From a virus: 48,897 nt of DNA. The translations under genes and the position numbers were made by a program. Within the stretch, counting starts at the first letter, position 1, and each line of letters starts with the position of its first letter. The stretch is taken from positions 1 to 48,897 of IMG/VR virus record IMGVR_UViG_3300011430_000004; one strand, 5' to 3'. The notes under the pieces are model-generated. The model did not search any database. It saw only the letters and a list, made by a program, of their open reading frames with translations, and had not been told where the DNA came from. Shown here in pieces: positions 1 through 48,897 of this stretch.

Positions 1-123
1 CCGGTGCTTACTCCTGTAGAAAGGAGTTTGTCTCAAGATTGGGTAGCCCCTCTTTCAAGAAGGTTTGTTTATATGGCGTGTGTTGGGCCTTATATGGTTT
101 ACGAGGAGAGTTTGCCCCGATGA
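1..123. repeat. Terminal direct repeat, left copy (exact duplicate of 48775..48897)
   Basis: Compared base by base: ccggtgcttactcctgtag...gagtttgccccgatga is at both window ends. The repeat runs through coding sequence, which fits a circular-assembly overlap or terminal redundancy. Confidence 0.95.
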
Positions 124-407
124 AAATCCCAAAGCATTACATAGGCAAGGTCGTCAAGCTGACATGGGAAGATCCCCGAGGGGGCGGTGAACGAGTAGAC
201 ATTGTCTCCGCGCCGAAGGGTAAAGCTGCTCTAGCGAAATGGGAGGAGTATGGATTGGTGGACGATATTACCGATGGTGTGGTCAGGATCAGGCATAGCG
301 ACGCTTATAGTCCAGGCGATAAAGATCCTGATGAGGCGTTGTTCACGTGGGTGGTGGAAGATTTGGTCGTGAGCGTGGTGGTGTTGAGTCCGGAGGTTAC
401 ACCGTGA
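120..407 (+). CDS. hypothetical protein (95 aa)
   Basis: ATG 120 overlaps (ATGA) the TGA stop of the gene that ends at 48897/123. The longer ORF-track start at 39 lies inside that upstream gene. No family recognised. Confidence 0.6.
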   Translation: MKIPKHYIGKVVKLTWEDPRGGGERVDIVSAPKGKAALAKWEEYGLVDDITDGVVRIRHSDAYSPGDKDPDEALFTWVVEDLVVSVVVLSPEVTP

Positions 408-479
408 ACACTGATTCACCGTGGGTAGTGTTGGGCTTTTTTGTAATTGTGTTTTTGGTGACAGCTTTGGTGAAAATAT

Positions 480-620
480 ATGGGTGATTGGTTTGTTTGG
501 CTAATGACTGCGTTAGAGCTTATAGCCGGGGTCTGCTACTTGGTTGGCGGGGACTGGCCCCGTGCAGCTTATTGGGGATTTGCGTCTATACTCTGCGCCT
601 CAACAATATTTATGAAATAG
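480..620 (+). CDS. small hydrophobic protein (46 aa), tentative
   Basis: ATG 480 to TAG 618..620, MGDWFVWLMTALELIAGVCYLVGG... Below the ORF-track size cutoff. It fills the 408..629 gap but has no clear SD. Confidence 0.3.
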   Translation: MGDWFVWLMTALELIAGVCYLVGGDWPRAAYWGFASILCASTIFMK

Positions 621-629
621 GAGGATGTT

Positions 630-866
630 ATGACAATCGCAGAAGGTGAAATTCAAGCAGTGATTAAGGATCGTTTGGGCCGGACAATCGTTGCAGGCAA
701 CACAATCGTTTATCCCACACGGCCCGGAGGAAAAGGACCACTTCAGTTGGGGACCGCCATTGTGAAGAGCGTCAACACTCACACGGGCACCTTGACGGTG
801 TTCAATGACTCCGAACGGCTTGCCACCATTGACCGGACGGATAGGGTGGCTGTTATCACCGTTTAA
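630..866 (+). CDS. hypothetical protein (78 aa)
   Basis: SD AGGAGG lies a few nt upstream of ATG 630. Clean ORF, no family recognised. Confidence 0.7.
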   Translation: MTIAEGEIQAVIKDRLGRTIVAGNTIVYPTRPGGKGPLQLGTAIVKSVNTHTGTLTVFNDSERLATIDRTDRVAVITV

Positions 867-881
867 CCAGGGGTAAACACG

Positions 882-1019
882 ATGAAAAAAGGGTGCAATT
901 GCGGTAGGTGCTTTAAGGTGTATTTCGATTATTATTGGATGGAGTATTATGCTTTTGAGATTGAAAAAGCGACAGCCGCGTTAAGGAGGGTACTTGAAAA
1001 CTATTCTATTCGACGTTGA
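882..1019 (+). CDS. small Cys-containing ORF (45 aa), tentative
   Basis: ATG 882 to TGA 1017..1019, MKKGCNCGRCFKV... Overlaps the next gene start by 26 nt. Below the ORF-track cutoff. Confidence 0.25.
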   Translation: MKKGCNCGRCFKVYFDYYWMEYYAFEIEKATAALRRVLENYSIRR

Positions 1020-1569
1020 CGGTGTGTTGGCAGATTTCGTGTATGCCTTCACAAGAGAATGTGGCATAGAGCCTTACAGCACGCCGCTACTACAAGTATG
1101 GGATTTTGGGGACACGATCTCAAAGAGTGTTCAGAGCAAAGCTTGGGAAAAGATTATCAAGACGCCTATGTGGTGGGCGGACTACGTACCTACCCTAGCT
1201 TCTTTACAAGAGTTTGGCAGAATCGACGATCTGACTCTTGATAACCAAGTGGTGTTTTGCACTAACCGGACGGGCACTCCGAGCCCACAACGGCAAACGG
1301 AAGCTTGGTTAATTATGCAGGGGAATATACTAAACCCCCATGTAATCGTGTCCAAGCGCAAGGGTGACGTGGCGAAAGCAATCGACGCGGACTATGCGAT
1401 TGACGATACGGCGGAGAATGCGGCTTGCGTGCATTGGATTGCGGACAGCAAGCCTTGCAAGTCGTATATCCTTGATCGTCCGTACAATCGAACAAAATTC
1501 TTACCTACCAAGGTGAGACGTGTGTTTTCTGTGGCAGAGTTTCTTGAAGACGTTAAGACAGGAGTATAA
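994..1569 (+). CDS. HAD-superfamily phosphatase, NT5C-like 5'(3')-deoxyribonucleotidase
   Basis: TTG start 4 nt after SD AAGGAGG. HAD motif I is ILFDVDGVLADF (DxDxV), motif II is CTNRT, and the Lys and DD motifs are SKRKG and IDDTAEN. Confidence 0.8.
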   Translation: MKTILFDVDGVLADFVYAFTRECGIEPYSTPLLQVWDFGDTISKSVQSKAWEKIIKTPMWWADYVPTLASLQEFGRIDDLTLDNQVVFCTNRTGTPSPQRQTEAWLIMQGNILNPHVIVSKRKGDVAKAIDADYAIDDTAENAACVHWIADSKPCKSYILDRPYNRTKFLPTKVRRVFSVAEFLEDVKTGV

Positions 1570-1573
1570 AAAA

Positions 1574-1933
1574 ATGCAATGGATTGTGTTTCTAAGAGAG
1601 TTGGACGAAGCGCGTAGTAAGGTCAGGCAAGAGAATCTTAACAGTGAAGTGGATTGGGCAAAGCCTTTCCTACAAAATCTTCTCTTCGTGTTGACCGAAA
1701 ACAAGGTGACAATCATTCCGGAGCCAATCGTTGAAGCTCCGAAGGAAGCGGCGAAACCGCGTGTTCTCATGGTAGGGGGCCAGGTTATCAACAAGGGTAA
1801 GGAAGAAATGAAGATAACCCCTATCCCTCGACAGCCGGACAACACGGTTAATAAAAGCGTGGATCTTGTGCAGACGGATAAAGACGGCGCGCCACTCGCA
1901 GTTCAGCCCGCCTGGAACGAGGGGGATACATGA
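1574..1933 (+). CDS. hypothetical protein (119 aa)
   Basis: ATG 1574 lies just after the stop of the previous gene. The stop overlaps the next start (ATGA at 1930). Confidence 0.6.
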   Translation: MQWIVFLRELDEARSKVRQENLNSEVDWAKPFLQNLLFVLTENKVTIIPEPIVEAPKEAAKPRVLMVGGQVINKGKEEMKITPIPRQPDNTVNKSVDLVQTDKDGAPLAVQPAWNEGDT

Positions 1934-2394
1934 GCTTGGAACCTACTGAAGACGTGACGGCTTACCATTGGTCATCCGTAGAAAAGAAAAAAGAGGCGGT
2001 TTTGTTTTCGGACTTGCTAGAGGATACGCACGTAGCTGAGAAGGGCGGACATCCACGGTTTCATGAAATCTTGGGAGAGCTAAGCCAGCTTCATAATCGC
2101 AAGAATCACGATTACGCTGCGGGGGGTAAGCAAGGGCCGTTGGGCAACTTCGAACGGACTTCGACAATCATGTCCCTTTATCCGGGCATGGATTGGGACT
2201 CACCCTTCGGTGTTGCAATGGCCTACATGCTCAAGCAGCTTGACGCTGCTTTTATCCTGCGGGCTCAAAAGCGGAAGAGTATTACCGGCGAACCGATCCC
2301 GGCCAGGTTGAAAGATGTTGCAACTTACACTGTGATTGGGATGGTAATAGCAGAAGAGGAGGAGAACCTTGGAAAAGCACATAGCGATACTTGA
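1930..2394 (+). CDS. DUF1599-like (nucleotide-modification-associated, all-alpha) protein
   Basis: Has LHNRKNHDYAAGG (K-x-x-DY), then MLKQLDAAF and GEPIPARLKDVATYTVIG. This arrangement is recalled from DUF1599 family members and needs HMM confirmation. Confidence 0.55.
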   Translation: MSLEPTEDVTAYHWSSVEKKKEAVLFSDLLEDTHVAEKGGHPRFHEILGELSQLHNRKNHDYAAGGKQGPLGNFERTSTIMSLYPGMDWDSPFGVAMAYMLKQLDAAFILRAQKRKSITGEPIPARLKDVATYTVIGMVIAEEEENLGKAHSDT

Positions 2395-2599
2395 GGTTAA
2401 AGAAGAGTTTGATAAGGCGTCTGGAATATACGCCCCGTTTAATTCGGCACACGAGGGCTTTGCAATCCTAAAGGAGGAGGTTGACGAACTATGGGACGAA
2501 GTGAAGAAGAACAGCAAGATTCGAACAACGGAGAAGCTATGCGAGGAAGCGACCCAAGTGGCAGCAATGGCGCTCCGGTTCCTAGTGGATATTTGCTAA
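2369..2599 (+). CDS. MazG-like all-alpha NTP pyrophosphohydrolase candidate (76 aa)
   Basis: Acidic helix motif HEGFAILKEEVDELWDEV followed by EEATQVAAMALRF. TTG start, overlapping the previous gene by 26 nt. Confidence 0.4.
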   Translation: MEKHIAILEVKEEFDKASGIYAPFNSAHEGFAILKEEVDELWDEVKKNSKIRTTEKLCEEATQVAAMALRFLVDIC

Positions 2600-3255
2600 C
2601 ACGGGCGGACCGCCGTCGCAGCGCCAGAGCGATAGCAAAGAGTTTGACTAAAGCACCGGACCAAGATCCGACCATTGAGAACGAGCGACAAAAGAAAGCT
2701 CGGGAATTCCGTAATCGCTATCGCACTGCCGGACTTCCGAATGCTAAGAAGTTTCGCAAGCGAAGCCGTGTGGCGCGTCTCACTGAAGAGTTAAAGTTTT
2801 CTCATTCCTTCCTGCACCAAGCGATCTCAGCAATGAAGGTGTGGGAGCCTATCATTCAGCAAGTGGCGAATGAGGAGAATTGGATCTTGCGAACGGACGA
2901 CCATACCGGCGAACCTGAAGTGATCTGGAATGGGGACGACACCTTAATTGACAACGCACAGCAGGCGTTGAAGATCCTACAGCCGAAGGAGGCAGCGCCT
3001 AGTAGTTATTCCATGCCGGTAGCAATTTTGAAAGGAGGGTCGGATGTTACGAATGAACTTCCCGGACAGGAAAGCGAAGCGGCGACAGGAAGCGGAGGAG
3101 AGGAACAAGCGAACGTTGCCAGAGAGGCGGAGAAAAGCCCGGTTGAATTCTTCGACGGAGAGCCTAAAGAAAGCTGGAGAACCGAGGTTGCAGTCGAGTT
3201 AGACCATGCGAGGGCGAATGACGGCCTTATAAGTGTTAAGGTTTCAAGTGACTAG
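2491..3255 (+). CDS. hypothetical protein, start uncertain (ATG 2491/2539 or TTG 2593)
   Basis: Long ORF in a different frame from 2369..2599. It has a basic N-terminal part and an acidic C-terminal part, and is the last gene of the plus-strand arm. Confidence 0.55.
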   Translation: MGRSEEEQQDSNNGEAMRGSDPSGSNGAPVPSGYLLTRADRRRSARAIAKSLTKAPDQDPTIENERQKKAREFRNRYRTAGLPNAKKFRKRSRVARLTEELKFSHSFLHQAISAMKVWEPIIQQVANEENWILRTDDHTGEPEVIWNGDDTLIDNAQQALKILQPKEAAPSSYSMPVAILKGGSDVTNELPGQESEAATGSGGEEQANVAREAEKSPVEFFDGEPKESWRTEVAVELDHARANDGLISVKVSSD

Positions 3256-3265
3256 CTCACTTGAA
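3243..3265. terminator. Bidirectional hairpin at the convergence point of the two arms
   Basis: ttcaagtga (3243..3251) pairs with tcacttgaa (3257..3265) across the loop ctagc. The stop codons of both converging genes (TAG 3253..3255, TGA complement 3257..3259) lie in or next to the stem. No long U tract. Confidence 0.4.
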
Positions 3266-3502
3266 CCAGGCGAAGCCCCCGAAGCCCGCCAGTAGCGGTG
3301 TGACAATTGTCCAAAACACTTTCTTGATCGTGGCGGTTGTGTGCTCTAAGTCACGCAACCGTCCACGAACACCGGGGTATTCATCGCACCCGTCAAGAGT
3401 TTCTTTAATGTTTGTCTGAAACTGTTCGTCTTTCTTGCAATGGTCCTCCATTGTTTTAATCAGAGAATCTATCTTGTGCTCTATTACTTCCAAGCTACTC
3501 AC
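3257..3502 (-). CDS. small membrane-anchored protein (81 aa)
   Basis: C-terminal hydrophobic helix VFWTIVTPLLAGFGGFAWF. Last gene of the late arm, overlapping the upstream gene by 8 nt. Confidence 0.6.
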   Translation of the reverse strand: MSSLEVIEHKIDSLIKTMEDHCKKDEQFQTNIKETLDGCDEYPGVRGRLRDLEHTTATIKKVFWTIVTPLLAGFGGFAWFK

Positions 3503-5714
3503 TTTCTTTTCCCCCTTCTGCTGCTAACACGGCATGCACGGCCTTGACGGCCTTTATTCCTTCCAGTGAACCGGGGGCTGATCGAAGCAACGCCTTTAGG
3601 GGGTTTCTTCCCTGCACCGAGGATATCAGTACGCCCAATTCCCGAGCCCCGAGAGCGATAGCCAGACCACCCAATGACCGCTTAACACCGCTAGGGCTTC
3701 CCATTGCCGTACTCAATACGCCTGTAGTGAATACACCGGACCCAATTGACTCAAGCCGCTGCGCCACTCTTCGCGGGGTGCCTAGCGTCTCATTGATTTG
3801 CTTCTCGATACTGTTGACGCTGGTCTTAAGGTTTGTCTGTTCAGCTTTGATTTGTTTACCAAGGCCCGCAAGTTCTTCTTTCAGTCGGTTTTGCTCTCCT
3901 TTTTGCAACACCTTGCCTTGCTTCTGGTAGTTCGCAATCGTGGCCTTTGCAAAATCGTCAATGCTTCGTCGCTTTGAATTCCCAAGCTGACTAAACACCG
4001 CGTCGATATCTTTGAAAGCAGTTTCCCCAAGCCCCTTGCGAAGCACTTCATTGCCCGTGTTGGTTGGATCTTTGTAACTAGCCCACCACTTTATATGTTT
4101 ATCGGGATTGTAAGCCCCGTTTTCCATAGCCTGTTCAATCCCTTTGTTCATGAAGGATTTATTCATCTTCTCCCACTGCGCCGGATCTTTAATTAGCTCA
4201 CGGGCACGGGTGATAGACTCAACAGATTTATTATCTAACACTTTACCGGAAGCTGACACGGTAGGTCGGTAGATGCTATCAATCACACGCTCCGGGGTGC
4301 CCTGGGCGATCTCGCGAGTGACAGAGCCCTTAGAGAAGTAGGGCACGTACTCTTCTTTGTACTTCTGATTGGCCGCTGCATATCGTTTGCTGAGACTACC
4401 ACTGCCCGCAGCAATGTCCGCGTCCAGGCCGTCGATTAGTAATTGCGTTTTGCGTCGGTCGTTATCACTCTTCATTGCTCGATAGCCGTCCGAAAGCCGC
4501 TGACGCTCGTTAATCAAATCGCGGACGGTGGCGTTCTTATCCGGCACTTTCGAGTTGCCAAGGAATTCGTCAATGACACCTTGCACGCGATCCCGCTCCG
4601 GACCGTATGAAGAGTTTAGCTGCTCCTTCAAAGCCTGATAGGTGTCGTCCGCCTCTTCGCCTAGATTCTTTGGAATGCGACCGGCCACCTTTTCAGGGGT
4701 CCCCTGAAGAGTCTCGGTTATTCCAAGATCCTTTTTGAGCTTGCCGCCAGCAGCAACAAACTCATTAGCCGTCGTAGGAATAGTGGAGGCTTCCAACTTA
4801 AGCGGATTGTAGATTTTCTCAAAGGTGTCTTTAGCCTCCTCGAATTTCTGGTTGAAGCCCTGCTGATATCCTGCGCCTGCTTCCTTGCCTAGTGGTGCAT
4901 TAGCAGCGAACCTTGCGCGAAGATCCTTTGCCGTGGGAAGACTCATACGCTCTGCTTGTGCGATTGACTCCGCCGATTCAATGGCGGACTCTGCATTGCT
5001 TGCGATAGATGCTTCCTTAGCAGCGGATCCCGTTGTAGCGGATTGCACGCGGGCGTTCAGTCCGGCTTCTCTGGCCGCTGAATCTGTAATGGCTGTGTTC
5101 AGTTCATCCCCGAGCTTGTCCGTCTTCATGCGGCCCGAAGTGACCCACTTGTTTCCGGACGCTACCCCACTCTTCACCAAGCGATCAACAACCGGTTGCA
5201 CACGGCCCGCAAGGAGAGCCATTGCGACGTCACCGGCTATCGCCGCTGTGTTGCCTGCTCCCTTAGATCCCGTAACCTTCTCGACCGTATCACCCAAAGC
5301 CGCTGTAGGGTTTTGCAGGTTCGCGAACAGCGAGCCGCGCAACCGTAGGGCTCCCATGAGGGTATTCCCAAGACCGGTTTTGAGTAGGGGGGCAAGGGCT
5401 TCTTCTCCTAAAGCGGCTGCCCGCTCTTGCCATGTGCTACCTTTCCAATCCCGTTGGAATACAGAGGGGCCGGTGCGCTCCGGTACAAGGAACCGCAGAG
5501 GGTCGTTTAGTAGGGTGGAAACCCCCTTGTTTATGTCATTCCAGCCACCTTTAAGCTCCCCGAGGACACTTAGCCTTTCCCGAGGGGCGAACGTCTTGCC
5601 TGGGGCTTCTGGCGAATCAACCGGGGTGACTTTGAGGCCAAATTCATCCGTATCACCCCGGCCCTTCTTCTCCGTAATCTCGGTAACTTCTAAGCCAAAT
5701 TCATCCTTTGCCAT
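3495..5714 (-). CDS. large virion-associated protein (739 aa), putative internal/ejection protein
   Basis: Ala/Gly/Ser/Lys-rich with hydrophobic C-terminal segments and no enzymatic motif recognised. Function is assigned only from its position at the distal end of the structural operon. Confidence 0.45.
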   Translation of the reverse strand: MAKDEFGLEVTEITEKKGRGDTDEFGLKVTPVDSPEAPGKTFAPRERLSVLGELKGGWNDINKGVSTLLNDPLRFLVPERTGPSVFQRDWKGSTWQERAAALGEEALAPLLKTGLGNTLMGALRLRGSLFANLQNPTAALGDTVEKVTGSKGAGNTAAIAGDVAMALLAGRVQPVVDRLVKSGVASGNKWVTSGRMKTDKLGDELNTAITDSAAREAGLNARVQSATTGSAAKEASIASNAESAIESAESIAQAERMSLPTAKDLRARFAANAPLGKEAGAGYQQGFNQKFEEAKDTFEKIYNPLKLEASTIPTTANEFVAAGGKLKKDLGITETLQGTPEKVAGRIPKNLGEEADDTYQALKEQLNSSYGPERDRVQGVIDEFLGNSKVPDKNATVRDLINERQRLSDGYRAMKSDNDRRKTQLLIDGLDADIAAGSGSLSKRYAAANQKYKEEYVPYFSKGSVTREIAQGTPERVIDSIYRPTVSASGKVLDNKSVESITRARELIKDPAQWEKMNKSFMNKGIEQAMENGAYNPDKHIKWWASYKDPTNTGNEVLRKGLGETAFKDIDAVFSQLGNSKRRSIDDFAKATIANYQKQGKVLQKGEQNRLKEELAGLGKQIKAEQTNLKTSVNSIEKQINETLGTPRRVAQRLESIGSGVFTTGVLSTAMGSPSGVKRSLGGLAIALGARELGVLISSVQGRNPLKALLRSAPGSLEGIKAVKAVHAVLAAEGGKESE

Positions 5715-5716
5715 GA

Positions 5717-6865
5717 TTAATAGCCCTTCTTGTACACCCCTGAGTCTAACGCCTTTTGGATCTGCTCCGGAGTCCCTTCCAATTTAACCGACTTGCCGTC
5801 CGAAGCACGAATATACGCGGGGGTTTTCTCTTCACGGGTTTGTAAGGGCTGGACCTGCTGCACCCGCTTGCCTTGAATATTGAAGTTCTTTACAGCAGTG
5901 CGGTGCTTTAGAGCAACGTCGTCCATCACGGCCCCTAGCTGTTCCTTATACAGCTTGCTTCCCACGCCTGGTTTACCCAAAGCACGCAAGGCTTTCTCAG
6001 CGTCGAAATTGCTGAAGCGCGTATCCCCGGCCAGGCCGCGAAGATCAATGCCAAGCAGTCCGAAGTGCGCAACGAAAGCTCGATCCGCGTCCGAAAGTCT
6101 TCCGGCTAATTCGACAGGAAGGGCACCGTTACCGGACCCCATTGTAGCAATAGCTAGAGCCAAGTCGGCACTCACCTTGCCAGTCTTGGCCGCTGTGGTT
6201 TCGTCGTATAGCTCGTTTAGTTTTCCAAGCTTTCTATATGAGTTTTCCGCGAAGCTGACTCCTGCCATTTCGGTTTTGTCCAAGGTCCGCGCTTTCTTCT
6301 GTGCTTCCACTCGTGCAAGCGTCCTTAGATCGATTGCGCCGGACGCAACATAGCTTGCGGCTTTGTCGTCATACTCCGGACTGCCGATTGATTTCATAAG
6401 GTCCGCCGCCGCTGCATTCTTGTTAAGATCCCCGCCGCCTTGTGCATCATTCGCCATGTCTGCGCGGATCTTGCCGGTCTGCGCGTTGCGCAAGTTAATC
6501 TCTGAAGGCGTCTCCCCTGTCAACGATTGCATCGCTGCTGTTTGTGAACCTGGAGCCCACTTACCGGAAGCCATTTCATCACCGGCCTGGAGAAGATCGA
6601 ACAGCGACCGCCCGCCAGCGCCAGGCACTTTATACCCCGTGGCCCCTGCCCTGCCGATGTTCTCATTCACCGCGTTCATGGGATAGAGTGCTGCCATTTC
6701 TTGAGGAGAGCGAAGGGTGTCCGTAATGCTACGAGAGCCTGGAGTGTAAGCCTGCGGAGCCTGCTTTGCACTGCCGACGGCGGCAAGCACGTCCGCAAGT
6801 TGCTTCTGCGCCTCTTGCTCATCCCAAATATAACCTGAAGGAATTGTGATTAGTTGCTGTGCCAT
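5717..6865 (-). CDS. virion-associated protein (382 aa), putative internal protein
   Basis: Tightly packed between two similar ORFs in the structural operon. No family recognised. Confidence 0.4.
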   Translation of the reverse strand: MAQQLITIPSGYIWDEQEAQKQLADVLAAVGSAKQAPQAYTPGSRSITDTLRSPQEMAALYPMNAVNENIGRAGATGYKVPGAGGRSLFDLLQAGDEMASGKWAPGSQTAAMQSLTGETPSEINLRNAQTGKIRADMANDAQGGGDLNKNAAAADLMKSIGSPEYDDKAASYVASGAIDLRTLARVEAQKKARTLDKTEMAGVSFAENSYRKLGKLNELYDETTAAKTGKVSADLALAIATMGSGNGALPVELAGRLSDADRAFVAHFGLLGIDLRGLAGDTRFSNFDAEKALRALGKPGVGSKLYKEQLGAVMDDVALKHRTAVKNFNIQGKRVQQVQPLQTREEKTPAYIRASDGKSVKLEGTPEQIQKALDSGVYKKGY

Positions 6866-6868
6866 AAT

Positions 6869-7516
6869 TTATCCGTTTAGCCAGGTAAGATTGCCCCAAG
6901 GCGACCAACCGCCCATTGTCGTTTTCTTAGTCGCTTCTGCCGGACCTGTGGTGGTGCTGCCCGTGGTGGTGGTGGTTTCACCCTTCATCGCCCCGAGTAT
7001 CGGCGCAACTTCCCCGACAGCCGTTTGATTGGCGGACACGTAGGAGGGCATCAACTCACCAACGAGCTTTGCCGCAAGCTCCATTTGATTGCGACCGACG
7101 CCCGCAGCATACTGACCGACACTGGTCCCATAAGCTCCGCTCCGGAGTCCGGATGATCCGCCAGCTATACGAGCCGCGTCGGAAAGATCCTGATAGCCCT
7201 TATCGATCTGCGGACGCATTCCCTCAAGGATACCTTGCAGGGAATTCTGAAAGGTGCTGCTCTTGGTGAAGTCCCCGAGGTTCGTCAGGTTGTTCAGGCC
7301 GGTCTGCGCACCGCCGCTAATCAGGTCAACGAGGTTTAAAGCCCTGCCCTCATCTAGGAAGGTCGGAGAAGAAGTTGTACTCGTGTTCTCCGTGCTCTGT
7401 GTCCCTTGCATTGATGCTTGGGCTTGTGCAAGTGCGGCTTGGGCTTGTGCGTTTTGTAACCCCGCCTTTGCTTCAGCATAGGGGTTAATTGGTTGTGGCA
7501 TATATCCGACAGACAT
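6869..7516 (-). CDS. virion-associated protein (215 aa), Q/A/G/T-rich
   Basis: Low-complexity stretches AQAQAALAQAQ and TTTTGSTTTG. Assigned from structural-operon context only. Confidence 0.4.
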   Translation of the reverse strand: MSVGYMPQPINPYAEAKAGLQNAQAQAALAQAQASMQGTQSTENTSTTSSPTFLDEGRALNLVDLISGGAQTGLNNLTNLGDFTKSSTFQNSLQGILEGMRPQIDKGYQDLSDAARIAGGSSGLRSGAYGTSVGQYAAGVGRNQMELAAKLVGELMPSYVSANQTAVGEVAPILGAMKGETTTTTGSTTTGPAEATKKTTMGGWSPWGNLTWLNG

Positions 7517-7654
7517 TTACTTTTTCTCCAACCATTCGATTTTATCTTCTAAACTTTTAATTATTACTTTCAGGTCCGCCACGTGCTTTTCCGCAGCAGC
7601 GGCCCGCATTATCTGTTTAATCATGGCGTCGCATGCCTCTTCGAATGTAATCAT
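7517..7654 (-). CDS. small coiled-coil-like ORF (45 aa), tentative
   Basis: ATG at complement 7652..7654 and TAA at 7517..7519, MITFEEACDAMIKQIMRAAAAEKHVADLKVIIKSLEDKIEWLEKK. It exactly fills the gap between two genes. Below the ORF-track cutoff. Confidence 0.35.
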   Translation of the reverse strand: MITFEEACDAMIKQIMRAAAAEKHVADLKVIIKSLEDKIEWLEKK

Positions 7655-7655
7655 G

Positions 7656-7943
7656 CTATTGCCCCAATCCTAGATACCGAAAAAGCTCCTGCATCTTATT
7701 CGGTTGCGGCTGAGGCACTTCCGTTGCGCCAACGTCAGTAGCAAGAGGGCCTTGATAGGGGCCGGACTGCTGACTAGTTGTTGACGGGGGCATCGGAGCC
7801 GGTCCGCCTGAAGTGGTGGACAAAAGGTCCGCCAGTGATTTGATGGGGGCCATATTCCCCATGTTGATTAGAAAATCTGTTAGACGCCGCGCCGGGTCCG
7901 TTACTGAGTTCGTCGGCGCTACTGCTTTTTCTTTACCTGCCAT
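7656..7943 (-). CDS. hypothetical protein (95 aa), Pro/Ser/Thr-rich
   Basis: ORF packed within the tail/fibre region. No family recognised. Confidence 0.5.
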   Translation of the reverse strand: MAGKEKAVAPTNSVTDPARRLTDFLINMGNMAPIKSLADLLSTTSGGPAPMPPSTTSQQSGPYQGPLATDVGATEVPQPQPNKMQELFRYLGLGQ

Positions 7944-7958
7944 TTGATACTCCTTCTT

Positions 7959-8816
7959 TTATCCACCGCCATAAATTATTATACCCACGGCTGTTGTCCC
8001 TGCTCCTGCAATCCGACACCACACTTTGTCTCCACTGGAAGTTGGATAGGCTATCGCCGGACCATAGTGGCCCAACACTTCAGAGGAGCCCTCATCCGAT
8101 TGAGCAAACCCCATACTTGTAACTGCGCCTGAGTTAGGCCCAACTCCAATCTCAATCAAGTTGGTTGTTGCACCCACGTTTGTATTTCCTAGTAGATCCA
8201 TTCCGACTTGCCAGAGCTTGTGATTTTGTGCCGTGGTTCCTATTTCAGTCCATGCCCCAAAGGCTCCGCTCGCTGGAGTGACTGAAGTGCCGCGTGAACT
8301 AGCAGCGTTCACACCGTAAGCAACCCAACTGTTTTCTACCACGCCAACATATCGAGACCTAGATTCGGTGAAGACAACCACACCCACGCTATCATTGTTG
8401 ACGGTGGTTTGTGATCTAGCTTTAATGGCATTGCCGGCGGGGATGTTTAATCCGGGGAAGTAAAACGCTTTACCACCACCCGCCGCTGTGCTTGCTCCAC
8501 CAATAGCATTGATAGCCGCTTGCCCTGCATTAATATCAGGAATGACAATTGTGTCTCCCGCGCCATAGGCTATATCAACCAACAAACCTGTATCGGTAGC
8601 GGCGACGACTACCGTGTGCACAATCACTAACAAACCGAACACGTCATAAGCAGGAGTCATTAAAGTAGCATAAGCACCTTTGGTATGTGTGCCTGCTGCA
8701 TTTGTGACCGTGGTTCCGTTTCTTGCTGTAGCGGTAAGGTTAGTTTCCGCCGATCCCGCAGCTTGCAACACTGCAAGTTGGGTGGCTATCAGCTTTCCTT
8801 TTGCGTAGCCGTGCAT
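7959..8816 (-). CDS. putative distal tail fibre / receptor-binding protein (285 aa)
   Basis: Gly/Ala/Thr-rich beta-type sequence with an apparent internal two-fold repeat. It directly follows the fibre-like genes. Confidence 0.4.
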   Translation of the reverse strand: MHGYAKGKLIATQLAVLQAAGSAETNLTATARNGTTVTNAAGTHTKGAYATLMTPAYDVFGLLVIVHTVVVAATDTGLLVDIAYGAGDTIVIPDINAGQAAINAIGGASTAAGGGKAFYFPGLNIPAGNAIKARSQTTVNNDSVGVVVFTESRSRYVGVVENSWVAYGVNAASSRGTSVTPASGAFGAWTEIGTTAQNHKLWQVGMDLLGNTNVGATTNLIEIGVGPNSGAVTSMGFAQSDEGSSEVLGHYGPAIAYPTSSGDKVWCRIAGAGTTAVGIIIYGGG

Positions 8817-9146
8817 TTACGCAATCTCCGATCTGTAAAGCGACCAACTGACATTGCCAAGTAGATCGTACACACTCACGATGGTATCCTCGTTCAAGGT
8901 TGCGCCTGCTAAGCATTCAAAGGTATCATTGCCGGGTAATGGCAAATCGTAGTAATTGTAATGTTTGTTATCAATTGCGGCCCCGGCTATTCGCACTGCC
9001 ACCCGTATCGTCGTGGGAGTGCCGCTTCTGTTGCAGGCAATTAGTTTGCTCACCACTGCTTGTGTGTTGGAGGGCACCGTGTATAAAGTTTCCAATGTCG
9101 CTGCTGCTGAATCAAGTTGTACTGGGTCAGGATAAGTTGTTGCCAT
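8817..9146 (-). CDS. hypothetical small structural protein (109 aa)
   Basis: Abuts both neighbours with no gap, within the fibre cluster. Confidence 0.5.
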   Translation of the reverse strand: MATTYPDPVQLDSAAATLETLYTVPSNTQAVVSKLIACNRSGTPTTIRVAVRIAGAAIDNKHYNYYDLPLPGNDTFECLAGATLNEDTIVSVYDLLGNVSWSLYRSEIA

Positions 9147-10073
9147 TTATGCTCCTAGTAAAAGGAAGGGATGAAAAGTTGCTCCACCGCTTCCACCGCC
9201 ATCCGTGAGCCGTTCCGCTAATTGGTCCAGCGCCTCTTGCACGTCACCGGGGTCCGCTCCTCCGTCCCAATCGGTTACTTCTGCTGGCGTAAAGGTTACA
9301 TCCTCTGCATCTACTAAGCCGCCAGCACCGACCGTTGTCCAAGACAAACCACCCGATCCATCTGTTACAAGAATATCATCCGCGTCACCGTCATTATTCG
9401 GTAACGTGTAAGTGACATTACCGGCTAGGGCCGGGACAAGGAATTCAATATAGTTTGTGCCGGACCCCGAGGGCTCCATCATTCGAAGCCTGCTGCCCGT
9501 TGCACCGCCACCGATGATGATGTTTCCGCCTTCATCAGCGATGAATATGTCACCCTTCGTAGCGTTTGACGTGCTTCGCAGCGTCAAATCGTCACCGGAC
9601 CCCGTGCCACCTTTCACAATCTGTCCGCCTGATCGACCGACTAATAGGAGGTACTGCGCGTGATCGTCGTCGGTCAGTCCGCCGATAGAGCCGTGGTCTA
9701 GCGTGGACTGCGCCCGCCAACTTGCGTCTGTTCCGTCGCTACCAAGGTAAGTGCCCGCACCGCCTATGGTCAGTTCGTCCCACTTTGGCGTGCTGTTGCC
9801 GTAGATTAAACTTCCTCGTGAAACAGCATCCGCAACTGTGTCCGAATGCTCCGAAGCATTCAATAAGGTGTGAGGAACAACGAACCCGCTTGTTGCATTG
9901 GTGCAGAATTCATCACCGTCTTCATCCTTAAAACAGAATACACTCTCGCCGGACCCATTGTCTTTGACGTAAAAGCGAAGGGTGTTAGGGCGAACCCGTG
10001 AAGGGGCGGTGACTTCTGCCGCTTCAACGTAGCTCATGAGCGTAATTCGCTCTAGTCCAAGATGAATTGCCAT
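9147..10073 (-). CDS. tail fibre-like protein (308 aa)
   Basis: Segment LTDDDHAQYLLLVGRSGGQIVKGGTGSGDDLTLRSTSNATKGDIFI resembles a motif recalled from many phage fibre proteins. Gly-rich beta repeats. Confidence 0.5.
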   Translation of the reverse strand: MAIHLGLERITLMSYVEAAEVTAPSRVRPNTLRFYVKDNGSGESVFCFKDEDGDEFCTNATSGFVVPHTLLNASEHSDTVADAVSRGSLIYGNSTPKWDELTIGGAGTYLGSDGTDASWRAQSTLDHGSIGGLTDDDHAQYLLLVGRSGGQIVKGGTGSGDDLTLRSTSNATKGDIFIADEGGNIIIGGGATGSRLRMMEPSGSGTNYIEFLVPALAGNVTYTLPNNDGDADDILVTDGSGGLSWTTVGAGGLVDAEDVTFTPAEVTDWDGGADPGDVQEALDQLAERLTDGGGSGGATFHPFLLLGA

Positions 10074-10492
10074 TAGTTTTTAAGATGCTCTTTCAATGCG
10101 AGCAATGCTTCCTCGGGATTACTTGCGCTTGCTACCCACAAATCTTTTATGAGGCGCAACGCCTCCGCCTGGCCGTGTTTACCTTTGAGCTTGGCATAAG
10201 CGTTCGTCACAATGCGTCGAGCTTCGCAGTTCGAACAGCCCGTCTTGCCAAGAAGTTTAGCCACGGGTTTCGCTAGGGCCTTTATCCAATCGCCCTTCCC
10301 TTCCCCGATCTCCGCGTTAAGCTCGCCTGCAAGGATCATAAAGGTGTTGGGTAGACGGGGCTTCTCGCCTTCCTTGAGCCCACAATTGACGTTGATACCC
10401 ACAATCTTTTCACCGGGAAGCTTCTCGAATGGAACATTCTCCGGAATCTCACGTTTATTACCTTCGATATCTTTTAGAATTACACAAGCCAA
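10073..10492 (-). CDS. hypothetical protein (139 aa)
   Basis: Clean ORF. Its stop overlaps the start of the next gene by 1 nt. Confidence 0.55.
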   Translation of the reverse strand: MACVILKDIEGNKREIPENVPFEKLPGEKIVGINVNCGLKEGEKPRLPNTFMILAGELNAEIGEGKGDWIKALAKPVAKLLGKTGCSNCEARRIVTNAYAKLKGKHGQAEALRLIKDLWVASASNPEEALLALKEHLKN

Positions 10493-10506
10493 TGTTTTCT
10501 CTCTCC

Positions 10507-11910
10507 TTAACCGTTGGGTGTGTCAGTGACCGCCACAAACGCTGCGGACGTGCCTCTAAAATCTGTGGCCGTCACCACGGCCCCGTCCTTAAATTCAAGT
10601 TCGCAAGGTGCGCAACCGTCAGCGATCATGTCCCCATCCCTTGTGTCGCAAATACAAGAAGTGTAGGCTTCCGAGCATGGGTCCGCTATCGGCAAATCTA
10701 TGCATAATAATTCAATTCGTTCGAAAAGAGGCGAGGGGCCGTCCGCTATGTTACAAGACCAAGTAGCATCGCAACATGCCAAAGCATTCCCGACCGCACA
10801 CCCGGACAGGGCTTCTTCATCACAACCCCAACTCTCAAAGGTGCAAAGCGTGGTGCAAGGGCTGGTTACACAGTTGGTACAATACTTTCGGGTCTTAACA
10901 TACGCAATGCCCGGTACGTCACCGTTATTAGAAGGCTTACATAGCTGGAATACTCTGTTCTTGGTGGTGATACTAGTGCCAGTCTGACCGCCACCCTTAA
11001 GGATTCCTGCCGTTGTTTCGATTGTGAAGGGTCCCCACCCCCCACAAATCTTCATCGTCACGCAACCGGACTCACTTGCACACGGGTCGCATTCGCCGCT
11101 AGGGTCGCAACACTGAATCGACAATTCCCCCGTGGGCGGACAAGGGCAATTCCCGTTGCCTCCCGGCCCTCCACCACCACCCGGTAAGTTAGGTATGGGG
11201 CCTGGACTCGTTGTGCCCCCTGATCCCCCGCTCCGGGGGCCGGTGATACGTCCGAAGTGGCAGTCGTCCCCGTGGTTGTCGCATTCGTTAGGCCATCCAC
11301 AAATTCCAACTGTGGTGGCGGATGGAACAACAAACTCCGTAGGCGGACACACACCACCGCACCCAATGATCGTAATCGAAGTGATATCGACGGTGGTGAT
11401 AATCAGAAACGCTTTACAGTTCTTCGAGCAATCGAGCACCACCTTGCCGTCTTCCGCACAGATAATGCACTGATCTTCATAGGCCGGTTGACCGTTGCCT
11501 TGGAAAGCCGTGGACCGAAGATTCTGTCCGTAGTTGAGGGCGACCACTTCACCCATGATGTTTAGGAATTCAGGATTGTTTTCCTGAGTAAATGAAGGGA
11601 TACCGGGGGTTGGAGCAAGCTTGGTTAAGTCCGGACATTCGTGCGTCCAAGTGGCGAATTCATCGGTCCGCGTGGCCCCGCCGTCTTGGCTTAGCTCATA
11701 CCAATACTTCGTGCCGCCGACTAAACCTTCGATATCCGTATCCTGATAAATCCCAACGCCAGCAGCGATAGCAGTTATCAAAGAGAAGTCTACACCGTTT
11801 GTTGATCGGTAAATCAACACGGGGTCCGCACTGGCAGGAACATCCGTCCAACGAACTGTGATATCTGTGGTGGACGTGGACTCTGCCCGCGCATCTGTGG
11901 GCACTGCCAT
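10507..11910 (-). CDS. FN3-domain, cysteine-rich fibre/receptor-binding candidate (467 aa from MAVPTDARAE)
   Basis: N-terminal fibronectin-III-like segment (DITVRWTD...IYRSTNG...TKYWYELS), then a 10-Cys module, a Gly/Pro linker and a further Cys-dense C-terminal half (34 Cys in total). Start moved to ATG 11908..11910, which overlaps the upstream stop. Confidence 0.6.
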   Translation of the reverse strand: MAVPTDARAESTSTTDITVRWTDVPASADPVLIYRSTNGVDFSLITAIAAGVGIYQDTDIEGLVGGTKYWYELSQDGGATRTDEFATWTHECPDLTKLAPTPGIPSFTQENNPEFLNIMGEVVALNYGQNLRSTAFQGNGQPAYEDQCIICAEDGKVVLDCSKNCKAFLIITTVDITSITIIGCGGVCPPTEFVVPSATTVGICGWPNECDNHGDDCHFGRITGPRSGGSGGTTSPGPIPNLPGGGGGPGGNGNCPCPPTGELSIQCCDPSGECDPCASESGCVTMKICGGWGPFTIETTAGILKGGGQTGTSITTKNRVFQLCKPSNNGDVPGIAYVKTRKYCTNCVTSPCTTLCTFESWGCDEEALSGCAVGNALACCDATWSCNIADGPSPLFERIELLCIDLPIADPCSEAYTSCICDTRDGDMIADGCAPCELEFKDGAVVTATDFRGTSAAFVAVTDTPNG

Positions 11911-12611
11911 TAGGGAAGCTCCTCGACCGCCTGGCCGTTCGTCTTTATAACCTGGCCGTTCGATCCGCCTGCTACACGGCCATAAAAACAATCATCGCCC
12001 TGATTATCGCATTCCAGAGGCCACCCGCATATTCCGATATCCGCAGCAGCAGCGATCTCAAAATCTATTGGAGGGCAGACACCGGCACACCCTATCAGCG
12101 TAATGCTATTTATGTCCGCAGTGACGACCACCAAGAATGATCCGCACCCTGCGGAGCAATCAAGCACCAATTCTCCGTCAGCACCCGGACAGGCTACGCA
12201 CTGATCGAAGGGAGAAGGCGAGTAGCCGCCAATGAACACAACACGGTTGTTATTTGCCTGCACCTGCTCCGCTATGGAGTTTAGCCGCTCTGCCGTGTCC
12301 CCTTCATCAAAATGAGGGATAGCTTGACGCCTTAGTGTTAGGTCCGGACAGGTCTGTGTTACAACGGTGACAGCGGAAGAAAAGGTTGACCCATTGTCAT
12401 TTGTGACCTTGTACCAATACTTAACCCCGGCTGTGATATCCTGGTCCGTGTAAAGCTGCACACCGAGAGCAACATCCGCCGCGATCTCTGCATAACTAGA
12501 GCCGTCCGTGGACCGATAAACATCATTCGAAGCGCCGCCGTTATCCGTCCACCGAACAACATTAGCGTCCGATTGTGTGGATTCTACACGCGGATTAGTC
12601 GGAGCCGCCAT
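11910..12611 (-). CDS. FN3-domain, cysteine-rich protein, short paralogue of 10507..11910 (233 aa)
   Basis: Same FN3 segment (NVVRWTD...VYRSTDG...VKYWYKVT) and the same 10-Cys module (CVACPGADGELVLDCSAGC...IGCAGVCPP...ICGWPLECDNQGDDC). Confidence 0.6.
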   Translation of the reverse strand: MAAPTNPRVESTQSDANVVRWTDNGGASNDVYRSTDGSSYAEIAADVALGVQLYTDQDITAGVKYWYKVTNDNGSTFSSAVTVVTQTCPDLTLRRQAIPHFDEGDTAERLNSIAEQVQANNNRVVFIGGYSPSPFDQCVACPGADGELVLDCSAGCGSFLVVVTADINSITLIGCAGVCPPIDFEIAAAADIGICGWPLECDNQGDDCFYGRVAGGSNGQVIKTNGQAVEELP

Positions 12612-14126
12612 TTAGCCCACCTTGTTGACGTTAGTGGACGCGCTTTGTAACCGATAGGCTCCTGCGGGCTCATAGAGAATATCAACCGGGGGCATCCACT
12701 CTGTAAACGTGCTTGCTCGGTCGTGAAAGAATTCAACCTTGACTTTGAAAAGGTCCCCGAGCAAAGGGAAGTTGGGCCGGTATAGGATCTCCGTAAAATC
12801 ACCGCCGTCATTCTGCCCTTTCAATTCGAAGAACTTTCGAAAGAGATAGCGGGCCTTGCCATCAACAGCCACGGACACCGCCACCCTACCCCCGAGCTTG
12901 CGTCGAAAGCGAAGGCCGACGCCTGTTAGGTATTTGTCTCCGGGTTCCTCGCAGTCCGTCCAGTCGATAGCGTAATAACGACTCACCGCCGTGCCGTTGT
13001 CGTCCGTGGACCCTTCGTCGTCCAGCTTATAAACATCCGTGTTGTCGCAGGCTAAGAGCTTTTGTGCTGTTACGTCGTCGTCGTCTTGGTAATAAATTGC
13101 ATGATCGAAATGGTGTCCGTCATAGGCCAGGTCCGTAAACTCGCCCGTCTCGACATTAACAATCAACCGGCCACGGTTGAACGTATCGCTTGCGCTGGTC
13201 GGATAGAAAAGAGTGTAGGTGCTGTCCTTCGGAGAGCCGACGCCCACACATTGATGGGCTGAAGCCTGATACATCACTCTATCAAGGTGGTGTTGAAACT
13301 TGGCCGGAAGTTCTTTCACGGTCTCGCCGTCGCAAAACACAATCCGGAAAGCTCCGTTTAAAAAAGCGTGTCCTATACTACCAATCTTAGCCAGGCTGGC
13401 CTTGGCCCCGATCCCCTGCGAATAGCGCAAGCGTTTTTGAGAGAAGCGAAGCTGTCCGCCGATGAACCGCACCCTGATAATATCATCGGTCTTGTAGACC
13501 ATGACATTATCGCCCAGGTCATCACCGATGATTACATAACCCTTCGTTTCATCGAAGCGTAATTCGTTACCACCGCACCCGGACCAATCGACGTCAAAAT
13601 CATCCGAGTAGACACCCTCGTATTCATCCCATGCGGACCCATCGTCCGAGGTATGGAACAAGAAGAGGAAGCCCCAATTTTGAGCAATGCTTTTGCAGTA
13701 GGGCGGTGTGCCGCCGACAGCGGAGATGTTTCCCGAGCCGGACCACTTGTAAGGCCGAACAACGGTGTTCGTGAAAACGAAATACTCCTTATGCACAACG
13801 CTTTGGGGAATCATCGTAGCCGTGCCCGACAAGGTTGCGGCCCCGGTGATGTTCGACCACGCCGCCGCGCCCGGAGCCATCTTCTCGACACGATTCGGAG
13901 TGATCCGCATGTAGTTATCGAACCACGTGCTCAAGTGGCGAATAGGGGTGTCCGCCGCGTCAGTGGCCGTCTCTAGGACGGACAAGCCCGCACGTCCCCA
14001 CACCCGATTGTAGCGAACGTAAACGTTCTTCAAGTCGCGGGTGTATTCACGTTGCGTGATATCGGAGTAGTCGTGTAGACCTTTGAACTCCGTTATTCTG
14101 TGAATCTTCTCAGCCACTATTGCCAC
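12612..14126 (-). CDS. large virion structural protein (504 aa), possible tail hub/tubular protein
   Basis: Size and position between the adaptor-like genes and the fibres. Beta-rich sequence, no secure family. Confidence 0.4.
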   Translation of the reverse strand: MAIVAEKIHRITEFKGLHDYSDITQREYTRDLKNVYVRYNRVWGRAGLSVLETATDAADTPIRHLSTWFDNYMRITPNRVEKMAPGAAAWSNITGAATLSGTATMIPQSVVHKEYFVFTNTVVRPYKWSGSGNISAVGGTPPYCKSIAQNWGFLFLFHTSDDGSAWDEYEGVYSDDFDVDWSGCGGNELRFDETKGYVIIGDDLGDNVMVYKTDDIIRVRFIGGQLRFSQKRLRYSQGIGAKASLAKIGSIGHAFLNGAFRIVFCDGETVKELPAKFQHHLDRVMYQASAHQCVGVGSPKDSTYTLFYPTSASDTFNRGRLIVNVETGEFTDLAYDGHHFDHAIYYQDDDDVTAQKLLACDNTDVYKLDDEGSTDDNGTAVSRYYAIDWTDCEEPGDKYLTGVGLRFRRKLGGRVAVSVAVDGKARYLFRKFFELKGQNDGGDFTEILYRPNFPLLGDLFKVKVEFFHDRASTFTEWMPPVDILYEPAGAYRLQSASTNVNKVG

Positions 14127-14533
14127 ACTCCGGTAATGAACTGTTGCGCGATCCGTTTAGCCCGTCCGTGAACTTGCGACGCCCACACACTATTAAGCGC
14201 ATGGCGGGCCGCATCTTCCCATCTACCCTCTTTGAGAGCCGGTAGCATGGACTGGAATTGTAAAAGCTTGGGGCCGAGGTTGAAATACATATTCAGCAAA
14301 GCCCCTAACCTAGCTTCGTCAAGTTCAATTGCCCAAGGTAACGCTTTAACAAGATCCCTAAAATGATCGTCGTAATCTTCTTCAAAAAGAAAATCGATTG
14401 CCTTATTCGATAGAGGACGTTGCATATTCCGACCGATCCCGATTGTAGGAATGCCCAAGCTATCGTTATAAAGCTTCTCCTTGCGACCTTCGTCACGCTC
14501 AAGCTGTTTTTTTACACGATCAAAAAAACTCAT
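14117..14533 (-). CDS. T4-type lysozyme (glycoside hydrolase family 24) endolysin
   Basis: LERDEGRKEKLYNDSLGIPTIGIG reproduces the T4 lysozyme catalytic spacing E-(x8)-D-(x5)-T (compare T4 [21 protein letters not shown]). Confidence 0.85.
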   Translation of the reverse strand: MSFFDRVKKQLERDEGRKEKLYNDSLGIPTIGIGRNMQRPLSNKAIDFLFEEDYDDHFRDLVKALPWAIELDEARLGALLNMYFNLGPKLLQFQSMLPALKEGRWEDAARHALNSVWASQVHGRAKRIAQQFITGVWQ

Positions 14534-14850
14534 GCGTTCACCGATTTGTTTCTCACCCGTATTTCAGCAATCTTGTAAGGTGTCTGTGTTGCGCTTGTCA
14601 TTGTGACCTTGCACACGAGCCGGTAATCCATTCCGATAGAATCATCCCCGATAGCGGCAAGAGTGACTATCACCGTCGCGCCGCTGATCGATGAAGTTGT
14701 CACACCCGTGGAAGACATTTCGTTGTCTGCCGAATCGAACATGGTGATTGTCTTCGTCGCGACACTATCACCGGACGGCACTTCGTTCGTGAAATCAAAA
14801 GTGTACTTCGCGACTTCTGCCGAATGTTTTACTAGGTATCCGTCAATCAT
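14530..14850 (-). CDS. small beta-rich structural protein (106 aa)
   Basis: Start/stop overlaps with both neighbours. Ser/Thr-rich. Confidence 0.5.
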   Translation of the reverse strand: MIDGYLVKHSAEVAKYTFDFTNEVPSGDSVATKTITMFDSADNEMSSTGVTTSSISGATVIVTLAAIGDDSIGMDYRLVCKVTMTSATQTPYKIAEIRVRNKSVNA

Positions 14851-15542
14851 TGTCCTACCTGTGCCTGAAGGATCTTAGCCGCTTCGCTTGCGCTCATCTG
14901 ATTTGCGGGCTCTCCTAGACGCTTGTTCGTGAAGTCCTTCGCCTTCTCTATTTCGTCGTCTCGCATCTTCAACCAGAAAGCCGCGTCCTCTTTGTTCTTC
15001 GTAACAAGTGGCACAAGCACCGACAACGCCGCTGCAATAATCATCATAGGCCAGCGGGTGAAAAGCTCGTCGGTGTCAGTGATATCACTGGCGTTCGTGG
15101 TCCAGCCGAAATAGAAGAACTGAAGGTCATAGACCTGGTCCGGAGTGGGGTAGCAAAAGAAAGTGGTGTTCTCAATCGACGCTGCTTCGGGCCGTCCTTC
15201 ATCGTCGGACTGTGCCACGTCCATCGCGTCAGAATGAGAACCAATGGGAAGCTTGTACCACTCAACGTCCGAATCATCGGACGCGCTTTCCGCCTTCATG
15301 AAAGCATAACGGTGGATCTTAAAATCGGACAAGTCGAACCCGTTGCCCGAAGCGGTGGTGATAGAATATTCCTGCACGTCTTCGAAAAGGTTTAGCGCGA
15401 TCTTCTGCGCCATCCAATAGTAATTACCTAATCGCTCGATCTCTCTCCGCCCTTCGTCCATCGCGAAGCGAAGGAGAAGAGGATCAACGTCCGGCTTGCC
15501 ACAAAGCGAACGGGTTATGTCCATTGCTTCAGAAATTGTCAT
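14847..15542 (-). CDS. head-tail adaptor/connector-like protein (231 aa)
   Basis: Position downstream of the head genes, plus a general pattern recalled from podovirus adaptor proteins. Weak assignment. Confidence 0.35.
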   Translation of the reverse strand: MTISEAMDITRSLCGKPDVDPLLLRFAMDEGRREIERLGNYYWMAQKIALNLFEDVQEYSITTASGNGFDLSDFKIHRYAFMKAESASDDSDVEWYKLPIGSHSDAMDVAQSDDEGRPEAASIENTTFFCYPTPDQVYDLQFFYFGWTTNASDITDTDELFTRWPMMIIAAALSVLVPLVTKNKEDAAFWLKMRDDEIEKAKDFTNKRLGEPANQMSASEAAKILQAQVGQ

Positions 15543-16462
15543 TAGAAATACCGCGCCTTATTGTGATAGTCGGTTGACTTAACGATCTTAGTTGGAAAGA
15601 GCTTAGTCGTGGCGATCTCTAGTTGCTTCAAAAACCGTTGGAAGTTTTCGTCACTGACGCGAAACTCTTCGCCCGACGCCAACGTGATGCAGAGCCGCCA
15701 GAGCAAATAAGACGCCCATCCCGCAGGAAGATCCGGGTCATCGTCCGGTCCGTCGAAATCATACAAGGGCCGCTTGAACTGCAAACGAATTGATCGGCCC
15801 GTGGTGTAGTCCGTAGCCGTAACCCATGTTGCGCCCGTGGTCCCGGTCCGCTGCCAGAACAACGGCCAGTCCTGTCCGGTGACAGGCCGAGTCTGTGCGC
15901 TGGAGGTATGGGGAAAAATACAATCGTAGTATTCCCCATCGGTGCCCGTTACCTCCGAAACAGTCCCGAACGTTTCCCCTGCACTAACGCTAGACACAGA
16001 AGGGATAGGCCATACAAATAATTTTTGACTCGGTAGAGAAATGGCTTTTTCAAGATAAACTCCTTGGGGGTCCCCCGTCTCATTCTTTGGAGTGAGCCGC
16101 TCCCATTCGCGAGGGGAATAAATTCCTATGGGAGTGTCCGCGCCGGTCGTATCCCTTAAAAAGGCGTGCATCAACTCCATGAGGTTTTCGGGGATACCGT
16201 CCGGCAAATCATCATCGGCGGTGTAAATCCGGTGATCTGCCTCTAAAAAAATATGGCGGGAAGACAAAGCCCAAAGAGCCGCCTTCTCGCCAGTTAAATC
16301 GTTATCTTCTTCGCGAAGGATATCGTTCAGGTCGTTAATTCCGCCACGCATTAAGCTAAGGGAAGCCGCTTCCCCGAGCTTCACCGCTCCGACACGCCGC
16401 AACGCGGCCTCGACAATGGCGTTCCTTTTTCGCAAGTGATTCGCAGTCGTTCCAACACTCAT
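15542..16462 (-). CDS. head-tail adaptor-like protein (306 aa)
   Basis: Position, and an end pattern (...DLPAGWASYLLWRLCITLA...) similar to adaptor proteins as recalled. Weak assignment. Confidence 0.35.
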   Translation of the reverse strand: MSVGTTANHLRKRNAIVEAALRRVGAVKLGEAASLSLMRGGINDLNDILREEDNDLTGEKAALWALSSRHIFLEADHRIYTADDDLPDGIPENLMELMHAFLRDTTGADTPIGIYSPREWERLTPKNETGDPQGVYLEKAISLPSQKLFVWPIPSVSSVSAGETFGTVSEVTGTDGEYYDCIFPHTSSAQTRPVTGQDWPLFWQRTGTTGATWVTATDYTTGRSIRLQFKRPLYDFDGPDDDPDLPAGWASYLLWRLCITLASGEEFRVSDENFQRFLKQLEIATTKLFPTKIVKSTDYHNKARYF

Positions 16463-16541
16463 TAGTTACCTACAGTAGGGACAAGGAACATCGGCCCTAT
16501 GAAGCCGGTGACATTTTGAACAAACAACAATCATCCCCATG

Positions 16542-16859
16542 TTAGGAAATGGGGTCCGAAGCAACGAGCACATGATCGTTAGGGGTCCAGTTGGTTGCCG
16601 TGATCGTTTGTGTGATCGGCACAGTGACAGCCGCTACAAGCTTGATGGTGGCATTTGCTGTCCAAAACGAAGCCCGACCATCTTTCAAAGTGAGAGGGCT
16701 GGTAAGGGAGTTGCCCCCGTCACGGTCTGCAAAAAGAGTGACAGCGCCGTCTGAAGTGTTGGTCACTGTGAGAGTGCCCGCGTCGTCGTCAATAGGAGCC
16801 ATGCCGCGCCGTAGCGAAAGCACTTGAACGTCATACCTATAAAGTCCACTAATCGCCAT
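16542..16859 (-). CDS. small Thr-rich structural protein (105 aa)
   Basis: Clean ORF immediately downstream of the sugar module. Very Thr-rich (TLTVTNTSDGAVT...VTVPITQTITATNWT). Confidence 0.5.
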   Translation of the reverse strand: MAISGLYRYDVQVLSLRRGMAPIDDDAGTLTVTNTSDGAVTLFADRDGGNSLTSPLTLKDGRASFWTANATIKLVAAVTVPITQTITATNWTPNDHVLVASDPIS

Positions 16860-16920
16860 TTTCTAAATTCTCCTTTTAATAATTAGGGGGTGGGACAGGG
16901 CTTAGGCGGCATGATACCGC

Positions 16921-17655
16921 CTAGAAGAGGGAGCCCTGTCTTATGAGAGGTCGTTTGTCTAAAACCCGAATAACATCCCGTGCTCTAAAATCATTCGGAA
17001 GCTCTTTGTAAAGATGCAAAGCCAATTCGTATTGCTCGGGGGTGTTGATACTTAAATCTAACTCCGGTCGGCGGATCTCTGCGGGGGCCTGTATGGTCCG
17101 CACATGCTGATTCTCAAAAGCCCATTGATGGGGGTGCTCTCTATAATAAGCGTCGCGTCCAAACCTACCCAATATTTTATCCAACCACTGAAGAAAACGA
17201 ACATCGTAAACCTCAGCGCCTAATCCACCCGGATAGCCGTTGCCTAACACGTTTTGGTCAAGATTCGTGGTTAGCCAATTCCACGGCGCAGGGTTTTCGT
17301 TGTAATGAGTCACTATCCGGTCAATTTCGTCAGGATCAATAAAAGTGTTGTCCCCCGGAATGCGGATAATTATGTCCCCGTCCAAGATATCAGCGGCCAA
17401 GCAGTAGCGGTGAACAAGATCGTCCGCATTGCCTTTGTAGTCTAAAACCTCGATACCAAGATCCCGCGCAGCATCTTTCATAATGACGCCGTTCGCTTCG
17501 TGCGGAATCGCCATCATGATTTCGGTGTACGACTTTGCTTGCCTTACTCGATTCAATACATGCCAGATTTGAGGCTTACCTTGAATCATCAACCCGTTCT
17601 TACCAGGCATCCGCGAATTCCCCATCCGCGCCTGCACCACACATACTGTTTTCAT
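16921..17655 (-). CDS. SpsF/NeuA/PseF-type cytidylyltransferase (CMP-nonulosonic acid synthetase candidate)
   Basis: N-terminal VVQARMGNSRMPGKN and IRIPGDNTFIDPDEIDRIV match the CTP_transf_3 family pattern. Overlaps the upstream NeuB-like gene by 4 nt. Confidence 0.8.
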   Translation of the reverse strand: MKTVCVVQARMGNSRMPGKNGLMIQGKPQIWHVLNRVRQAKSYTEIMMAIPHEANGVIMKDAARDLGIEVLDYKGNADDLVHRYCLAADILDGDIIIRIPGDNTFIDPDEIDRIVTHYNENPAPWNWLTTNLDQNVLGNGYPGGLGAEVYDVRFLQWLDKILGRFGRDAYYREHPHQWAFENQHVRTIQAPAEIRRPELDLSINTPEQYELALHLYKELPNDFRARDVIRVLDKRPLIRQGSLF

Positions 17656-18500
17656 GGCCGGAGCCTCTTTATGCTAGATTGTTCACAATCTAGCACCCGA
17701 ATTTCACCAGAGCCCCGTGCTTTCTCTAGGTTGCGGATCTCGCGAACAAGAAGCTTGAAGCCTGCGGGCTCTACTGATGCAGCTTGGTCCGAGCCGAGCA
17801 TCGCCCGGTCAAGGGTGATATGACGCTCGACAATCGTTGCCCCCATTGCGACAGCGCAAAGCGTTGTCCATAAGCCCGGTTCGTGACCGGAATATCCAAC
17901 CATGCAATCTAAAAACTCTTCTCTCAAGGTATAAATACGATTCAGGTTCAAGTCTTCCGGCTTTGCGGGATACGTCGAAGTGCAGACCAATAACCCGACT
18001 AAAGGAGCCCTCGGATAAAGGATATTCATTGCACACCAAATATCCTTTTTAGAGCACATTCCCGTGCTCATGATAACGGGCTTTCTAAATCTCGCGATCT
18101 CACTAACCAAGTCCAAATTTGTCACCGAAGCAGACGCGATCTTGAACAAAGGCATTCCCATCATATGAAGGGTCCGCGCCGCATTCACGTCCCACGGCGA
18201 AGCGAACATTGTAATGTCCGCAGTCTCCGCGTACTCGAACAACTCCGCGTATTGCTTCGAACTGAATTCGATCTTCTCGCGATACGCCAGATAGGTCATA
18301 CGGAAACCCCACGGGGTATCTCGTTCCACGTCCCATAGATGGGGTGGAAGACTCTCCGCAGGGGTCCGCTTTTGAAATTTGACGGCATCACAGCCCGCAT
18401 CTTTTGCAGCGTCAATAAGCCGCTTTGCGATATCCATATCGCCATTGTGGTTGATGCCTATCTCTGCAATTACAAACGTGTGATTAGGAAAGCAAAACAT
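17652..18500 (-). CDS. NeuB-family nonulosonic acid synthase (sialic/pseudaminic/legionaminic acid synthase-like), lacking the SAF domain
   Basis: FVIAEIGINHNGDMDIAKRLIDAAKDAGCDAVKFQKR plus GYSGHE and ERHITLD motifs. Start set to ATG 18498..18500, preceded by SD GAGGGGG. At 282 aa it ends after the barrel. Confidence 0.85.
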   Translation of the reverse strand: MFCFPNHTFVIAEIGINHNGDMDIAKRLIDAAKDAGCDAVKFQKRTPAESLPPHLWDVERDTPWGFRMTYLAYREKIEFSSKQYAELFEYAETADITMFASPWDVNAARTLHMMGMPLFKIASASVTNLDLVSEIARFRKPVIMSTGMCSKKDIWCAMNILYPRAPLVGLLVCTSTYPAKPEDLNLNRIYTLREEFLDCMVGYSGHEPGLWTTLCAVAMGATIVERHITLDRAMLGSDQAASVEPAGFKLLVREIRNLEKARGSGEIRVLDCEQSSIKRLRP

Positions 18501-20205
18501 TGTTGCCCCCCTCTTCGTGCCAAACCCCGTCCCACATTCTAGTAACAAGGGAATCACCGTAAAACTTGATACTCTTCAACAACCCCTGCTCATGTGCGAT
18601 AGACACGATATCCAAAACCTGATTGGCAAAATCGATCATGGAAGGGGTGGTCTGAATCGTCTCCCCCTTAACTTCCACTTCCGTCCAGTTAAACGTTATA
18701 CTCTTACCGGCTATCCCCTTAGCATGAGTTTGAGCCCGGTCCTTAGCCATAAGGTCTAAGCCGAACATATGAAGCTCATCGAAGCCAAGATTAAAAGCGA
18801 CCGACATTCCATTGATTGCAACTGAACCGCCCGCATTGATAACGGTGCATGTCGTATATCCGTTATCTGCACGAAGGCCCCGAATCTTGGACGACTCGCG
18901 ACTATCGAAGATATAGCAAGAATACTTACTAAGCTTCTCAAGTATGGAAGGACGTGTAACCGACGCGGCTAGGAAGGTCGTGCCGTCTTGCATGTTTACA
19001 AAAGAAGGCTCCTGTTCTTCAGAGCAATCAAGCGTTAAAACGTAATCCGGAATAATTCCACGATCCAAGCACCAAGGGTACATCCGTGCGATTGCAATAA
19101 GCGGATAACCACACCCCTTCAACCATTTAATATTATCGATCTGCTCATCAACCGAAGGACCACCCGCGAGAATCATAGCCGGTCCTTTTTGTGTGCCCGT
19201 AATCTCGGATATGTCCGGCACTTTCAAAGCCAGATTCGCTTTCATGTTGGCAAATAAAAGCTTTGGTGAAAACTTACACACGCCCCTGAATCGGGGAGAA
19301 CGTCGCGGTATGCCGTCCGGCTTAAACAAGTGGTCCATGATAAACTCCGACCACTCGGTAGGCTTTGTCAAGGGACGCAACCGAAACTCCGCCCCGCGAT
19401 ACTGCCACAAAGATAAAATCTCTTCGTCGCTGTAATACTCTTCAAACCCTAATCGGTCCATTACGTATTCTAGCGAACGAGCACAAAACTGATAGGTATG
19501 AGCGACCTGGAAATAACTGTTGACGTTGTTTCTGAAAAATCCCGGTGTATAAACGTACAGAAACCCTTCCGGGGTTAGAAGCTTACCTAACTCCTCAACT
19601 GTATGCAGGTCCGTAAGATGCTCGATAGCATCGTGAAGTATTATAAGGTCTGCTTTAATGCCCCGGTCTTTCAACTCCTGCACAGAGGTAACTATGTTCA
19701 ACCCCTTGCCCCGCGCAAACTCCACCGCTTCAAGGTCCCACTCGACCCCGTAAGCCTCTGCGCCCGCATTCTCAAAGGCTCGTACAAACCCCCCAACGTA
19801 ACAACCGAAATCGATAACGACCTTCGGGGACGGAATATCCATTTCATCAAGCCATTCCTGCATCCCCTCGCCTATTTTAACCTTGCCCTGAAATTCATCC
19901 TCGACGGTTTGGGCTCCGCCCCTTTGCGCGTAAATGTAACGGTACTCGTTATTATAAAACTGGCGATAAGACTCTTTCGTCAACCGGGGATTGGCCCGCA
20001 TCAACGCACAAGCCTTGCAAAGCACCATACGGTGTGTCATCCCCGCACGGTCAGTTTCCGCAATTACAAAATCATTAGCGCTGTCATCCCCACAAATACA
20101 GTCGGTGGGCTCCCTCACATACTCCCCACTGACAAGCTTTCTTTCGTATTCTCTCTTATGAATAGGGGCGGCAAGCTGCCGCCCCATTTTGCTGTCTACT
20201 CTCAT
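18484..20205 (-). CDS. Fusion protein: class I SAM methyltransferase + DUF115/MptE-like (Maf, motility-accessory-factor type glycosyltransferase) domain
   Basis: N-terminal half has VIDFGCYVGGFVRAFENAG ... ADLIILHDAIEHL. C-terminal half has AMILAGGPSVDEQIDNI ... GIIPDYVLTLD ... INAGGSVAINGMSVAFNLGFDELHMFGLD, the DUF115/Maf pattern. Confidence 0.75.
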   Translation of the reverse strand: MRVDSKMGRQLAAPIHKREYERKLVSGEYVREPTDCICGDDSANDFVIAETDRAGMTHRMVLCKACALMRANPRLTKESYRQFYNNEYRYIYAQRGGAQTVEDEFQGKVKIGEGMQEWLDEMDIPSPKVVIDFGCYVGGFVRAFENAGAEAYGVEWDLEAVEFARGKGLNIVTSVQELKDRGIKADLIILHDAIEHLTDLHTVEELGKLLTPEGFLYVYTPGFFRNNVNSYFQVAHTYQFCARSLEYVMDRLGFEEYYSDEEILSLWQYRGAEFRLRPLTKPTEWSEFIMDHLFKPDGIPRRSPRFRGVCKFSPKLLFANMKANLALKVPDISEITGTQKGPAMILAGGPSVDEQIDNIKWLKGCGYPLIAIARMYPWCLDRGIIPDYVLTLDCSEEQEPSFVNMQDGTTFLAASVTRPSILEKLSKYSCYIFDSRESSKIRGLRADNGYTTCTVINAGGSVAINGMSVAFNLGFDELHMFGLDLMAKDRAQTHAKGIAGKSITFNWTEVEVKGETIQTTPSMIDFANQVLDIVSIAHEQGLLKSIKFYGDSLVTRMWDGVWHEEGGNNVLLS

Positions 20206-20235
20206 AACTCCCCCCTTCAGAAAGTTATTAAAGGT

Positions 20236-21069
20236 CTAGTCGGTGACGATAGCCGCCGCCGTTGGATCAAGCTTATACTGAAAAAACAAATAAGCTTTTC
20301 CGGTTTCAGCCTTTGTGCCGGTGAAAGAAGCCGTCAACGCCACTGCCCGCGCAAAGCTCAACACAGTTGCGGTAGGGACAAAATAACGTTTGCGGCTAAA
20401 CCAACCGCCCGCTGTTTGGATCGACATGGTATCCCAATTTGCCAACTGAACCCCGGCAAACTGAGTTGCGAAAATCTTGCCCGTGCTGGAATGAACAAGA
20501 ATCTGCTTGTATCCCGTCGCACTCAAGTTCATGTTTCTGACAAGCGCATCACTATCACCGGCCACACCGATGTTGTACATGTTGTTGCCCGTAGCAGCGC
20601 CGAGAAATGTTCCGGTAACTTTGAGAAACACGTCATCGATAATCATGCCCTTACGTGCAGTGAAGCCCGTACTTCGGAGCGTGGTGCTTGAAGCAACGTC
20701 GTTAATCGGGGTAACGAGGGTAAAACTATCTCGTTCAGGATCAACGTCAACGCGATGCTGTGAAGCTTTTACGGCCTTCAAGAAATAGGCACGTCCACTC
20801 AAGGTAAGCACCGAAATGTCAACGGTAGAACAACTAAGGTTCGTATAGAAACTCAACTGTCCGTCCGTCATAGTGCGCGACACAAAGCCCGCCCCGCCTT
20901 GACCTAAACTTTGGGTCAACAGCGTACCGGAAGCATTATAAATTGCTTGCCGAGTAGCGGAACCTGCGGTATAAACCTGAAACTGCCCACTGTCATCATT
21001 GACAGGTTTCTTTTTGCGAGTATCGATCAACTGAAGAAACCATTCTCGCTTGTTGTTAATGTTAGCCAT
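20236..21069 (-). CDS. virion structural protein candidate (277 aa)
   Basis: First gene after the capsid-operon hairpin and just upstream of the sugar module. No family recognised. Confidence 0.45.
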   Translation of the reverse strand: MANINNKREWFLQLIDTRKKKPVNDDSGQFQVYTAGSATRQAIYNASGTLLTQSLGQGGAGFVSRTMTDGQLSFYTNLSCSTVDISVLTLSGRAYFLKAVKASQHRVDVDPERDSFTLVTPINDVASSTTLRSTGFTARKGMIIDDVFLKVTGTFLGAATGNNMYNIGVAGDSDALVRNMNLSATGYKQILVHSSTGKIFATQFAGVQLANWDTMSIQTAGGWFSRKRYFVPTATVLSFARAVALTASFTGTKAETGKAYLFFQYKLDPTAAAIVTD

Positions 21070-21126
21070 CTGACTTATTTTCCTTTTCGCGCCCTTCTAC
21101 CCAATGAGACAGAGCCGAATTATTCA

Positions 21127-21146
21127 GGGGGGCCGAAGGCCCCCCC
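21127..21146 (-). terminator. Strong GC hairpin downstream of the capsid genes (terminator/processing candidate)
   Basis: ggggggcc (21127..21134) pairs with ggcccccc (21139..21146) across a 4-nt loop. On the minus-strand RNA this reads GGGGGGCC-UUCG-GGCCCCCC followed by UGAAUAAUU. It lies in the 21070..21153 gap. Confidence 0.5.
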
Positions 21147-21153
21147 TACTTGA

Positions 21154-21495
21154 CTAGAGTTTTGCAGTTCCCCAAACGAAGCCATAAATAACCCCGCCTG
21201 TATGCCCCGAAATGTCCATATCGGTTCCATCCGCAATTGTCAGGACGTTTCCCGAAGCAGTGACCACGGCACCAAGAGCGCCGTTGGAATCACCGCCGAG
21301 AATTGCACCCGTGCTATCGCTGATCTGAATGACCCAACCATGAATGTCCTTCAACTGTGGAAAGGTCAATGTCATCGACGTGTCATTTGCCGGTACTGCT
21401 TTGAAAGGAATCACCGGAAGCATCGAGCCCACCACTTCAAGTGGAAGGGCCTTGCCGCCACTAACCCCTGTAGGAACAACCGCCGTAAGAGCCAT
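21154..21495 (-). CDS. small head-associated protein (113 aa), possible decoration protein
   Basis: Immediately downstream of the major capsid gene. Beta-rich. Function is from position only. Confidence 0.45.
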   Translation of the reverse strand: MALTAVVPTGVSGGKALPLEVVGSMLPVIPFKAVPANDTSMTLTFPQLKDIHGWVIQISDSTGAILGGDSNGALGAVVTASGNVLTIADGTDMDISGHTGGVIYGFVWGTAKL

Positions 21496-21520
21496 GCTTT
21501 TATTCTCCTTCCCTTATCGA

Positions 21521-22582
21521 CTATTGGTCTGCAACAGCGGAGGCAAACACATGGACAATACCGTTGTCTTCCGGAGTGGATCGGTCAAAAACGAGCTTTT
21601 GAATTCCACGAATTTCGTGAATTTCGTAAGTCCGGTCATGCTGGACATCGCTTTCTTCTTCTCCAAACTTCGAGCGTTGACCCCAACACACCGCAGCGGC
21701 TTGCGCCCCCAAAAGCATGTTGTGCGAAACGTTGATGCTACTCGCACCCGCGCTTGCTTCAATCAAAAGGCGATCATACTCGTACACAAGAACACCGTCC
21801 CAAGCACCTTTGAAGCGGCTACCGCTGAACAAAGGCGACTCGCTGTTAGCCTGGGGGGGAATGTTCAAGTGAGCATTTCTCCACGAAGCATCGAAGCGGG
21901 TCAAATCACGAACCGAGTAGGTATGACCTTGGAAGGAAAACCATTCCTCGTAGTGCTTTCCGTTCTTCACTCGCATCGGACGAATCTTAGCAAGTGCCAC
22001 AACGGGGATAATAGCTTTACGCTTGGCAACTTCGATCATGCCGGTTGTCAACATATCGTTGGTTGAATCGACATTAGCCATCGCCGTCGCATGGGTGGCA
22101 TTCCAGTTGCTATCAAGTACGCCGTACAGGTAACGACCACGAACACGCCCCGAGGAAGTGTCGGACAACGCGATAGTAATATCGTCGTCCAGGTCAACCC
22201 GGCCCTCATCCTGAAGGGCTTCCTTCGCCTGTTCCAACACGTCAAATTTGACGCGCTTTTGAGACATAGGAATGTTTTCGATCTTCACTAGCCGACGGTA
22301 ATTGTCGATAGTGATTCTTTGACTGAAAAAGGACACGGTGCCTTCATTACCGATGCCCTTTGCGTTGCCGTCAACGCGTCCGCCAACCAATCGTCCTCGA
22401 ATACCGACGGTGATAGCATCGCCGTCCGACTTGGTAAGGTCTTCCTTAACTTGAATAGGCATATCAGAGCCCGTGCCCATGAAATGCTTCCACGCAAGCT
22501 GGCCGATATACTCAGAGAAGATAGACTCTTCCCATTGTTCGACGGTTAGCCCGTGGCCTGTTAGAACTTCAATGTAACTCAC
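21521..22582 (-). CDS. major capsid protein (N4-gp56-like family)
   Basis: DLTKSDGDAITVGIRGRLVGGRVDGNAKGIGNEGTVSFFSQRITIDNYRRLVK matches the conserved N-terminal pattern recalled for N4-gp56-type capsid proteins. It follows the scaffold gene. Confidence 0.8.
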   Translation of the reverse strand: MSYIEVLTGHGLTVEQWEESIFSEYIGQLAWKHFMGTGSDMPIQVKEDLTKSDGDAITVGIRGRLVGGRVDGNAKGIGNEGTVSFFSQRITIDNYRRLVKIENIPMSQKRVKFDVLEQAKEALQDEGRVDLDDDITIALSDTSSGRVRGRYLYGVLDSNWNATHATAMANVDSTNDMLTTGMIEVAKRKAIIPVVALAKIRPMRVKNGKHYEEWFSFQGHTYSVRDLTRFDASWRNAHLNIPPQANSESPLFSGSRFKGAWDGVLVYEYDRLLIEASAGASSINVSHNMLLGAQAAAVCWGQRSKFGEEESDVQHDRTYEIHEIRGIQKLVFDRSTPEDNGIVHVFASAVADQ

Positions 22583-22605
22583 TGATTTAGTCTCCTAGTT
22601 TTGAA

Positions 22606-23559
22606 TTAACCGAACAGCTTCTTCAGTGGGGTGACTTTCGGTCCGGCCTTTGGCCCGTCACTTCCACTACTGCCGCGAGAAGAAGACATACCCTCGACGT
22701 TCTCATCTTTTAGTTTCTTGCCTTCACGAATTTCCTCAAGAATCTGTTTCCGGATTTCTTTCTCAAGAGAATCCTTCACTTCCTTACTAATTGAAGCGTG
22801 GATCTTTTCCGGTGTATCTCCGTATTTCCCTTCAAACTTGTGTCGGTTCAAAATACGAAAAGCCGTCAGGACAGGGTTATCAGCGTTCATGACCGCGTTT
22901 TGAATCATCTCATTCTGACCGAACAGTTGATGAAACTCCCCAAGGAGCCCGTCTACCTGTTCTCTGCCTAGCGATTCATAAGCTGACTCACGAGCCGCTA
23001 AGGCTTTCCCCGCTCTCAATGCCGTCCTGGCGACATCTTCCGGCTGCACCGTCTCTTTACGCTCGTCTTCTTCCGTCCAAGTGCCGTCTTGCTTTTTGCT
23101 CATCACTTCGAGTTGGTGCTTGATCGACTCAAACTCCCTACCCTGATCTGCAAAACGTTGCTGTACCGTGGTGGCGTAGTCTCGCGTATCGGAATACCGT
23201 TTTTTGTACGGATTTTCTTCAGACTCCCAAGGGTCATCCTTGGCTTTGTCTTCTTTGTTTTCAGAATCGGGCGACGGCTTCTTTTCCGCATCGTCGTCGG
23301 ACTCCGACTCCTTAGAATCGACTGGTTTTTTCTGATCCTTTTTTTCAGGGTCCGCCTTTTTATCGGCTTTCTTTTCCTTATCGGGGGACGGCTTTTTTTC
23401 AGCCTTTTCCGAATCGGAATCCTTTTTCGAATCAGAATCCTTTGCCTTTTTCTTAGGGGTCTCTTCTTTCTCTTCAGTGACGGGTTTCGGCCCTGCTGAA
23501 AAAATCGAATCTAAACTCGTGCGTGGAGCCGTGGGGCTCCCGCTCTCTTTATCTGCCAT
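22606..23559 (-). CDS. scaffolding protein candidate (317 aa)
   Basis: Lies upstream of the capsid gene. Lys/Asp/Glu-rich low-complexity N-terminal half and helical C-terminal half. Confidence 0.6.
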   Translation of the reverse strand: MADKESGSPTAPRTSLDSIFSAGPKPVTEEKEETPKKKAKDSDSKKDSDSEKAEKKPSPDKEKKADKKADPEKKDQKKPVDSKESESDDDAEKKPSPDSENKEDKAKDDPWESEENPYKKRYSDTRDYATTVQQRFADQGREFESIKHQLEVMSKKQDGTWTEEDERKETVQPEDVARTALRAGKALAARESAYESLGREQVDGLLGEFHQLFGQNEMIQNAVMNADNPVLTAFRILNRHKFEGKYGDTPEKIHASISKEVKDSLEKEIRKQILEEIREGKKLKDENVEGMSSSRGSSGSDGPKAGPKVTPLKKLFG

Positions 23560-23798
23560 TGGTAAAACTCCCTTCAGGATTGTTTGTGGGAAGGCCGAAA
23601 GAACAAGCCAAACTTGTTATCGGGCCGTCACGTTAAACTGAGATGGGAAACTCGCCTCCTAACGGATTACTCCGCCCAAGAATGGAAGAGGCGAAAACTG
23701 TACCCCCGCATAAGCTGCAAGGGCTCTATGTCATGTTTTGCCGGGGGTAATACGGATCATCGCCCCTATAGGTAGGCTCCCCGTATGCGGCCCCCGAG

Positions 23799-24395
23799 CT
23801 ATGTTAAAAACGATGCCCACTCTTTTGAAAAGAGCTTGAGCGACACCGGCTTGATCCAATCGAAATGACCCATATTTGCAAAGTAGCGCCCGACAACCCG
23901 AGAATGGAGTTTCGTCGGACCAACAAGCCCTTGCCGGCCATAAGTAGACTGACTAACAACCTTGTCCGCGTCTGACCAATAAACCAACACGCTATCAAAC
24001 TGGCCCGAGTATTTTGACCAATCAAACTTTTCATCCATCGTAGTCGCAAGCAGAATAATCCGCTTGAAATGCATCCCCGCTTCAAGCGCAGCTTGAACAA
24101 GGGTGCCCGCATAAGAATGCGCGACGATAGAAAGTGATTCGTCTTTCCCGGTGACGCCTTCAATAAACAGTTCGAAGGATCGGAGATTCTCAACCACGGA
24201 TTTGTTGATTGTCCGGCGATACCACGGCAACCAAGTGAACACGCCTACGGCATACTTCCAGAACAACCCGGACCATTGCCAGCTATACGCCGCGAAAGGC
24301 TGTTTTTGGTCGTCCCAAATTGCCTCAAGACGCGACGGCCAATTACGCTCCTCAGAGCCGCCCGGAATCGTCTCGATACCGTAAAGCAGAATCAC
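23799..24395 (-). CDS. alpha/beta-fold serine hydrolase (esterase/lipase-like), 198 aa
   Basis: Nucleophile elbow IVAHSYAGT (G/A-H-S-x-G type), with later SDADKVV and MGHFDW as Asp/His candidates. Start set to GTG 24393..24395, which overlaps (GTGA) the stop of the upstream micro-ORF. The longer ORF-track N-terminus is Cys/Arg-rich and implausible. Confidence 0.6.
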   Translation of the reverse strand: MILLYGIETIPGGSEERNWPSRLEAIWDDQKQPFAAYSWQWSGLFWKYAVGVFTWLPWYRRTINKSVVENLRSFELFIEGVTGKDESLSIVAHSYAGTLVQAALEAGMHFKRIILLATTMDEKFDWSKYSGQFDSVLVYWSDADKVVSQSTYGRQGLVGPTKLHSRVVGRYFANMGHFDWIKPVSLKLFSKEWASFLT

Positions 24396-24505
24396 CCTAT
24401 CCACGATAAAAACCTCGACCAAAGCTTCGACGCTACAGCGGCCACCGCAGGATAAAGGGCCGCTAACAAAATGCCGACAGCGACACTGAAAATAATTGTC
24501 ATCAT
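24392..24505 (-). CDS. single-TM micro-protein (37 aa), tentative
   Basis: MMTIIFSVAVGILLAALYPAVAAVASKLWSRFLSWIG. Its ATG is 2 nt after the upstream stop. Below the ORF-track cutoff. Confidence 0.35.
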   Translation of the reverse strand: MMTIIFSVAVGILLAALYPAVAAVASKLWSRFLSWIG

Positions 24506-24507
24506 GG

Positions 24508-24693
24508 TTAACCCCTTGTCCAAAAAAGATGCCCGCACACGATCCCGGCGAAAAACGGCACAACCGGATAGCGATTGAAGAAACCAATAACTTCCGAAAT
24601 CGTATCACCCGGCCTGCTATTCACCACGGCATAAATATCATAAGCGGCAAGCAGCGCACTAAGTCCGAACAGAATCCAAACCGATTTGTTCAT
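24508..24693 (-). CDS. two-TM small membrane protein (61 aa)
   Basis: Hydrophobic helices VWILFGLSALLAAYDIYAVV and VVPFFAGIVCGHLFW. Start/stop overlap with the upstream gene. Confidence 0.55.
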   Translation of the reverse strand: MNKSVWILFGLSALLAAYDIYAVVNSRPGDTISEVIGFFNRYPVVPFFAGIVCGHLFWTRG

Positions 24694-24893
24694 GATCTCT
24701 TACTCCACGGTCCGAAATATTTTGTGTTCTTCACCCGGTACACCCGCTTCTTAATCCCCGGATCATCGTCAAGCCGCTCGACTTCATGGTGGTGAATATC
24801 AAGCCCTTGTTCCTTGAACATTTTGATGTTCTCTTGAGTGATAGTCTGTGGATCTCGAATCTTGTCGAAGTCCGCTCTAAATTCCCGACTCAT
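24690..24893 (-). CDS. hypothetical protein (67 aa)
   Basis: Start/stop overlaps on both sides. Charged and soluble. Confidence 0.5.
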   Translation of the reverse strand: MSREFRADFDKIRDPQTITQENIKMFKEQGLDIHHHEVERLDDDPGIKKRVYRVKNTKYFGPWSKRS

Positions 24894-25309
24894 GAACTAA
24901 CCCCCTTAAACTTTTCAAAGGTCCGAAGTCCGCCTAACCCGAGCATGCCGAAAAGCAACGTGGTGAGAGTATCCATGTCAAAAACCGGTAGTGGGGGCAC
25001 TTCCCATTCGAACATCGTCACTAGAAAAACCACCAAGGGCTGAATCACAAAATGATAGGCAAGCCCGGTTGCCCCAACCCAACCGCACGCCGGACGCCAC
25101 CCGGCCACAAAGATACTCGCGTGTTTAGCTTCTTCCTTATTGATTTCAAGCTGGCCGAGAACCGATTGCCAATCGAACTGCATTACCGCAAGCTTAAGTT
25201 CTGCTTCGATATGCGCCCGCTCCGCTTCGCTCATCTTCTCCGGGGGCAACACCCGCTTAAGGACGGTATCAAGCAGTCCGGCGACCGGACCAACTAAAGC
25301 TTGCCACAT
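24890..25309 (-). CDS. three-TM holin of the gene-transfer-agent (GTA) holin family
   Basis: INKEEAKHASIFVAGWRPACGW ... LLFGMLGLGGLRTFEKFKGV matches the conserved core and C-terminus recalled for GTA_holin_3TM proteins. ATG 25307..25309 is preferred over the TTG at 25330. Confidence 0.65.
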   Translation of the reverse strand: MWQALVGPVAGLLDTVLKRVLPPEKMSEAERAHIEAELKLAVMQFDWQSVLGQLEINKEEAKHASIFVAGWRPACGWVGATGLAYHFVIQPLVVFLVTMFEWEVPPLPVFDMDTLTTLLFGMLGLGGLRTFEKFKGVSS

Positions 25310-25448
25310 ATTATTTTTCCTACTGCCCAATCATATACGTTCGCGAAAATCACTACGCTAGAAAGAATCCAAACGTCAGAGGCGTCCATACTAGATAAGA
25401 TTACGCCCAATGCTGTAAGGCACACGGACTGAAGCGGGTCCACTTCGG

Positions 25449-25643
25449 TTACAAATCGCGTATCTGCTCCGCCTTAGAAGGAATACACGCGCCAAACAAA
25501 ACTTCGTCGGTCTTCGGGTCAAGCTCTAAAGCAGCAACCTTAGTCCGCCCGTACTCCACACACGAAGCCGCGTCGTTAAAAGGCTTCCGCTCAACTTCTA
25601 AAACCCCAAGCGACATCCAGACAATTAAAGCAATAACAATCAT
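25449..25643 (-). CDS. signal-anchored small protein (64 aa)
   Basis: N-terminal helix MIVIALIVWMSLGVL, then a soluble part with two Cys. Overlaps the portal stop (ATGA). Confidence 0.5.
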   Translation of the reverse strand: MIVIALIVWMSLGVLEVERKPFNDAASCVEYGRTKVAALELDPKTDEVLFGACIPSKAEQIRDL

Positions 25644-27766
25644 TCTTCGGACTCCTCGTTTTTAGTTTTTTCAGGGGCAGCGGCCTTGATAACTTCCTTC
25701 TGGATATCCATCCGGCCTTTTTCCAATGCAAGCTGGCCCTTCTGCAAATCAACTTGGCCCTTCATCTGCGCCACTTGACCCTTAATCTTTTCGTTCTCGC
25801 CCTTCTGTCTTTCTACCTCGACCTGCGATTGATCTTGCGATTCAGGAACCTGCTTCTTTATTAGCTCTTTCTCGATCTCCGTCTTACTCTTAAGCTCCTG
25901 GGTCGTTTCCGGTGCATTTTCTCGCACCCACTGCGCGACCTGCGGAGCCCCCATCTTGTCGTAATAGAAAGCCCGCTCCATCGGGGGTAATTGATCGATT
26001 GTCGCGTTGATCGAAATCTTAGGCTCCGTCGGAGGCGGCTTACCCTGCTCCTCGATCTCCTTCGCAAACTCGTTCTTGTCCCGAAGGTCGCTCATGAGAA
26101 TCATCTTTTTCATCCAAAACGGCCCAAGCTGCTGAAGCTGTGGAACATACTGCAACAACAACGCCCACTGCTCCTGCTGGAGTGTTTCGGTGTCCGCAAA
26201 ATCGGACGCAACAACGTCATATTGCGCGGACTTAATCTTTTGCAGCAAAGGGACCGTGAGATTTACAACCCTCGACTTCTCTTCACTGTCCGTAATCAAC
26301 AAAGTCTTTTCTTTGGTAAAATAATTCTGCACCCGCTCAAGCACTACTCGCCCGGTGATCTTTCGTGTGCGACGAAGGTTTGAAAAGAGCCGCGCTACGG
26401 GCTTGTTCGACTCCGAAAACTTGCGCTTAAGCCCTGCGGCTGAACGGATCTCTTGGGTGTTCTGCGCGATACGAGGATCGACGCCAGTAATCCGATAATA
26501 GTCTTCTTTCGAAGCCCCGTGCATGGCAAACTGTGATTGTGCCAACTCAAGGTTATTGCGTAGAAGAATTTTTTCTTGAGCTAAAGCCCCATCTTCAACA
26601 GTCGCAACTCCGTCCGGCTTATGGATCTCTTCTTGGTATAGATCCTTATCGGTAATAGCCCCACGCTCCGCGATAGTCTGATTCGAATTCAACAAGTGTA
26701 AGGCTTTCGACTCTCTCTTATTGATAGCGTCCTGCATCGTCAACGCGAGAGAGATAGGGCCATAAGGAGCCCCGTTTTTCTTTCGATACACCCAATAAGG
26801 AATCAGCGAATAATACTTGTTTCGTGTGACCTTGTGCTCAAGCAGAATCCGCGAAGTAAAAACCGCGGTACAAAGCTTTTTCTTGAGGCGTTCAATCTTC
26901 TCGTAATCAACGCCCTCTTCAAGATCCTTGACTAATTCCTTGCCTTCTTCTTCCTGTACGGTCTGACCGTCTATGAGATAGATGCACTCGCGAACCGGCT
27001 TCTTATACTCCATCGTGACAAGACGAATCTTGCGCCGCTCGCAGTCCACATAATTTGCATTCTTAAATGCATCAACCGAGCTAATCTGTGACCCCATGCC
27101 CGTCTGTTCGTCGGACACAAGCCCTTCAAGCTCTGCCTTGGCCTTGGGGTATTTTGCGACTACATCTTCAAGCGGAAACCATTTTGCCGTGGCGACAAAG
27201 TTTGCATCTTCGTTCCAATCGTAGCGCCGTGAATCGGGGTCCGGATAAACCGACAACACGTCTTCGTGCTGAATCTTGATTTCCGGCTGATACAGGTCAT
27301 CGAATTCAACACGAACAGCCAAAACACCGGCCCCGGACGTGAACCCGTCGGCGGCCATATCCGTTTCCTCGAATTCAAGATCGTTCGATTGACGAACGTA
27401 AAGAAAGACATCGGTGAGAGCATCGGCCCCCGCCTTGTCTTCCGCGTCATTACGGCCCCGAAATCCAATCCTGTATTGCTGCTCGGTAAGTTGCCCCATT
27501 AAAGTAGAGACTGTAACCGACACCTGGTTGTTCACCGTAGGGGGCTGTCCACGCTCCTCAAGAATCGCCAACTCTTCTTTGGTCCACTGATTACCCTCGC
27601 AATACTGAAAACAGCGGATCATCTCCTTACGAGCATCGATCCATGAGGGATGGTCCAGCGCATAGGAAAAGTAGCCGTCTAGCTTAACTAGAAGCTCCTC
27701 TTTCTCTTTTGCGCTTTTCGCTTCTTTTTCTGGATCGGCTTCGTAAGGCATTATGCGGTTTTCCAA
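25640..27766 (-). CDS. portal protein (708 aa)
   Basis: Directly downstream of, and overlapping, the large terminase. Size fits. QYCEGNQWTKEE is a portal-like motif, and the C-terminus is charged and coiled. Confidence 0.8.
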   Translation of the reverse strand: MENRIMPYEADPEKEAKSAKEKEELLVKLDGYFSYALDHPSWIDARKEMIRCFQYCEGNQWTKEELAILEERGQPPTVNNQVSVTVSTLMGQLTEQQYRIGFRGRNDAEDKAGADALTDVFLYVRQSNDLEFEETDMAADGFTSGAGVLAVRVEFDDLYQPEIKIQHEDVLSVYPDPDSRRYDWNEDANFVATAKWFPLEDVVAKYPKAKAELEGLVSDEQTGMGSQISSVDAFKNANYVDCERRKIRLVTMEYKKPVRECIYLIDGQTVQEEEGKELVKDLEEGVDYEKIERLKKKLCTAVFTSRILLEHKVTRNKYYSLIPYWVYRKKNGAPYGPISLALTMQDAINKRESKALHLLNSNQTIAERGAITDKDLYQEEIHKPDGVATVEDGALAQEKILLRNNLELAQSQFAMHGASKEDYYRITGVDPRIAQNTQEIRSAAGLKRKFSESNKPVARLFSNLRRTRKITGRVVLERVQNYFTKEKTLLITDSEEKSRVVNLTVPLLQKIKSAQYDVVASDFADTETLQQEQWALLLQYVPQLQQLGPFWMKKMILMSDLRDKNEFAKEIEEQGKPPPTEPKISINATIDQLPPMERAFYYDKMGAPQVAQWVRENAPETTQELKSKTEIEKELIKKQVPESQDQSQVEVERQKGENEKIKGQVAQMKGQVDLQKGQLALEKGRMDIQKEVIKAAAPEKTKNEESEE

Positions 27767-29262
27767 CTAGTCTTAGATTTCTTACCCTTAGTTTGCTTGA
27801 CGCTCTTGTTGAACATTTTCCGGATTAGATCCGGTCCCCACATTTCAGTCTGAATCAAAGAATCTGCTCTATTGGGCGAATCAACACCCCGACGCTTCAT
27901 TTCCTTCTTCGTCTCGATCTTGATTTTTCCGGTCACTTCCTCGTAACGAGGGGCGTTAAGATCCCCGTGAAGCAACGGGTCGTCCGGAATGGACAGGAAC
28001 CCTTTTTCGAAAGACGTTCGTGTTCGCCACCAAAGTTCGTCACGAAGCCGGTAGAACCGGTGAGCATTAAAAGCAGTGTTCGCAACGTTGATCCCGTAAA
28101 CATCAATCTTCGCGGCTTCAAGTCGTTTCCTCAGTCCGCCCTCAATACCCCACCCGACGCCGATAGAATCTAGCAGCAACGCTTTCGGCGCAGGGTCATT
28201 CGCGAGGATCTCGCGAGATGCCCACTCAATCAACGCGTTCGACTCTGAATAGCCCGCCACTTGCAGCGGAGCTACAAGAGGCCCTGTTCTATGTAGGAGA
28301 CAGCTTTCATCTCCCCCCGCGCCAACGTCCAGCGAATATATTGTTGGATCGTCGGACACGACTTCCATCTCACGATCTACGGCATCAATAATCCATTCCC
28401 ACGGAATGACCGTGTTCTCCCCTGAGAGAGGGGGCAAGCCAAGAACTCGAATACGAAAGGTGTTACTTTCTCTTCCGTATTTTTTCTCCAACCGCTCAAC
28501 AGAATCCTTCGTAACTATCTCGGACTCTTCCGCGTTCCACCGATAAGCCATCCAGTTTTCCCGGTCGCGGTTGTGCGTGTCATATGCAAAGCCCTTAGCC
28601 CGCGTCGGATTAAAGAACAGGAGGCAAAGGTTACACATTCGTGTAAGGGTAGACTCAAGGGGACGAAACACGGGGTCCGGAATACCGGACGCTTCATCAC
28701 CGATGATAAGGAGATAATCTTCGTGCAGTCCGGCCAACGTCTCTGCTTGTTCTTCCGCGCTGTTCCTCGTGTTCGCGGTGCGTGTGACGGCGAACCACTG
28801 TTGACCCAACGCTTCATTGAAATAGAACTTATCAGTCTGCCAAGTGAACCAGTCCTTAAGCTTCGAACGTTGATGCCACTTCGCCAACTCCGCCCACAAA
28901 GTAATCTGCAACTGCTTAGCTGACGGCGACGTAACAGCGATCTTCGCGAAAGGAAAACAAGTAAGGAACCAAATTATCACCCACGAAGCGGAAGCACCTT
29001 TGCCAGTCCCAACACCACTCATCACGCTTGTACCAAACTTGCGGTTTAAAATCTGCTCGCGTTCAGTGACAGGGAATCCGTCTATAAGCTTGCCCGTCGC
29101 GTTCCACTTGTAAACCTTAATCTTCGCCCAGACCATTTCGCACAACTCTATGAGGTAGGCTTTCTGCTGTGCGGAAGGGTCAATGCCGAAAACATCCTTA
29201 ACGAACTTAGGAATATCCTTAGCCCAAGTAAGGATTATACTGGCTTGCTCGGACTTAGGCAT
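27751..29262 (-). CDS. terL: terminase large subunit
   Basis: Walker A-like GVGTGKGASASW, Walker B LLIIGDEASGI, and nuclease-domain acidic motifs (SLDVGAGGDES). The position before the portal fits. Confidence 0.9.
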   Translation of the reverse strand: MPKSEQASIILTWAKDIPKFVKDVFGIDPSAQQKAYLIELCEMVWAKIKVYKWNATGKLIDGFPVTEREQILNRKFGTSVMSGVGTGKGASASWVIIWFLTCFPFAKIAVTSPSAKQLQITLWAELAKWHQRSKLKDWFTWQTDKFYFNEALGQQWFAVTRTANTRNSAEEQAETLAGLHEDYLLIIGDEASGIPDPVFRPLESTLTRMCNLCLLFFNPTRAKGFAYDTHNRDRENWMAYRWNAEESEIVTKDSVERLEKKYGRESNTFRIRVLGLPPLSGENTVIPWEWIIDAVDREMEVVSDDPTIYSLDVGAGGDESCLLHRTGPLVAPLQVAGYSESNALIEWASREILANDPAPKALLLDSIGVGWGIEGGLRKRLEAAKIDVYGINVANTAFNAHRFYRLRDELWWRTRTSFEKGFLSIPDDPLLHGDLNAPRYEEVTGKIKIETKKEMKRRGVDSPNRADSLIQTEMWGPDLIRKMFNKSVKQTKGKKSKTSWKTA

Positions 29263-29458
29263 TACCTTGAGCCCCCATCGAAATAAACTTGCAGACCTCT
29301 GTAAGCTCTGCCCGTTCGTCGTCCGACACTTCCCCGCCGTCCGAATGGCGCAGGCCCCAAAATAAATGGCCGTCTTCGAAAAAGGGCCTTAGCAGAAAAT
29401 CTTTGTACTGAAACAGGGGCGGGGTGCGGGTGACTTCATTAATCGGCGCAATAGACAT
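29255..29458 (-). CDS. hypothetical small protein (67 aa), start uncertain
   Basis: Internal ATG 29456..29458 was chosen because the longer ORF overlaps 29439..29744 extensively. Its stop overlaps the terL start. No clear SD. Confidence 0.4.
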   Translation of the reverse strand: MSIAPINEVTRTPPLFQYKDFLLRPFFEDGHLFWGLRHSDGGEVSDDERAELTEVCKFISMGAQGNA

Positions 29459-29744
29459 AGAGCTTGCCGTGTCCGAGGGTAGGGATGATAAGTCCGTTGA
29501 CCGGAAGCGGGGGATTGAACATAGTCGGCGGAGAGAGTGGAAAAAAAGCATTGTTCACCGTACCCTCATCAAGCAGTGTGTCTTCCCAAATAGCGTTACC
29601 GTTCTTGTCTGTAAGCACAGCCGCATCGCCGATGGTGGTAGCGCCGACCCACCGAATAGCGGTGACGGCCAAGCGACGATGAGTGACTACCGTGGCGGCT
29701 GCTGTGTCAAGTACGATTACGTTTTGTCCAACTACGTTTGCCAT
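29439..29744 (-). CDS. hypothetical protein (101 aa)
   Basis: Clean beta-rich ORF between the TerS-like and TerL genes. Confidence 0.5.
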   Translation of the reverse strand: MANVVGQNVIVLDTAAATVVTHRRLAVTAIRWVGATTIGDAAVLTDKNGNAIWEDTLLDEGTVNNAFFPLSPPTMFNPPLPVNGLIIPTLGHGKLYVYCAD

Positions 29745-29755
29745 GATTTTCCTTT

Positions 29756-29983
29756 TTAAAACTTTTTTGCATTTTCGACGGACTTGATAATTTTGAATTC
29801 GTGGTCGTCAAGATACAGGTAATATTCTGAGAGACCCACGCCCGACTTAACGAACTTCACAAGCACACGGTTGACCGGAGGGACAAGCTCATCGCACTTG
29901 ATATTTTCGACAACGTAGCCGATAGCGTCCGGTCGTGCCCAATGATTCGAAAGCACTTTGATCTTATCACCGGCTGAAGCCAT
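29756..29983 (-). CDS. hypothetical protein (75 aa)
   Basis: Clean ORF that abuts the TerS-like gene. Confidence 0.55.
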   Translation of the reverse strand: MASAGDKIKVLSNHWARPDAIGYVVENIKCDELVPPVNRVLVKFVKSGVGLSEYYLYLDDHEFKIIKSVENAKKF

Positions 29984-29984
29984 T

Positions 29985-30416
29985 TTACTTTTCGAATTTC
30001 GACTCTTCTTCGTGGGCTTCCATGATGATCTTCGTCAGGGTTGCGACATTCGCCGTGCTCTTTCCCTCAAGTAATCGTAGCTGTTGAAAAGAGCGATCCA
30101 TGAGAGCGATTGATTCGATTGGGTTCATCGTCGCGGCTAGATCGTGAAGGCGGTCCTTGGCCCGCACGTTCAGCACTGTTAAATCCCAAATCTCTTTTTC
30201 TTTGATCTGCTGAATTTTCTGTTCCATGCGCGGGTCCGTGTAGGCTTCCCGATTGGCGAGATACTTGTCGATGGTGTGTCCGCTCATCCCGGTTCGCTTC
30301 TCAATCGCGTACTTGCTGTTTCCCATGTCGCGGAGCGCGAACAATTCGGCTTTCTCTTGTCGAGTAAGCTTCTTACCCCTCTTTCTATGCCTTACTACAC
30401 GCGGCGGCTTCATCAT
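29985..30416 (-). CDS. HTH DNA-binding protein, small terminase subunit candidate (143 aa)
   Basis: First gene of the late arm. Basic N-terminus, HTH-like GNSKYAIEKRTGMSGHTIDKYL, and a helical oligomerisation-like C-terminus. Assignment is by position and architecture. Confidence 0.45.
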   Translation of the reverse strand: MMKPPRVVRHRKRGKKLTRQEKAELFALRDMGNSKYAIEKRTGMSGHTIDKYLANREAYTDPRMEQKIQQIKEKEIWDLTVLNVRAKDRLHDLAATMNPIESIALMDRSFQQLRLLEGKSTANVATLTKIIMEAHEEESKFEK

Positions 30417-30935
30417 GGACGTACCCCTTCAATATAAGTATGCCAACCGCCGAGTTTTGACCAGAAAGTTTAGGCCGGAAAAGTGGTGAAGGGTCTGGAA
30501 ATGTTGAAGAAAAAAATATTTTTCTCTTTTTATTTTTGACATGCGGTAAACGCCACTAGCCCAGGTATCCACCCTTCCCATCCCCCGGTGCCCCGTACCT
30601 AAGCCCCGGTCTCGAATCCCGTGATATTGCTGATAATTTATAACTAGGGGATGAAGAGAGCAAAGCCCGGTCGGCTTGGGCGTGTAATATAAGCTAACGA
30701 TTTCGCTAGATTATATGTAAACGTTCTTTACTTTAGTGGATCGAGCGTAACCCCGGTGACAACGATAGACCTATTATTGACAGCACAAAGCCTTGTGTTG
30801 TCGCATAGTTGCCAGTGAAGTGACGTAAATGTCCAAGCGCTTGACACTTATGTAAGCCCCGCTGACATTTCTCTTTTTGTTCGTCTGCCAAATAGTCACT
30901 GGTTACGACATGATAAGCCAAAATGTCATATAACC

Positions 30936-30965
30936 TTATGGCATGTAAGATGCTAAGCTTACTAT
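30936..30965 (+). promoter_or_regulatory. candidate sigma70-type early promoter (TTATGG-18 nt-TACTAT)
   Basis: The hexamers at 30936..30941 and 30960..30965 lie about 40 nt upstream of the first plus-strand ORF. This is a weak match read by eye only. Confidence 0.2.
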
Positions 30966-31004
30966 CAAGTTCGAATCAACACAAAACTGAAAGGAGCAAA
31001 TAAA

Positions 31005-31130
31005 ATGAAGACAAGCGAATACCTCAAGCAAGTAAGACTAGCAATCGCGCTCGGTGATAGGCGTGGTTTGCAAATCTTACTTGACCGGTATAAGATTGCG
31101 GATGAAGTCTGCACTATCGTTAAGGAGTAA
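31005..31130 (+). CDS. small ORF (41 aa), first early gene candidate
   Basis: SD AAAGGAG lies 8 nt upstream of ATG 31005, MKTSEYLKQVRLAIALGDRRGLQILLDRYKIADEVCTIVKE. Below the ORF-track cutoff. Confidence 0.45.
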   Translation: MKTSEYLKQVRLAIALGDRRGLQILLDRYKIADEVCTIVKE

Positions 31131-31135
31131 TTGTA

Positions 31136-31357
31136 ATGCCAACAGCAACAAAGATCAAAACAGACCTGGAAGCAAAGGCTAGAATCACAGCAGAGCATAC
31201 TGAAGTATTAGCCGTGTTTACTCCGTATGCAGTGACAAAGGCTTCATACTTCGATCTAGCAAGGCATATTGCAAAGATCGAAGAAAACGCAACTGGAAGT
31301 AAGTTCGAACCATTGTACTCCGATCAAGGATTCTGTTTAATCCGCAAAGCAAAGTAA
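31136..31357 (+). CDS. hypothetical protein (73 aa)
   Basis: SD AAGGAG upstream. Clean ORF. Confidence 0.6.
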   Translation: MPTATKIKTDLEAKARITAEHTEVLAVFTPYAVTKASYFDLARHIAKIEENATGSKFEPLYSDQGFCLIRKAK

Positions 31358-31396
31358 TGTAGCAAGTCGCGAATAATGTGAAAGGATAAAATCACT

Positions 31397-32461
31397 ATGT
31401 CGCATGAACTGTACAGTAACGATGATATGGTCTACGTGGGTGCTGCACCTTGGCATGGCTTAGGTGAATCAGTTGACTCGATTGACTCTCTCCCTCGGTG
31501 CTTAGACTGGCAAGTATGTAAGCTAGGCATGTCGTTCCGGTTTGAATCGCAAGGTGAGCGTTTCGAATTTGACAGCCAATATAAAGCATTGGTTCGAAGT
31601 GACAACCATGCAGAGCTAGGCATAGCAACGGATCAATACGAACCCCATCAAAACGCTAAGCTATGGGAAACCTTTAAATCCTTCTGTGACGCTGGAAACA
31701 TGAAGATTGAGACAGCGGGCACTCTCCGTGGTGGCAAGATTGTTTGGATACTCGCAAAGATTGATCGGGGTTTCTCGATCAACGGCGACAAACAAGAACT
31801 ATATGCTTTGATTGCTACCGCTCACGACCGAAGTATGGTTACTTCAATCAAGCCGACGTATATAAGAGTAGTCTGCTATAATACTCTCTCCGCAGCGCTG
31901 ACAAGCTTGGAAGGAGCATTCAAGCAATCACACCGGAGTGACTTCAATGGCAAGAGAGCTAAGGATTTTGTCGCTCATTCAATCCTAGGGTTTGAAGACT
32001 ATCAGAAACAAGTGATAACGCTCACCGCTATCGATCTTACATCGATCAATCGTCCAATCTCCGAAGCATACGCCACGGAGTTAGTTAACACGGATCTGTT
32101 TAACAGTGCCGCAAGCGCAATTACTCACACCGACATTACTAAGGAAATGGATGCAATGGCTCGTAAGCAATTCGTCCGTCTTCTAACAGAGAATGATAGC
32201 GCGTCAAGAGAGTTTTGCACCCTCGTAGAAAAGGATGCTAACAGACCTGTTAAGCACCTACTGCACGACATTAAGACGGAGCAAGCTGGCATCGCAAATA
32301 AGACGGCCTGGGGAATGTTTAACGGAGTAACTCGCTACATCGATCATACTCACGGTCGCAACGCTGACAACCGTCTGTCTAATGCGTGGTTCGGTACGGG
32401 CGCAGCTGTCAAGAGCAAGGGAATGGCTCTAGCTCTGGACTACGCCGACGCTTTGGTCTAG
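31397..32461 (+). CDS. DUF932-like phage/plasmid protein (354 aa)
   Basis: N-terminal VGAAPWHGLGESV and the overall length match the DUF932 / phage-plasmid-like protein family as recalled. Confidence 0.7.
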   Translation: MSHELYSNDDMVYVGAAPWHGLGESVDSIDSLPRCLDWQVCKLGMSFRFESQGERFEFDSQYKALVRSDNHAELGIATDQYEPHQNAKLWETFKSFCDAGNMKIETAGTLRGGKIVWILAKIDRGFSINGDKQELYALIATAHDRSMVTSIKPTYIRVVCYNTLSAALTSLEGAFKQSHRSDFNGKRAKDFVAHSILGFEDYQKQVITLTAIDLTSINRPISEAYATELVNTDLFNSAASAITHTDITKEMDAMARKQFVRLLTENDSASREFCTLVEKDANRPVKHLLHDIKTEQAGIANKTAWGMFNGVTRYIDHTHGRNADNRLSNAWFGTGAAVKSKGMALALDYADALV

Positions 32462-32473
32462 TGCCTTGTTAGG

Positions 32474-32496
32474 GTGAAGAGGGTAAGCCTCTTCGC
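32474..32496 (+). terminator. hairpin after the DUF932-like gene (weak terminator/attenuator candidate)
   Basis: gtgaagagg (32474..32482) pairs with cctcttcgc (32488..32496), including one G-U pair, across the loop gtaag. It is followed by cttata. Confidence 0.3.
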
Positions 32497-32522
32497 CTTA
32501 TAGAGGGTACTAGTTAGGAGAT

Positions 32523-32708
32523 ATGAAAATGAAAAATAATAAAACAATAGCCAACAGTTTAATAAGTGAAGGCTTTGATAAGACCTATATCCGCAGCGGC
32601 ATCGTCCATGTACAATGCTCGCAATGTGAAAGTCTCGTTATCTGCGGAATCCCGGCGCATGAACGTGGTTGCCCTAACATAAAGCCTAAGCAAACAGAAA
32701 AGGAGTAA
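32523..32708 (+). CDS. small Cys-containing protein (61 aa)
   Basis: SD AGGAG upstream. CSQCESLVICG...HERGCPN suggests a zinc-binding knuckle. Confidence 0.55.
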   Translation: MKMKNNKTIANSLISEGFDKTYIRSGIVHVQCSQCESLVICGIPAHERGCPNIKPKQTEKE

Positions 32709-32711
32709 AGA

Positions 32712-32939
32712 ATGGCAAGAGCATACCGTTTTAGAGTTATTGAGTATTTTTCATACTACGCCGTGCGAGATACTTGGTCCGGTAAAGAGCATGCTATGTC
32801 CGACGGAGTGGAATGCTTATTCACTAAGACCGGTAGATCCATGAGACCCGGTAGTGAATACTTCCGGAAGGCATGGGAAAAAGCTTTAAACGAAAATAGT
32901 AACGATACGGCGGAAGCCTATTTCAATGAGGAAAGGTAG
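32712..32939 (+). CDS. hypothetical protein (75 aa)
   Basis: SD AAGGAG upstream. Clean ORF. Confidence 0.6.
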   Translation: MARAYRFRVIEYFSYYAVRDTWSGKEHAMSDGVECLFTKTGRSMRPGSEYFRKAWEKALNENSNDTAEAYFNEER

Positions 32940-32946
32940 ACCAACC

Positions 32947-33105
32947 ATGCCAGGACATTATTACTTATATACTGTTGACGTGAAGCGGAACGGAGTCTAT
33001 CAACGTGAACAGCACACCGGGTGCAATATATGGGAGATAGCAGGCAAGCTTTCATTGCCGCTGGACTCGATCCGGTACGTTCACAAAGAAATAACCAGGA
33101 GGTAA
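32947..33105 (+). CDS. small ORF (52 aa), tentative
   Basis: ATG 32947 to TAA 33103..33105, MPGHYYLYTVDVKRNGVYQREQHTGCNIWEIAGKLSLPLDSIRYVHKEITRR. It fills the gap between two genes. Below the ORF-track cutoff. Confidence 0.4.
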   Translation: MPGHYYLYTVDVKRNGVYQREQHTGCNIWEIAGKLSLPLDSIRYVHKEITRR

Positions 33106-33107
33106 CA

Positions 33108-33542
33108 ATGGCAAGACAAAAACGCACAAAGAAGAAGTATCAAGAGCTATTCGACAACCCTGCTAGGCTATTCGGCGAAGACGCCCAAGTAGTCTTATGG
33201 CCGAATGGCGTCCCGGAGATATGGATCAAGAATCGCAACGGGACCAAAGGGGTCTGCATCACCGCAAGTGAGGGTCCAGCATGTTTCTCAGTTCGAGTCA
33301 AGCATTTCATCGGAGCATATGATTTTACAGTCTTAGCGTGTAATCCGGACTACGAACCGCAAGACATTGAACCAATCCGTGAACTAGAAGTTTGTCAGTA
33401 CAACCAAGACGAAGTATCTCAAGCTTTCAAAGCGTGGTATATGGCGGATAGCCATAACAGTGAGCACCGGACGGAACTACTCAAATCATACGAAACCTTG
33501 AAAGCGGCTAATCCGGACTATGGAGCGAGATTCAAAAAGTAG
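33108..33542 (+). CDS. hypothetical protein (144 aa)
   Basis: ATG 33108 is preceded by SD AGGAGG and is preferred over the ORF-track start at 33021. Confidence 0.6.
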   Translation: MARQKRTKKKYQELFDNPARLFGEDAQVVLWPNGVPEIWIKNRNGTKGVCITASEGPACFSVRVKHFIGAYDFTVLACNPDYEPQDIEPIRELEVCQYNQDEVSQAFKAWYMADSHNSEHRTELLKSYETLKAANPDYGARFKK

Positions 33543-33655
33543 GCGCGGAAATGTTATCTTACGATCAAAGTATAGATTGCCTGTCAACAGTGTCTTGCTT
33601 TCAGTCAATCTCTAGCGTTCGGTTAATAGCTCGGTTTCTTCAAACAGTATGTCTA

Positions 33656-33707
33656 AGTACAGTACATGCATGTATACGTAGTATACATGCATGGGTAGTA
33701 CAGTACA
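33656..33707. promoter_or_regulatory. Perfect 13-bp-arm palindrome flanked by an 11-bp direct repeat (operator/origin-like site)
   Basis: catgcatgtatac (33665..33677) and gtatacatgcatg (33681..33693) are separated by the spacer gta. AGTACAGTACA occurs at both 33656..33666 and 33697..33707. The site lies in the 33543..33720 intergenic gap. Confidence 0.5.
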
Positions 33708-33720
33708 GAAGGGTAGTTAT

Positions 33721-33918
33721 ATGAAACGCTCGGATCTTTTAAACGGTACAGAGAGAGACTTAAATCGTGTTGAATTTTATCGACGTAAACAATGGCTAGT
33801 CGCGACGTTTGAGACTCCCGGTGAAGCTTATCGTTTTTGGCTTGATCTTAAACGGGGGACCCATGCCTTGTTATATCAGGATGGCAAGTTAACGGCACGT
33901 GGCAATGGAAAGGAGTAA
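33721..33918 (+). CDS. hypothetical protein (65 aa)
   Basis: ATG 33721 is preferred over 33691, which lies inside the palindrome. A purine-rich stretch is upstream. Confidence 0.55.
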   Translation: MKRSDLLNGTERDLNRVEFYRRKQWLVATFETPGEAYRFWLDLKRGTHALLYQDGKLTARGNGKE

Positions 33919-33921
33919 ATC

Positions 33922-34170
33922 ATGCAAGCAATCGAAGTCAAATATCACGGACCTACGTCCAACAGACCTGCACGGTATACGGCAAGGTGCGACGCCGGCA
34001 GTCTTACCTTATCACGACACTGCGAAGCACTCGCAAGAAAGTCAGGCGGATTTCCTTGCGCTTGGATAGTCGCATCCAAGCTTTGCGAGAAGCTAGGCTG
34101 GACTGACGATTTCGTTGGCGGAGAACTTAAACACTCATGGGTGTTTGTCTTTAAGACGGGGGTGTTATGA
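33922..34170 (+). CDS. hypothetical protein (82 aa)
   Basis: SD AAGGAG upstream. The IEVKYHGPTSNRPARY... pattern resembles small proteins common in phage/plasmid early regions (family not named). Confidence 0.6.
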   Translation: MQAIEVKYHGPTSNRPARYTARCDAGSLTLSRHCEALARKSGGFPCAWIVASKLCEKLGWTDDFVGGELKHSWVFVFKTGVL

Positions 34171-34883
34171 GACTAGAGACCATATTGAAAGCGGCAAAGA
34201 ATTCGATGATACACGGTCATCATAAGCCTCATTGTTATGGGGCTTTCGTAGAGGGTAAAGGGTACGTTAATGACGGTGGATCTGGTTTCGATAGGGCGGA
34301 TTACTTGCGTCAATTAGAGAGAGACGTTAACCTTGAAATAGATCAAATGGAATCTGCCTCTAGTTATGGAGAACCGGGTTACACTAACCCGGACAAAGGT
34401 ATATTGTTTGCCAATTGGAATAAATTCCCTCCTGAATTGGCTTCGATCTTAGAAAAAGCGGGTTATGGGATTGAATGGTCCGATGAGTGGACTATCTGCG
34501 ACTGCGGTAAGGCGGTTCGCACTTCGCCGGATTCGTATGGTTGGAAAGGTTACTACATGATTCTAAATGATTGTGAATTATTTTGCGGGGATTGCCTCAA
34601 GGATGACCTTGACCTTTACGAGGGTGCACTACTGAATAAGGTCCGACATGCCGACACCTTGGGAGTAGACTGGACAGCCCGCGGGTTTGAGAAGTTTAAC
34701 CAAGATTCGTATGAGGCCGGTTTTCATTCGCATCAAACCGACAAGCCGCAAGACGTTGTTAAGCTTCTACCAAAAGATGTCGATTTCCTCTTTTCAATTC
34801 CTTCCGTGGGTCAGTTCGATATCTTTTTCGACTGCTGGATACGGAAAAAGGGAATCAACGCGGAAGGGGAATTAGTAGATTAG
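34167..34883 (+). CDS. hypothetical protein (238 aa), Cys-cluster containing
   Basis: ATGA overlap with the previous gene. CDCGKAV...CELFCGDC is a possible metal site. Confidence 0.6.
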   Translation: MRLETILKAAKNSMIHGHHKPHCYGAFVEGKGYVNDGGSGFDRADYLRQLERDVNLEIDQMESASSYGEPGYTNPDKGILFANWNKFPPELASILEKAGYGIEWSDEWTICDCGKAVRTSPDSYGWKGYYMILNDCELFCGDCLKDDLDLYEGALLNKVRHADTLGVDWTARGFEKFNQDSYEAGFHSHQTDKPQDVVKLLPKDVDFLFSIPSVGQFDIFFDCWIRKKGINAEGELVD

Positions 34884-34908
34884 CCGGAGCAAAAAAGGAG
34901 TTAGGGTT

Positions 34909-35103
34909 ATGATGATACTATACGGTAAATTTGGAAAGCAAAAACGATTCAAAGCAATGGATCTGAAGAACTGCAAGCAAGTGGGTAATCTTATCTATGC
35001 TTCTCTTCTAACCGATACAGAAGGGGCACGCGTGTTAAAAGAATGCACGGTTTGTAATCCAGAATGGCAGTTCGAACTTAGAACCGTTGGGAGGGACCTA
35101 TGA
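34909..35103 (+). CDS. hypothetical protein (64 aa)
   Basis: SD AAGGAG upstream. The stop overlaps the next start. Confidence 0.55.
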   Translation: MMILYGKFGKQKRFKAMDLKNCKQVGNLIYASLLTDTEGARVLKECTVCNPEWQFELRTVGRDL

Positions 35104-35303
35104 CACCTACAGAATTAAGACGAAGACGTGCGGCCCTAAGCCTAACACAGCGTCAACTCGGGGACCTCCTAGGAGTAACCTATCATACTGTGCTCCGATG
35201 GGAGAATGGCCGGGTGCCTATCCCAGGCATGGCAGACCTTTCCGTGGGGTTCATAGAATCAACGCGTTTCACTGAAAAACAGTTTGGAAGGAAACGGAAA
35301 TGA
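35100..35303 (+). CDS. XRE-family helix-turn-helix protein (67 aa)
   Basis: LSLTQRQLGDLLGVTYHTVLRWENG is a canonical HTH_XRE signature. Confidence 0.7.
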   Translation: MTPTELRRRRAALSLTQRQLGDLLGVTYHTVLRWENGRVPIPGMADLSVGFIESTRFTEKQFGRKRK

Positions 35304-35482
35304 ACTATAGAATTGAACCGGTTGAAAACAGTTTGCTTAACCTTAAAGGTTGGCGTATAGTACGTGCTGACGGCGCTGTGCTTCTGCCTTTCACGACGAA
35401 ACGAGAAGCGGAAAAGCTTATAGACTTCTTTGCACCGACGGCTTACCCTACGCAAGGTGATTACAATTTTGCAAAGGATTAA
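35300..35482 (+). CDS. hypothetical protein (60 aa)
   Basis: ATGA overlap with the previous gene. Confidence 0.55.
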   Translation: MNYRIEPVENSLLNLKGWRIVRADGAVLLPFTTKREAEKLIDFFAPTAYPTQGDYNFAKD

Positions 35483-35485
35483 GAA

Positions 35486-36133
35486 ATGATTGCACTCGGA
35501 TATATAAGGCGCAGCAAAAAGAGCGAAGCTAAGACGGTCTCTCTTGAGGAGCAAGCGCAGCGCATAGCGGACTATTGCGCGTCTAAAGGCTGGACACTCG
35601 CCGAAGTGCTCCGCCATGATGGTATCTCAGGGACAAAGCGGAAACGCTTCGTTGATATCGACGGGGCTCTCTTGCGGTTCGGTGCTGATGCATTGGTCGT
35701 CTATAACCTAGATCGGCTTGCGAGGGATGCAGGGGGTTTGTTGGACGCTCTGAAGTCATATCAATCCAGAGGCATTCAAATCCATGAGTCAAGCAGCGGA
35801 CTGATTGGAGATAAAGCCCTTGACCGGCTTATGGTCGGAGTGCGAGGGGTCATGGATGAGTATTACGCGCTAGTCATAGGCGAGAAGACAAGCGACGCGT
35901 TGCAGGGGTTACGTTGGCAGGGTAAGAGGTACACGTGGTTAGAGCCCTTCGGATATCGTTACGCGGGGGGGCTCATGGTGGCGGACCCTACGGAGCAAGG
36001 CATCATTAGTCAGGCGCGTACCTTGCGCCAGGAGGGGCTTAGTTATCGAGCCGTGGTGAGGAAGCTTAGGGCGGAAGGGTACAAGGGACGGTTGAATCAC
36101 GAAACCGTAAGGCGTTTGTGTTTGCCTGAATAA
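35486..36133 (+). CDS. small serine recombinase (resolvase/invertase family, 215 aa)
   Basis: YIRRSKK (catalytic Ser region), HDGISG, VVYNLDRLARD, and a C-terminal HTH-like GLSYRAVVRKLRAEG. Confidence 0.85.
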   Translation: MIALGYIRRSKKSEAKTVSLEEQAQRIADYCASKGWTLAEVLRHDGISGTKRKRFVDIDGALLRFGADALVVYNLDRLARDAGGLLDALKSYQSRGIQIHESSSGLIGDKALDRLMVGVRGVMDEYYALVIGEKTSDALQGLRWQGKRYTWLEPFGYRYAGGLMVADPTEQGIISQARTLRQEGLSYRAVVRKLRAEGYKGRLNHETVRRLCLPE

Positions 36134-36155
36134 CTATGCTATTAAAGGGGGGACG

Positions 36156-36287
36156 ATGAATAAATTTCTACCGGTGTGTGTTGCTGTTTTTGTTGTGCTG
36201 TTGATACCTATCGCGCTTCTTGCAATTATCGTTGCGGTTCGGGGTTATGCAGGGTTCGTAGCATGGATTTTTAAGGGGTTGCTTTGA
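36156..36287 (+). CDS. single-TM micro-protein (43 aa), tentative
   Basis: SD AAGGGGGG upstream of ATG 36156, MNKFLPVCVAVFVVLLIPIALLAIIVAVRGYAGFVAWIFKGLL. Below the ORF-track cutoff. Confidence 0.4.
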   Translation: MNKFLPVCVAVFVVLLIPIALLAIIVAVRGYAGFVAWIFKGLL

Positions 36288-36309
36288 CGAGTTAAAGGAG
36301 GAATGGTTT

Positions 36310-36801
36310 ATGGCAAGTCAGAAAGATCATATTGAAAACGCACTGAATCAGCTTCTTGCCAAGAAGCATCAACTTGAGGGTGAAGTGCGAGAAATCGAGG
36401 AAGCAATCGGCGCTTTAGCAAAAGTGCCCGCGTTGCTAGAAGGGGGACGGCCTTCCGTGCTGGCGTTCGAGAAGTCGCGACCGAAGTTTGAGCAATCGCA
36501 ATCGATTAACAGGGGTCTTAGCGATAAAGTTCGCGCCTATATCGCGGAGTATCCCTATGGCGAAAAGATCGTGGTAGGGCCAATGATTGAAGACCTAGGA
36601 AGGAAGGGAGTTAAAGGTAAGCACTCTTCGTTATATGCCTACATTCACTCCCTCTTGAAGAAACTAACTGCTGCGGGTGAGATGGGGTTGCAGTACACGG
36701 CGGGCGTTGGTTACACAAGGGAACGTCCGGCCCTTTATCCGAAAGAGCCGGACGCCGTTCTAGTGCACACGGAAGGGTTGTCAGTTAGTGTTGCTGAATA
36801 A
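36310..36801 (+). CDS. hypothetical protein (163 aa), N-terminal coiled coil
   Basis: SD AAGGAGG upstream. No family recognised. Confidence 0.6.
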   Translation: MASQKDHIENALNQLLAKKHQLEGEVREIEEAIGALAKVPALLEGGRPSVLAFEKSRPKFEQSQSINRGLSDKVRAYIAEYPYGEKIVVGPMIEDLGRKGVKGKHSSLYAYIHSLLKKLTAAGEMGLQYTAGVGYTRERPALYPKEPDAVLVHTEGLSVSVAE

Positions 36802-36951
36802 TTTGACGTGAACAAGATGACAGTCATTGTCTACATGAACATGAGCGACCTGCACAACTTCGCCGTTTTTAGTGGTTATTTCGATTTTGACAGGCTCTTT
36901 GACAGGACGACAATCTTGACACCGAAAATTCTTTTCTGTTGTGGTTTCCAT
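36781..36951 (-). CDS. small divergent ORF (56 aa), tentative
   Basis: ATG at complement 36949..36951 and TGA at 36781..36783, METTTEKNFRCQDCRPVKEPVKIEITTKNGEVVQVAHVHVDNDCHLVHVKLFSNTN. It would be the only minus-strand gene in the early arm and diverges from the HTH gene at 37049. Confidence 0.3.
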   Translation of the reverse strand: METTTEKNFRCQDCRPVKEPVKIEITTKNGEVVQVAHVHVDNDCHLVHVKLFSNTN

Positions 36952-37048
36952 AGTTCGACTAACATGGCACTATTTGTACCAAAGCACAATAGAGGGGGTA
37001 CATTGTGTGCCTTGCTATTTTTTTTCGGTAGGGCATTGTCAATACATC

Positions 37049-37228
37049 ATGCAACCAGGAACTTTAAAAACCCTTCGGAAAAAAGCGAAGTTATCTCAAG
37101 AAAAGCTTGCTCAAAAACTAGGAGTAGATCGGCGGACGGTGGGACGGTGGGAGCTTGGTCAAGTCAAAATACCGCCAGTTGTAGCGATTGCAGTCCGTGC
37201 ACTTCTGAACAAGTCAAGGCGCGACTAG
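37049..37228 (+). CDS. XRE-family helix-turn-helix protein (59 aa), repressor/Cro/excision-control candidate
   Basis: MQPGTLKTLRKKAKLSQEKLAQKLGVDRRTVGRWELG. The internal ATG was chosen because the longer ORF-track N-terminus is implausible. No SD before the ATG. Confidence 0.7.
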   Translation: MQPGTLKTLRKKAKLSQEKLAQKLGVDRRTVGRWELGQVKIPPVVAIAVRALLNKSRRD

Positions 37229-37267
37229 CGGATATTTTTCTCCGGTCTGTTGGTATCGGGGGTGCTT

Positions 37268-38337
<1,070 letters not shown>

Positions 38338-38341
<4 letters not shown>

Positions 38342-38556
38342 AGCTTTTATATATAGGGTTGGATGGTGAGAAGTACACGGCGGAGTGGAAGAGTAACCCC
38401 GTCGGTCACTTAAGGGTGTGCAAGGCGGGCTCCCGTAGGGCGGTGATGTCACCGTTCATGAGCCGCACTCAAGCAGAAGAGTTTTTCGAGCGTATTAAGG
38501 GAGACGGCGCAGTGTTAGAAATCCATGACGGGTCTAATGGAAAGGAGAAGCACTAA
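38338..38556 (+). CDS. hypothetical protein (72 aa)
   Basis: ATG 38338 overlaps (ATGA) the int stop. Confidence 0.6.
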
Positions 38557-38741
38557 TGGAAAGATACTTGTTTCTTGTGTCAACGCGAGAATGGGACGGG
38601 GACCGTGAATATTGGAGACAGAGAAACCCGCTGACGGCTAAAAGCTTGGACGATGTAGCTCGTCGGTTGAATGTTCCAATGGCGGACCTGCGCTTAGACG
38701 GAAAGTCACAATACACAAAATTTCCAAAGGAAGGAAAGTAA
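38556..38741 (+). CDS. hypothetical protein (61 aa)
   Basis: Abuts the previous stop. SD GGAAAGGAG upstream. Confidence 0.55.
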   Translation: MERYLFLVSTREWDGDREYWRQRNPLTAKSLDDVARRLNVPMADLRLDGKSQYTKFPKEGK

Positions 38742-38745
38742 AAAA

Positions 38746-38922
38746 ATGGAAACTGACACTTACACGATCTTGGTTATCTATAACGATGGTTCGACGGAGC
38801 TAATCGAGAAGCTGGACCAACTCGCCTCTATCGCGTGGCTGATTGGGCTACTCAAGATGGAATTGACGGGCTCCGGGTTTCAGTCGATTCGCGAATTTCG
38901 AATGATCCGCGATAAGAAGTAA
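38746..38922 (+). CDS. small ORF (58 aa), tentative
   Basis: ATG 38746 to TAA 38920..38922, METDTYTILVIYNDGSTELIEKLDQL... SD AAGGAAGGAAAG upstream. Below the ORF-track cutoff. Confidence 0.45.
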   Translation: METDTYTILVIYNDGSTELIEKLDQLASIAWLIGLLKMELTGSGFQSIREFRMIRDKK

Positions 38923-39051
38923 ACAAAACAAAAGTGCCGCGTGGTGTGGAACTGGCGGACAGAACTAAACCGAAATGAGAAATCGGAGAATGGAATCTTG
39001 GAGAGGCGGCGGAGATATTAACAACAATACCGGAAAGGCAAAACGGAGAAC

Positions 39052-39267
39052 ATGGAAAACTATACCGCGCTCGTTGAGTATGTGAAATCTCTTCAACACA
39101 AAACAGAAGCATTGATCGAGGAAGCCCGACGGCGGATTGTGTGCGGTGCGTTGCATTCTTTAGAAACACTCTGCGATATGATCGATTTTCACTTAGGTTT
39201 GCTGGCGAAGGTGCGAGACTATTTGCTTGTAAGGTGCGTGGCTGACGATGCTGTAACCCTACACTAA
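39052..39267 (+). CDS. hypothetical protein (71 aa)
   Basis: Purine-rich leader with GGAGAAC before the ATG. Confidence 0.55.
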   Translation: MENYTALVEYVKSLQHKTEALIEEARRRIVCGALHSLETLCDMIDFHLGLLAKVRDYLLVRCVADDAVTLH

Positions 39268-39319
39268 AACGGTGTTTGTTGGGTATAAGCTTATAACTTT
39301 AACTAAAGGGGGTAAGTAT

Positions 39320-39838
39320 ATGGAAATAGGGCTAAATTGCAAGGCACAAACGTCGTTTGATGGTCAAAACCCGGCACTTGGCATACATATATTAGAGGGT
39401 GTGGACATGGATTTTGACCGAATCGAAAGGCGGCAGAAAAAGAAAATGCAGGCGGTTTATCAACCACCAATTGAGCTTAGGAATTTCGTCACCCGTGATC
39501 GGCAGGCGGTCTTGTCCGGGCTGAAAGACGAGGAGTTTGACGCAATGCTTCACTTCTCGGATAAGGCTTACAACGGGCCGGTTGCTTTGCGAATCGATGA
39601 CTTTCCGATGGAGTTTAAGGCTGACGTGTGGCGGGCCTTGCTCCAATTCAATAAGCCTCAACAGAAATTTCTCCTTAATGTCCTAGTAAAAGGTATGGCT
39701 ATCGAATTGGCAGCTAAGCTTACAAAGCGGAGTAAGTCGCATTGGCAGGATTGGCTAACTAAGATTGCCCTTCCGGCCTTAAGGGAGAGCCTTAAGGATT
39801 ACTGCATTGATGGGAAGTTGGTGCTTCGTGGCAAGTAA
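39320..39838 (+). CDS. hypothetical protein (172 aa), possible C-terminal HTH
   Basis: ATG 39320 is preceded by SD AAGGGGG. The C-terminal FLLNVLVKGMAIELAAKLTKRSKSHWQDW looks like a sigma-region-4/LuxR-type HTH (weak). Confidence 0.5.
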   Translation: MEIGLNCKAQTSFDGQNPALGIHILEGVDMDFDRIERRQKKKMQAVYQPPIELRNFVTRDRQAVLSGLKDEEFDAMLHFSDKAYNGPVALRIDDFPMEFKADVWRALLQFNKPQQKFLLNVLVKGMAIELAAKLTKRSKSHWQDWLTKIALPALRESLKDYCIDGKLVLRGK

Positions 39839-39998
39839 GACTGACGTAACGGCACGAGCCGCTGAGAAGATCAAGCGGAAGTATTTCGGGGAGTGCGGGC
39901 ACGAAGTCTACCCCGTCCTTGTCTCTGGTATGCGCGGGTCGGCCCTTATGGGGTGGCATTGCGAGACCTGTAAGGTTAGAGTGAAGAAGGTAAAATAA
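39810..39998 (+). CDS. small zinc-ribbon-like protein (62 aa)
   Basis: GECGHE...WHCETCKV, with Cys/His pairs. Overlaps the end of the previous gene. Confidence 0.5.
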   Translation: MGSWCFVASKTDVTARAAEKIKRKYFGECGHEVYPVLVSGMRGSALMGWHCETCKVRVKKVK

Positions 39999-40165
39999 TG
40001 AAAGAGCTAGGTATCGGACTTTTAGTGCTTGGTGGTTGCTTTCTACTCCCCCATGCAATTATTTATCTTTGTCAATTCGAATGGTTCAGGTGGGGGGCAA
40101 TTACGTTTTTGGTCGGACTGCTGGCGTGGATAATCGGAAAGCTTAGATTGTCGGACCTAGCATGA
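39998..40165 (+). CDS. two-TM micro-protein (55 aa), tentative
   Basis: ATG 39998 to TGA 40163..40165, MKELGIGLLVLGGCFLLPHAIIYLCQFEWFRWGAITFLVGLLAWIIGKLRLSDLA. ATGA overlap with the next gene. Below the ORF-track cutoff. Confidence 0.4.
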   Translation: MKELGIGLLVLGGCFLLPHAIIYLCQFEWFRWGAITFLVGLLAWIIGKLRLSDLA

Positions 40166-40806
40166 GCAACTATTACGAGCACGACAGGGCGGAGAAGAAA
40201 GAACGGCATGCCGGACCCCGGCCCCCTATGCCAAAGCCCAATTACGATTATTGTCAGATGATGCACGAGTACCTTGAAGCCAGGAGGCTATCTTATCATG
40301 TCGCACGTGTTAATGGTTGGTATCCTACTACTGCTGTGGATCGTAGCCCACGTATTGTTATTCCTGGCGTTAATCCGCATGGCCTAGCTTACTATCAGGC
40401 GCGGGCAATGGACGACCATAAGATTAGGTATAAGTCCCCCGCTGCTTCAAGGGCTGACAGTATCGTGTTGGTTTATCCGGCTGAGGACGGCGCTCGTGAT
40501 AAGAGTGGGACAGGAGGGGCCGCTATATTCGAAGGCCCTATGGATGCTCTTGCCGCTGCGGGTTTGGAGTGGATCGGTATAGCCTTAATGGGTAATGAGC
40601 CCCCGGACGGTGTGTTAGCTTACACCGCTTCTATCTGTGACAGTGTGCAAGAAGTCGCGATCTTACCGGACATGGACCACCCCGAAATGGGGGGCTATGT
40701 CCTTGGCTATCTTGGGACGCGGGGAATCAAGGCGCGGGTTATCATTCCTTCGGAGAAAGACTTCGCGGACATGAGCCCCCGACAAAGAGAGGAGATATTA
40801 GGATGA
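40162..40806 (+). CDS. Toprim-domain protein (primase-like, 214 aa)
   Basis: AAIFEGPMDALAAAG ... VAILPDMDHPEMGG matches the Toprim E-G-x-x-D ... D-x-D-x-x-G layout. No zinc-finger domain seen. Confidence 0.6.
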   Translation: MSNYYEHDRAEKKERHAGPRPPMPKPNYDYCQMMHEYLEARRLSYHVARVNGWYPTTAVDRSPRIVIPGVNPHGLAYYQARAMDDHKIRYKSPAASRADSIVLVYPAEDGARDKSGTGGAAIFEGPMDALAAAGLEWIGIALMGNEPPDGVLAYTASICDSVQEVAILPDMDHPEMGGYVLGYLGTRGIKARVIIPSEKDFADMSPRQREEILG

Positions 40807-40997
40807 GACTATTAAATTGGTTGGGCTTCGTGATAATGACTAAAGCTCAATTTAAAATGTACTTGGATGAGGCATATTGGGAAGGCCACGATGACGGTTG
40901 GATCGGGGGGAAAGATGAAGGCTACGAAGAAGGCTTCCAAAACGGTCAAGAAACCCAGTCTCAAGAAAATCAGTTTGACGAAGGAACCGCTATCTAA
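40803..40997 (+). CDS. hypothetical acidic protein (64 aa)
   Basis: ATGA overlap with the Toprim gene. Its 3' part overlaps, in another frame, the likely start of the next gene. Confidence 0.45.
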   Translation: MRLLNWLGFVIMTKAQFKMYLDEAYWEGHDDGWIGGKDEGYEEGFQNGQETQSQENQFDEGTAI

Positions 40998-41397
40998 TGC
41001 AGGGTCCGAGCGTTGGGCATGTCAGGAGTGCGGGCTGTATACGGGTGAGCCTAGTCGTCCGCAGGTCCCCGAGGATTGGACTGGAAAGCTGCTGATTGTT
41101 GGAGACAATGGAAACCTTACTGGACGAGCTTTTTCACTTCTTCGTAAGCTCTGGCGGAGCGTGGGATATACGGATAGCGACGTTGCTTGCTTTAGCTCTG
41201 TGCGTTGCAGCGGACCAAAGGCCGCGAACATGAATCAGGTCCGCGCTTGCAGGCCGTTTTTGCTGACCGTTCTAGCTAAGCTTAATCCTAAATTTGTATT
41301 AGCTGCGGGCGCAACAGCTTTCCGGGCGATCAAGAATGACGGGTCTATAAACATCACAAGGAACCGGGGAAAGCAATTGAAAGTGGAGGGTCTATGA
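40915..41397 (+). CDS. UDG-like (family-4-type fold) domain, N-terminal fragment of the polymerase-associated domain
   Basis: WACQECGL (CxxC), LLIVGDNGNLTGRAF in the position of GEAPG, and SSVRCSGP...VRACRPFL (Fe-S Cys pair). It ends ...RNRGKQLKVEGL* before the final HPS-type motif. Start is uncertain (ATG 40891/40915 or TTG about 40975). Confidence 0.65.
   Translation: MKATKKASKTVKKPSLKKISLTKEPLSNAGSERWACQECGLYTGEPSRPQVPEDWTGKLLIVGDNGNLTGRAFSLLRKLWRSVGYTDSDVACFSSVRCSGPKAANMNQVRACRPFLLTVLAKLNPKFVLAAGATAFRAIKNDGSINITRNRGKQLKVEGL
41377..41384 (+). repeat. 8-bp direct repeat TTGAAAGT, left junction of the insertion in the polymerase gene
   Basis: Read directly. It encodes L-K-V at the end of the N-terminal fragment. 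Confidence 0.9.
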
Positions 41398-41600
41398 GTA
41401 ATAGGGAGACTTCGGTTACGGTTATGATTGTTCCTGCGAAGGGGGGTATTAAGGGCCGTAGTTATTTAGTTAAGATCAGGGATGAGCAATTTTTGTTCGA
41501 CAGTTGGGAAGCCCTTCATTTCGCAAGTCAACTCATTGACGCGGTATCGCATCAACATGCCGATGGGAGGTACGGTCCCCATGAAGAAGGTAGCCGATGA
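41394..41600 (+). CDS. insertion-borne micro-protein 1 (68 aa)
   Basis: SD GGAGGG upstream. ATGA overlap with the stop of the UDG-like fragment. No family recognised. Confidence 0.5.
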   Translation: MSNRETSVTVMIVPAKGGIKGRSYLVKIRDEQFLFDSWEALHFASQLIDAVSHQHADGRYGPHEEGSR

Positions 41601-41761
41601 GTAACACGGATATCATCGCGAAGCTAATCGCACAAGCAGAACTAACTGAACAGTTTCTCGTAGAGGGCCGCTGTGGATATGAAGTCGAAATTATGATGGA
41701 CAACCAGAGGGCAATCATGACGGCCATGATTCGACTACTCCGGGCTCTGGAGACGGTTTGA
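41597..41761 (+). CDS. insertion-borne micro-protein 2 (54 aa)
   Basis: ATG 41597 overlaps the stop of ORF 1 (ATGA), and TGA 41759..41761 overlaps the TTG start of the polymerase. MSNTDIIAKLIAQAELTEQFLVEGRCGYEVEIMMDNQRAIMTAMIRLLRALETV. Below the ORF-track cutoff. Confidence 0.45.
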   Translation: MSNTDIIAKLIAQAELTEQFLVEGRCGYEVEIMMDNQRAIMTAMIRLLRALETV

Positions 41762-41765
41762 AAGT
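41758..41765 (+). repeat. 8-bp direct repeat TTGAAAGT, right junction
   Basis: Read directly. It supplies the TTG start and the K-V of the polymerase ORF. Confidence 0.9.
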
Positions 41766-43761
41766 CTACGCCACTTATGACCCCGCGTCGGTACTGAAAG
41801 GGGGGTATGAATTTGAGAAGAGAATTATTGAGGATCTCGGACGATTTACAACGCGTCAATTGCGCAGTCCCGTTGCCGGTTCGCCTAGTGGAAATTCAAC
41901 AGTGTTGGGATTTGACACTGAGTATTCAGCGACGGGTGAGTTACTTACAGTCGGCTTTGCAGACGCAAATCAATCAAGAGCTATTGAGACAAGTGGAAAG
42001 TGGCAAGCAGAAGCCAAGAAAATCCTCAAGTCGGCGCAAGTAATCTGCGGGCATTCTGTGGAGGGAGACCTTGATTACCTTGTCAAAAACAAACTCTGCT
42101 TGGAAAAGTGGTTACGAGGAAAGGATGTTTACGATTCTTTTCTCCTTGCTCGAATGGTGGATGAAAACCGGGGGCGTGGTGGATACAATCTACAGTCCCT
42201 CCTCTTATCCGAGTGTAACTTTTCGGAGTGGAAGTCTGAGACAGAAGCGCTTCTTAAAAAAACTAATAACGCGGCTGATTGGACGCCGGATCAAAGGACA
42301 GAGCGTTGTAGACTCGACGCTTGGGCTACCCGAATCCTTTGTGAACGATTCGCCCCACAAATCGACAAAGAGTTGTACTCGTTCACGGCCTCTATCGCAA
42401 TGTCCCTGCACCGCGTCGGCCTTGCAGGGGCAGCAATTAACCTTCGTCTTTTTCACAAGCTCGGACGGGGCTGGAAACAAGAAGCCGAGCGACTCCGACA
42501 AAAGATAACCCGCTATGCTCATTCTAAAGGAGTGTCCGAGTTTGTCCCCACTAAGGATGACCATCTGCGGGAAATTCTCTATAAGAAGCTTCACTATCCC
42601 GTATTGTCGAAAACTGAAAAGGGCGGGCTTCCTCAAGTTAATAAAGCAACTCTCCAAAAGATCATAGCGGACTGTGAAGGCAATCATGTTTTTATCAAAT
42701 ATCTTCTTGAATTTAACAAAGTCGATAAGCTTGCATCGACTTGGTATGGTTCAGAAATGGAAGGCCGTAAGAAATCGGTCGGAGAGCTTATTCAAAACAT
42801 ACCGGGAAGTCCCAATCTTGGCTTGCTGCACTTCTGGATATACTCTTTACGTGCTCGAACTGGCAGACGGGCGTCAGGTGGCGGTGAGGAGGGCGACCCT
42901 GAAAGTCGAAATTCTCAGAACTGGCCTCCTGCTGCGCGTAAAGTTGTCGTTTCACGATGGAAGAACGGGAAAATTGCTATTTGCGACTTCACAAGACTTG
43001 AAGTGGTGCTCATGGGTTGGAGAGCCGGTGATGAAAAGCTGCTTGACTATTTTCTTAATGGGTCTGGTTATATCGGGGTGGCTAAGGAGTTTTGGGGGCA
43101 GGATGTTAAGGAAGGGACTCCCTTATATAAGGGCACTAAGAGCTTAGTGTTAGGCTTAGACTATAACATGGGGTGGTATAAGCTCGCTCTTGATTTGTGG
43201 AACAAGGCCGGACTGCGGTTATCGGAGGATTGGAATGAGCATTGCGCGGAAACGAAAAGGGTCCGTAAACGCTACCTTGCGATGTTTTCGGGTCTGCGAA
43301 GGTATATCAGAGACAGAATTACAGAAGTCACTGACACGCAACAGGTCGTTTCTCCTAGCGGAAGGATACGTCATTTGTCCCACCACGGGCCGGACAGCGA
43401 AGGGTTCTGGCATATTCGAAACGCTGCGGTCAATCAACCTATTCAAAGCTTTGCGTCGGACGTTACAGGGGGTGCGGTAATTGATTATGAAGCTGCATTA
43501 TTACGTGAGCATAATCTTAGTTATCTTGACTGGCATCGGGCTCTTTCCAATACGCCTTGGGACCCTCCTTGTTCTCCTGTTTTTAACGAGGTACACGATG
43601 AGCTTGATTTGGATCTACACCCAAAAAGCGGGAAAAGAGACTTGGAAATATTGGTAGATTGCATGGAGAACGTGCGGTCACTCAAAAAGCTTGTGCCTGG
43701 ATTTGATCTTAAGCTTAAGGTTGACGTTAAGGTTCGAAAGGATTGGTGTGGGAATGGATAA
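41758..43761 (+). CDS. polA: family A DNA polymerase with 3'-5' exonuclease domain (C-terminal piece of a split UDG-like/PolA gene)
   Basis: Exo motifs GFDTEYS, GHSVEGDLDYL and CRLDAWAT. Pol motif A is ICDFTRLEVVLMGW, motif B region is KSLVLGLDYNMG, and motif C is VFNEVHDELDLD. The N-terminal KVYATYDPASVLKGG is the tail of a UDG fold. TTG start with GGAG 5 nt upstream. Confidence 0.9.
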   Translation: MKVYATYDPASVLKGGYEFEKRIIEDLGRFTTRQLRSPVAGSPSGNSTVLGFDTEYSATGELLTVGFADANQSRAIETSGKWQAEAKKILKSAQVICGHSVEGDLDYLVKNKLCLEKWLRGKDVYDSFLLARMVDENRGRGGYNLQSLLLSECNFSEWKSETEALLKKTNNAADWTPDQRTERCRLDAWATRILCERFAPQIDKELYSFTASIAMSLHRVGLAGAAINLRLFHKLGRGWKQEAERLRQKITRYAHSKGVSEFVPTKDDHLREILYKKLHYPVLSKTEKGGLPQVNKATLQKIIADCEGNHVFIKYLLEFNKVDKLASTWYGSEMEGRKKSVGELIQNIPGSPNLGLLHFWIYSLRARTGRRASGGGEEGDPESRNSQNWPPAARKVVVSRWKNGKIAICDFTRLEVVLMGWRAGDEKLLDYFLNGSGYIGVAKEFWGQDVKEGTPLYKGTKSLVLGLDYNMGWYKLALDLWNKAGLRLSEDWNEHCAETKRVRKRYLAMFSGLRRYIRDRITEVTDTQQVVSPSGRIRHLSHHGPDSEGFWHIRNAAVNQPIQSFASDVTGGAVIDYEAALLREHNLSYLDWHRALSNTPWDPPCSPVFNEVHDELDLDLHPKSGKRDLEILVDCMENVRSLKKLVPGFDLKLKVDVKVRKDWCGNG

Positions 43762-43918
43762 TAGACTGGAAGCTTATACCCTCGCGTTGCAAGATATACA
43801 GTATATCATGAAGCAATACGAACAGTATAAGCCTGAGGCGTGGGTAACTGTAAGGAAGATTGTCGCGGGGGCCTTACACCCGCATAAGATCAAGAAGGGA
43901 GATAAGCAAGATGCCTAG
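43754..43918 (+). CDS. hypothetical protein (54 aa)
   Basis: ATG 43754 overlaps the polymerase stop region. The ORF-track start at 43691 lies inside polA. Confidence 0.5.
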   Translation: MDNRLEAYTLALQDIQYIMKQYEQYKPEAWVTVRKIVAGALHPHKIKKGDKQDA

Positions 43919-44348
43919 AGGAAGTAGTAGGCCGTCAATGTTCATCGCATTTTCGGCCAAGGTCCGGGAAGGTAAATACGTTAAGGGTCCTTCGGTCGGA
44001 CTGTGGCCCCGCGATACAGGTCCGGAGGCCGGGGGCTCACTCAAGGGTGAATACCTGGAGCAACTGGTTGAGTTTCTAAACAAGGCTTGCGACAAGGGCA
44101 GCGACGTGTCCGTGGCGCTGTTCAAGGGTAGCAAGAAATTCGGCAAACGTCAGGATGAGGAAGACGAAGAGGGCGATGATGATGATGATGAGGAAGAGGA
44201 AGAGGAAAAGCCTTCCCGCAGTCGTCGCAGTAAAAAAGAAGACGAAGACGAAGAGGACGAGGACGAAAAGCCCCGTCGTGGCAGCAAAGGGAAAGCGGCT
44301 AGTAAAGGGAAAGGCAAGAAAAAAGACGATTGGGGATTTGACGATTAG
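43911..44348 (+). CDS. ssDNA-binding-protein-like protein with acidic C-terminal tail (145 aa)
   Basis: SD AAGGGAG upstream of ATG 43911. The long D/E/K low-complexity region ending DDWGFDD resembles the acidic protein-recruiting tails of phage SSBs. Replication-module context. Confidence 0.4.
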   Translation: MPRGSSRPSMFIAFSAKVREGKYVKGPSVGLWPRDTGPEAGGSLKGEYLEQLVEFLNKACDKGSDVSVALFKGSKKFGKRQDEEDEEGDDDDDEEEEEEKPSRSRRSKKEDEDEEDEDEKPRRGSKGKAASKGKGKKKDDWGFDD

Positions 44349-44485
44349 AATCACGGCCCCTCATTTTTGTGCCGGACTATCTGTTGAACGGGGGTTTGTT
44401 GTTGAGGCGGCCCCTGTTCTTCGGTGGTTCGAAGGGGCTCCGGTGTGTCTGGTTAAATTTATTTGCAAAAAAAGGAGATGGGAAT

Positions 44486-44917
44486 ATGAAGAGACGACTA
44501 CTTTCTAAAAAAGAAGTGACCCTAGACAATATCGAGAAAGAGGGAACCGAGATTGAGAATCTTCGTGGTTTGCGAAACATGTATGGACACGCCTGCGACA
44601 CTAGCGACGGGGGGTGTGTGGTGTATGTGCCGGACGTGTCGGTGGAGTTTTTGAAAGAGGAGGAGGCCGACGACAACGAAGCGGAGTCCGCGAAGAAGGA
44701 GAAGAAGGCCCCTACCCCCGCGTCGTTATCGTCTGCTGCTGCTGATTTATCAAATAATTACGAAGCCGTTTCGCTTCTGCCAATAGTGGCCGCTATGAAA
44801 AAGAATCATTATTGGGGCACTGTGGCCGGTATAGTTCAAGAAGAGGACGGAGAGGGTGGCACCTTAATTTTCATTCCCAATGTCACCCCGGTAGAGTTGG
44901 GATTGGAAGAAGAGTAG
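44486..44917 (+). CDS. hypothetical protein (143 aa)
   Basis: SD AAGGAG upstream of ATG 44486, preferred over the ORF-track start at 44369. Confidence 0.55.
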   Translation: MKRRLLSKKEVTLDNIEKEGTEIENLRGLRNMYGHACDTSDGGCVVYVPDVSVEFLKEEEADDNEAESAKKEKKAPTPASLSSAAADLSNNYEAVSLLPIVAAMKKNHYWGTVAGIVQEEDGEGGTLIFIPNVTPVELGLEEE

Positions 44918-44920
44918 AGC

Positions 44921-45649
44921 ATGCGGGTCACACGGTCAAAAAAAATGGAAGCGTGGGCTTTGAAGAAAATCAAAGCTCACCTTGAATCACGGCCAAGATC
45001 GGACAAGGGGTGGCATGTGTCCGATTTGCTCTATGCTCGTAAAACCTTCTGGCGGAAGCTGGACCCCAAGCCTATGACCGATGAAGAGGCTTTATATTTC
45101 GTTGCGGGCCACGGCCACCATAACATTCTTGAGGCGTGCCTTGGGAAGTACGAGAAGAACAACCGTAGCGATGCAGGTGAGTTTGAAAAGCACGGTATCT
45201 TTTTTTCACCGGATATGCGGATGAAGAACTTTACTCTTGAAATTAAGACTAGCAGGGCAAGGAAGATTACGGCGGATGTCCGCGAACCTATCGATGTTTA
45301 TGATGGCTATCTTAAGCAGGAGAATAGCTATCAGTCACTCATGAAGCAAGACCGGGGAGCACTGCTTGTGCTGTTTTTGAATGCAGTTAAGGATGAGGTT
45401 AAGGAGAGTTGGAAAACTCGCCCGCAGCTTCGGTGCTATAAGATTCTCATGGACGCAAAGGAGCGTAAAAAGCATTTAACGTGGCTCTTTTCAACAGCGA
45501 AGAGTCTCACTGAGGCTGTGAAGACAAAGAAGTGTGGTAAGCTTCCACTTTGCCCCATATGGCTCTGTAAGGATTGTGTGTGGTTCGCGAAGTGTAAGCC
45601 TTGGCTTATGGACCCCAAGCGAAAGAACCTACAAGAAGGGCGGGCATGA
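44921..45649 (+). CDS. PD-(D/E)XK nuclease (RecB/Cas4-like exonuclease) with C-terminal Cys cluster
   Basis: FFSPDMRMKNFTLEIKTS (D...E-x-K), the QENSYQSLM region, and a C-terminal CGKLPLCPIWLCKDCVWFAKC. Confidence 0.7.
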   Translation: MRVTRSKKMEAWALKKIKAHLESRPRSDKGWHVSDLLYARKTFWRKLDPKPMTDEEALYFVAGHGHHNILEACLGKYEKNNRSDAGEFEKHGIFFSPDMRMKNFTLEIKTSRARKITADVREPIDVYDGYLKQENSYQSLMKQDRGALLVLFLNAVKDEVKESWKTRPQLRCYKILMDAKERKKHLTWLFSTAKSLTEAVKTKKCGKLPLCPIWLCKDCVWFAKCKPWLMDPKRKNLQEGRA

Positions 45650-46776
45650 AAAAGATAAGGCTTGCCGAAGAACTTGAACAAAACTTGCTTCAAGCCGCTC
45701 GGTTGGGAGTAATCCCAATCGAAGACTTGGACCCCGAGGAGTTCAGCAAAAAAGCAAAGGCGGTTTACCTTGCAATCAATCATCTATTTAAAAAGCGCGT
45801 CCCCCCGCCACTTAAGGTTGAATCTATCCAACTTGCGGCTTCGTCTTTGTTGGGTATTCCGAAGGGCTCTGTTACGCGTTACCTTGCGGATATTAGCTCG
45901 ACTGATCCCGGCGCTGAGGTACGAACTATTCTTCGATCTGCCCGCGAAAAGTCGCTACTCGTATCTTTGCTTAACGAAGCTGGTTCGCAACTCGCAACAG
46001 GGGACCTTAGACTTTCTGATCTCGGACGTTTGATCGATAAAGGGGTGGGCAGTGGCGATCCCATTAAATCATTCTCAAGCCAAGTCGTTGATAAGTTTCC
46101 CGTGCCTCCTAAAGGCTTCTCCCTCGGTAGTCTCAAGAAGATTTCAGAAATTACTAACGGGCTGTTTGGTATATGGGTTATCGGGGGAGAGCCTGGCCTT
46201 GGCAAGTCTACCCTTTCATTTCAAATCGCGCTCGACGTTGCGAAGAACCACCCCGTTGCGTATTACGATCTTGACGGCACTGGCGAAGCCTATGTCCTCG
46301 ACCGAGCACGACAGATATTTCGAAACAATGTCAAAGATTTTAAGCGAAGCACTAACCAGTTTTACTTTCGTCCGTCTATCGTTTCGCTGGAAAGCGATCT
46401 AGCTTTCCTGAAGCCCCCGGCATTACTCGTGCTGGACAGCGTGCAGACGCTACCGACAAGCATTAAGTATAGCAAACAGTCTTTGGATGATTGGCTCAAA
46501 CGGTTTAAGGGTATCGCTCAAAAGGGGTTCGCTATCCTACTGGTTAGTGAGAAGGCACGGTCGGAATACGGAGAGGCGAACTTGAGTGGTTACAAGGGGT
46601 CCGGTGATATCGAGTACGCGGGAACAATGTGTGTGCAGCTTCTTGAAGATCCCGACGACAACGAGCTTGTTCAGTTTCACATAATGAAAAATCGTCACGG
46701 GCGAGATAAGGGACATATCACGAACCTTGAACGTGATGACAAACGAGTGTTTTGGTTTGAGGAGGTTGGAAAATGA
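45646..46776 (+). CDS. DnaB-like replicative helicase / RecA-fold ATPase (376 aa)
   Basis: Walker A is GGEPGLGKST and Walker B is LLVLDSVQ. It also has GSGDIEYAG and MKNRHG motifs. ATG 45646 overlaps the previous stop (ATGA). Confidence 0.8.
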   Translation: MKKIRLAEELEQNLLQAARLGVIPIEDLDPEEFSKKAKAVYLAINHLFKKRVPPPLKVESIQLAASSLLGIPKGSVTRYLADISSTDPGAEVRTILRSAREKSLLVSLLNEAGSQLATGDLRLSDLGRLIDKGVGSGDPIKSFSSQVVDKFPVPPKGFSLGSLKKISEITNGLFGIWVIGGEPGLGKSTLSFQIALDVAKNHPVAYYDLDGTGEAYVLDRARQIFRNNVKDFKRSTNQFYFRPSIVSLESDLAFLKPPALLVLDSVQTLPTSIKYSKQSLDDWLKRFKGIAQKGFAILLVSEKARSEYGEANLSGYKGSGDIEYAGTMCVQLLEDPDDNELVQFHIMKNRHGRDKGHITNLERDDKRVFWFEEVGK

Positions 46777-47024
46777 TTAACTTTAAACGGTCCGGTAAAA
46801 CGGTTGAAATTACGGTTGACCTTGAAGTGCCTGGGATGGGAATGCGGGTTTGGACGTTTAGTTGGAATGCCACCTCTGACGAGTATGCGGCTTTCCTTGC
46901 GGAAGACATGCGCTTAGCTATGTTTAAGAGGCTTAAAGTGATTCGTGAAAAGGCATATGAATATGGATGGAAAGACGTAAAGGCTAAAAACACTAAACGT
47001 ACTTGGTTTGAGGGGTGGTGGTAA
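46773..47024 (+). CDS. hypothetical protein (83 aa)
   Basis: ATGA overlap with the helicase stop. Confidence 0.6.
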   Translation: MINFKRSGKTVEITVDLEVPGMGMRVWTFSWNATSDEYAAFLAEDMRLAMFKRLKVIREKAYEYGWKDVKAKNTKRTWFEGWW

Positions 47025-47025
47025 G

Positions 47026-47415
47026 ATGAAGGAAATCAATTTCAAAACGTGGTTGACCTGGACGCTTCGGAAAGCGTCTTACCGCTGGCCTCCTCGGTTG
47101 CAAGCGTTAACGAATGCGCAGATTTCCAAGCCCGAGTTTAGCCGAAATCCGGGCGAGACAGTGACGCTTCGTGTGCGAAACTTTTACCGCTGCGCTCATT
47201 GTAAGCTCGGATTTTCTCGTAAGGGCGTGTCCATCGATCATATTGAGCCAGTTGTGGACCCTAAGAAAGGTTGGCAGGGGTGGGAAGAGTATGTGACTCG
47301 GATGTTCTGTCAGGTGGGCGGGTTTCAGATAATCTGTGGAAAGTGCCATGACAAAAAAACACTCAAAGAAACCAAAGTCAGAACGAAGAGTAAAGCTTCC
47401 CGACGCGCCGCCTAA
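47026..47415 (+). CDS. HNH endonuclease
   Basis: CAHCKLGF...SIDHIEPV...ICGKCHDKKT (Cys pairs plus H-N-H core). ATG 47026 lies after SD GAGGGG. Confidence 0.8.
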   Translation: MKEINFKTWLTWTLRKASYRWPPRLQALTNAQISKPEFSRNPGETVTLRVRNFYRCAHCKLGFSRKGVSIDHIEPVVDPKKGWQGWEEYVTRMFCQVGGFQIICGKCHDKKTLKETKVRTKSKASRRAA

Positions 47416-47590
47416 CGTGGCGCGGGATATCGTCACTGTGCTTCGGGCCTTCTCGAATCACATGCACGAACAGCTTAACTTTCCCCCGCACAAGGGGGAC
47501 AAAGATAAGGAGGAAAGGCTTATAGCCTTAAACTGTTGGCGGGCGCAACTTGAGAGTGTGTTGGAACAAAGAAGGGGAGAGAAGGAGTAA
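47336..47590 (+). CDS. hypothetical protein, start uncertain (ATG 47336, GTG 47417 or ATG 47462)
   Basis: The ORF overlaps the HNH gene by 80 nt if ATG 47336 is used. GTG 47417 would begin 2 nt after the HNH stop. Confidence 0.4.
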   Translation: MESAMTKKHSKKPKSERRVKLPDAPPNVARDIVTVLRAFSNHMHEQLNFPPHKGDKDKEERLIALNCWRAQLESVLEQRRGEKE

Positions 47591-47592
47591 TA

Positions 47593-48285
47593 GTGAAAAC
47601 TAAGCTACCATTAAGATTTGAAAGGATAACGTCGAAGAGGGTCCGCAACGACCAACTTCACGAAAACCCTTTACATGACCCAAAAGCGGACCGTGAAGAG
47701 GCTATCAAAGATCAAAAGGCTTTGGCGGATACCTTGGGTGTTTGGTCCGTGGGTTTCCTCGATATCGAGACAACCGGCCTAGGGGCGGACTTCGGGCATG
47801 TACTTTGCGCTTGCATTAAGCCGATGGTAAGCGCTGACATGATTACCCTCAGAATCGATGACTACAAGGGGTATAAAAAAGAACTGTGTAACGACAAGGC
47901 GCTTGTCCTAGCGATTAAAGAACAGATTGCTAAGTTCGACGTGCTTGTGCATTACAACGGCGATCAATTCGACTTGCCCTTTATCGACACTCGACTTGCG
48001 ATTCATGGTGAGAGACGTGCTCCGCTCGTACATTCGATTGACCTTCTTCCCATTGTCAAAAAGAAGTTGCGCCTTCACTCGAATCGGCTGGATACCGTTG
48101 CAACGGCTTTGGGGTTGGTCCATCAAAAAACAAAGCTCGATCCTCAAGTGTGGCAGCGAGCGTCCCACGGTAGCAAGGCGGATCTCGATTATATTGTGGA
48201 GCACTGTGAAGCGGACGTGTACGTTTTAGAAGAAACCTTTAAGCGGCTAAAGGACTACATTGACTCGATCTTTCGAAGACGTTAA
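47593..48285 (+). CDS. RNase H-fold DEDD 3'-5' exonuclease (YprB/PolB-exo-like)
   Basis: GFLDIETTGL (Exo I), HYNGDQFDLPFI (Exo II) and EHCEADVYVLEE (Exo III, H-x4-D). GTG start after SD GGAG. Confidence 0.75.
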   Translation: MKTKLPLRFERITSKRVRNDQLHENPLHDPKADREEAIKDQKALADTLGVWSVGFLDIETTGLGADFGHVLCACIKPMVSADMITLRIDDYKGYKKELCNDKALVLAIKEQIAKFDVLVHYNGDQFDLPFIDTRLAIHGERRAPLVHSIDLLPIVKKKLRLHSNRLDTVATALGLVHQKTKLDPQVWQRASHGSKADLDYIVEHCEADVYVLEETFKRLKDYIDSIFRRR

Positions 48286-48697
48286 GCGCCGACTGCTGGC
48301 GAGACGGGAAGTGGTGCAGGGTCCGGAGCCAACACGGTGTTGGCTTTGGACCGGATCTAAGCGGCATAAAGCAGCGGAGTATGGGGGAATTAGAATTGCA
48401 GGTAGGACTTGGATGGTGCATAGGGCTTCTTACCATGCGTGGCGTGGGCCTGTGCCGGACGGCTTAGAGCTAGATCATCGATGCTCCAATCAAGCTTGTT
48501 TTAATCCGGACCACCTTGAGCTAGTGACGCATCAAATCAACATGGCGCGGGCCAGAAGTAGTAATGCAGAAAAAACCCATTGCCCCAAAGGGCATCCTTA
48601 CGATTTCTGGCGAAAGTATCCGGACGGCAAGCTTAGGCGTGGGTGTCGGCGGTGTTGGACAGCCGCCACTCGACGGTCATTAGAAAGGAGAACATGA
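48260..48697 (+). CDS. HNH endonuclease (HNH_3 type)
   Basis: CWLWTG...YGGIRIAGRTWMVHRASY...LELDHRCSNQACFNPDHLELVTHQINM. TTG start, overlapping the previous gene by 26 nt. Confidence 0.8.
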   Translation: MTRSFEDVKRRLLARREVVQGPEPTRCWLWTGSKRHKAAEYGGIRIAGRTWMVHRASYHAWRGPVPDGLELDHRCSNQACFNPDHLELVTHQINMARARSSNAEKTHCPKGHPYDFWRKYPDGKLRRGCRRCWTAATRRSLERRT

Positions 48698-48897
48698 AAA
48701 AGGCATTACTGATTGGGAAGACAGGGGATATTACTGTTAGGGAGGTTGACGGGGAAAAATACGCTTTGTATATCCCGGTGCTTACTCCTGTAGAAAGGAG
48801 TTTGTCTCAAGATTGGGTAGCCCCTCTTTCAAGAAGGTTTGTTTATATGGCGTGTGTTGGGCCTTATATGGTTTACGAGGAGAGTTTGCCCCGATGA
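48694..48897 (+). CDS. hypothetical protein (67 aa); its 3' 123 nt are the terminal repeat
   Basis: SD AAAGGAG upstream. ATG 48694 overlaps the HNH stop (ATGA). The TGA stop at 48895..48897 equals 121..123. Confidence 0.55.
   Translation: MKKALLIGKTGDITVREVDGEKYALYIPVLTPVERSLSQDWVAPLSRRFVYMACVGPYMVYEESLPR
48775..48897. repeat. Terminal direct repeat, right copy (exact duplicate of 1..123)
   Basis: See the left copy. Identity was checked by reading both ends. Confidence 0.95.

Follow-up and report, generated by a model that had tools for sequence, protein, structure and literature searches.

The window, a whole stretch of 48,897 nucleotides, derives from an uncultured phage (~48.8 kb) in which glycosylation genes sit in the head-gene operon. 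The list of open reading frames places three minus-strand genes at 16921..17655, 17652..18500, and 18484..20205, between the capsid and adaptor genes, and independent gene callers returned the same three genes on identical contigs, encoding a methyltransferase-Maf fusion (573 aa), a NeuB-family synthase (282 aa), and a cytidylyltransferase (244 aa). The coordinates and strand given in a preliminary description of this DNA were thus correct, as were its overlapping stops and starts: the fusion stop and the synthase ATG share 17 nt (18484..18500), and the synthase stop and the cytidylyltransferase start share 4 nt (17652..17655). All motifs quoted in that description were found in the translations, and all three proteins exceed Pfam gathering cut-offs; the profile searches it had proposed gave significant NeuB, CTP_transf_3, methyltransferase, and MptE-like/Maf matches. 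GC and GC3 of the three genes are like those of their neighbours, giving no compositional sign of a recent import, and no promoter-like sites above chance were found at the module genes. The phage genome encodes a tyrosine integrase and a serine recombinase (resolvase), and no upstream sugar-pathway genes were found in it, in line with the earlier observation that the first pathway steps are missing.

Upstream of the glycosylation genes, the major capsid protein (MCP; 21521..22582, minus strand, 353 aa) marks the head module. It matches Phage_capsid_3 (E 8.1e-26) and the major head protein family phrog_334 (E 4.2e-46) and shares 26–33% identity with its counterparts in the Pseudanabaena phages Pam1, Pan3, and Pam5. 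A 113-aa head-module ORF (21154..21495, minus strand) has no family matches and occupies the slot of the cement gene of Pam1, where the gene order is MCP-cement-adaptor; its product and the Pam1 cement protein are not detectably similar in sequence. Between this ORF and p277 (20236..21069, minus strand), a conserved all-beta head-module protein encoded between the genes for capsid and adaptor, is a 9-bp GC hairpin, GGGGGGGCC-UUC-GGCCCCCCU (21126..21146, minus strand; -21.6 kcal/mol). It had been described as directly following the capsid gene, but lies one gene further on, and is possibly an attenuator or RNA-stability element; many relatives carry strong hairpins of unrelated sequence upstream of their p277 homologue. 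A second 9-bp GC hairpin (16903..16923, minus strand; -15 kcal/mol, z -2.1, with 5/200 shuffles folding as well) overlaps the cytidylyltransferase stop and closes the unit p277-fusion-NeuB-cytidylyltransferase.

The gene at 17652..18500 encodes a NeuB-family PEP-condensing ulosonic-acid synthase consisting of a TIM barrel only. Its match to NeuB PF03102 (E 2.2e-73) covers profile positions 1–239 of 241, and Pfam returned no match to a SAF domain, as had been read from the sequence. Metal and catalytic residues are retained; E25, K53, Q55, K129, Y186, H215, E234, H236, and D247 of the meningococcal enzyme all have equivalents in it. The gene at 16921..17655 encodes an SpsF-type cytidylyltransferase, a predicted CMP-ulosonic-acid synthetase (CTP_transf_3 PF02348, E 4.9e-19), which matches 6OEW over its full length (E 1.2e-18), while KdsB structures cover its N-terminal half only. 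The best solved relative of the synthase is likewise a full-length match, the SAF-less 6NCS (290 aa, E 7.6e-41). Both entries, which we take to be Leptospira structural-genomics structures, share distinctive features with the phage proteins (a barrel-only synthase in 6NCS, an SpsF-type C-terminal half in 6OEW), but they are products of cellular genes with modest identity to the phage proteins. The synthase remains below the NeuB and PseI equivalog cut-offs (TIGR03569, 252.8 bits against 399.65; TIGR03586, 214.1 against 340.25), the cytidylyltransferase misses every NCBIfam equivalog cut-off, and relatives add aminotransferase and radical-SAM genes, which at the level of sequence points to an uncharacterised ulosonic acid as the sugar of the module. 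Of the nonulosonic-acid route proposed originally, the NeuB and CTP_transf_3 family matches stand, whereas the nonulosonic identity fell short at the NeuB/PseI equivalog cut-offs.

The AlphaFold (AF2) model of the fusion protein (pLDDT 91.3) comprises two halves: (i) residues ~1–295 (19321..20205, minus strand) form a Cys4 zinc ribbon and a class I SAM methyltransferase, kin to NDP-sugar C-methyltransferases, with residues 116–255 matching Methyltransf_23 (E 2.6e-10); (ii) residues ~300–573 (18484..19305, minus strand) form a minimal MAF_flag10/MptE-like glycosyltransferase domain, with residues 319–488 matching MptE-like PF01973 (E 6.9e-26; 91.5 bits against a cut-off of 34.6). Foldseek related the methyltransferase half to MtmC (4RV9, E 2.9e-12), as well as KijD1 and TcaB9, and phmmer related it to KijD1 (E 3.5e-6). 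Like these NDP-sugar C3-methyltransferases, it has the Cys4 zinc ribbon and a GCxxG SAM motif, and its H196 and H236 occupy the positions of the active-site histidines H183 and H227 of KijD1; C36, C38, C63, C66, G134, C135, G138, E195, H196, and H236 are invariant in the family alignment. In contrast, the Glu and Tyr beside the second histidine of TcaB9, KijD1, and MtmC are not kept, their places being taken by Ala235 and a gap. The substrates would also differ: a dTDP-4-keto-hexose for the three known enzymes, and a CMP-ulosonic acid or a protein-linked sugar for the phage enzyme. Stand-alone homologues of ~340 aa are plentiful in cellular contigs, also within a glycan gene cluster, and one lies in a cellular-looking NeuB-rSAM-cytidylyltransferase-aminotransferase cassette. 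The fold, the Cys4 ribbon, and these sugar-cassette contexts suggest that the fused methyltransferase is sugar-directed. Other arrangements occur as well: P0179 carries the methyltransferase and Maf domains in reverse order, and P0269 carries the methyltransferase fused to a polysaccharide pyruvyl transferase.

The structure prediction suggested at the outset linked the second half to 5MU5, the Maf protein of Magnetospirillum magneticum (Foldseek E 2.3e-10), and by sequence the two align with E 1.8e-4, including the GGPS, IPDY, and FGLDL motifs. PF01973 is named for archaeal MptE, and the MptE structure 8SD5 is also matched by fold (E 3.9e-6), as would be expected if the domain were a kinase/pyrophosphokinase (HPPK) in a module for DNA or cofactor modification. 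Such a function is highly improbable, since Maf is the better match both by fold and by sequence (MptE, 0.97), PseD, a flagellin-modification protein, is the top NCBIfam match, the gene stands beside those of NeuB and a CMP-sugar synthetase, and no DNA-hypermodification or pterin genes were found in the phage genome. Positions 324, 415, and a conserved Ser are reported to be critical for Maf activity; the critical positions correspond to D393, D484, and S351 of the fusion, none of which varies among 32 family members.

Bacterial Maf proteins (PseD/PseE/Maf-1/Maf-2; 5MU5) are flagellin nonulosonic-acid O-glycosyltransferases. The phage fusion shares with them the MAF_flag10/PF01973 domain, the motifs, and the catalytic-position residues, and the two systems are alike in being cytoplasmic, in using a soluble CMP-ulosonic-acid donor (predicted for the phage), and in having NeuB-type and cytidylyltransferase genes adjoining. 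Nevertheless, the phage protein stops ~75 residues past the catalytic domain and lacks the C-terminal helical/TPR domain that binds flagellin, and the accessory factor GlfM is absent from the phage. Where 5MU5 has a degenerate Rossmann domain, the phage protein begins with a zinc ribbon and a TcaB9-like methyltransferase that appears intact; its gene lies in a head operon rather than a flagellar locus, and its score against PseD is far under the NCBIfam cut-off (39.5 against 670 bits).

In the fusion, the Maf domain takes the place of the C-terminal NDP-sugar-binding domain of TcaB9, KijD1, and MtmC, which Foldseek aligns across 420–460 columns, beyond the methyltransferase core and into the second half. 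The MptE-like domain could accordingly be imagined merely to bind a CMP-sugar or nucleotide for the methyltransferase, in which case the genes would provide host glycosyltransferases acting on LPS, capsule, or glycoproteins with a methylated CMP-ulosonic acid; the stand-alone methyltransferase of L010, which lies in a sugar cassette with no detected Maf, would fit such a role. We regard this as rather improbable. The rmsd of those alignments is 19–20 Å, reflecting matching domains and not a shared architecture, and the acidic residues at the Maf catalytic positions and the GGPS serine are invariant. Moreover, short stand-alone Maf-domain genes occupy the same slot in L025 and L060, indicating that the Maf domain functions without the methyltransferase.

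As the preliminary description had anticipated, related phages carry the module at the same locus. It is conserved in an uncultured podovirus clade, in at least 19 lineages of which the Maf gene lies directly downstream of the p277 homologue. In relatives with MCP identities of 47–88%, a Maf-domain gene follows right after the p277 homologue (after two small ORFs in L050), and this adjacency persists where the NeuB and cytidylyltransferase genes have moved between the terminase and portal genes. In L060 the fusion and a second Maf precede an SU10-type adaptor gene, and in the Maf-less L028 the slot holds a DxD-containing ORF with faint glycosyltransferase matches. The p277 homologues of L018 and L038 are present though Maf is absent, so that the p277-Maf adjacency could be inherited gene order and not a functional link, which counts against a virion target.

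Enzymes to make, activate, and, through Maf, attach a sugar lie together in the head operon, which argues that the phage probably coats its own particle with sugar. We lean towards the view that it encodes a self-contained cytoplasmic O-glycosylation system acting late on its own head proteins. Gene content, Pfam-level families, conserved catalytic residues, fold, and clade-wide synteny underlie this view, and from them we infer the sugar chemistry, methyltransferase role, acceptor, and benefit. The SAF-less synthase would condense PEP with a host-supplied aldose to a 3-deoxy-2-ulosonic acid (a KDN/Neu-type nonulosonic acid or a related sugar), the SpsF-type enzyme would convert it to a CMP-sugar, and the C-terminal Maf domain would move the sugar onto Ser/Thr of a virion protein; the TcaB9-like domain may methylate it on the CMP donor or after transfer. 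Maf enzymes are cytoplasmic, use soluble CMP-sugar donors, and accept different ones, including Neu5Ac and Kdo; the first two properties suit virions, which are assembled in the cytoplasm. A charged glycan coat might, for example, change adsorption, stability, or recognition.

All characterised Maf proteins act on flagellin, and the integrase and serine recombinase make lysogeny, prophage expression, and lysogenic conversion conceivable. The three enzymes might therefore modify a host protein (flagellin, pilin, S-layer, or another surface protein) instead of the virion, late or from the prophage, and so block superinfection or alter motility or host recognition. This appears unlikely, although less so than the two readings above. 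The flagellin specificity of bacterial Maf resides in the C-terminal helical/TPR domain or in GlfM, both missing here, and the absent domain would favour a non-flagellin target. Unlike typical conversion 'morons', the genes are embedded in the head operon through overlapping stop and start codons, resemble their neighbours in composition, and show no separate promoter above the chance level. The tight adjacency to a head-module gene, long conserved over MCP identities of 47–88%, would be hard to explain if the target were in the host.

Neither the literature searched nor a set of 50,697 deposited phage genomes yielded a phage precedent for Maf-type glycosylation, and none had been known to the preliminary description; particle glycosylation by this enzyme class, if true, would not have been described before. 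Mycobacteriophages Che8 and Rita reportedly combine conventional glycosyltransferases with host nucleotide-sugars, unlike the Maf-type transferase, the predicted phage-made acidic CMP-ulosonic acid donor, and the fused methyltransferase found here. These phages are reported to modify their own capsid proteins in the cytoplasm with glycosyltransferases that they encode, which gives a glycan coat (Freeman et al. 2023, as cited in PMC11256854), and Che8 is a precedent for phage self-glycosylation, shown there and deduced here from genes.

For virion self-glycosylation, the likeliest acceptor would be p277, with p105 and the capsid protein as possible alternatives. The conserved Maf adjacency supports p277, the first candidate target named originally, and makes it the prime candidate for an acceptor, or a partner, of the Maf enzyme. 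It contains 19.9% Ser+Thr, has homologues in 51 clusters (34–66% identity), and gave an all-beta AF2 model (pLDDT 85); its conserved Ser/Thr were compared between Maf-plus and Maf-minus phages, the latter comprising three lineages only. Parts of the model match two cement proteins, that of KHP40 (7DOU_4, prob 0.99, TMt 0.55) and that of Pam1 (7EEL_H, prob 0.93), both from phages with MCPs related to this one, and also many phage proteins of 130–170 aa. The cement-like match is weak (PDB E-values >0.02, TM ~0.55 across one domain), and no sequence support for it was found. In addition, judging by the hairpin that precedes its gene, p277 would be expressed less than the capsid protein, which is a poor fit to a stoichiometric shell protein. 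The second candidate named originally, p105 (16542..16859, minus strand; 21.9% Ser+Thr), is species-specific: relatives whose MCP is 88% identical do not have it. It is partly paralogous to p277, over the first ~77 residues of the latter (hhalign prob 89.8%, E 1.8e-6), and may be a second acceptor.

The preliminary description had placed a nonulosonic-acid synthase, a cytidylyltransferase and a methyltransferase-Maf fusion in the virion operon, and all three ORFs were found on the minus strand, at 17652..18500 (NeuB; 282 amino acids), 16921..17655 (244 amino acids) and 18484..20205 (573 amino acids), respectively. Their stops and starts overlap as had been proposed, 17 nt being shared by the fusion and NeuB ORFs and 4 nt by the NeuB and cytidylyltransferase ORFs, and the same genes were called by other pipelines in 13 contigs with an identical protein from soil and other metagenomes. 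Since its first 123 bases (1..123) are repeated exactly at its end (48775..48897), the window is a complete, closed phage genome of ~48.8 kb (~48,774 bp, either as an assembly closed into a circle or as a genome with terminal redundancy). It encodes a large terminase (27751..29262), a P22-type portal (25640..27766), the major capsid protein (MCP; 21521..22582), a scaffold-like protein, a holin, a lysozyme, a family A DNA polymerase and a helicase. A serine resolvase (35486..36133), a tyrosine integrase (37250..38341) and a small DNA-invertase-like ORF (29985..30416) suggest that the phage is temperate; the window yielded neither a tRNA gene nor an attachment site. The early region contains a UDG-superfamily protein (40867..41397), which adjoins the DNA polymerase, and a weak match to an NT5C-like 5'-nucleotidase (994..1569); DNA modification was considered as a function and rejected, the region holding no hydroxymethylase, related or other DNA-hypermodification genes. 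The GC and GC3 contents of the module are those of the neighboring genes, and promoter-like sites within it are below chance expectation.

The C-terminal half of the fusion belongs to the DUF115/Maf family to which it had been assigned, as it matches PF01973 (MAF_flag10/MptE-like) with 91.5 bits (cut-off 34.6, E 6.9e-26). The AF2 model of the fusion (pLDDT 91.3, pTM 0.88) bears this out, its C-terminal half matching the Magnetospirillum magneticum Maf structure 5MU5 over 476 aligned columns (Foldseek E 2.3e-10, prob 1.00), and the two sequences align at GGPS/GSGPS, GIIPDY/GIQPDF and LGFDELHMFGLDL/LGFRELYLFGVDL. In the M. magneticum enzyme, the acidic residues at 324 and 415 and a conserved serine of the nucleotide-binding loop are reported to be critical for activity; the paper gives the former as 'Asp324 and Glu415', while the deposited 5MU5 chain reads E and D at these positions (bioRxiv 10.1101/2020.06.03.131540). 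Their counterparts in the phage protein, D393 (index 324, E), D484 (index 415, D) and S351 (GGPS for GSGPS), are invariant in a 32-member family alignment. The invariance of both acidic residues and of the loop serine speaks against an alternative in which the genes form a sugar-supply pathway and the MptE-like domain only binds a nucleotide-sugar, which is considered improbable. Archaeal MptE, a 6-hydroxymethylpterin pyrophosphokinase that shares the family, was rejected as the closest relative by sequence (E 0.97 vs 1.8e-4 for Maf) and by fold (3.9e-6 vs 2.3e-10), and a kinase or other chemistry is regarded as very improbable.

Compared with bacterial Maf proteins, the phage protein keeps PF01973 membership and the catalytic residues but has neither the C-terminal domain, nor the flagellar context, nor a score reaching the PseD cut-off. 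Flagellin Mafs bind their acceptor through a C-terminal helical/TPR domain or through the specificity factor GlfM. The former is absent from the fusion, in whose model the central domain is followed by only ~75 residues, forming a single beta hairpin and a helix; no GlfM is encoded in cis, the genes flanking the fusion being those for NeuB and p277 (20236..21069, minus strand), the first of two candidate targets proposed earlier. To our knowledge, every Maf enzyme described so far is a transferase specific for flagellin, which speaks for the alternative that the same enzymes modify a host protein such as flagellin. This alternative is nevertheless unlikely, the fusion being encoded in the phage head operon. 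No flagellar gene is present in the 48.8-kb genome.

The N-terminal half of the fusion is a class I SAM methyltransferase, as had been read from its sequence, matching Pfam Methyltransf_23 with E 2.6e-10. Its top fold matches are the NDP-sugar C3-methyltransferases MtmC, KijD1 and TcaB9 (E down to 2.9e-12). A Cys4 zinc ribbon (C36, C38, C63 and C66), a GCxxG SAM motif, and H196 and H236, at the positions of KijD1 H183 and H227, are invariant in the 32-member alignment. Of the TcaB9 active site (Y76, H181, Y222, E224 and H225), mapped via KijD1 numbering, the E224 position is occupied by Ala235 and Y222 falls in a gap; a pairing of E195-H196 with TcaB9 E224-H225 was rejected, as the KijD1 alignment places H196 at H181/H183 and A235-H236 at E224-H225. 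In the phage fusion, the C-terminal NDP-sugar-binding domain of TcaB9 and KijD1 is replaced by the Maf domain. The designer PPR protein 6EEN, the top phmmer match of the methyltransferase half, was discarded as spurious, since the match breaks down into eight repeats that score 2.4-4.2 bits each.

When 1.84 billion representatives were searched exhaustively by profile, three groups emerged: ~30 fusions of full length, short Maf-domain proteins that stand alone (240-330 amino acids), and a very large family of stand-alone ~340-amino-acid methyltransferases matching positions 15-300, the cellular members of which are annotated only as class I methyltransferases. One further protein carries the methyltransferase and Maf domains in reverse order, and in another the methyltransferase is fused to a polysaccharide pyruvyl transferase. 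These three groups and related architectures indicate a genuine fusion, whose two modules also work on their own. The association of the two domains may be old, given the published description of the N-terminal domain in canonical Maf as a degenerate Rossmann fold that carries methyltransferase-like motifs.

For the proposed nonulosonic-acid synthase, membership of the NeuB family was upheld by a match to positions 1-239 of the 241 of Pfam PF03102 (247.1 bits, cut-off 22.1, E 2.2e-73), and the missing SAF domain by the lack of any SAF match, while a more specific identity was not: the protein falls below the NeuB and PseI equivalog cut-offs (252.8 vs 399.65 bits for TIGR03569; 214.1 vs 340.25 for TIGR03586), because it stops after the barrel, at model position 272 of 329. 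With these cut-offs missed and no SAF domain, neither Neu5Ac synthase nor Pse synthase is a suitable name for it. In the alignment with 1XUU, residues identical to meningococcal E25, K53, Q55, K129, Y186, H215, E234, H236 and D247, which we take to be metal-binding/catalytic, are all present, and the position of N184 is occupied by Ser, as in PseI and in the closest solved relative, the 290-amino-acid SAF-less protein 6NCS. In the meningococcal enzyme, an arginine of the SAF domain reaches the neighboring active site and contacts the N-acetyl group of ManNAc; by analogy, the barrel-only phage enzyme may therefore use a different aldose. The substrate of an SAF-less synthase is not settled in the Leptospira NulO paper. 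The third enzyme is a cytidylyltransferase as had been assigned (CTP_transf_3, PF02348: 69.4 bits, cut-off 22.6, E 4.9e-19). Its N-terminal nucleotide-binding loop motif VVQARMGNSRMPGK aligns with the SpsF-type structure 6OEW, which is matched full-length, and KdsB structures are matched in the N-terminal half only; the scores are below the KdsB and PseF equivalog cut-offs, the top match being PRK13368 (71.4 vs 255 bits, N-terminal half only), with PseF at 18.1 vs 205.7.

No other sugar enzyme is encoded in the window, and a host aldose is therefore required, in agreement with the earlier proposal that the first pathway steps are absent and a precursor is supplied by the host. A larger set was found in ten related loci (L009, L029, L030, L032, L033, L040, L042, L044, L047 and L054), with the addition of a class IV aminotransferase and a radical-SAM/SPASM enzyme. 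A cellular-looking glycan locus (L010 6546..11047) carries this cassette too, with an SAF-less NeuB, a radical-SAM enzyme, a cytidylyltransferase, an aminotransferase and a stand-alone methyltransferase; its proteins are 41-49% identical to those of the phages (34% for the methyltransferase). No description of the combination of NeuB, aminotransferase, radical-SAM enzyme, cytidylyltransferase and methyltransferase was found. The larger cassette probably makes an uncharacterized amino-ulosonic acid; we infer an aminated derivative as its product and, for the set of three genes, an ulosonic acid that is either not aminated or aminated by the host, both being methylated. The product should be termed a putative CMP-activated ulosonic acid, and not sialic, pseudaminic or legionaminic acid. 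The recurrent SAF-less NeuB cassette points to an uncharacterized ulosonic-acid pathway common to phages and bacteria.

The fusion has ~75 homologue clusters (35-55% identity), many of them on contigs of 44-50 kb. A search with MCP collected 45 IMG/VR loci belonging to this podovirus clade, in which each gene was scored, and the module was seen to recur at the same locus across the clade. The order MCP, small ORF, p277 homologue, fusion, NeuB and cytidylyltransferase is found in the closest relatives (L007, L011-13, L017, L022-24, L026 and L052-53). More distant ones (L008, L009, L029/30, L032, L040, L042, L047 and L054) carry the NeuB and cytidylyltransferase genes between those for terminase and portal; with the exception of L047, which is truncated, their fusion gene still comes directly after that of the p277 homologue. 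In locus L025 this slot is filled by a Maf-only gene. Locus L050 (8550..10004; 47% MCP identity) encodes a different MT-MptE-like fusion, also found in L049 and L051, that is shorter (484 amino acids), of Methyltransf_25 type and unlike the zinc-ribbon methyltransferase half, to which it gave no match; two small ORFs separate it from the p277 homologue upstream. Phages of this type have no NeuB or cytidylyltransferase in the available 14.9 kb and might use a host CMP-sugar such as CMP-Kdo. Locus L060 (6323..8822) has tandem Maf genes, a 562-amino-acid MT-Maf fusion and a 273-amino-acid stand-alone Maf, followed by an SU10-type adaptor gene, which recalls bacteria with Maf-1 and Maf-2 that target different sites. 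In total, a Maf-domain gene lies at or near the p277 homologue in at least 19 lineages and is absent from three (L018, L038 and L028). The p277 homologue is followed by lysozyme in L018 and, in L028, directly by a 230-amino-acid ORF (3306..3998) with an FLDDDVIP (DxD-like) motif and faint matches to a PHROG glycosyltransferase family (E 1e-3) and the GT-A mannosyltransferase family Anp1 (8e-4), which may be a glycosyltransferase of another kind in the same role. Scanning genome contigs with MCP gave only two MAG contigs, one binned as Thermodesulfobacteriota and one as Nitrospira; each resembles a phage fragment caught up in a bin, so that neither identifies a host.

The conserved neighbor of the Maf genes, p277, has homologues in 51 clusters, and among the nearest relatives its conservation exceeds that of the fusion (60-66% vs 50-55% identity). 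Its Ser+Thr content is 19.9%, compared with 13% in MCP, and it is predicted to be all beta (pLDDT 85). Its PDB matches are weak and include, with high probability and over one domain, the cement proteins of the H. pylori phage KHP40 (7DOU_4) and of cyanophage Pam1 (7EEL_H); matches in BFVD are to many uncharacterized phage proteins of 130-170 amino acids. MCP is distantly related to that of Pam1, in which the gene order is MCP-cement-adaptor; by sequence comparison, neither p277 nor the 113-amino-acid product of the small ORF after the MCP gene (21154..21495, minus strand) matches the Pam1 cement protein. Conserved Ser/Thr columns of p277 gave no clear pattern between Maf-plus and Maf-minus phages, only three lineages being Maf-minus. 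The second candidate target, the Ser/Thr-rich p105 (16542..16859, minus strand), is related by partial paralogy to the N-terminal ~77 residues of p277 (hhalign prob 89.8%), and both carry the motif P-(V/I)-x-DD-x-G ... T-x-x-DG-x-x-SF-x-T; genes with this small beta domain thus lie on either side of the glycosylation genes. p105 occurs in this species alone and is missing even from relatives with 88% MCP identity.

We lean, by a modest margin over even odds, towards a late, cytoplasmic make-activate-transfer module that O-glycosylates a virion head protein, with p277 as the leading candidate. The synthase and CMP-synthetase would make and activate an ulosonic acid, which the Maf half would transfer to the head protein. 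Such a scheme fits with Maf enzymes being cytoplasmic and using soluble CMP-sugar donors, with their accepting different donors, and with their acceptor specificity residing in parts that the phage protein does not have. The fuller proposal, that an uncultured soil/freshwater podovirus clade coats the p277 head accessory protein with a self-made, methylated acidic ulosonic acid by means of a minimal Maf, is put forward more tentatively, at somewhat less than an even chance.

The nearest counterparts described so far are bacterial Maf flagellin glycosylation, mycobacteriophage capsid glycosylation and the TcaB9-type sugar methyltransferases. We know of phage self-glycosylation shown only in mycobacteriophages, where it alters antibody recognition. 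Among 50,697 deposited phages, 10 kb of the window had no megablast match, and neither the fusion nor its Maf half had a tblastn match; NeuB had only three matches, of which two are genuine viral records that have none of the three partners (cytidylyltransferase, methyltransferase, Maf) within 15 kb. PHROGs contains no family for the three enzymes or p277. No phage-encoded Maf and no ulosonic-acid glycan on a phage particle was reported in the full-text literature searched, in which phages were linked to Maf, NeuB, DUF115 and nonulosonic or pseudaminic acid only through flagellar-glycan-binding phage proteins, capsule-sugar-modifying prophage enzymes and giant-virus sialidases. In silico, the module is spread over a sizeable uncultured phage clade. 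If the fuller proposal above is true, it would provide the first non-flagellin substrate of the Maf family and the first sialic-acid-like O-glycan on a bacteriophage particle, attached to a soluble cytoplasmic protein by a compact set of three to five genes covering synthesis, activation and transfer. An acidic, sialic-acid-like head coat would bear on phage stability, surface/mucus adsorption and immune recognition. A Maf without a flagellin-binding domain beside a small beta-rich candidate acceptor would be a simple two-protein system for acceptor recognition, and the synthase, CMP-synthetase and transferase-methyltransferase are a possible tool for protein engineering by direct Ser/Thr sialylation-type modification in the bacterial cytoplasm.

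Elsewhere in the late region, the stretch from the scaffold gene to the holin includes a 269-amino-acid ORF without a family match (23799..24608, minus strand); where this ORF starts is in doubt, since it is shorter (201 amino acids) in the gene calls of an identical contig (L001). The GC hairpin that the preliminary description had attached to the major capsid gene is located at 21126..21146, after the 113-amino-acid ORF that follows this gene, and a second hairpin (16903..16923) overlaps the cytidylyltransferase stop codon, so that the two bracket p277, the fusion, NeuB and the cytidylyltransferase. A strong GC-rich hairpin is also present within 110 nt upstream of the p277 homologue in relatives L008, L009, L013, L017, L027, L030, L033, L038 and L039, with raw folding energies of -17 to -28 kcal/mol. 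As these sequences are unrelated, the structure rather than the sequence is conserved, and the hairpin upstream of p277 may separate a highly expressed capsid unit from the genes that follow.

Follow-up and report, generated by a model that had tools for sequence, protein, structure and literature searches.

A conserved break inside the UDG-like domain of a phage family A DNA polymerase gene and the small coupled genes at the new boundary

The window analyzed here is a 48,897-nucleotide stretch of viral DNA (positions 1 to 48,897 of IMG/VR virus record IMGVR_UViG_3300011430_000004). The locus of interest comprises four genes, all on the plus strand, in the order UDG-like N-fragment, micro-ORF1, micro-ORF2, and PolA C-fragment. 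The N-fragment gene (positions 40915 to 41397) encodes a 160-amino-acid (aa) UDG-like Fe-S domain, recognized by the Pfam UDG profile, that is devoid of the last β-strand and the C-terminal helices. An alternative ATG lies upstream at 40867; in the independent assembly L006, the N-fragment is likewise called as a 160-aa UDG gene. The gene terminates in ...RNRGKQLKVEGL and a TGA codon at 41395 to 41397, giving the protein tail ...KQLKVEGL, and the codons of this tail contain a Shine-Dalgarno (SD) sequence, GGAGGG (plus strand, 41385 to 41390), that now serves micro-ORF1. Micro-ORF1 (41394 to 41600; 68 aa) is a lineage-specific orphan whose ATG overlaps the N-fragment stop codon (ATGA), and micro-ORF2 (41597 to 41761; 54 aa, predicted to be helical) overlaps the micro-ORF1 stop codon in the same manner; both begin with MSN. 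The micro-ORF2 stop codon in turn overlaps the TTG start of the C-fragment gene (TTGA), so that three start/stop overlaps (ATGA, ATGA, and TTGA) chain the ORFs. The 667-aa C-fragment gene (41758 to 43761) is preceded, 5 nucleotides (nt) before its TTG, by a GGAG Shine-Dalgarno sequence (plus strand, 41749 to 41752). Its product begins with KVYATYDPASVLKGG..., which corresponds to the last UDG strand and helices, followed by the 3'-5' exonuclease and the family A polymerase (Pfam DNA_pol_A, 5.3e-28; the exo1 match is weak). The N-fragment and the PolA ORF share one frame, with an offset of 381 nt between the two copies of a short repeat at the junctions; six in-frame stop codons lie across 363 nt, and a separate start follows at 41758. 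Reading of the sequence confirmed the ORF coordinates, shared frame, TTG start, coupled overlaps, GGAG, and repeat positions given in a preliminary description of the locus. That description also called for a check on chimeric assembly. An independent ENA assembly is 100% identical across 4.5 kb of the locus, and the same proteins are present on 5 to 6 contigs; the assembly is therefore genuine.

The N-fragment alone matches positions 9 to 101 of the 141 positions of the Pfam UDG profile, and the match grows to positions 9 to 140 once the beginning of the PolA ORF product is added. In line with this, the plain concatenation ...GKQLKVEGL+MKVYATYDP... aligns without gaps to the solved family-4 UDG TM0511. 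The preliminary description was right in that this is a UDG-PolA whose UDG-like domain is cut right before the final strand, at the position of motif B, leaving a two-piece polymerase. AlphaFold2 modeling of the two pieces concatenated as a single chain, using a 68-sequence alignment, gave a pLDDT of 95.4 and a pTM of 0.89, compared with a pLDDT of 34 for a single-sequence prediction of the same concatenation. In this model the junction lies in a loop, and residues 163 to 166 and 169 to 191 form a strand and helices of the UDG fold, respectively. The match of the model to family-4 UDG structures covers almost their entire length, at TM-scores of up to 0.73 (target TM-scores of 0.6 to 0.73 against TM0511, UdgX, and the T. 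thermophilus UDG), and the model also matched the phiLo PolA structure 9qhs. The catalytic motifs, on the other hand, have degenerated, whereas the Fe-S cysteines persist, as had been noticed before. Motif A reads LLIVGDNGN in place of GE[AG]PG, and motif B reads TYDPAS, with Asp replacing His, where the aligned residues of TM0511 are TFHPS; the N-fragment scores far under the cut-offs of the NCBIfam family-4 UDG models. Four putative Fe-S cysteines (the CQEC pair, C98 of VRC, and C112 of RAC) are nearly invariant across the aligned homologues. The joined pieces thus show the UDG alpha/beta fold and lack motif A and the motif B histidine of a catalytically competent family-4 UDG. Among the aligned homologues, GE[GA]PG is retained only in P0002, P0011, and P0013. 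A connection between the loss of UDG catalysis and the split was considered and rejected, the intact fusions P0032, P0046, P0058, and L030 being equally degenerate.

Intact homologues of the joined protein are UDG-PolA fusions of 794 to 870 aa, including P0002 at 60% identity, and the joined query covers 94 to 100% of many 790- to 870-aa proteins with PF03167 and PF00476. Eight other homologues, of 664 to 674 aa, begin at the identical residue as the C-fragment, using ATG, GTG, or TTG as start codon, and the identical break point was found in at least 10 diverged metagenomic relatives. The upstream partner in the genomic contexts of split relatives is a UDG N-fragment that ends in ...PG[LV] before the stop codon. 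The tail of the window N-fragment, ...LKVEGL, aligns with ...LEVPGL and ...EVPGL of split and intact homologues and is native to the protein. What lies between the pieces is variable. The gap is 0 nt in L037 and L039, where stop and start overlap as GTGA and GAGGTG, the equivalent of the window GGAGGG, acts as SD directly for the polymerase piece; it measures ~80 to 170 nt in L018, L014, L001, L012, and L015, 372 nt in L044, and 783 nt in L002. The small ORFs inside these gaps are mutually unrelated. Overlapping pieces in different frames occur in L007, L009, and L022/L023. A further break, between exonuclease and polymerase (site B), is present in L007, L009, L018, L020, L022 to L025, L033, L037, and L039; this boundary is contiguous in the window. 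In a neighbor-joining tree, which is compatible with one fission or several, intact P0002 fell close to the base of the crown group formed by split proteins, and P0045, which is split, clustered with intact P0011.

The preliminary description had explained the interruption by insertion of a small element through microhomology or target duplication. In the corresponding model, a self-contained cassette of 381 bp with two micro-ORFs, either mobile or inserted illegitimately, would recently have cut an intact UDG-PolA gene and left TTGAAAGT as a target duplication or microhomology. A repeat at both junctions, pieces that lie in frame 381 nt apart, and the existence of intact homologues count in favor of such an event. 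However, the break is common to many diverged relatives, including those with no gap at all, which argues against the segment having made it. Homologous first ORFs do end in ...PGL before their stop codon and the polymerases do begin with MKxYxTYDP, an arrangement that the preliminary description itself had regarded as incompatible with insertion. The repeat is also at chance level: sharing of at least 8 nt within ±25 nt occurs in 3.9% of random position pairs at equal spacing (P = 0.039), the repeat search found five exact direct repeats of 8 to 9 nt in the 1.2 kb around the locus, and the junction words in relatives measure 5 to 8 nt. Copy 1 (plus strand, 41377 to 41384) carries the codons for L-K-V of the native N-fragment tail (TTG-AAA-GTG, the ...xEV of ...EVPGL), and copy 2 (plus strand, 41758 to 41765) consists of the C-fragment start codon and K-V, a conserved NTG-AAA-GYN start that reads ATGAAAGTG in L001. 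Because of this chance-level frequency and because both copies are conserved codons, the 8-bp repeat is best read as a coincidence, neither a target-site duplication nor a microhomology scar. Excision of one repeat copy with the intervening DNA, which was said to restore the gene as ...GKQLKVYATYDP..., works arithmetically but costs five native residues, whereas simple concatenation aligns gap-free to TM0511. The segment, moreover, does not behave as one unit, since micro-ORF2 is common to L012/L013 and micro-ORF1 has no counterpart there. Further copies, as would be expected of a transposable element, were found neither among 5.8 billion protein clusters nor in viral contigs; the repeat search found the ends of the segment free of terminal inverted repeats, scans with Pfam and other families found no transposase or endonuclease in the insert, and the insert does not differ from its neighbors in GC content. 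The cassette reading is thus largely refuted, and we regard a recent insertion of this kind as very improbable.

The chained micro-ORFs themselves look like real coding sequence, as first proposed. Their codon log-odds are 0.213 (micro-ORF1) and 0.331 (micro-ORF2) per codon, with references of 0.278 ± 0.137 for in-frame and −0.54 ± 0.27 for off-frame pieces. A homologue of micro-ORF2 occupies the same gap in the closest relatives, L012/L013 (43% over 51 aa; tblastn E = 9e-10, blastp E = 3e-12), and tblastn found no micro-ORF1 in that gap. Codon usage, the SD sequence, and coupling are the grounds on which micro-ORF1, an orphan without a homologue, is put forward as a putative gene. A word-indexed search of the 5.8 billion clusters returned self matches only for the micro-ORFs. 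Five matches to micro-ORF1 from an exhaustive HMMER search were all repeat proteins (TSP3, beta-propeller, and ankyrin) and were discarded as artefacts of summed short repeats. The viral-contig scan gave no match for micro-ORF2; its match to micro-ORF1, L047, was rejected as spurious, lying out of frame in an 849-aa ORF of a high-GC contig. A 12/14-nt direct repeat (family D3 of the repeat search), with plus-strand copies ATGAGTAATAGGGA at 41394 to 41407 and ATGAGTAACACGGA at 41597 to 41610, encloses micro-ORF1 precisely and may be a trace of how this ORF was acquired, with the caveat that gap ORFs of relatives often begin with ATGAGT. A scan for promoters and terminators found none within the insert, and over the region as a whole such sites were about as numerous as in shuffled sequence. 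The suggestion that the micro-ORFs form a toxin/antitoxin-like pair found no backing among described families: Pfam, PHROG, PADLOC, and NCBIfam gave no toxin, antitoxin, defense, or endonuclease match for either micro-protein, and matches to YmgB and phrog_21231 were weak and under any threshold.

Introns and inteins are known to occur in phage polymerase genes. The two pieces might be rejoined by a self-splicing intron, by trans-splicing of a split intein (a "fractured gene"), or by ribosomes that bypass or read through the intervening stretch. The shared frame of the pieces would suit such a mechanism; some homologues in the polymerase family, such as P0068, have an intein-type LAGLIDADG domain, and fractured genes with split inteins and homing endonucleases occur in phage metagenomes (Dassa et al. 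2009, PMC2677866). In contrast, a scan of the locus against Rfam found no family at E ≤ 10 with permissive filters and none at gathering thresholds, the RNA fold of the insert is less stable than those of shuffled sequences (z = +1.19), and no endonuclease was found. Ribosomes reading through the 363 nt would meet six in-frame stop codons. Because the fragment ends are collinear with TM0511 in a gap-free alignment that leaves no extra residues, there are no intein halves at these ends. Zero-gap relatives still carry stop and start codons, and the insert is coding in other frames, with micro-ORF2 conserved as a protein. Rejoining in any of these forms is therefore, in our estimate, extremely improbable.

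The explanation that we consider likely is an old fission of a UDG-PolA gene, after which the two polymerase pieces come together again through strand complementation and the boundary was later colonized by coupled micro-genes. The cut would be a translational one, made in an ancestral single-chain UDG-exonuclease-polymerase gene at the hairpin loop that precedes the last β-strand of a catalytically dead, Fe-S-type UDG-like domain. The 160-aa N-fragment and the 667-aa C-fragment would now be translated separately from one transcript through stop/start coupling, and the strand of the C-fragment most probably completes the UDG fold noncovalently, yielding a two-subunit replicative polymerase. 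The best reading of the sequence comparisons is that the break came before the micro-genes, which settled afterwards. The new gene boundary would then have been a landing site for small genes that differ by lineage, here holding the helical micro-ORF2, which the nearest relatives also have and which would be the older of the two, and the orphan micro-ORF1 as the newer arrival. Both are threaded into the coupling chain, on which the polymerase piece, with its weak TTG start, probably relies for translation.

An alternative outcome of fission is that only the C-fragment, with its exonuclease and polymerase, still matters, and that the UDG-like piece, like the micro-ORFs, is a passenger that can be done without and is heading for loss. 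The loss of the UDG catalytic motifs fits this idea, as does the faster divergence of the N-fragment: its identity relative to that of the polymerase core is 0.71 in split loci versus 0.96 for the same region in the intact fusions compared, two sets that differ in divergence, and this faster evolution is compatible with relaxed constraint. Because the 690 nt upstream of the C-fragment in L046 contain no N-fragment and L009 is missing one Fe-S cysteine, the N-fragment may be dispensable in some lineages. However, an intact N-fragment ORF is present in every split locus besides L046, at 41 to 75% identity and with its conserved elements (CxxC...C...C, RACRPFLL, and ...NITKxRGK...); nearly all lineages keep the four cysteines. 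In the C-fragment, the complementary strand and helices are present throughout, translational coupling is maintained, and intact fusions with equally degenerate motifs retain the domain. Published AlphaFold models of UDG-PolA proteins place the UDG domain between the exonuclease and polymerase domains, and a role in processivity has been suggested (PMC10201439). Collectively, these observations make a decaying N-fragment unlikely, and we favor fission followed by reassembly.

Fission of family A polymerases has been reported recently, until now only between the exonuclease and polymerase domains; the locus described here is this known PolA gene fission in a new form. In the S-SBP1 group, a T7-like PolA has been split into separate exo and pol genes by a fission of the +1-frameshift type (Czernecki et al. 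2023, PMC10201439). As in that group, a family A phage replicase is divided between neighboring, collinear genes, the first ending at a new stop codon and the next beginning at a new start codon, and the pieces are predicted to reassemble; L007, L009, and L022/L023 show the +1-frameshift signature of overlapping ORFs at the UDG site, and many relatives are also split between exonuclease and polymerase at site B. Unlike in S-SBP1, where the break falls between domains, the break here lies inside the UDG-like domain, before its last strand, in a different, uncultured PolA lineage, and the gap is filled with extra small genes, two in the window, of which none are described for S-SBP1 in PMC10201439. 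The domain order (N-terminal family-4 UDG-type domain, 3'-5' exonuclease, and PolA) is that of the UDG-PolA fusions, comprising the N4-like enzymes, with inactive UDG, and the SPO1-like and SP15-like enzymes, with active UDG and cryo-EM structures for YerA41 and phiLo. The window enzyme resembles the N4-like enzymes in that its UDG catalytic residues are not conserved and differs from these fusions in being on two polypeptides and in keeping the Fe-S cysteines. By sequence it is far from any cultured phage polymerase: in a tblastn comparison with 50,697 phage records, PMBT14 was the top match among those listed, at 22%, and N4-type phages were absent from the best 25 matches listed. The 4 kb surrounding the locus, used as a nucleotide query, matched nothing in the phage database, and no relatives were found in 185,579 species genomes, which therefore offered no host clue. 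Genes in pieces are otherwise exemplified by T4 gp39/gp60 with mobA, Aeh1 nrdA with mobE, and the split gp43 of T4-like phages. The locus shares with genes broken by endonucleases or inteins a phage DNA-metabolism gene in two parts with foreign ORFs between the halves, but it has neither an endonuclease nor intein halves, the ORFs between its pieces are tiny and lineage specific, and the same break also exists with an empty gap. The B-family polymerase of PhiKZ is likewise encoded as two polypeptides, DNAP-N and DNAP-C, which form a stable 1:1 complex that recruits a further subunit (Basu et al. 2026 preprint, PMC13648687). This experimental precedent supports stable complexes of split polymerases, although PhiKZ has another polymerase family and another split site, and its assembly is experimental where that of the window enzyme is predicted.

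What is new in this locus and its relatives is a break within a folded domain, such that one β-strand and helices are supplied in trans, maintained throughout a clade of uncultured soil and groundwater phages. If reassembly occurs as modeled, this would be a natural case of strand complementation holding a replicase together. The maintained break argues that the Fe-S UDG-like domain, although catalytically dead, continues to be required. A new intergenic boundary in an essential, highly expressed operon would also be a hot spot at which tiny genes are gained, kept in register, and exchanged, and a convenient system for studying the origin and fixation of micro-proteins. For annotation pipelines, labeling the polymerase as truncated and the N-fragment as a stand-alone "UDG" is misleading in both cases.

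Any function of the micro-proteins is something that we can only infer. Pfam and PHROG searches with the gap ORFs of relatives found no endonuclease or known function; a transmembrane family among them matches one PHROG of unknown function. Other families in these gaps are a strongly conserved CWMDEWALGYFCALRD family and an acidic ...ALEEDDG family. Membership of micro-ORF2 in the acidic helical family was examined and rejected, with an hhalign probability of ~1% and a family HMM that finds nothing in the window. It is conceivable, if rather doubtful, that the break points are more than tolerated scars and act as nurseries for new replisome parts, in which the gap proteins (micro-ORF2 and the CWMDEWALGYFCALRD and ...ALEEDDG families) would be dedicated subunits or assembly factors of a polymerase in several pieces, cotranslated in fixed order with the fragments that they bind. 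As a separate observation on gap contents, the acidic family lies in the gap between exonuclease and polymerase in most loci and, in L046, before the start of the polymerase piece that carries the last strand.

Region 40800-41900 of the window was inspected and its ORFs were listed. The ORF of the UDG-like N-fragment probably starts at ATG 40915, with GGGGGGAAAG upstream, and ends at TGA 41395-41397 with the C-terminus ...RNRGKQLKVEGL. It is followed on the same plus strand by micro-ORF1 (68 aa; 41394..41600), whose ATG overlaps the N-fragment stop, by micro-ORF2 (54 aa; 41597..41761), whose ATG overlaps the micro-ORF1 stop, and by the polymerase C-fragment ORF (667 aa), whose TTG start at 41758 overlaps the micro-ORF2 stop and has GGAG 5 nt upstream. 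The N- and C-fragment ORFs lie in a common reading frame, and TTGAAAGT is present at 41377-41384 and again at 41758-41765. In all these features, sequence reading and ORF listing confirmed the preliminary description. Pfam assigned the N-fragment to UDG (profile positions 9-101 of 141) and the C-fragment to DNA_pol_A. When the first residues of the C-fragment were appended, the UDG match extended to positions 9-140 of 141 and rose from 34.5 to 41.9 bits, so that the missing last strand and motif-B region are located at the start of the polymerase ORF, as had been proposed. An independent ENA assembly was 100% identical across the 4.5 kb surrounding the locus, and identical proteins were present on 5-6 contigs; misassembly as the source of the split is therefore very unlikely. 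A 64-aa ORF at 40803-40997 (plus strand), which shares 83 nt with the beginning of the N-fragment gene in a different frame, is probably spurious and was left uncalled by the gene caller on the identical contig L006.

Alignment with uninterrupted UDG-PolA homologues, which the preliminary description had suggested as a check of the junction, showed the fragment tail to be a native end, collinear with intact proteins. The window tail (...GKQLKVEGL, then stop) matched the tails ...GKNMEVPGV and ...GIELEVTGL, also followed by stops, column for column, and the same columns read ...GKRLSIPGL-EKSPL-TYVTYHP in intact proteins. Concatenated end to end (...GKQLKVEGL+MKVYATYDP...), the fragments aligned without gaps to the sequence of the Thermotoga TM0511 crystal structure (...GNPIDWLGGKKVIPTFHP...; E=4e-11), whereas the excision at the repeat put forward in the preliminary description would drop five native residues. 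A structural model of the concatenation, based on a 68-sequence alignment of intact fusions, had a pLDDT of 95.4 and a pTM of 0.89; in it, the junction between residues 160 and 161 lies in a loop, and a beta-strand at C-fragment residues 3-6 leads into two helices. Foldseek matched this model to family-4 UDGs over nearly the whole target length (target TM-score up to 0.73) and also to the cryo-EM structure of the phiLo UDG-PolA. Collectively, alignment and modeling indicate that both fragment ends are native.

A search with the joined protein returned three groups: single-chain UDG-PolAs of 790-870 aa (among many, P0002, with 60% identity to the query), close relatives of 664-674 aa, and a ~466-aa group. 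All examined 664-674-aa homologues share their first residue position with the C-fragment of the window (M-[KR]-x-[YF]-x-[TS]-[YF]-[DH]-P). Their genomic contexts, together with 28 metagenomic and several viral loci, were compared using tblastn and junction reading. Wherever the upstream sequence was long enough, L046 excepted, a UDG-like N-fragment ending at or beside ...PG[LV] and a stop was found, and then a polymerase piece. The gap between the pieces was 0 nt in L037 and L039 (stop/start overlap GTGA, with the GAGGTG codons of ...EVPGL as Shine-Dalgarno), ~80-170 nt in L018, L014, L001, L012/L013, and L015, 363 nt in the window, 372 nt in L044 (polymerase identity, only 44%), and 783 nt in L002. 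Without any insert, the pieces overlap out of frame (+1) in L007 (2931-3061), L009 (2940-3061), L022 (3452-3561), and L023 (67-176). L022 and L023 are from different samples and share this arrangement; a programmed frameshift is possible in all four loci. The gap ORFs depended on lineage; among them were proteins of 95 aa and of 52 aa (the latter with CxxC...CxxC), a helix of 29 aa, a membrane peptide of 28 aa, an ORF of 26 aa, and a 119+49+61-aa set. This comparison indicates that the break is common to the relatives and the insert is not. The proposal that a 381-bp cassette made the break was thus not borne out, the same break being present with gaps of 0-783 nt and differing ORFs.

A neighbour-joining tree built on the polymerase domain showed almost all crown-group members to be split, with intact P0002 branching near the crown base; split P0045 fell outside the crown group, together with intact P0011. 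These positions imply an old fission and a further, independent one, unless the tree fails to resolve these branches. In L046 (1-700; the contig of P0003), the polymerase piece has a TTG start in a TTGA overlap, like the window. A UDG N-fragment was not found in the 690 nt upstream of this piece on the short contig, where a minus-strand gene is present instead, and it may have been lost or relocated in this lineage.

The 8-bp direct repeat had been attributed to target duplication or microhomology at a cassette insertion. Among random position pairs at the same spacing, 3.9% have a common word of 8 nt or longer within +/-25 nt; exact direct repeats of 8-9 nt number five in the 1.2 kb around the locus; and junction words of 5-8 nt were seen in relatives. 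Furthermore, both copies are conserved codons, copy 1 being the [LM]-E-V codons of the N-fragment tail and copy 2 the NTG-AAA-GYN start of the C-fragment (ATGAAAGTG in L001). The repeat is a chance one, and the cassette reading is not supported. Rejoining of the two pieces at the RNA or protein level, through an intron or an intein, would also account for a split gene. However, Rfam gave zero family matches, even with permissive filters, the insert RNA fold was less stable than its shuffles (z=+1.19), and the polymerase frame across the insert holds six stops. Intein halves would not fit at the fragment ends, an endonuclease was found neither in the window insert nor in the relatives' gaps, and zero-gap relatives retain the stop and start.

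The insert itself is composite and unique, and appears to be coding. A micro-ORF2 homologue occupies the same gap of L012/L013, the closest relatives (polymerase ~75% identical), with 43% identity over 51 aa (E=9e-10, tblastn against all fetched loci; 3e-12, blastp); this gap, of only ~160 nt, held no micro-ORF1-like sequence by tblastn. By codon-usage log-odds (training set, 28 long window ORFs), micro-ORF1 scored 0.213 and micro-ORF2 0.331 per codon, both within the in-frame distribution (0.278+/-0.137), and 0/3,000 off-frame pieces reached these scores. In GC content the insert is like its neighbours, and no promoter- or terminator-like sites were found inside it. Neither micro-protein had a match in Pfam, PHROGs, PADLOC, or NCBIfam, and in large protein collections the search for other copies returned only identical ones from the same phage. 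Remote micro-ORF1 matches were rejected as repeat-protein artefacts or out of frame. The micro-ORF starts share 12/14 nt (41394-41407, ATGAGTAATAGGGA; 41597-41610, ATGAGTAACACGGA; 203 nt apart), a pair that brackets exactly micro-ORF1, the ORF absent from L012/L013. The pair may be a footprint of micro-ORF1 gain, and is taken only as a lead, since ATGAGT is a frequent start under the constraint of the ATGA overlap. Most economically, both micro-ORFs are read as moron-like accessory micro-genes; that they act as polymerase subunits is possible, though unsupported.

Motif A, GE[AG]PG in family-4 UDG, reads VGDNGN in the window, the motif-B histidine is Asp, and the Asn preceding the third cysteine (ALVNTVRC in P0002) is Ser (ACFSSVRC), while all four cysteines are retained. 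This bears out the earlier view of degenerate catalytic motifs with Fe-S cysteines kept and, judged by family-4 motifs as described in the literature, makes it very unlikely that the domain is a glycosylase. The split did not cause the motif decay, since the intact fusions P0032, P0046, P0058, and L030 are equally degenerate; N4-like UDG-PolAs are likewise reported to be degenerate in this domain (PMC10201439). N-fragment identity among split lineages was 41-75%. Relative to the polymerase core, identity was 0.71 for split N-fragments versus 0.96 for the intact fusions compared, and because divergence levels differ between these sets, the lower ratio may reflect somewhat relaxed constraint rather than decay.

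Many relatives have a second break at the exo/pol boundary, at the equivalent of ~residue 205 of the window's C-fragment, where the window is contiguous. These gaps span 240-733 nt with chained small ORFs inside (L007 3600-3995; L009 3588-3828; L018 1214-1789; L020 172-881; L022 4106-4674; L023 721-1454; L024 258-928; L033 522-1031; L037 801-1306; L039 4124-4708). One ~68-aa protein there, with the motif CWMDEWALGYFCALRD...EQWxFLCSAFQPE, is 50-78% identical, a conservation on a par with that of the exonuclease domain (L007 3605-3814; L022 4292-4498; L023 1031-1285; L020 289-618; L009 3569-3820; L024 393-605; L033 613-879). It matched nothing in Pfam or PHROGs and is a candidate for association with the polymerase. 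An acidic helical family of 45-57 aa (MSxxISVEID...AIVRALEEDDG/A) lies mostly in the exo/pol gap (L018 1514-1660; L037 1071-1220; L039 4539-4706; L024 254-412; L023 717-893; L020 198-356). In L046 (558-695), it is directly upstream of the polymerase piece that has the last UDG strand at its start; one micro-gene family thus precedes both kinds of polymerase piece. Micro-ORF2 was rejected as a member (hhalign probability, ~1%).

We propose that the four ORFs would be translated from a single transcript as a coupled chain, the weak TTG start of the C-fragment probably being supplied by ribosomes terminating on micro-ORF2. The N-fragment, the Fe-S UDG-like body, and the C-fragment, carrying the missing strand and helices and then exonuclease and polymerase, would come together through strand complementation and so restore the three domains of single-chain UDG-PolAs. 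The gene boundary made by fission would be a permissive site at which small genes accumulate. A stable two-piece phage polymerase has been shown experimentally in PhiKZ (PMC13648687), a precedent for the association proposed here. Within family A, a bioinformatic precedent is the +1-frameshift gene fission of S-SBP1-type T7-like PolAs (PMC10201439), the same out-of-frame overlap as in L007, L009, and L022/L023. Already known are PolA fission at the exo/pol boundary, UDG-PolA fusions, the occurrence of inactive UDG domains in such fusions, and fractured genes that involve endonucleases or split inteins (PMC2677866). The literature searched contained no report of a conserved break inside the UDG-like domain, of this break occurring alongside a second recurrent one within the same polymerase family, or of both gaps colonised by micro-gene families.

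The window (1-48897) looks like a near-complete phage genome, with independent assemblies of 48,480-49,097 bp. Structural, packaging, and lysis-type genes occupy ~3.2-31.2 kb of the minus strand, and the plus strand carries the replication module at 31.4-48.9 kb. The window had no nucleotide match in the phage database, the best cultured-phage match was 22% identical, and no relatives were present in 185,579 species genomes; the lineage is known from metagenomes only. Just 3' of the polymerase, a 162-aa ORF (43860-44348, plus strand) encodes a long acidic run (DEEDEEGDDDDDEEEEEE...) and then lysine-rich stretches; owing to the low complexity of the sequence, ORFs on the opposite strand and in other frames overlap it. 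Among the homologues, P0068 (1074 aa) carries PF14528 LAGLIDADG_3, of the intein type, with PF00476 and is ~250 aa longer than usual fusions; P0065, P0086, and P0088 are similarly long (1059-1100 aa) without LAGLIDADG annotation. In other lineages, classical selfish elements may thus target the polymerase gene as well. Small genes shortly 3' of the polymerase in L001 (8659-8892) and L002 (8923-9135) have a precomputed Pfam match to Acb2_Tad1_hairpin, an anti-CBASS/anti-Thoeris sponge fold.
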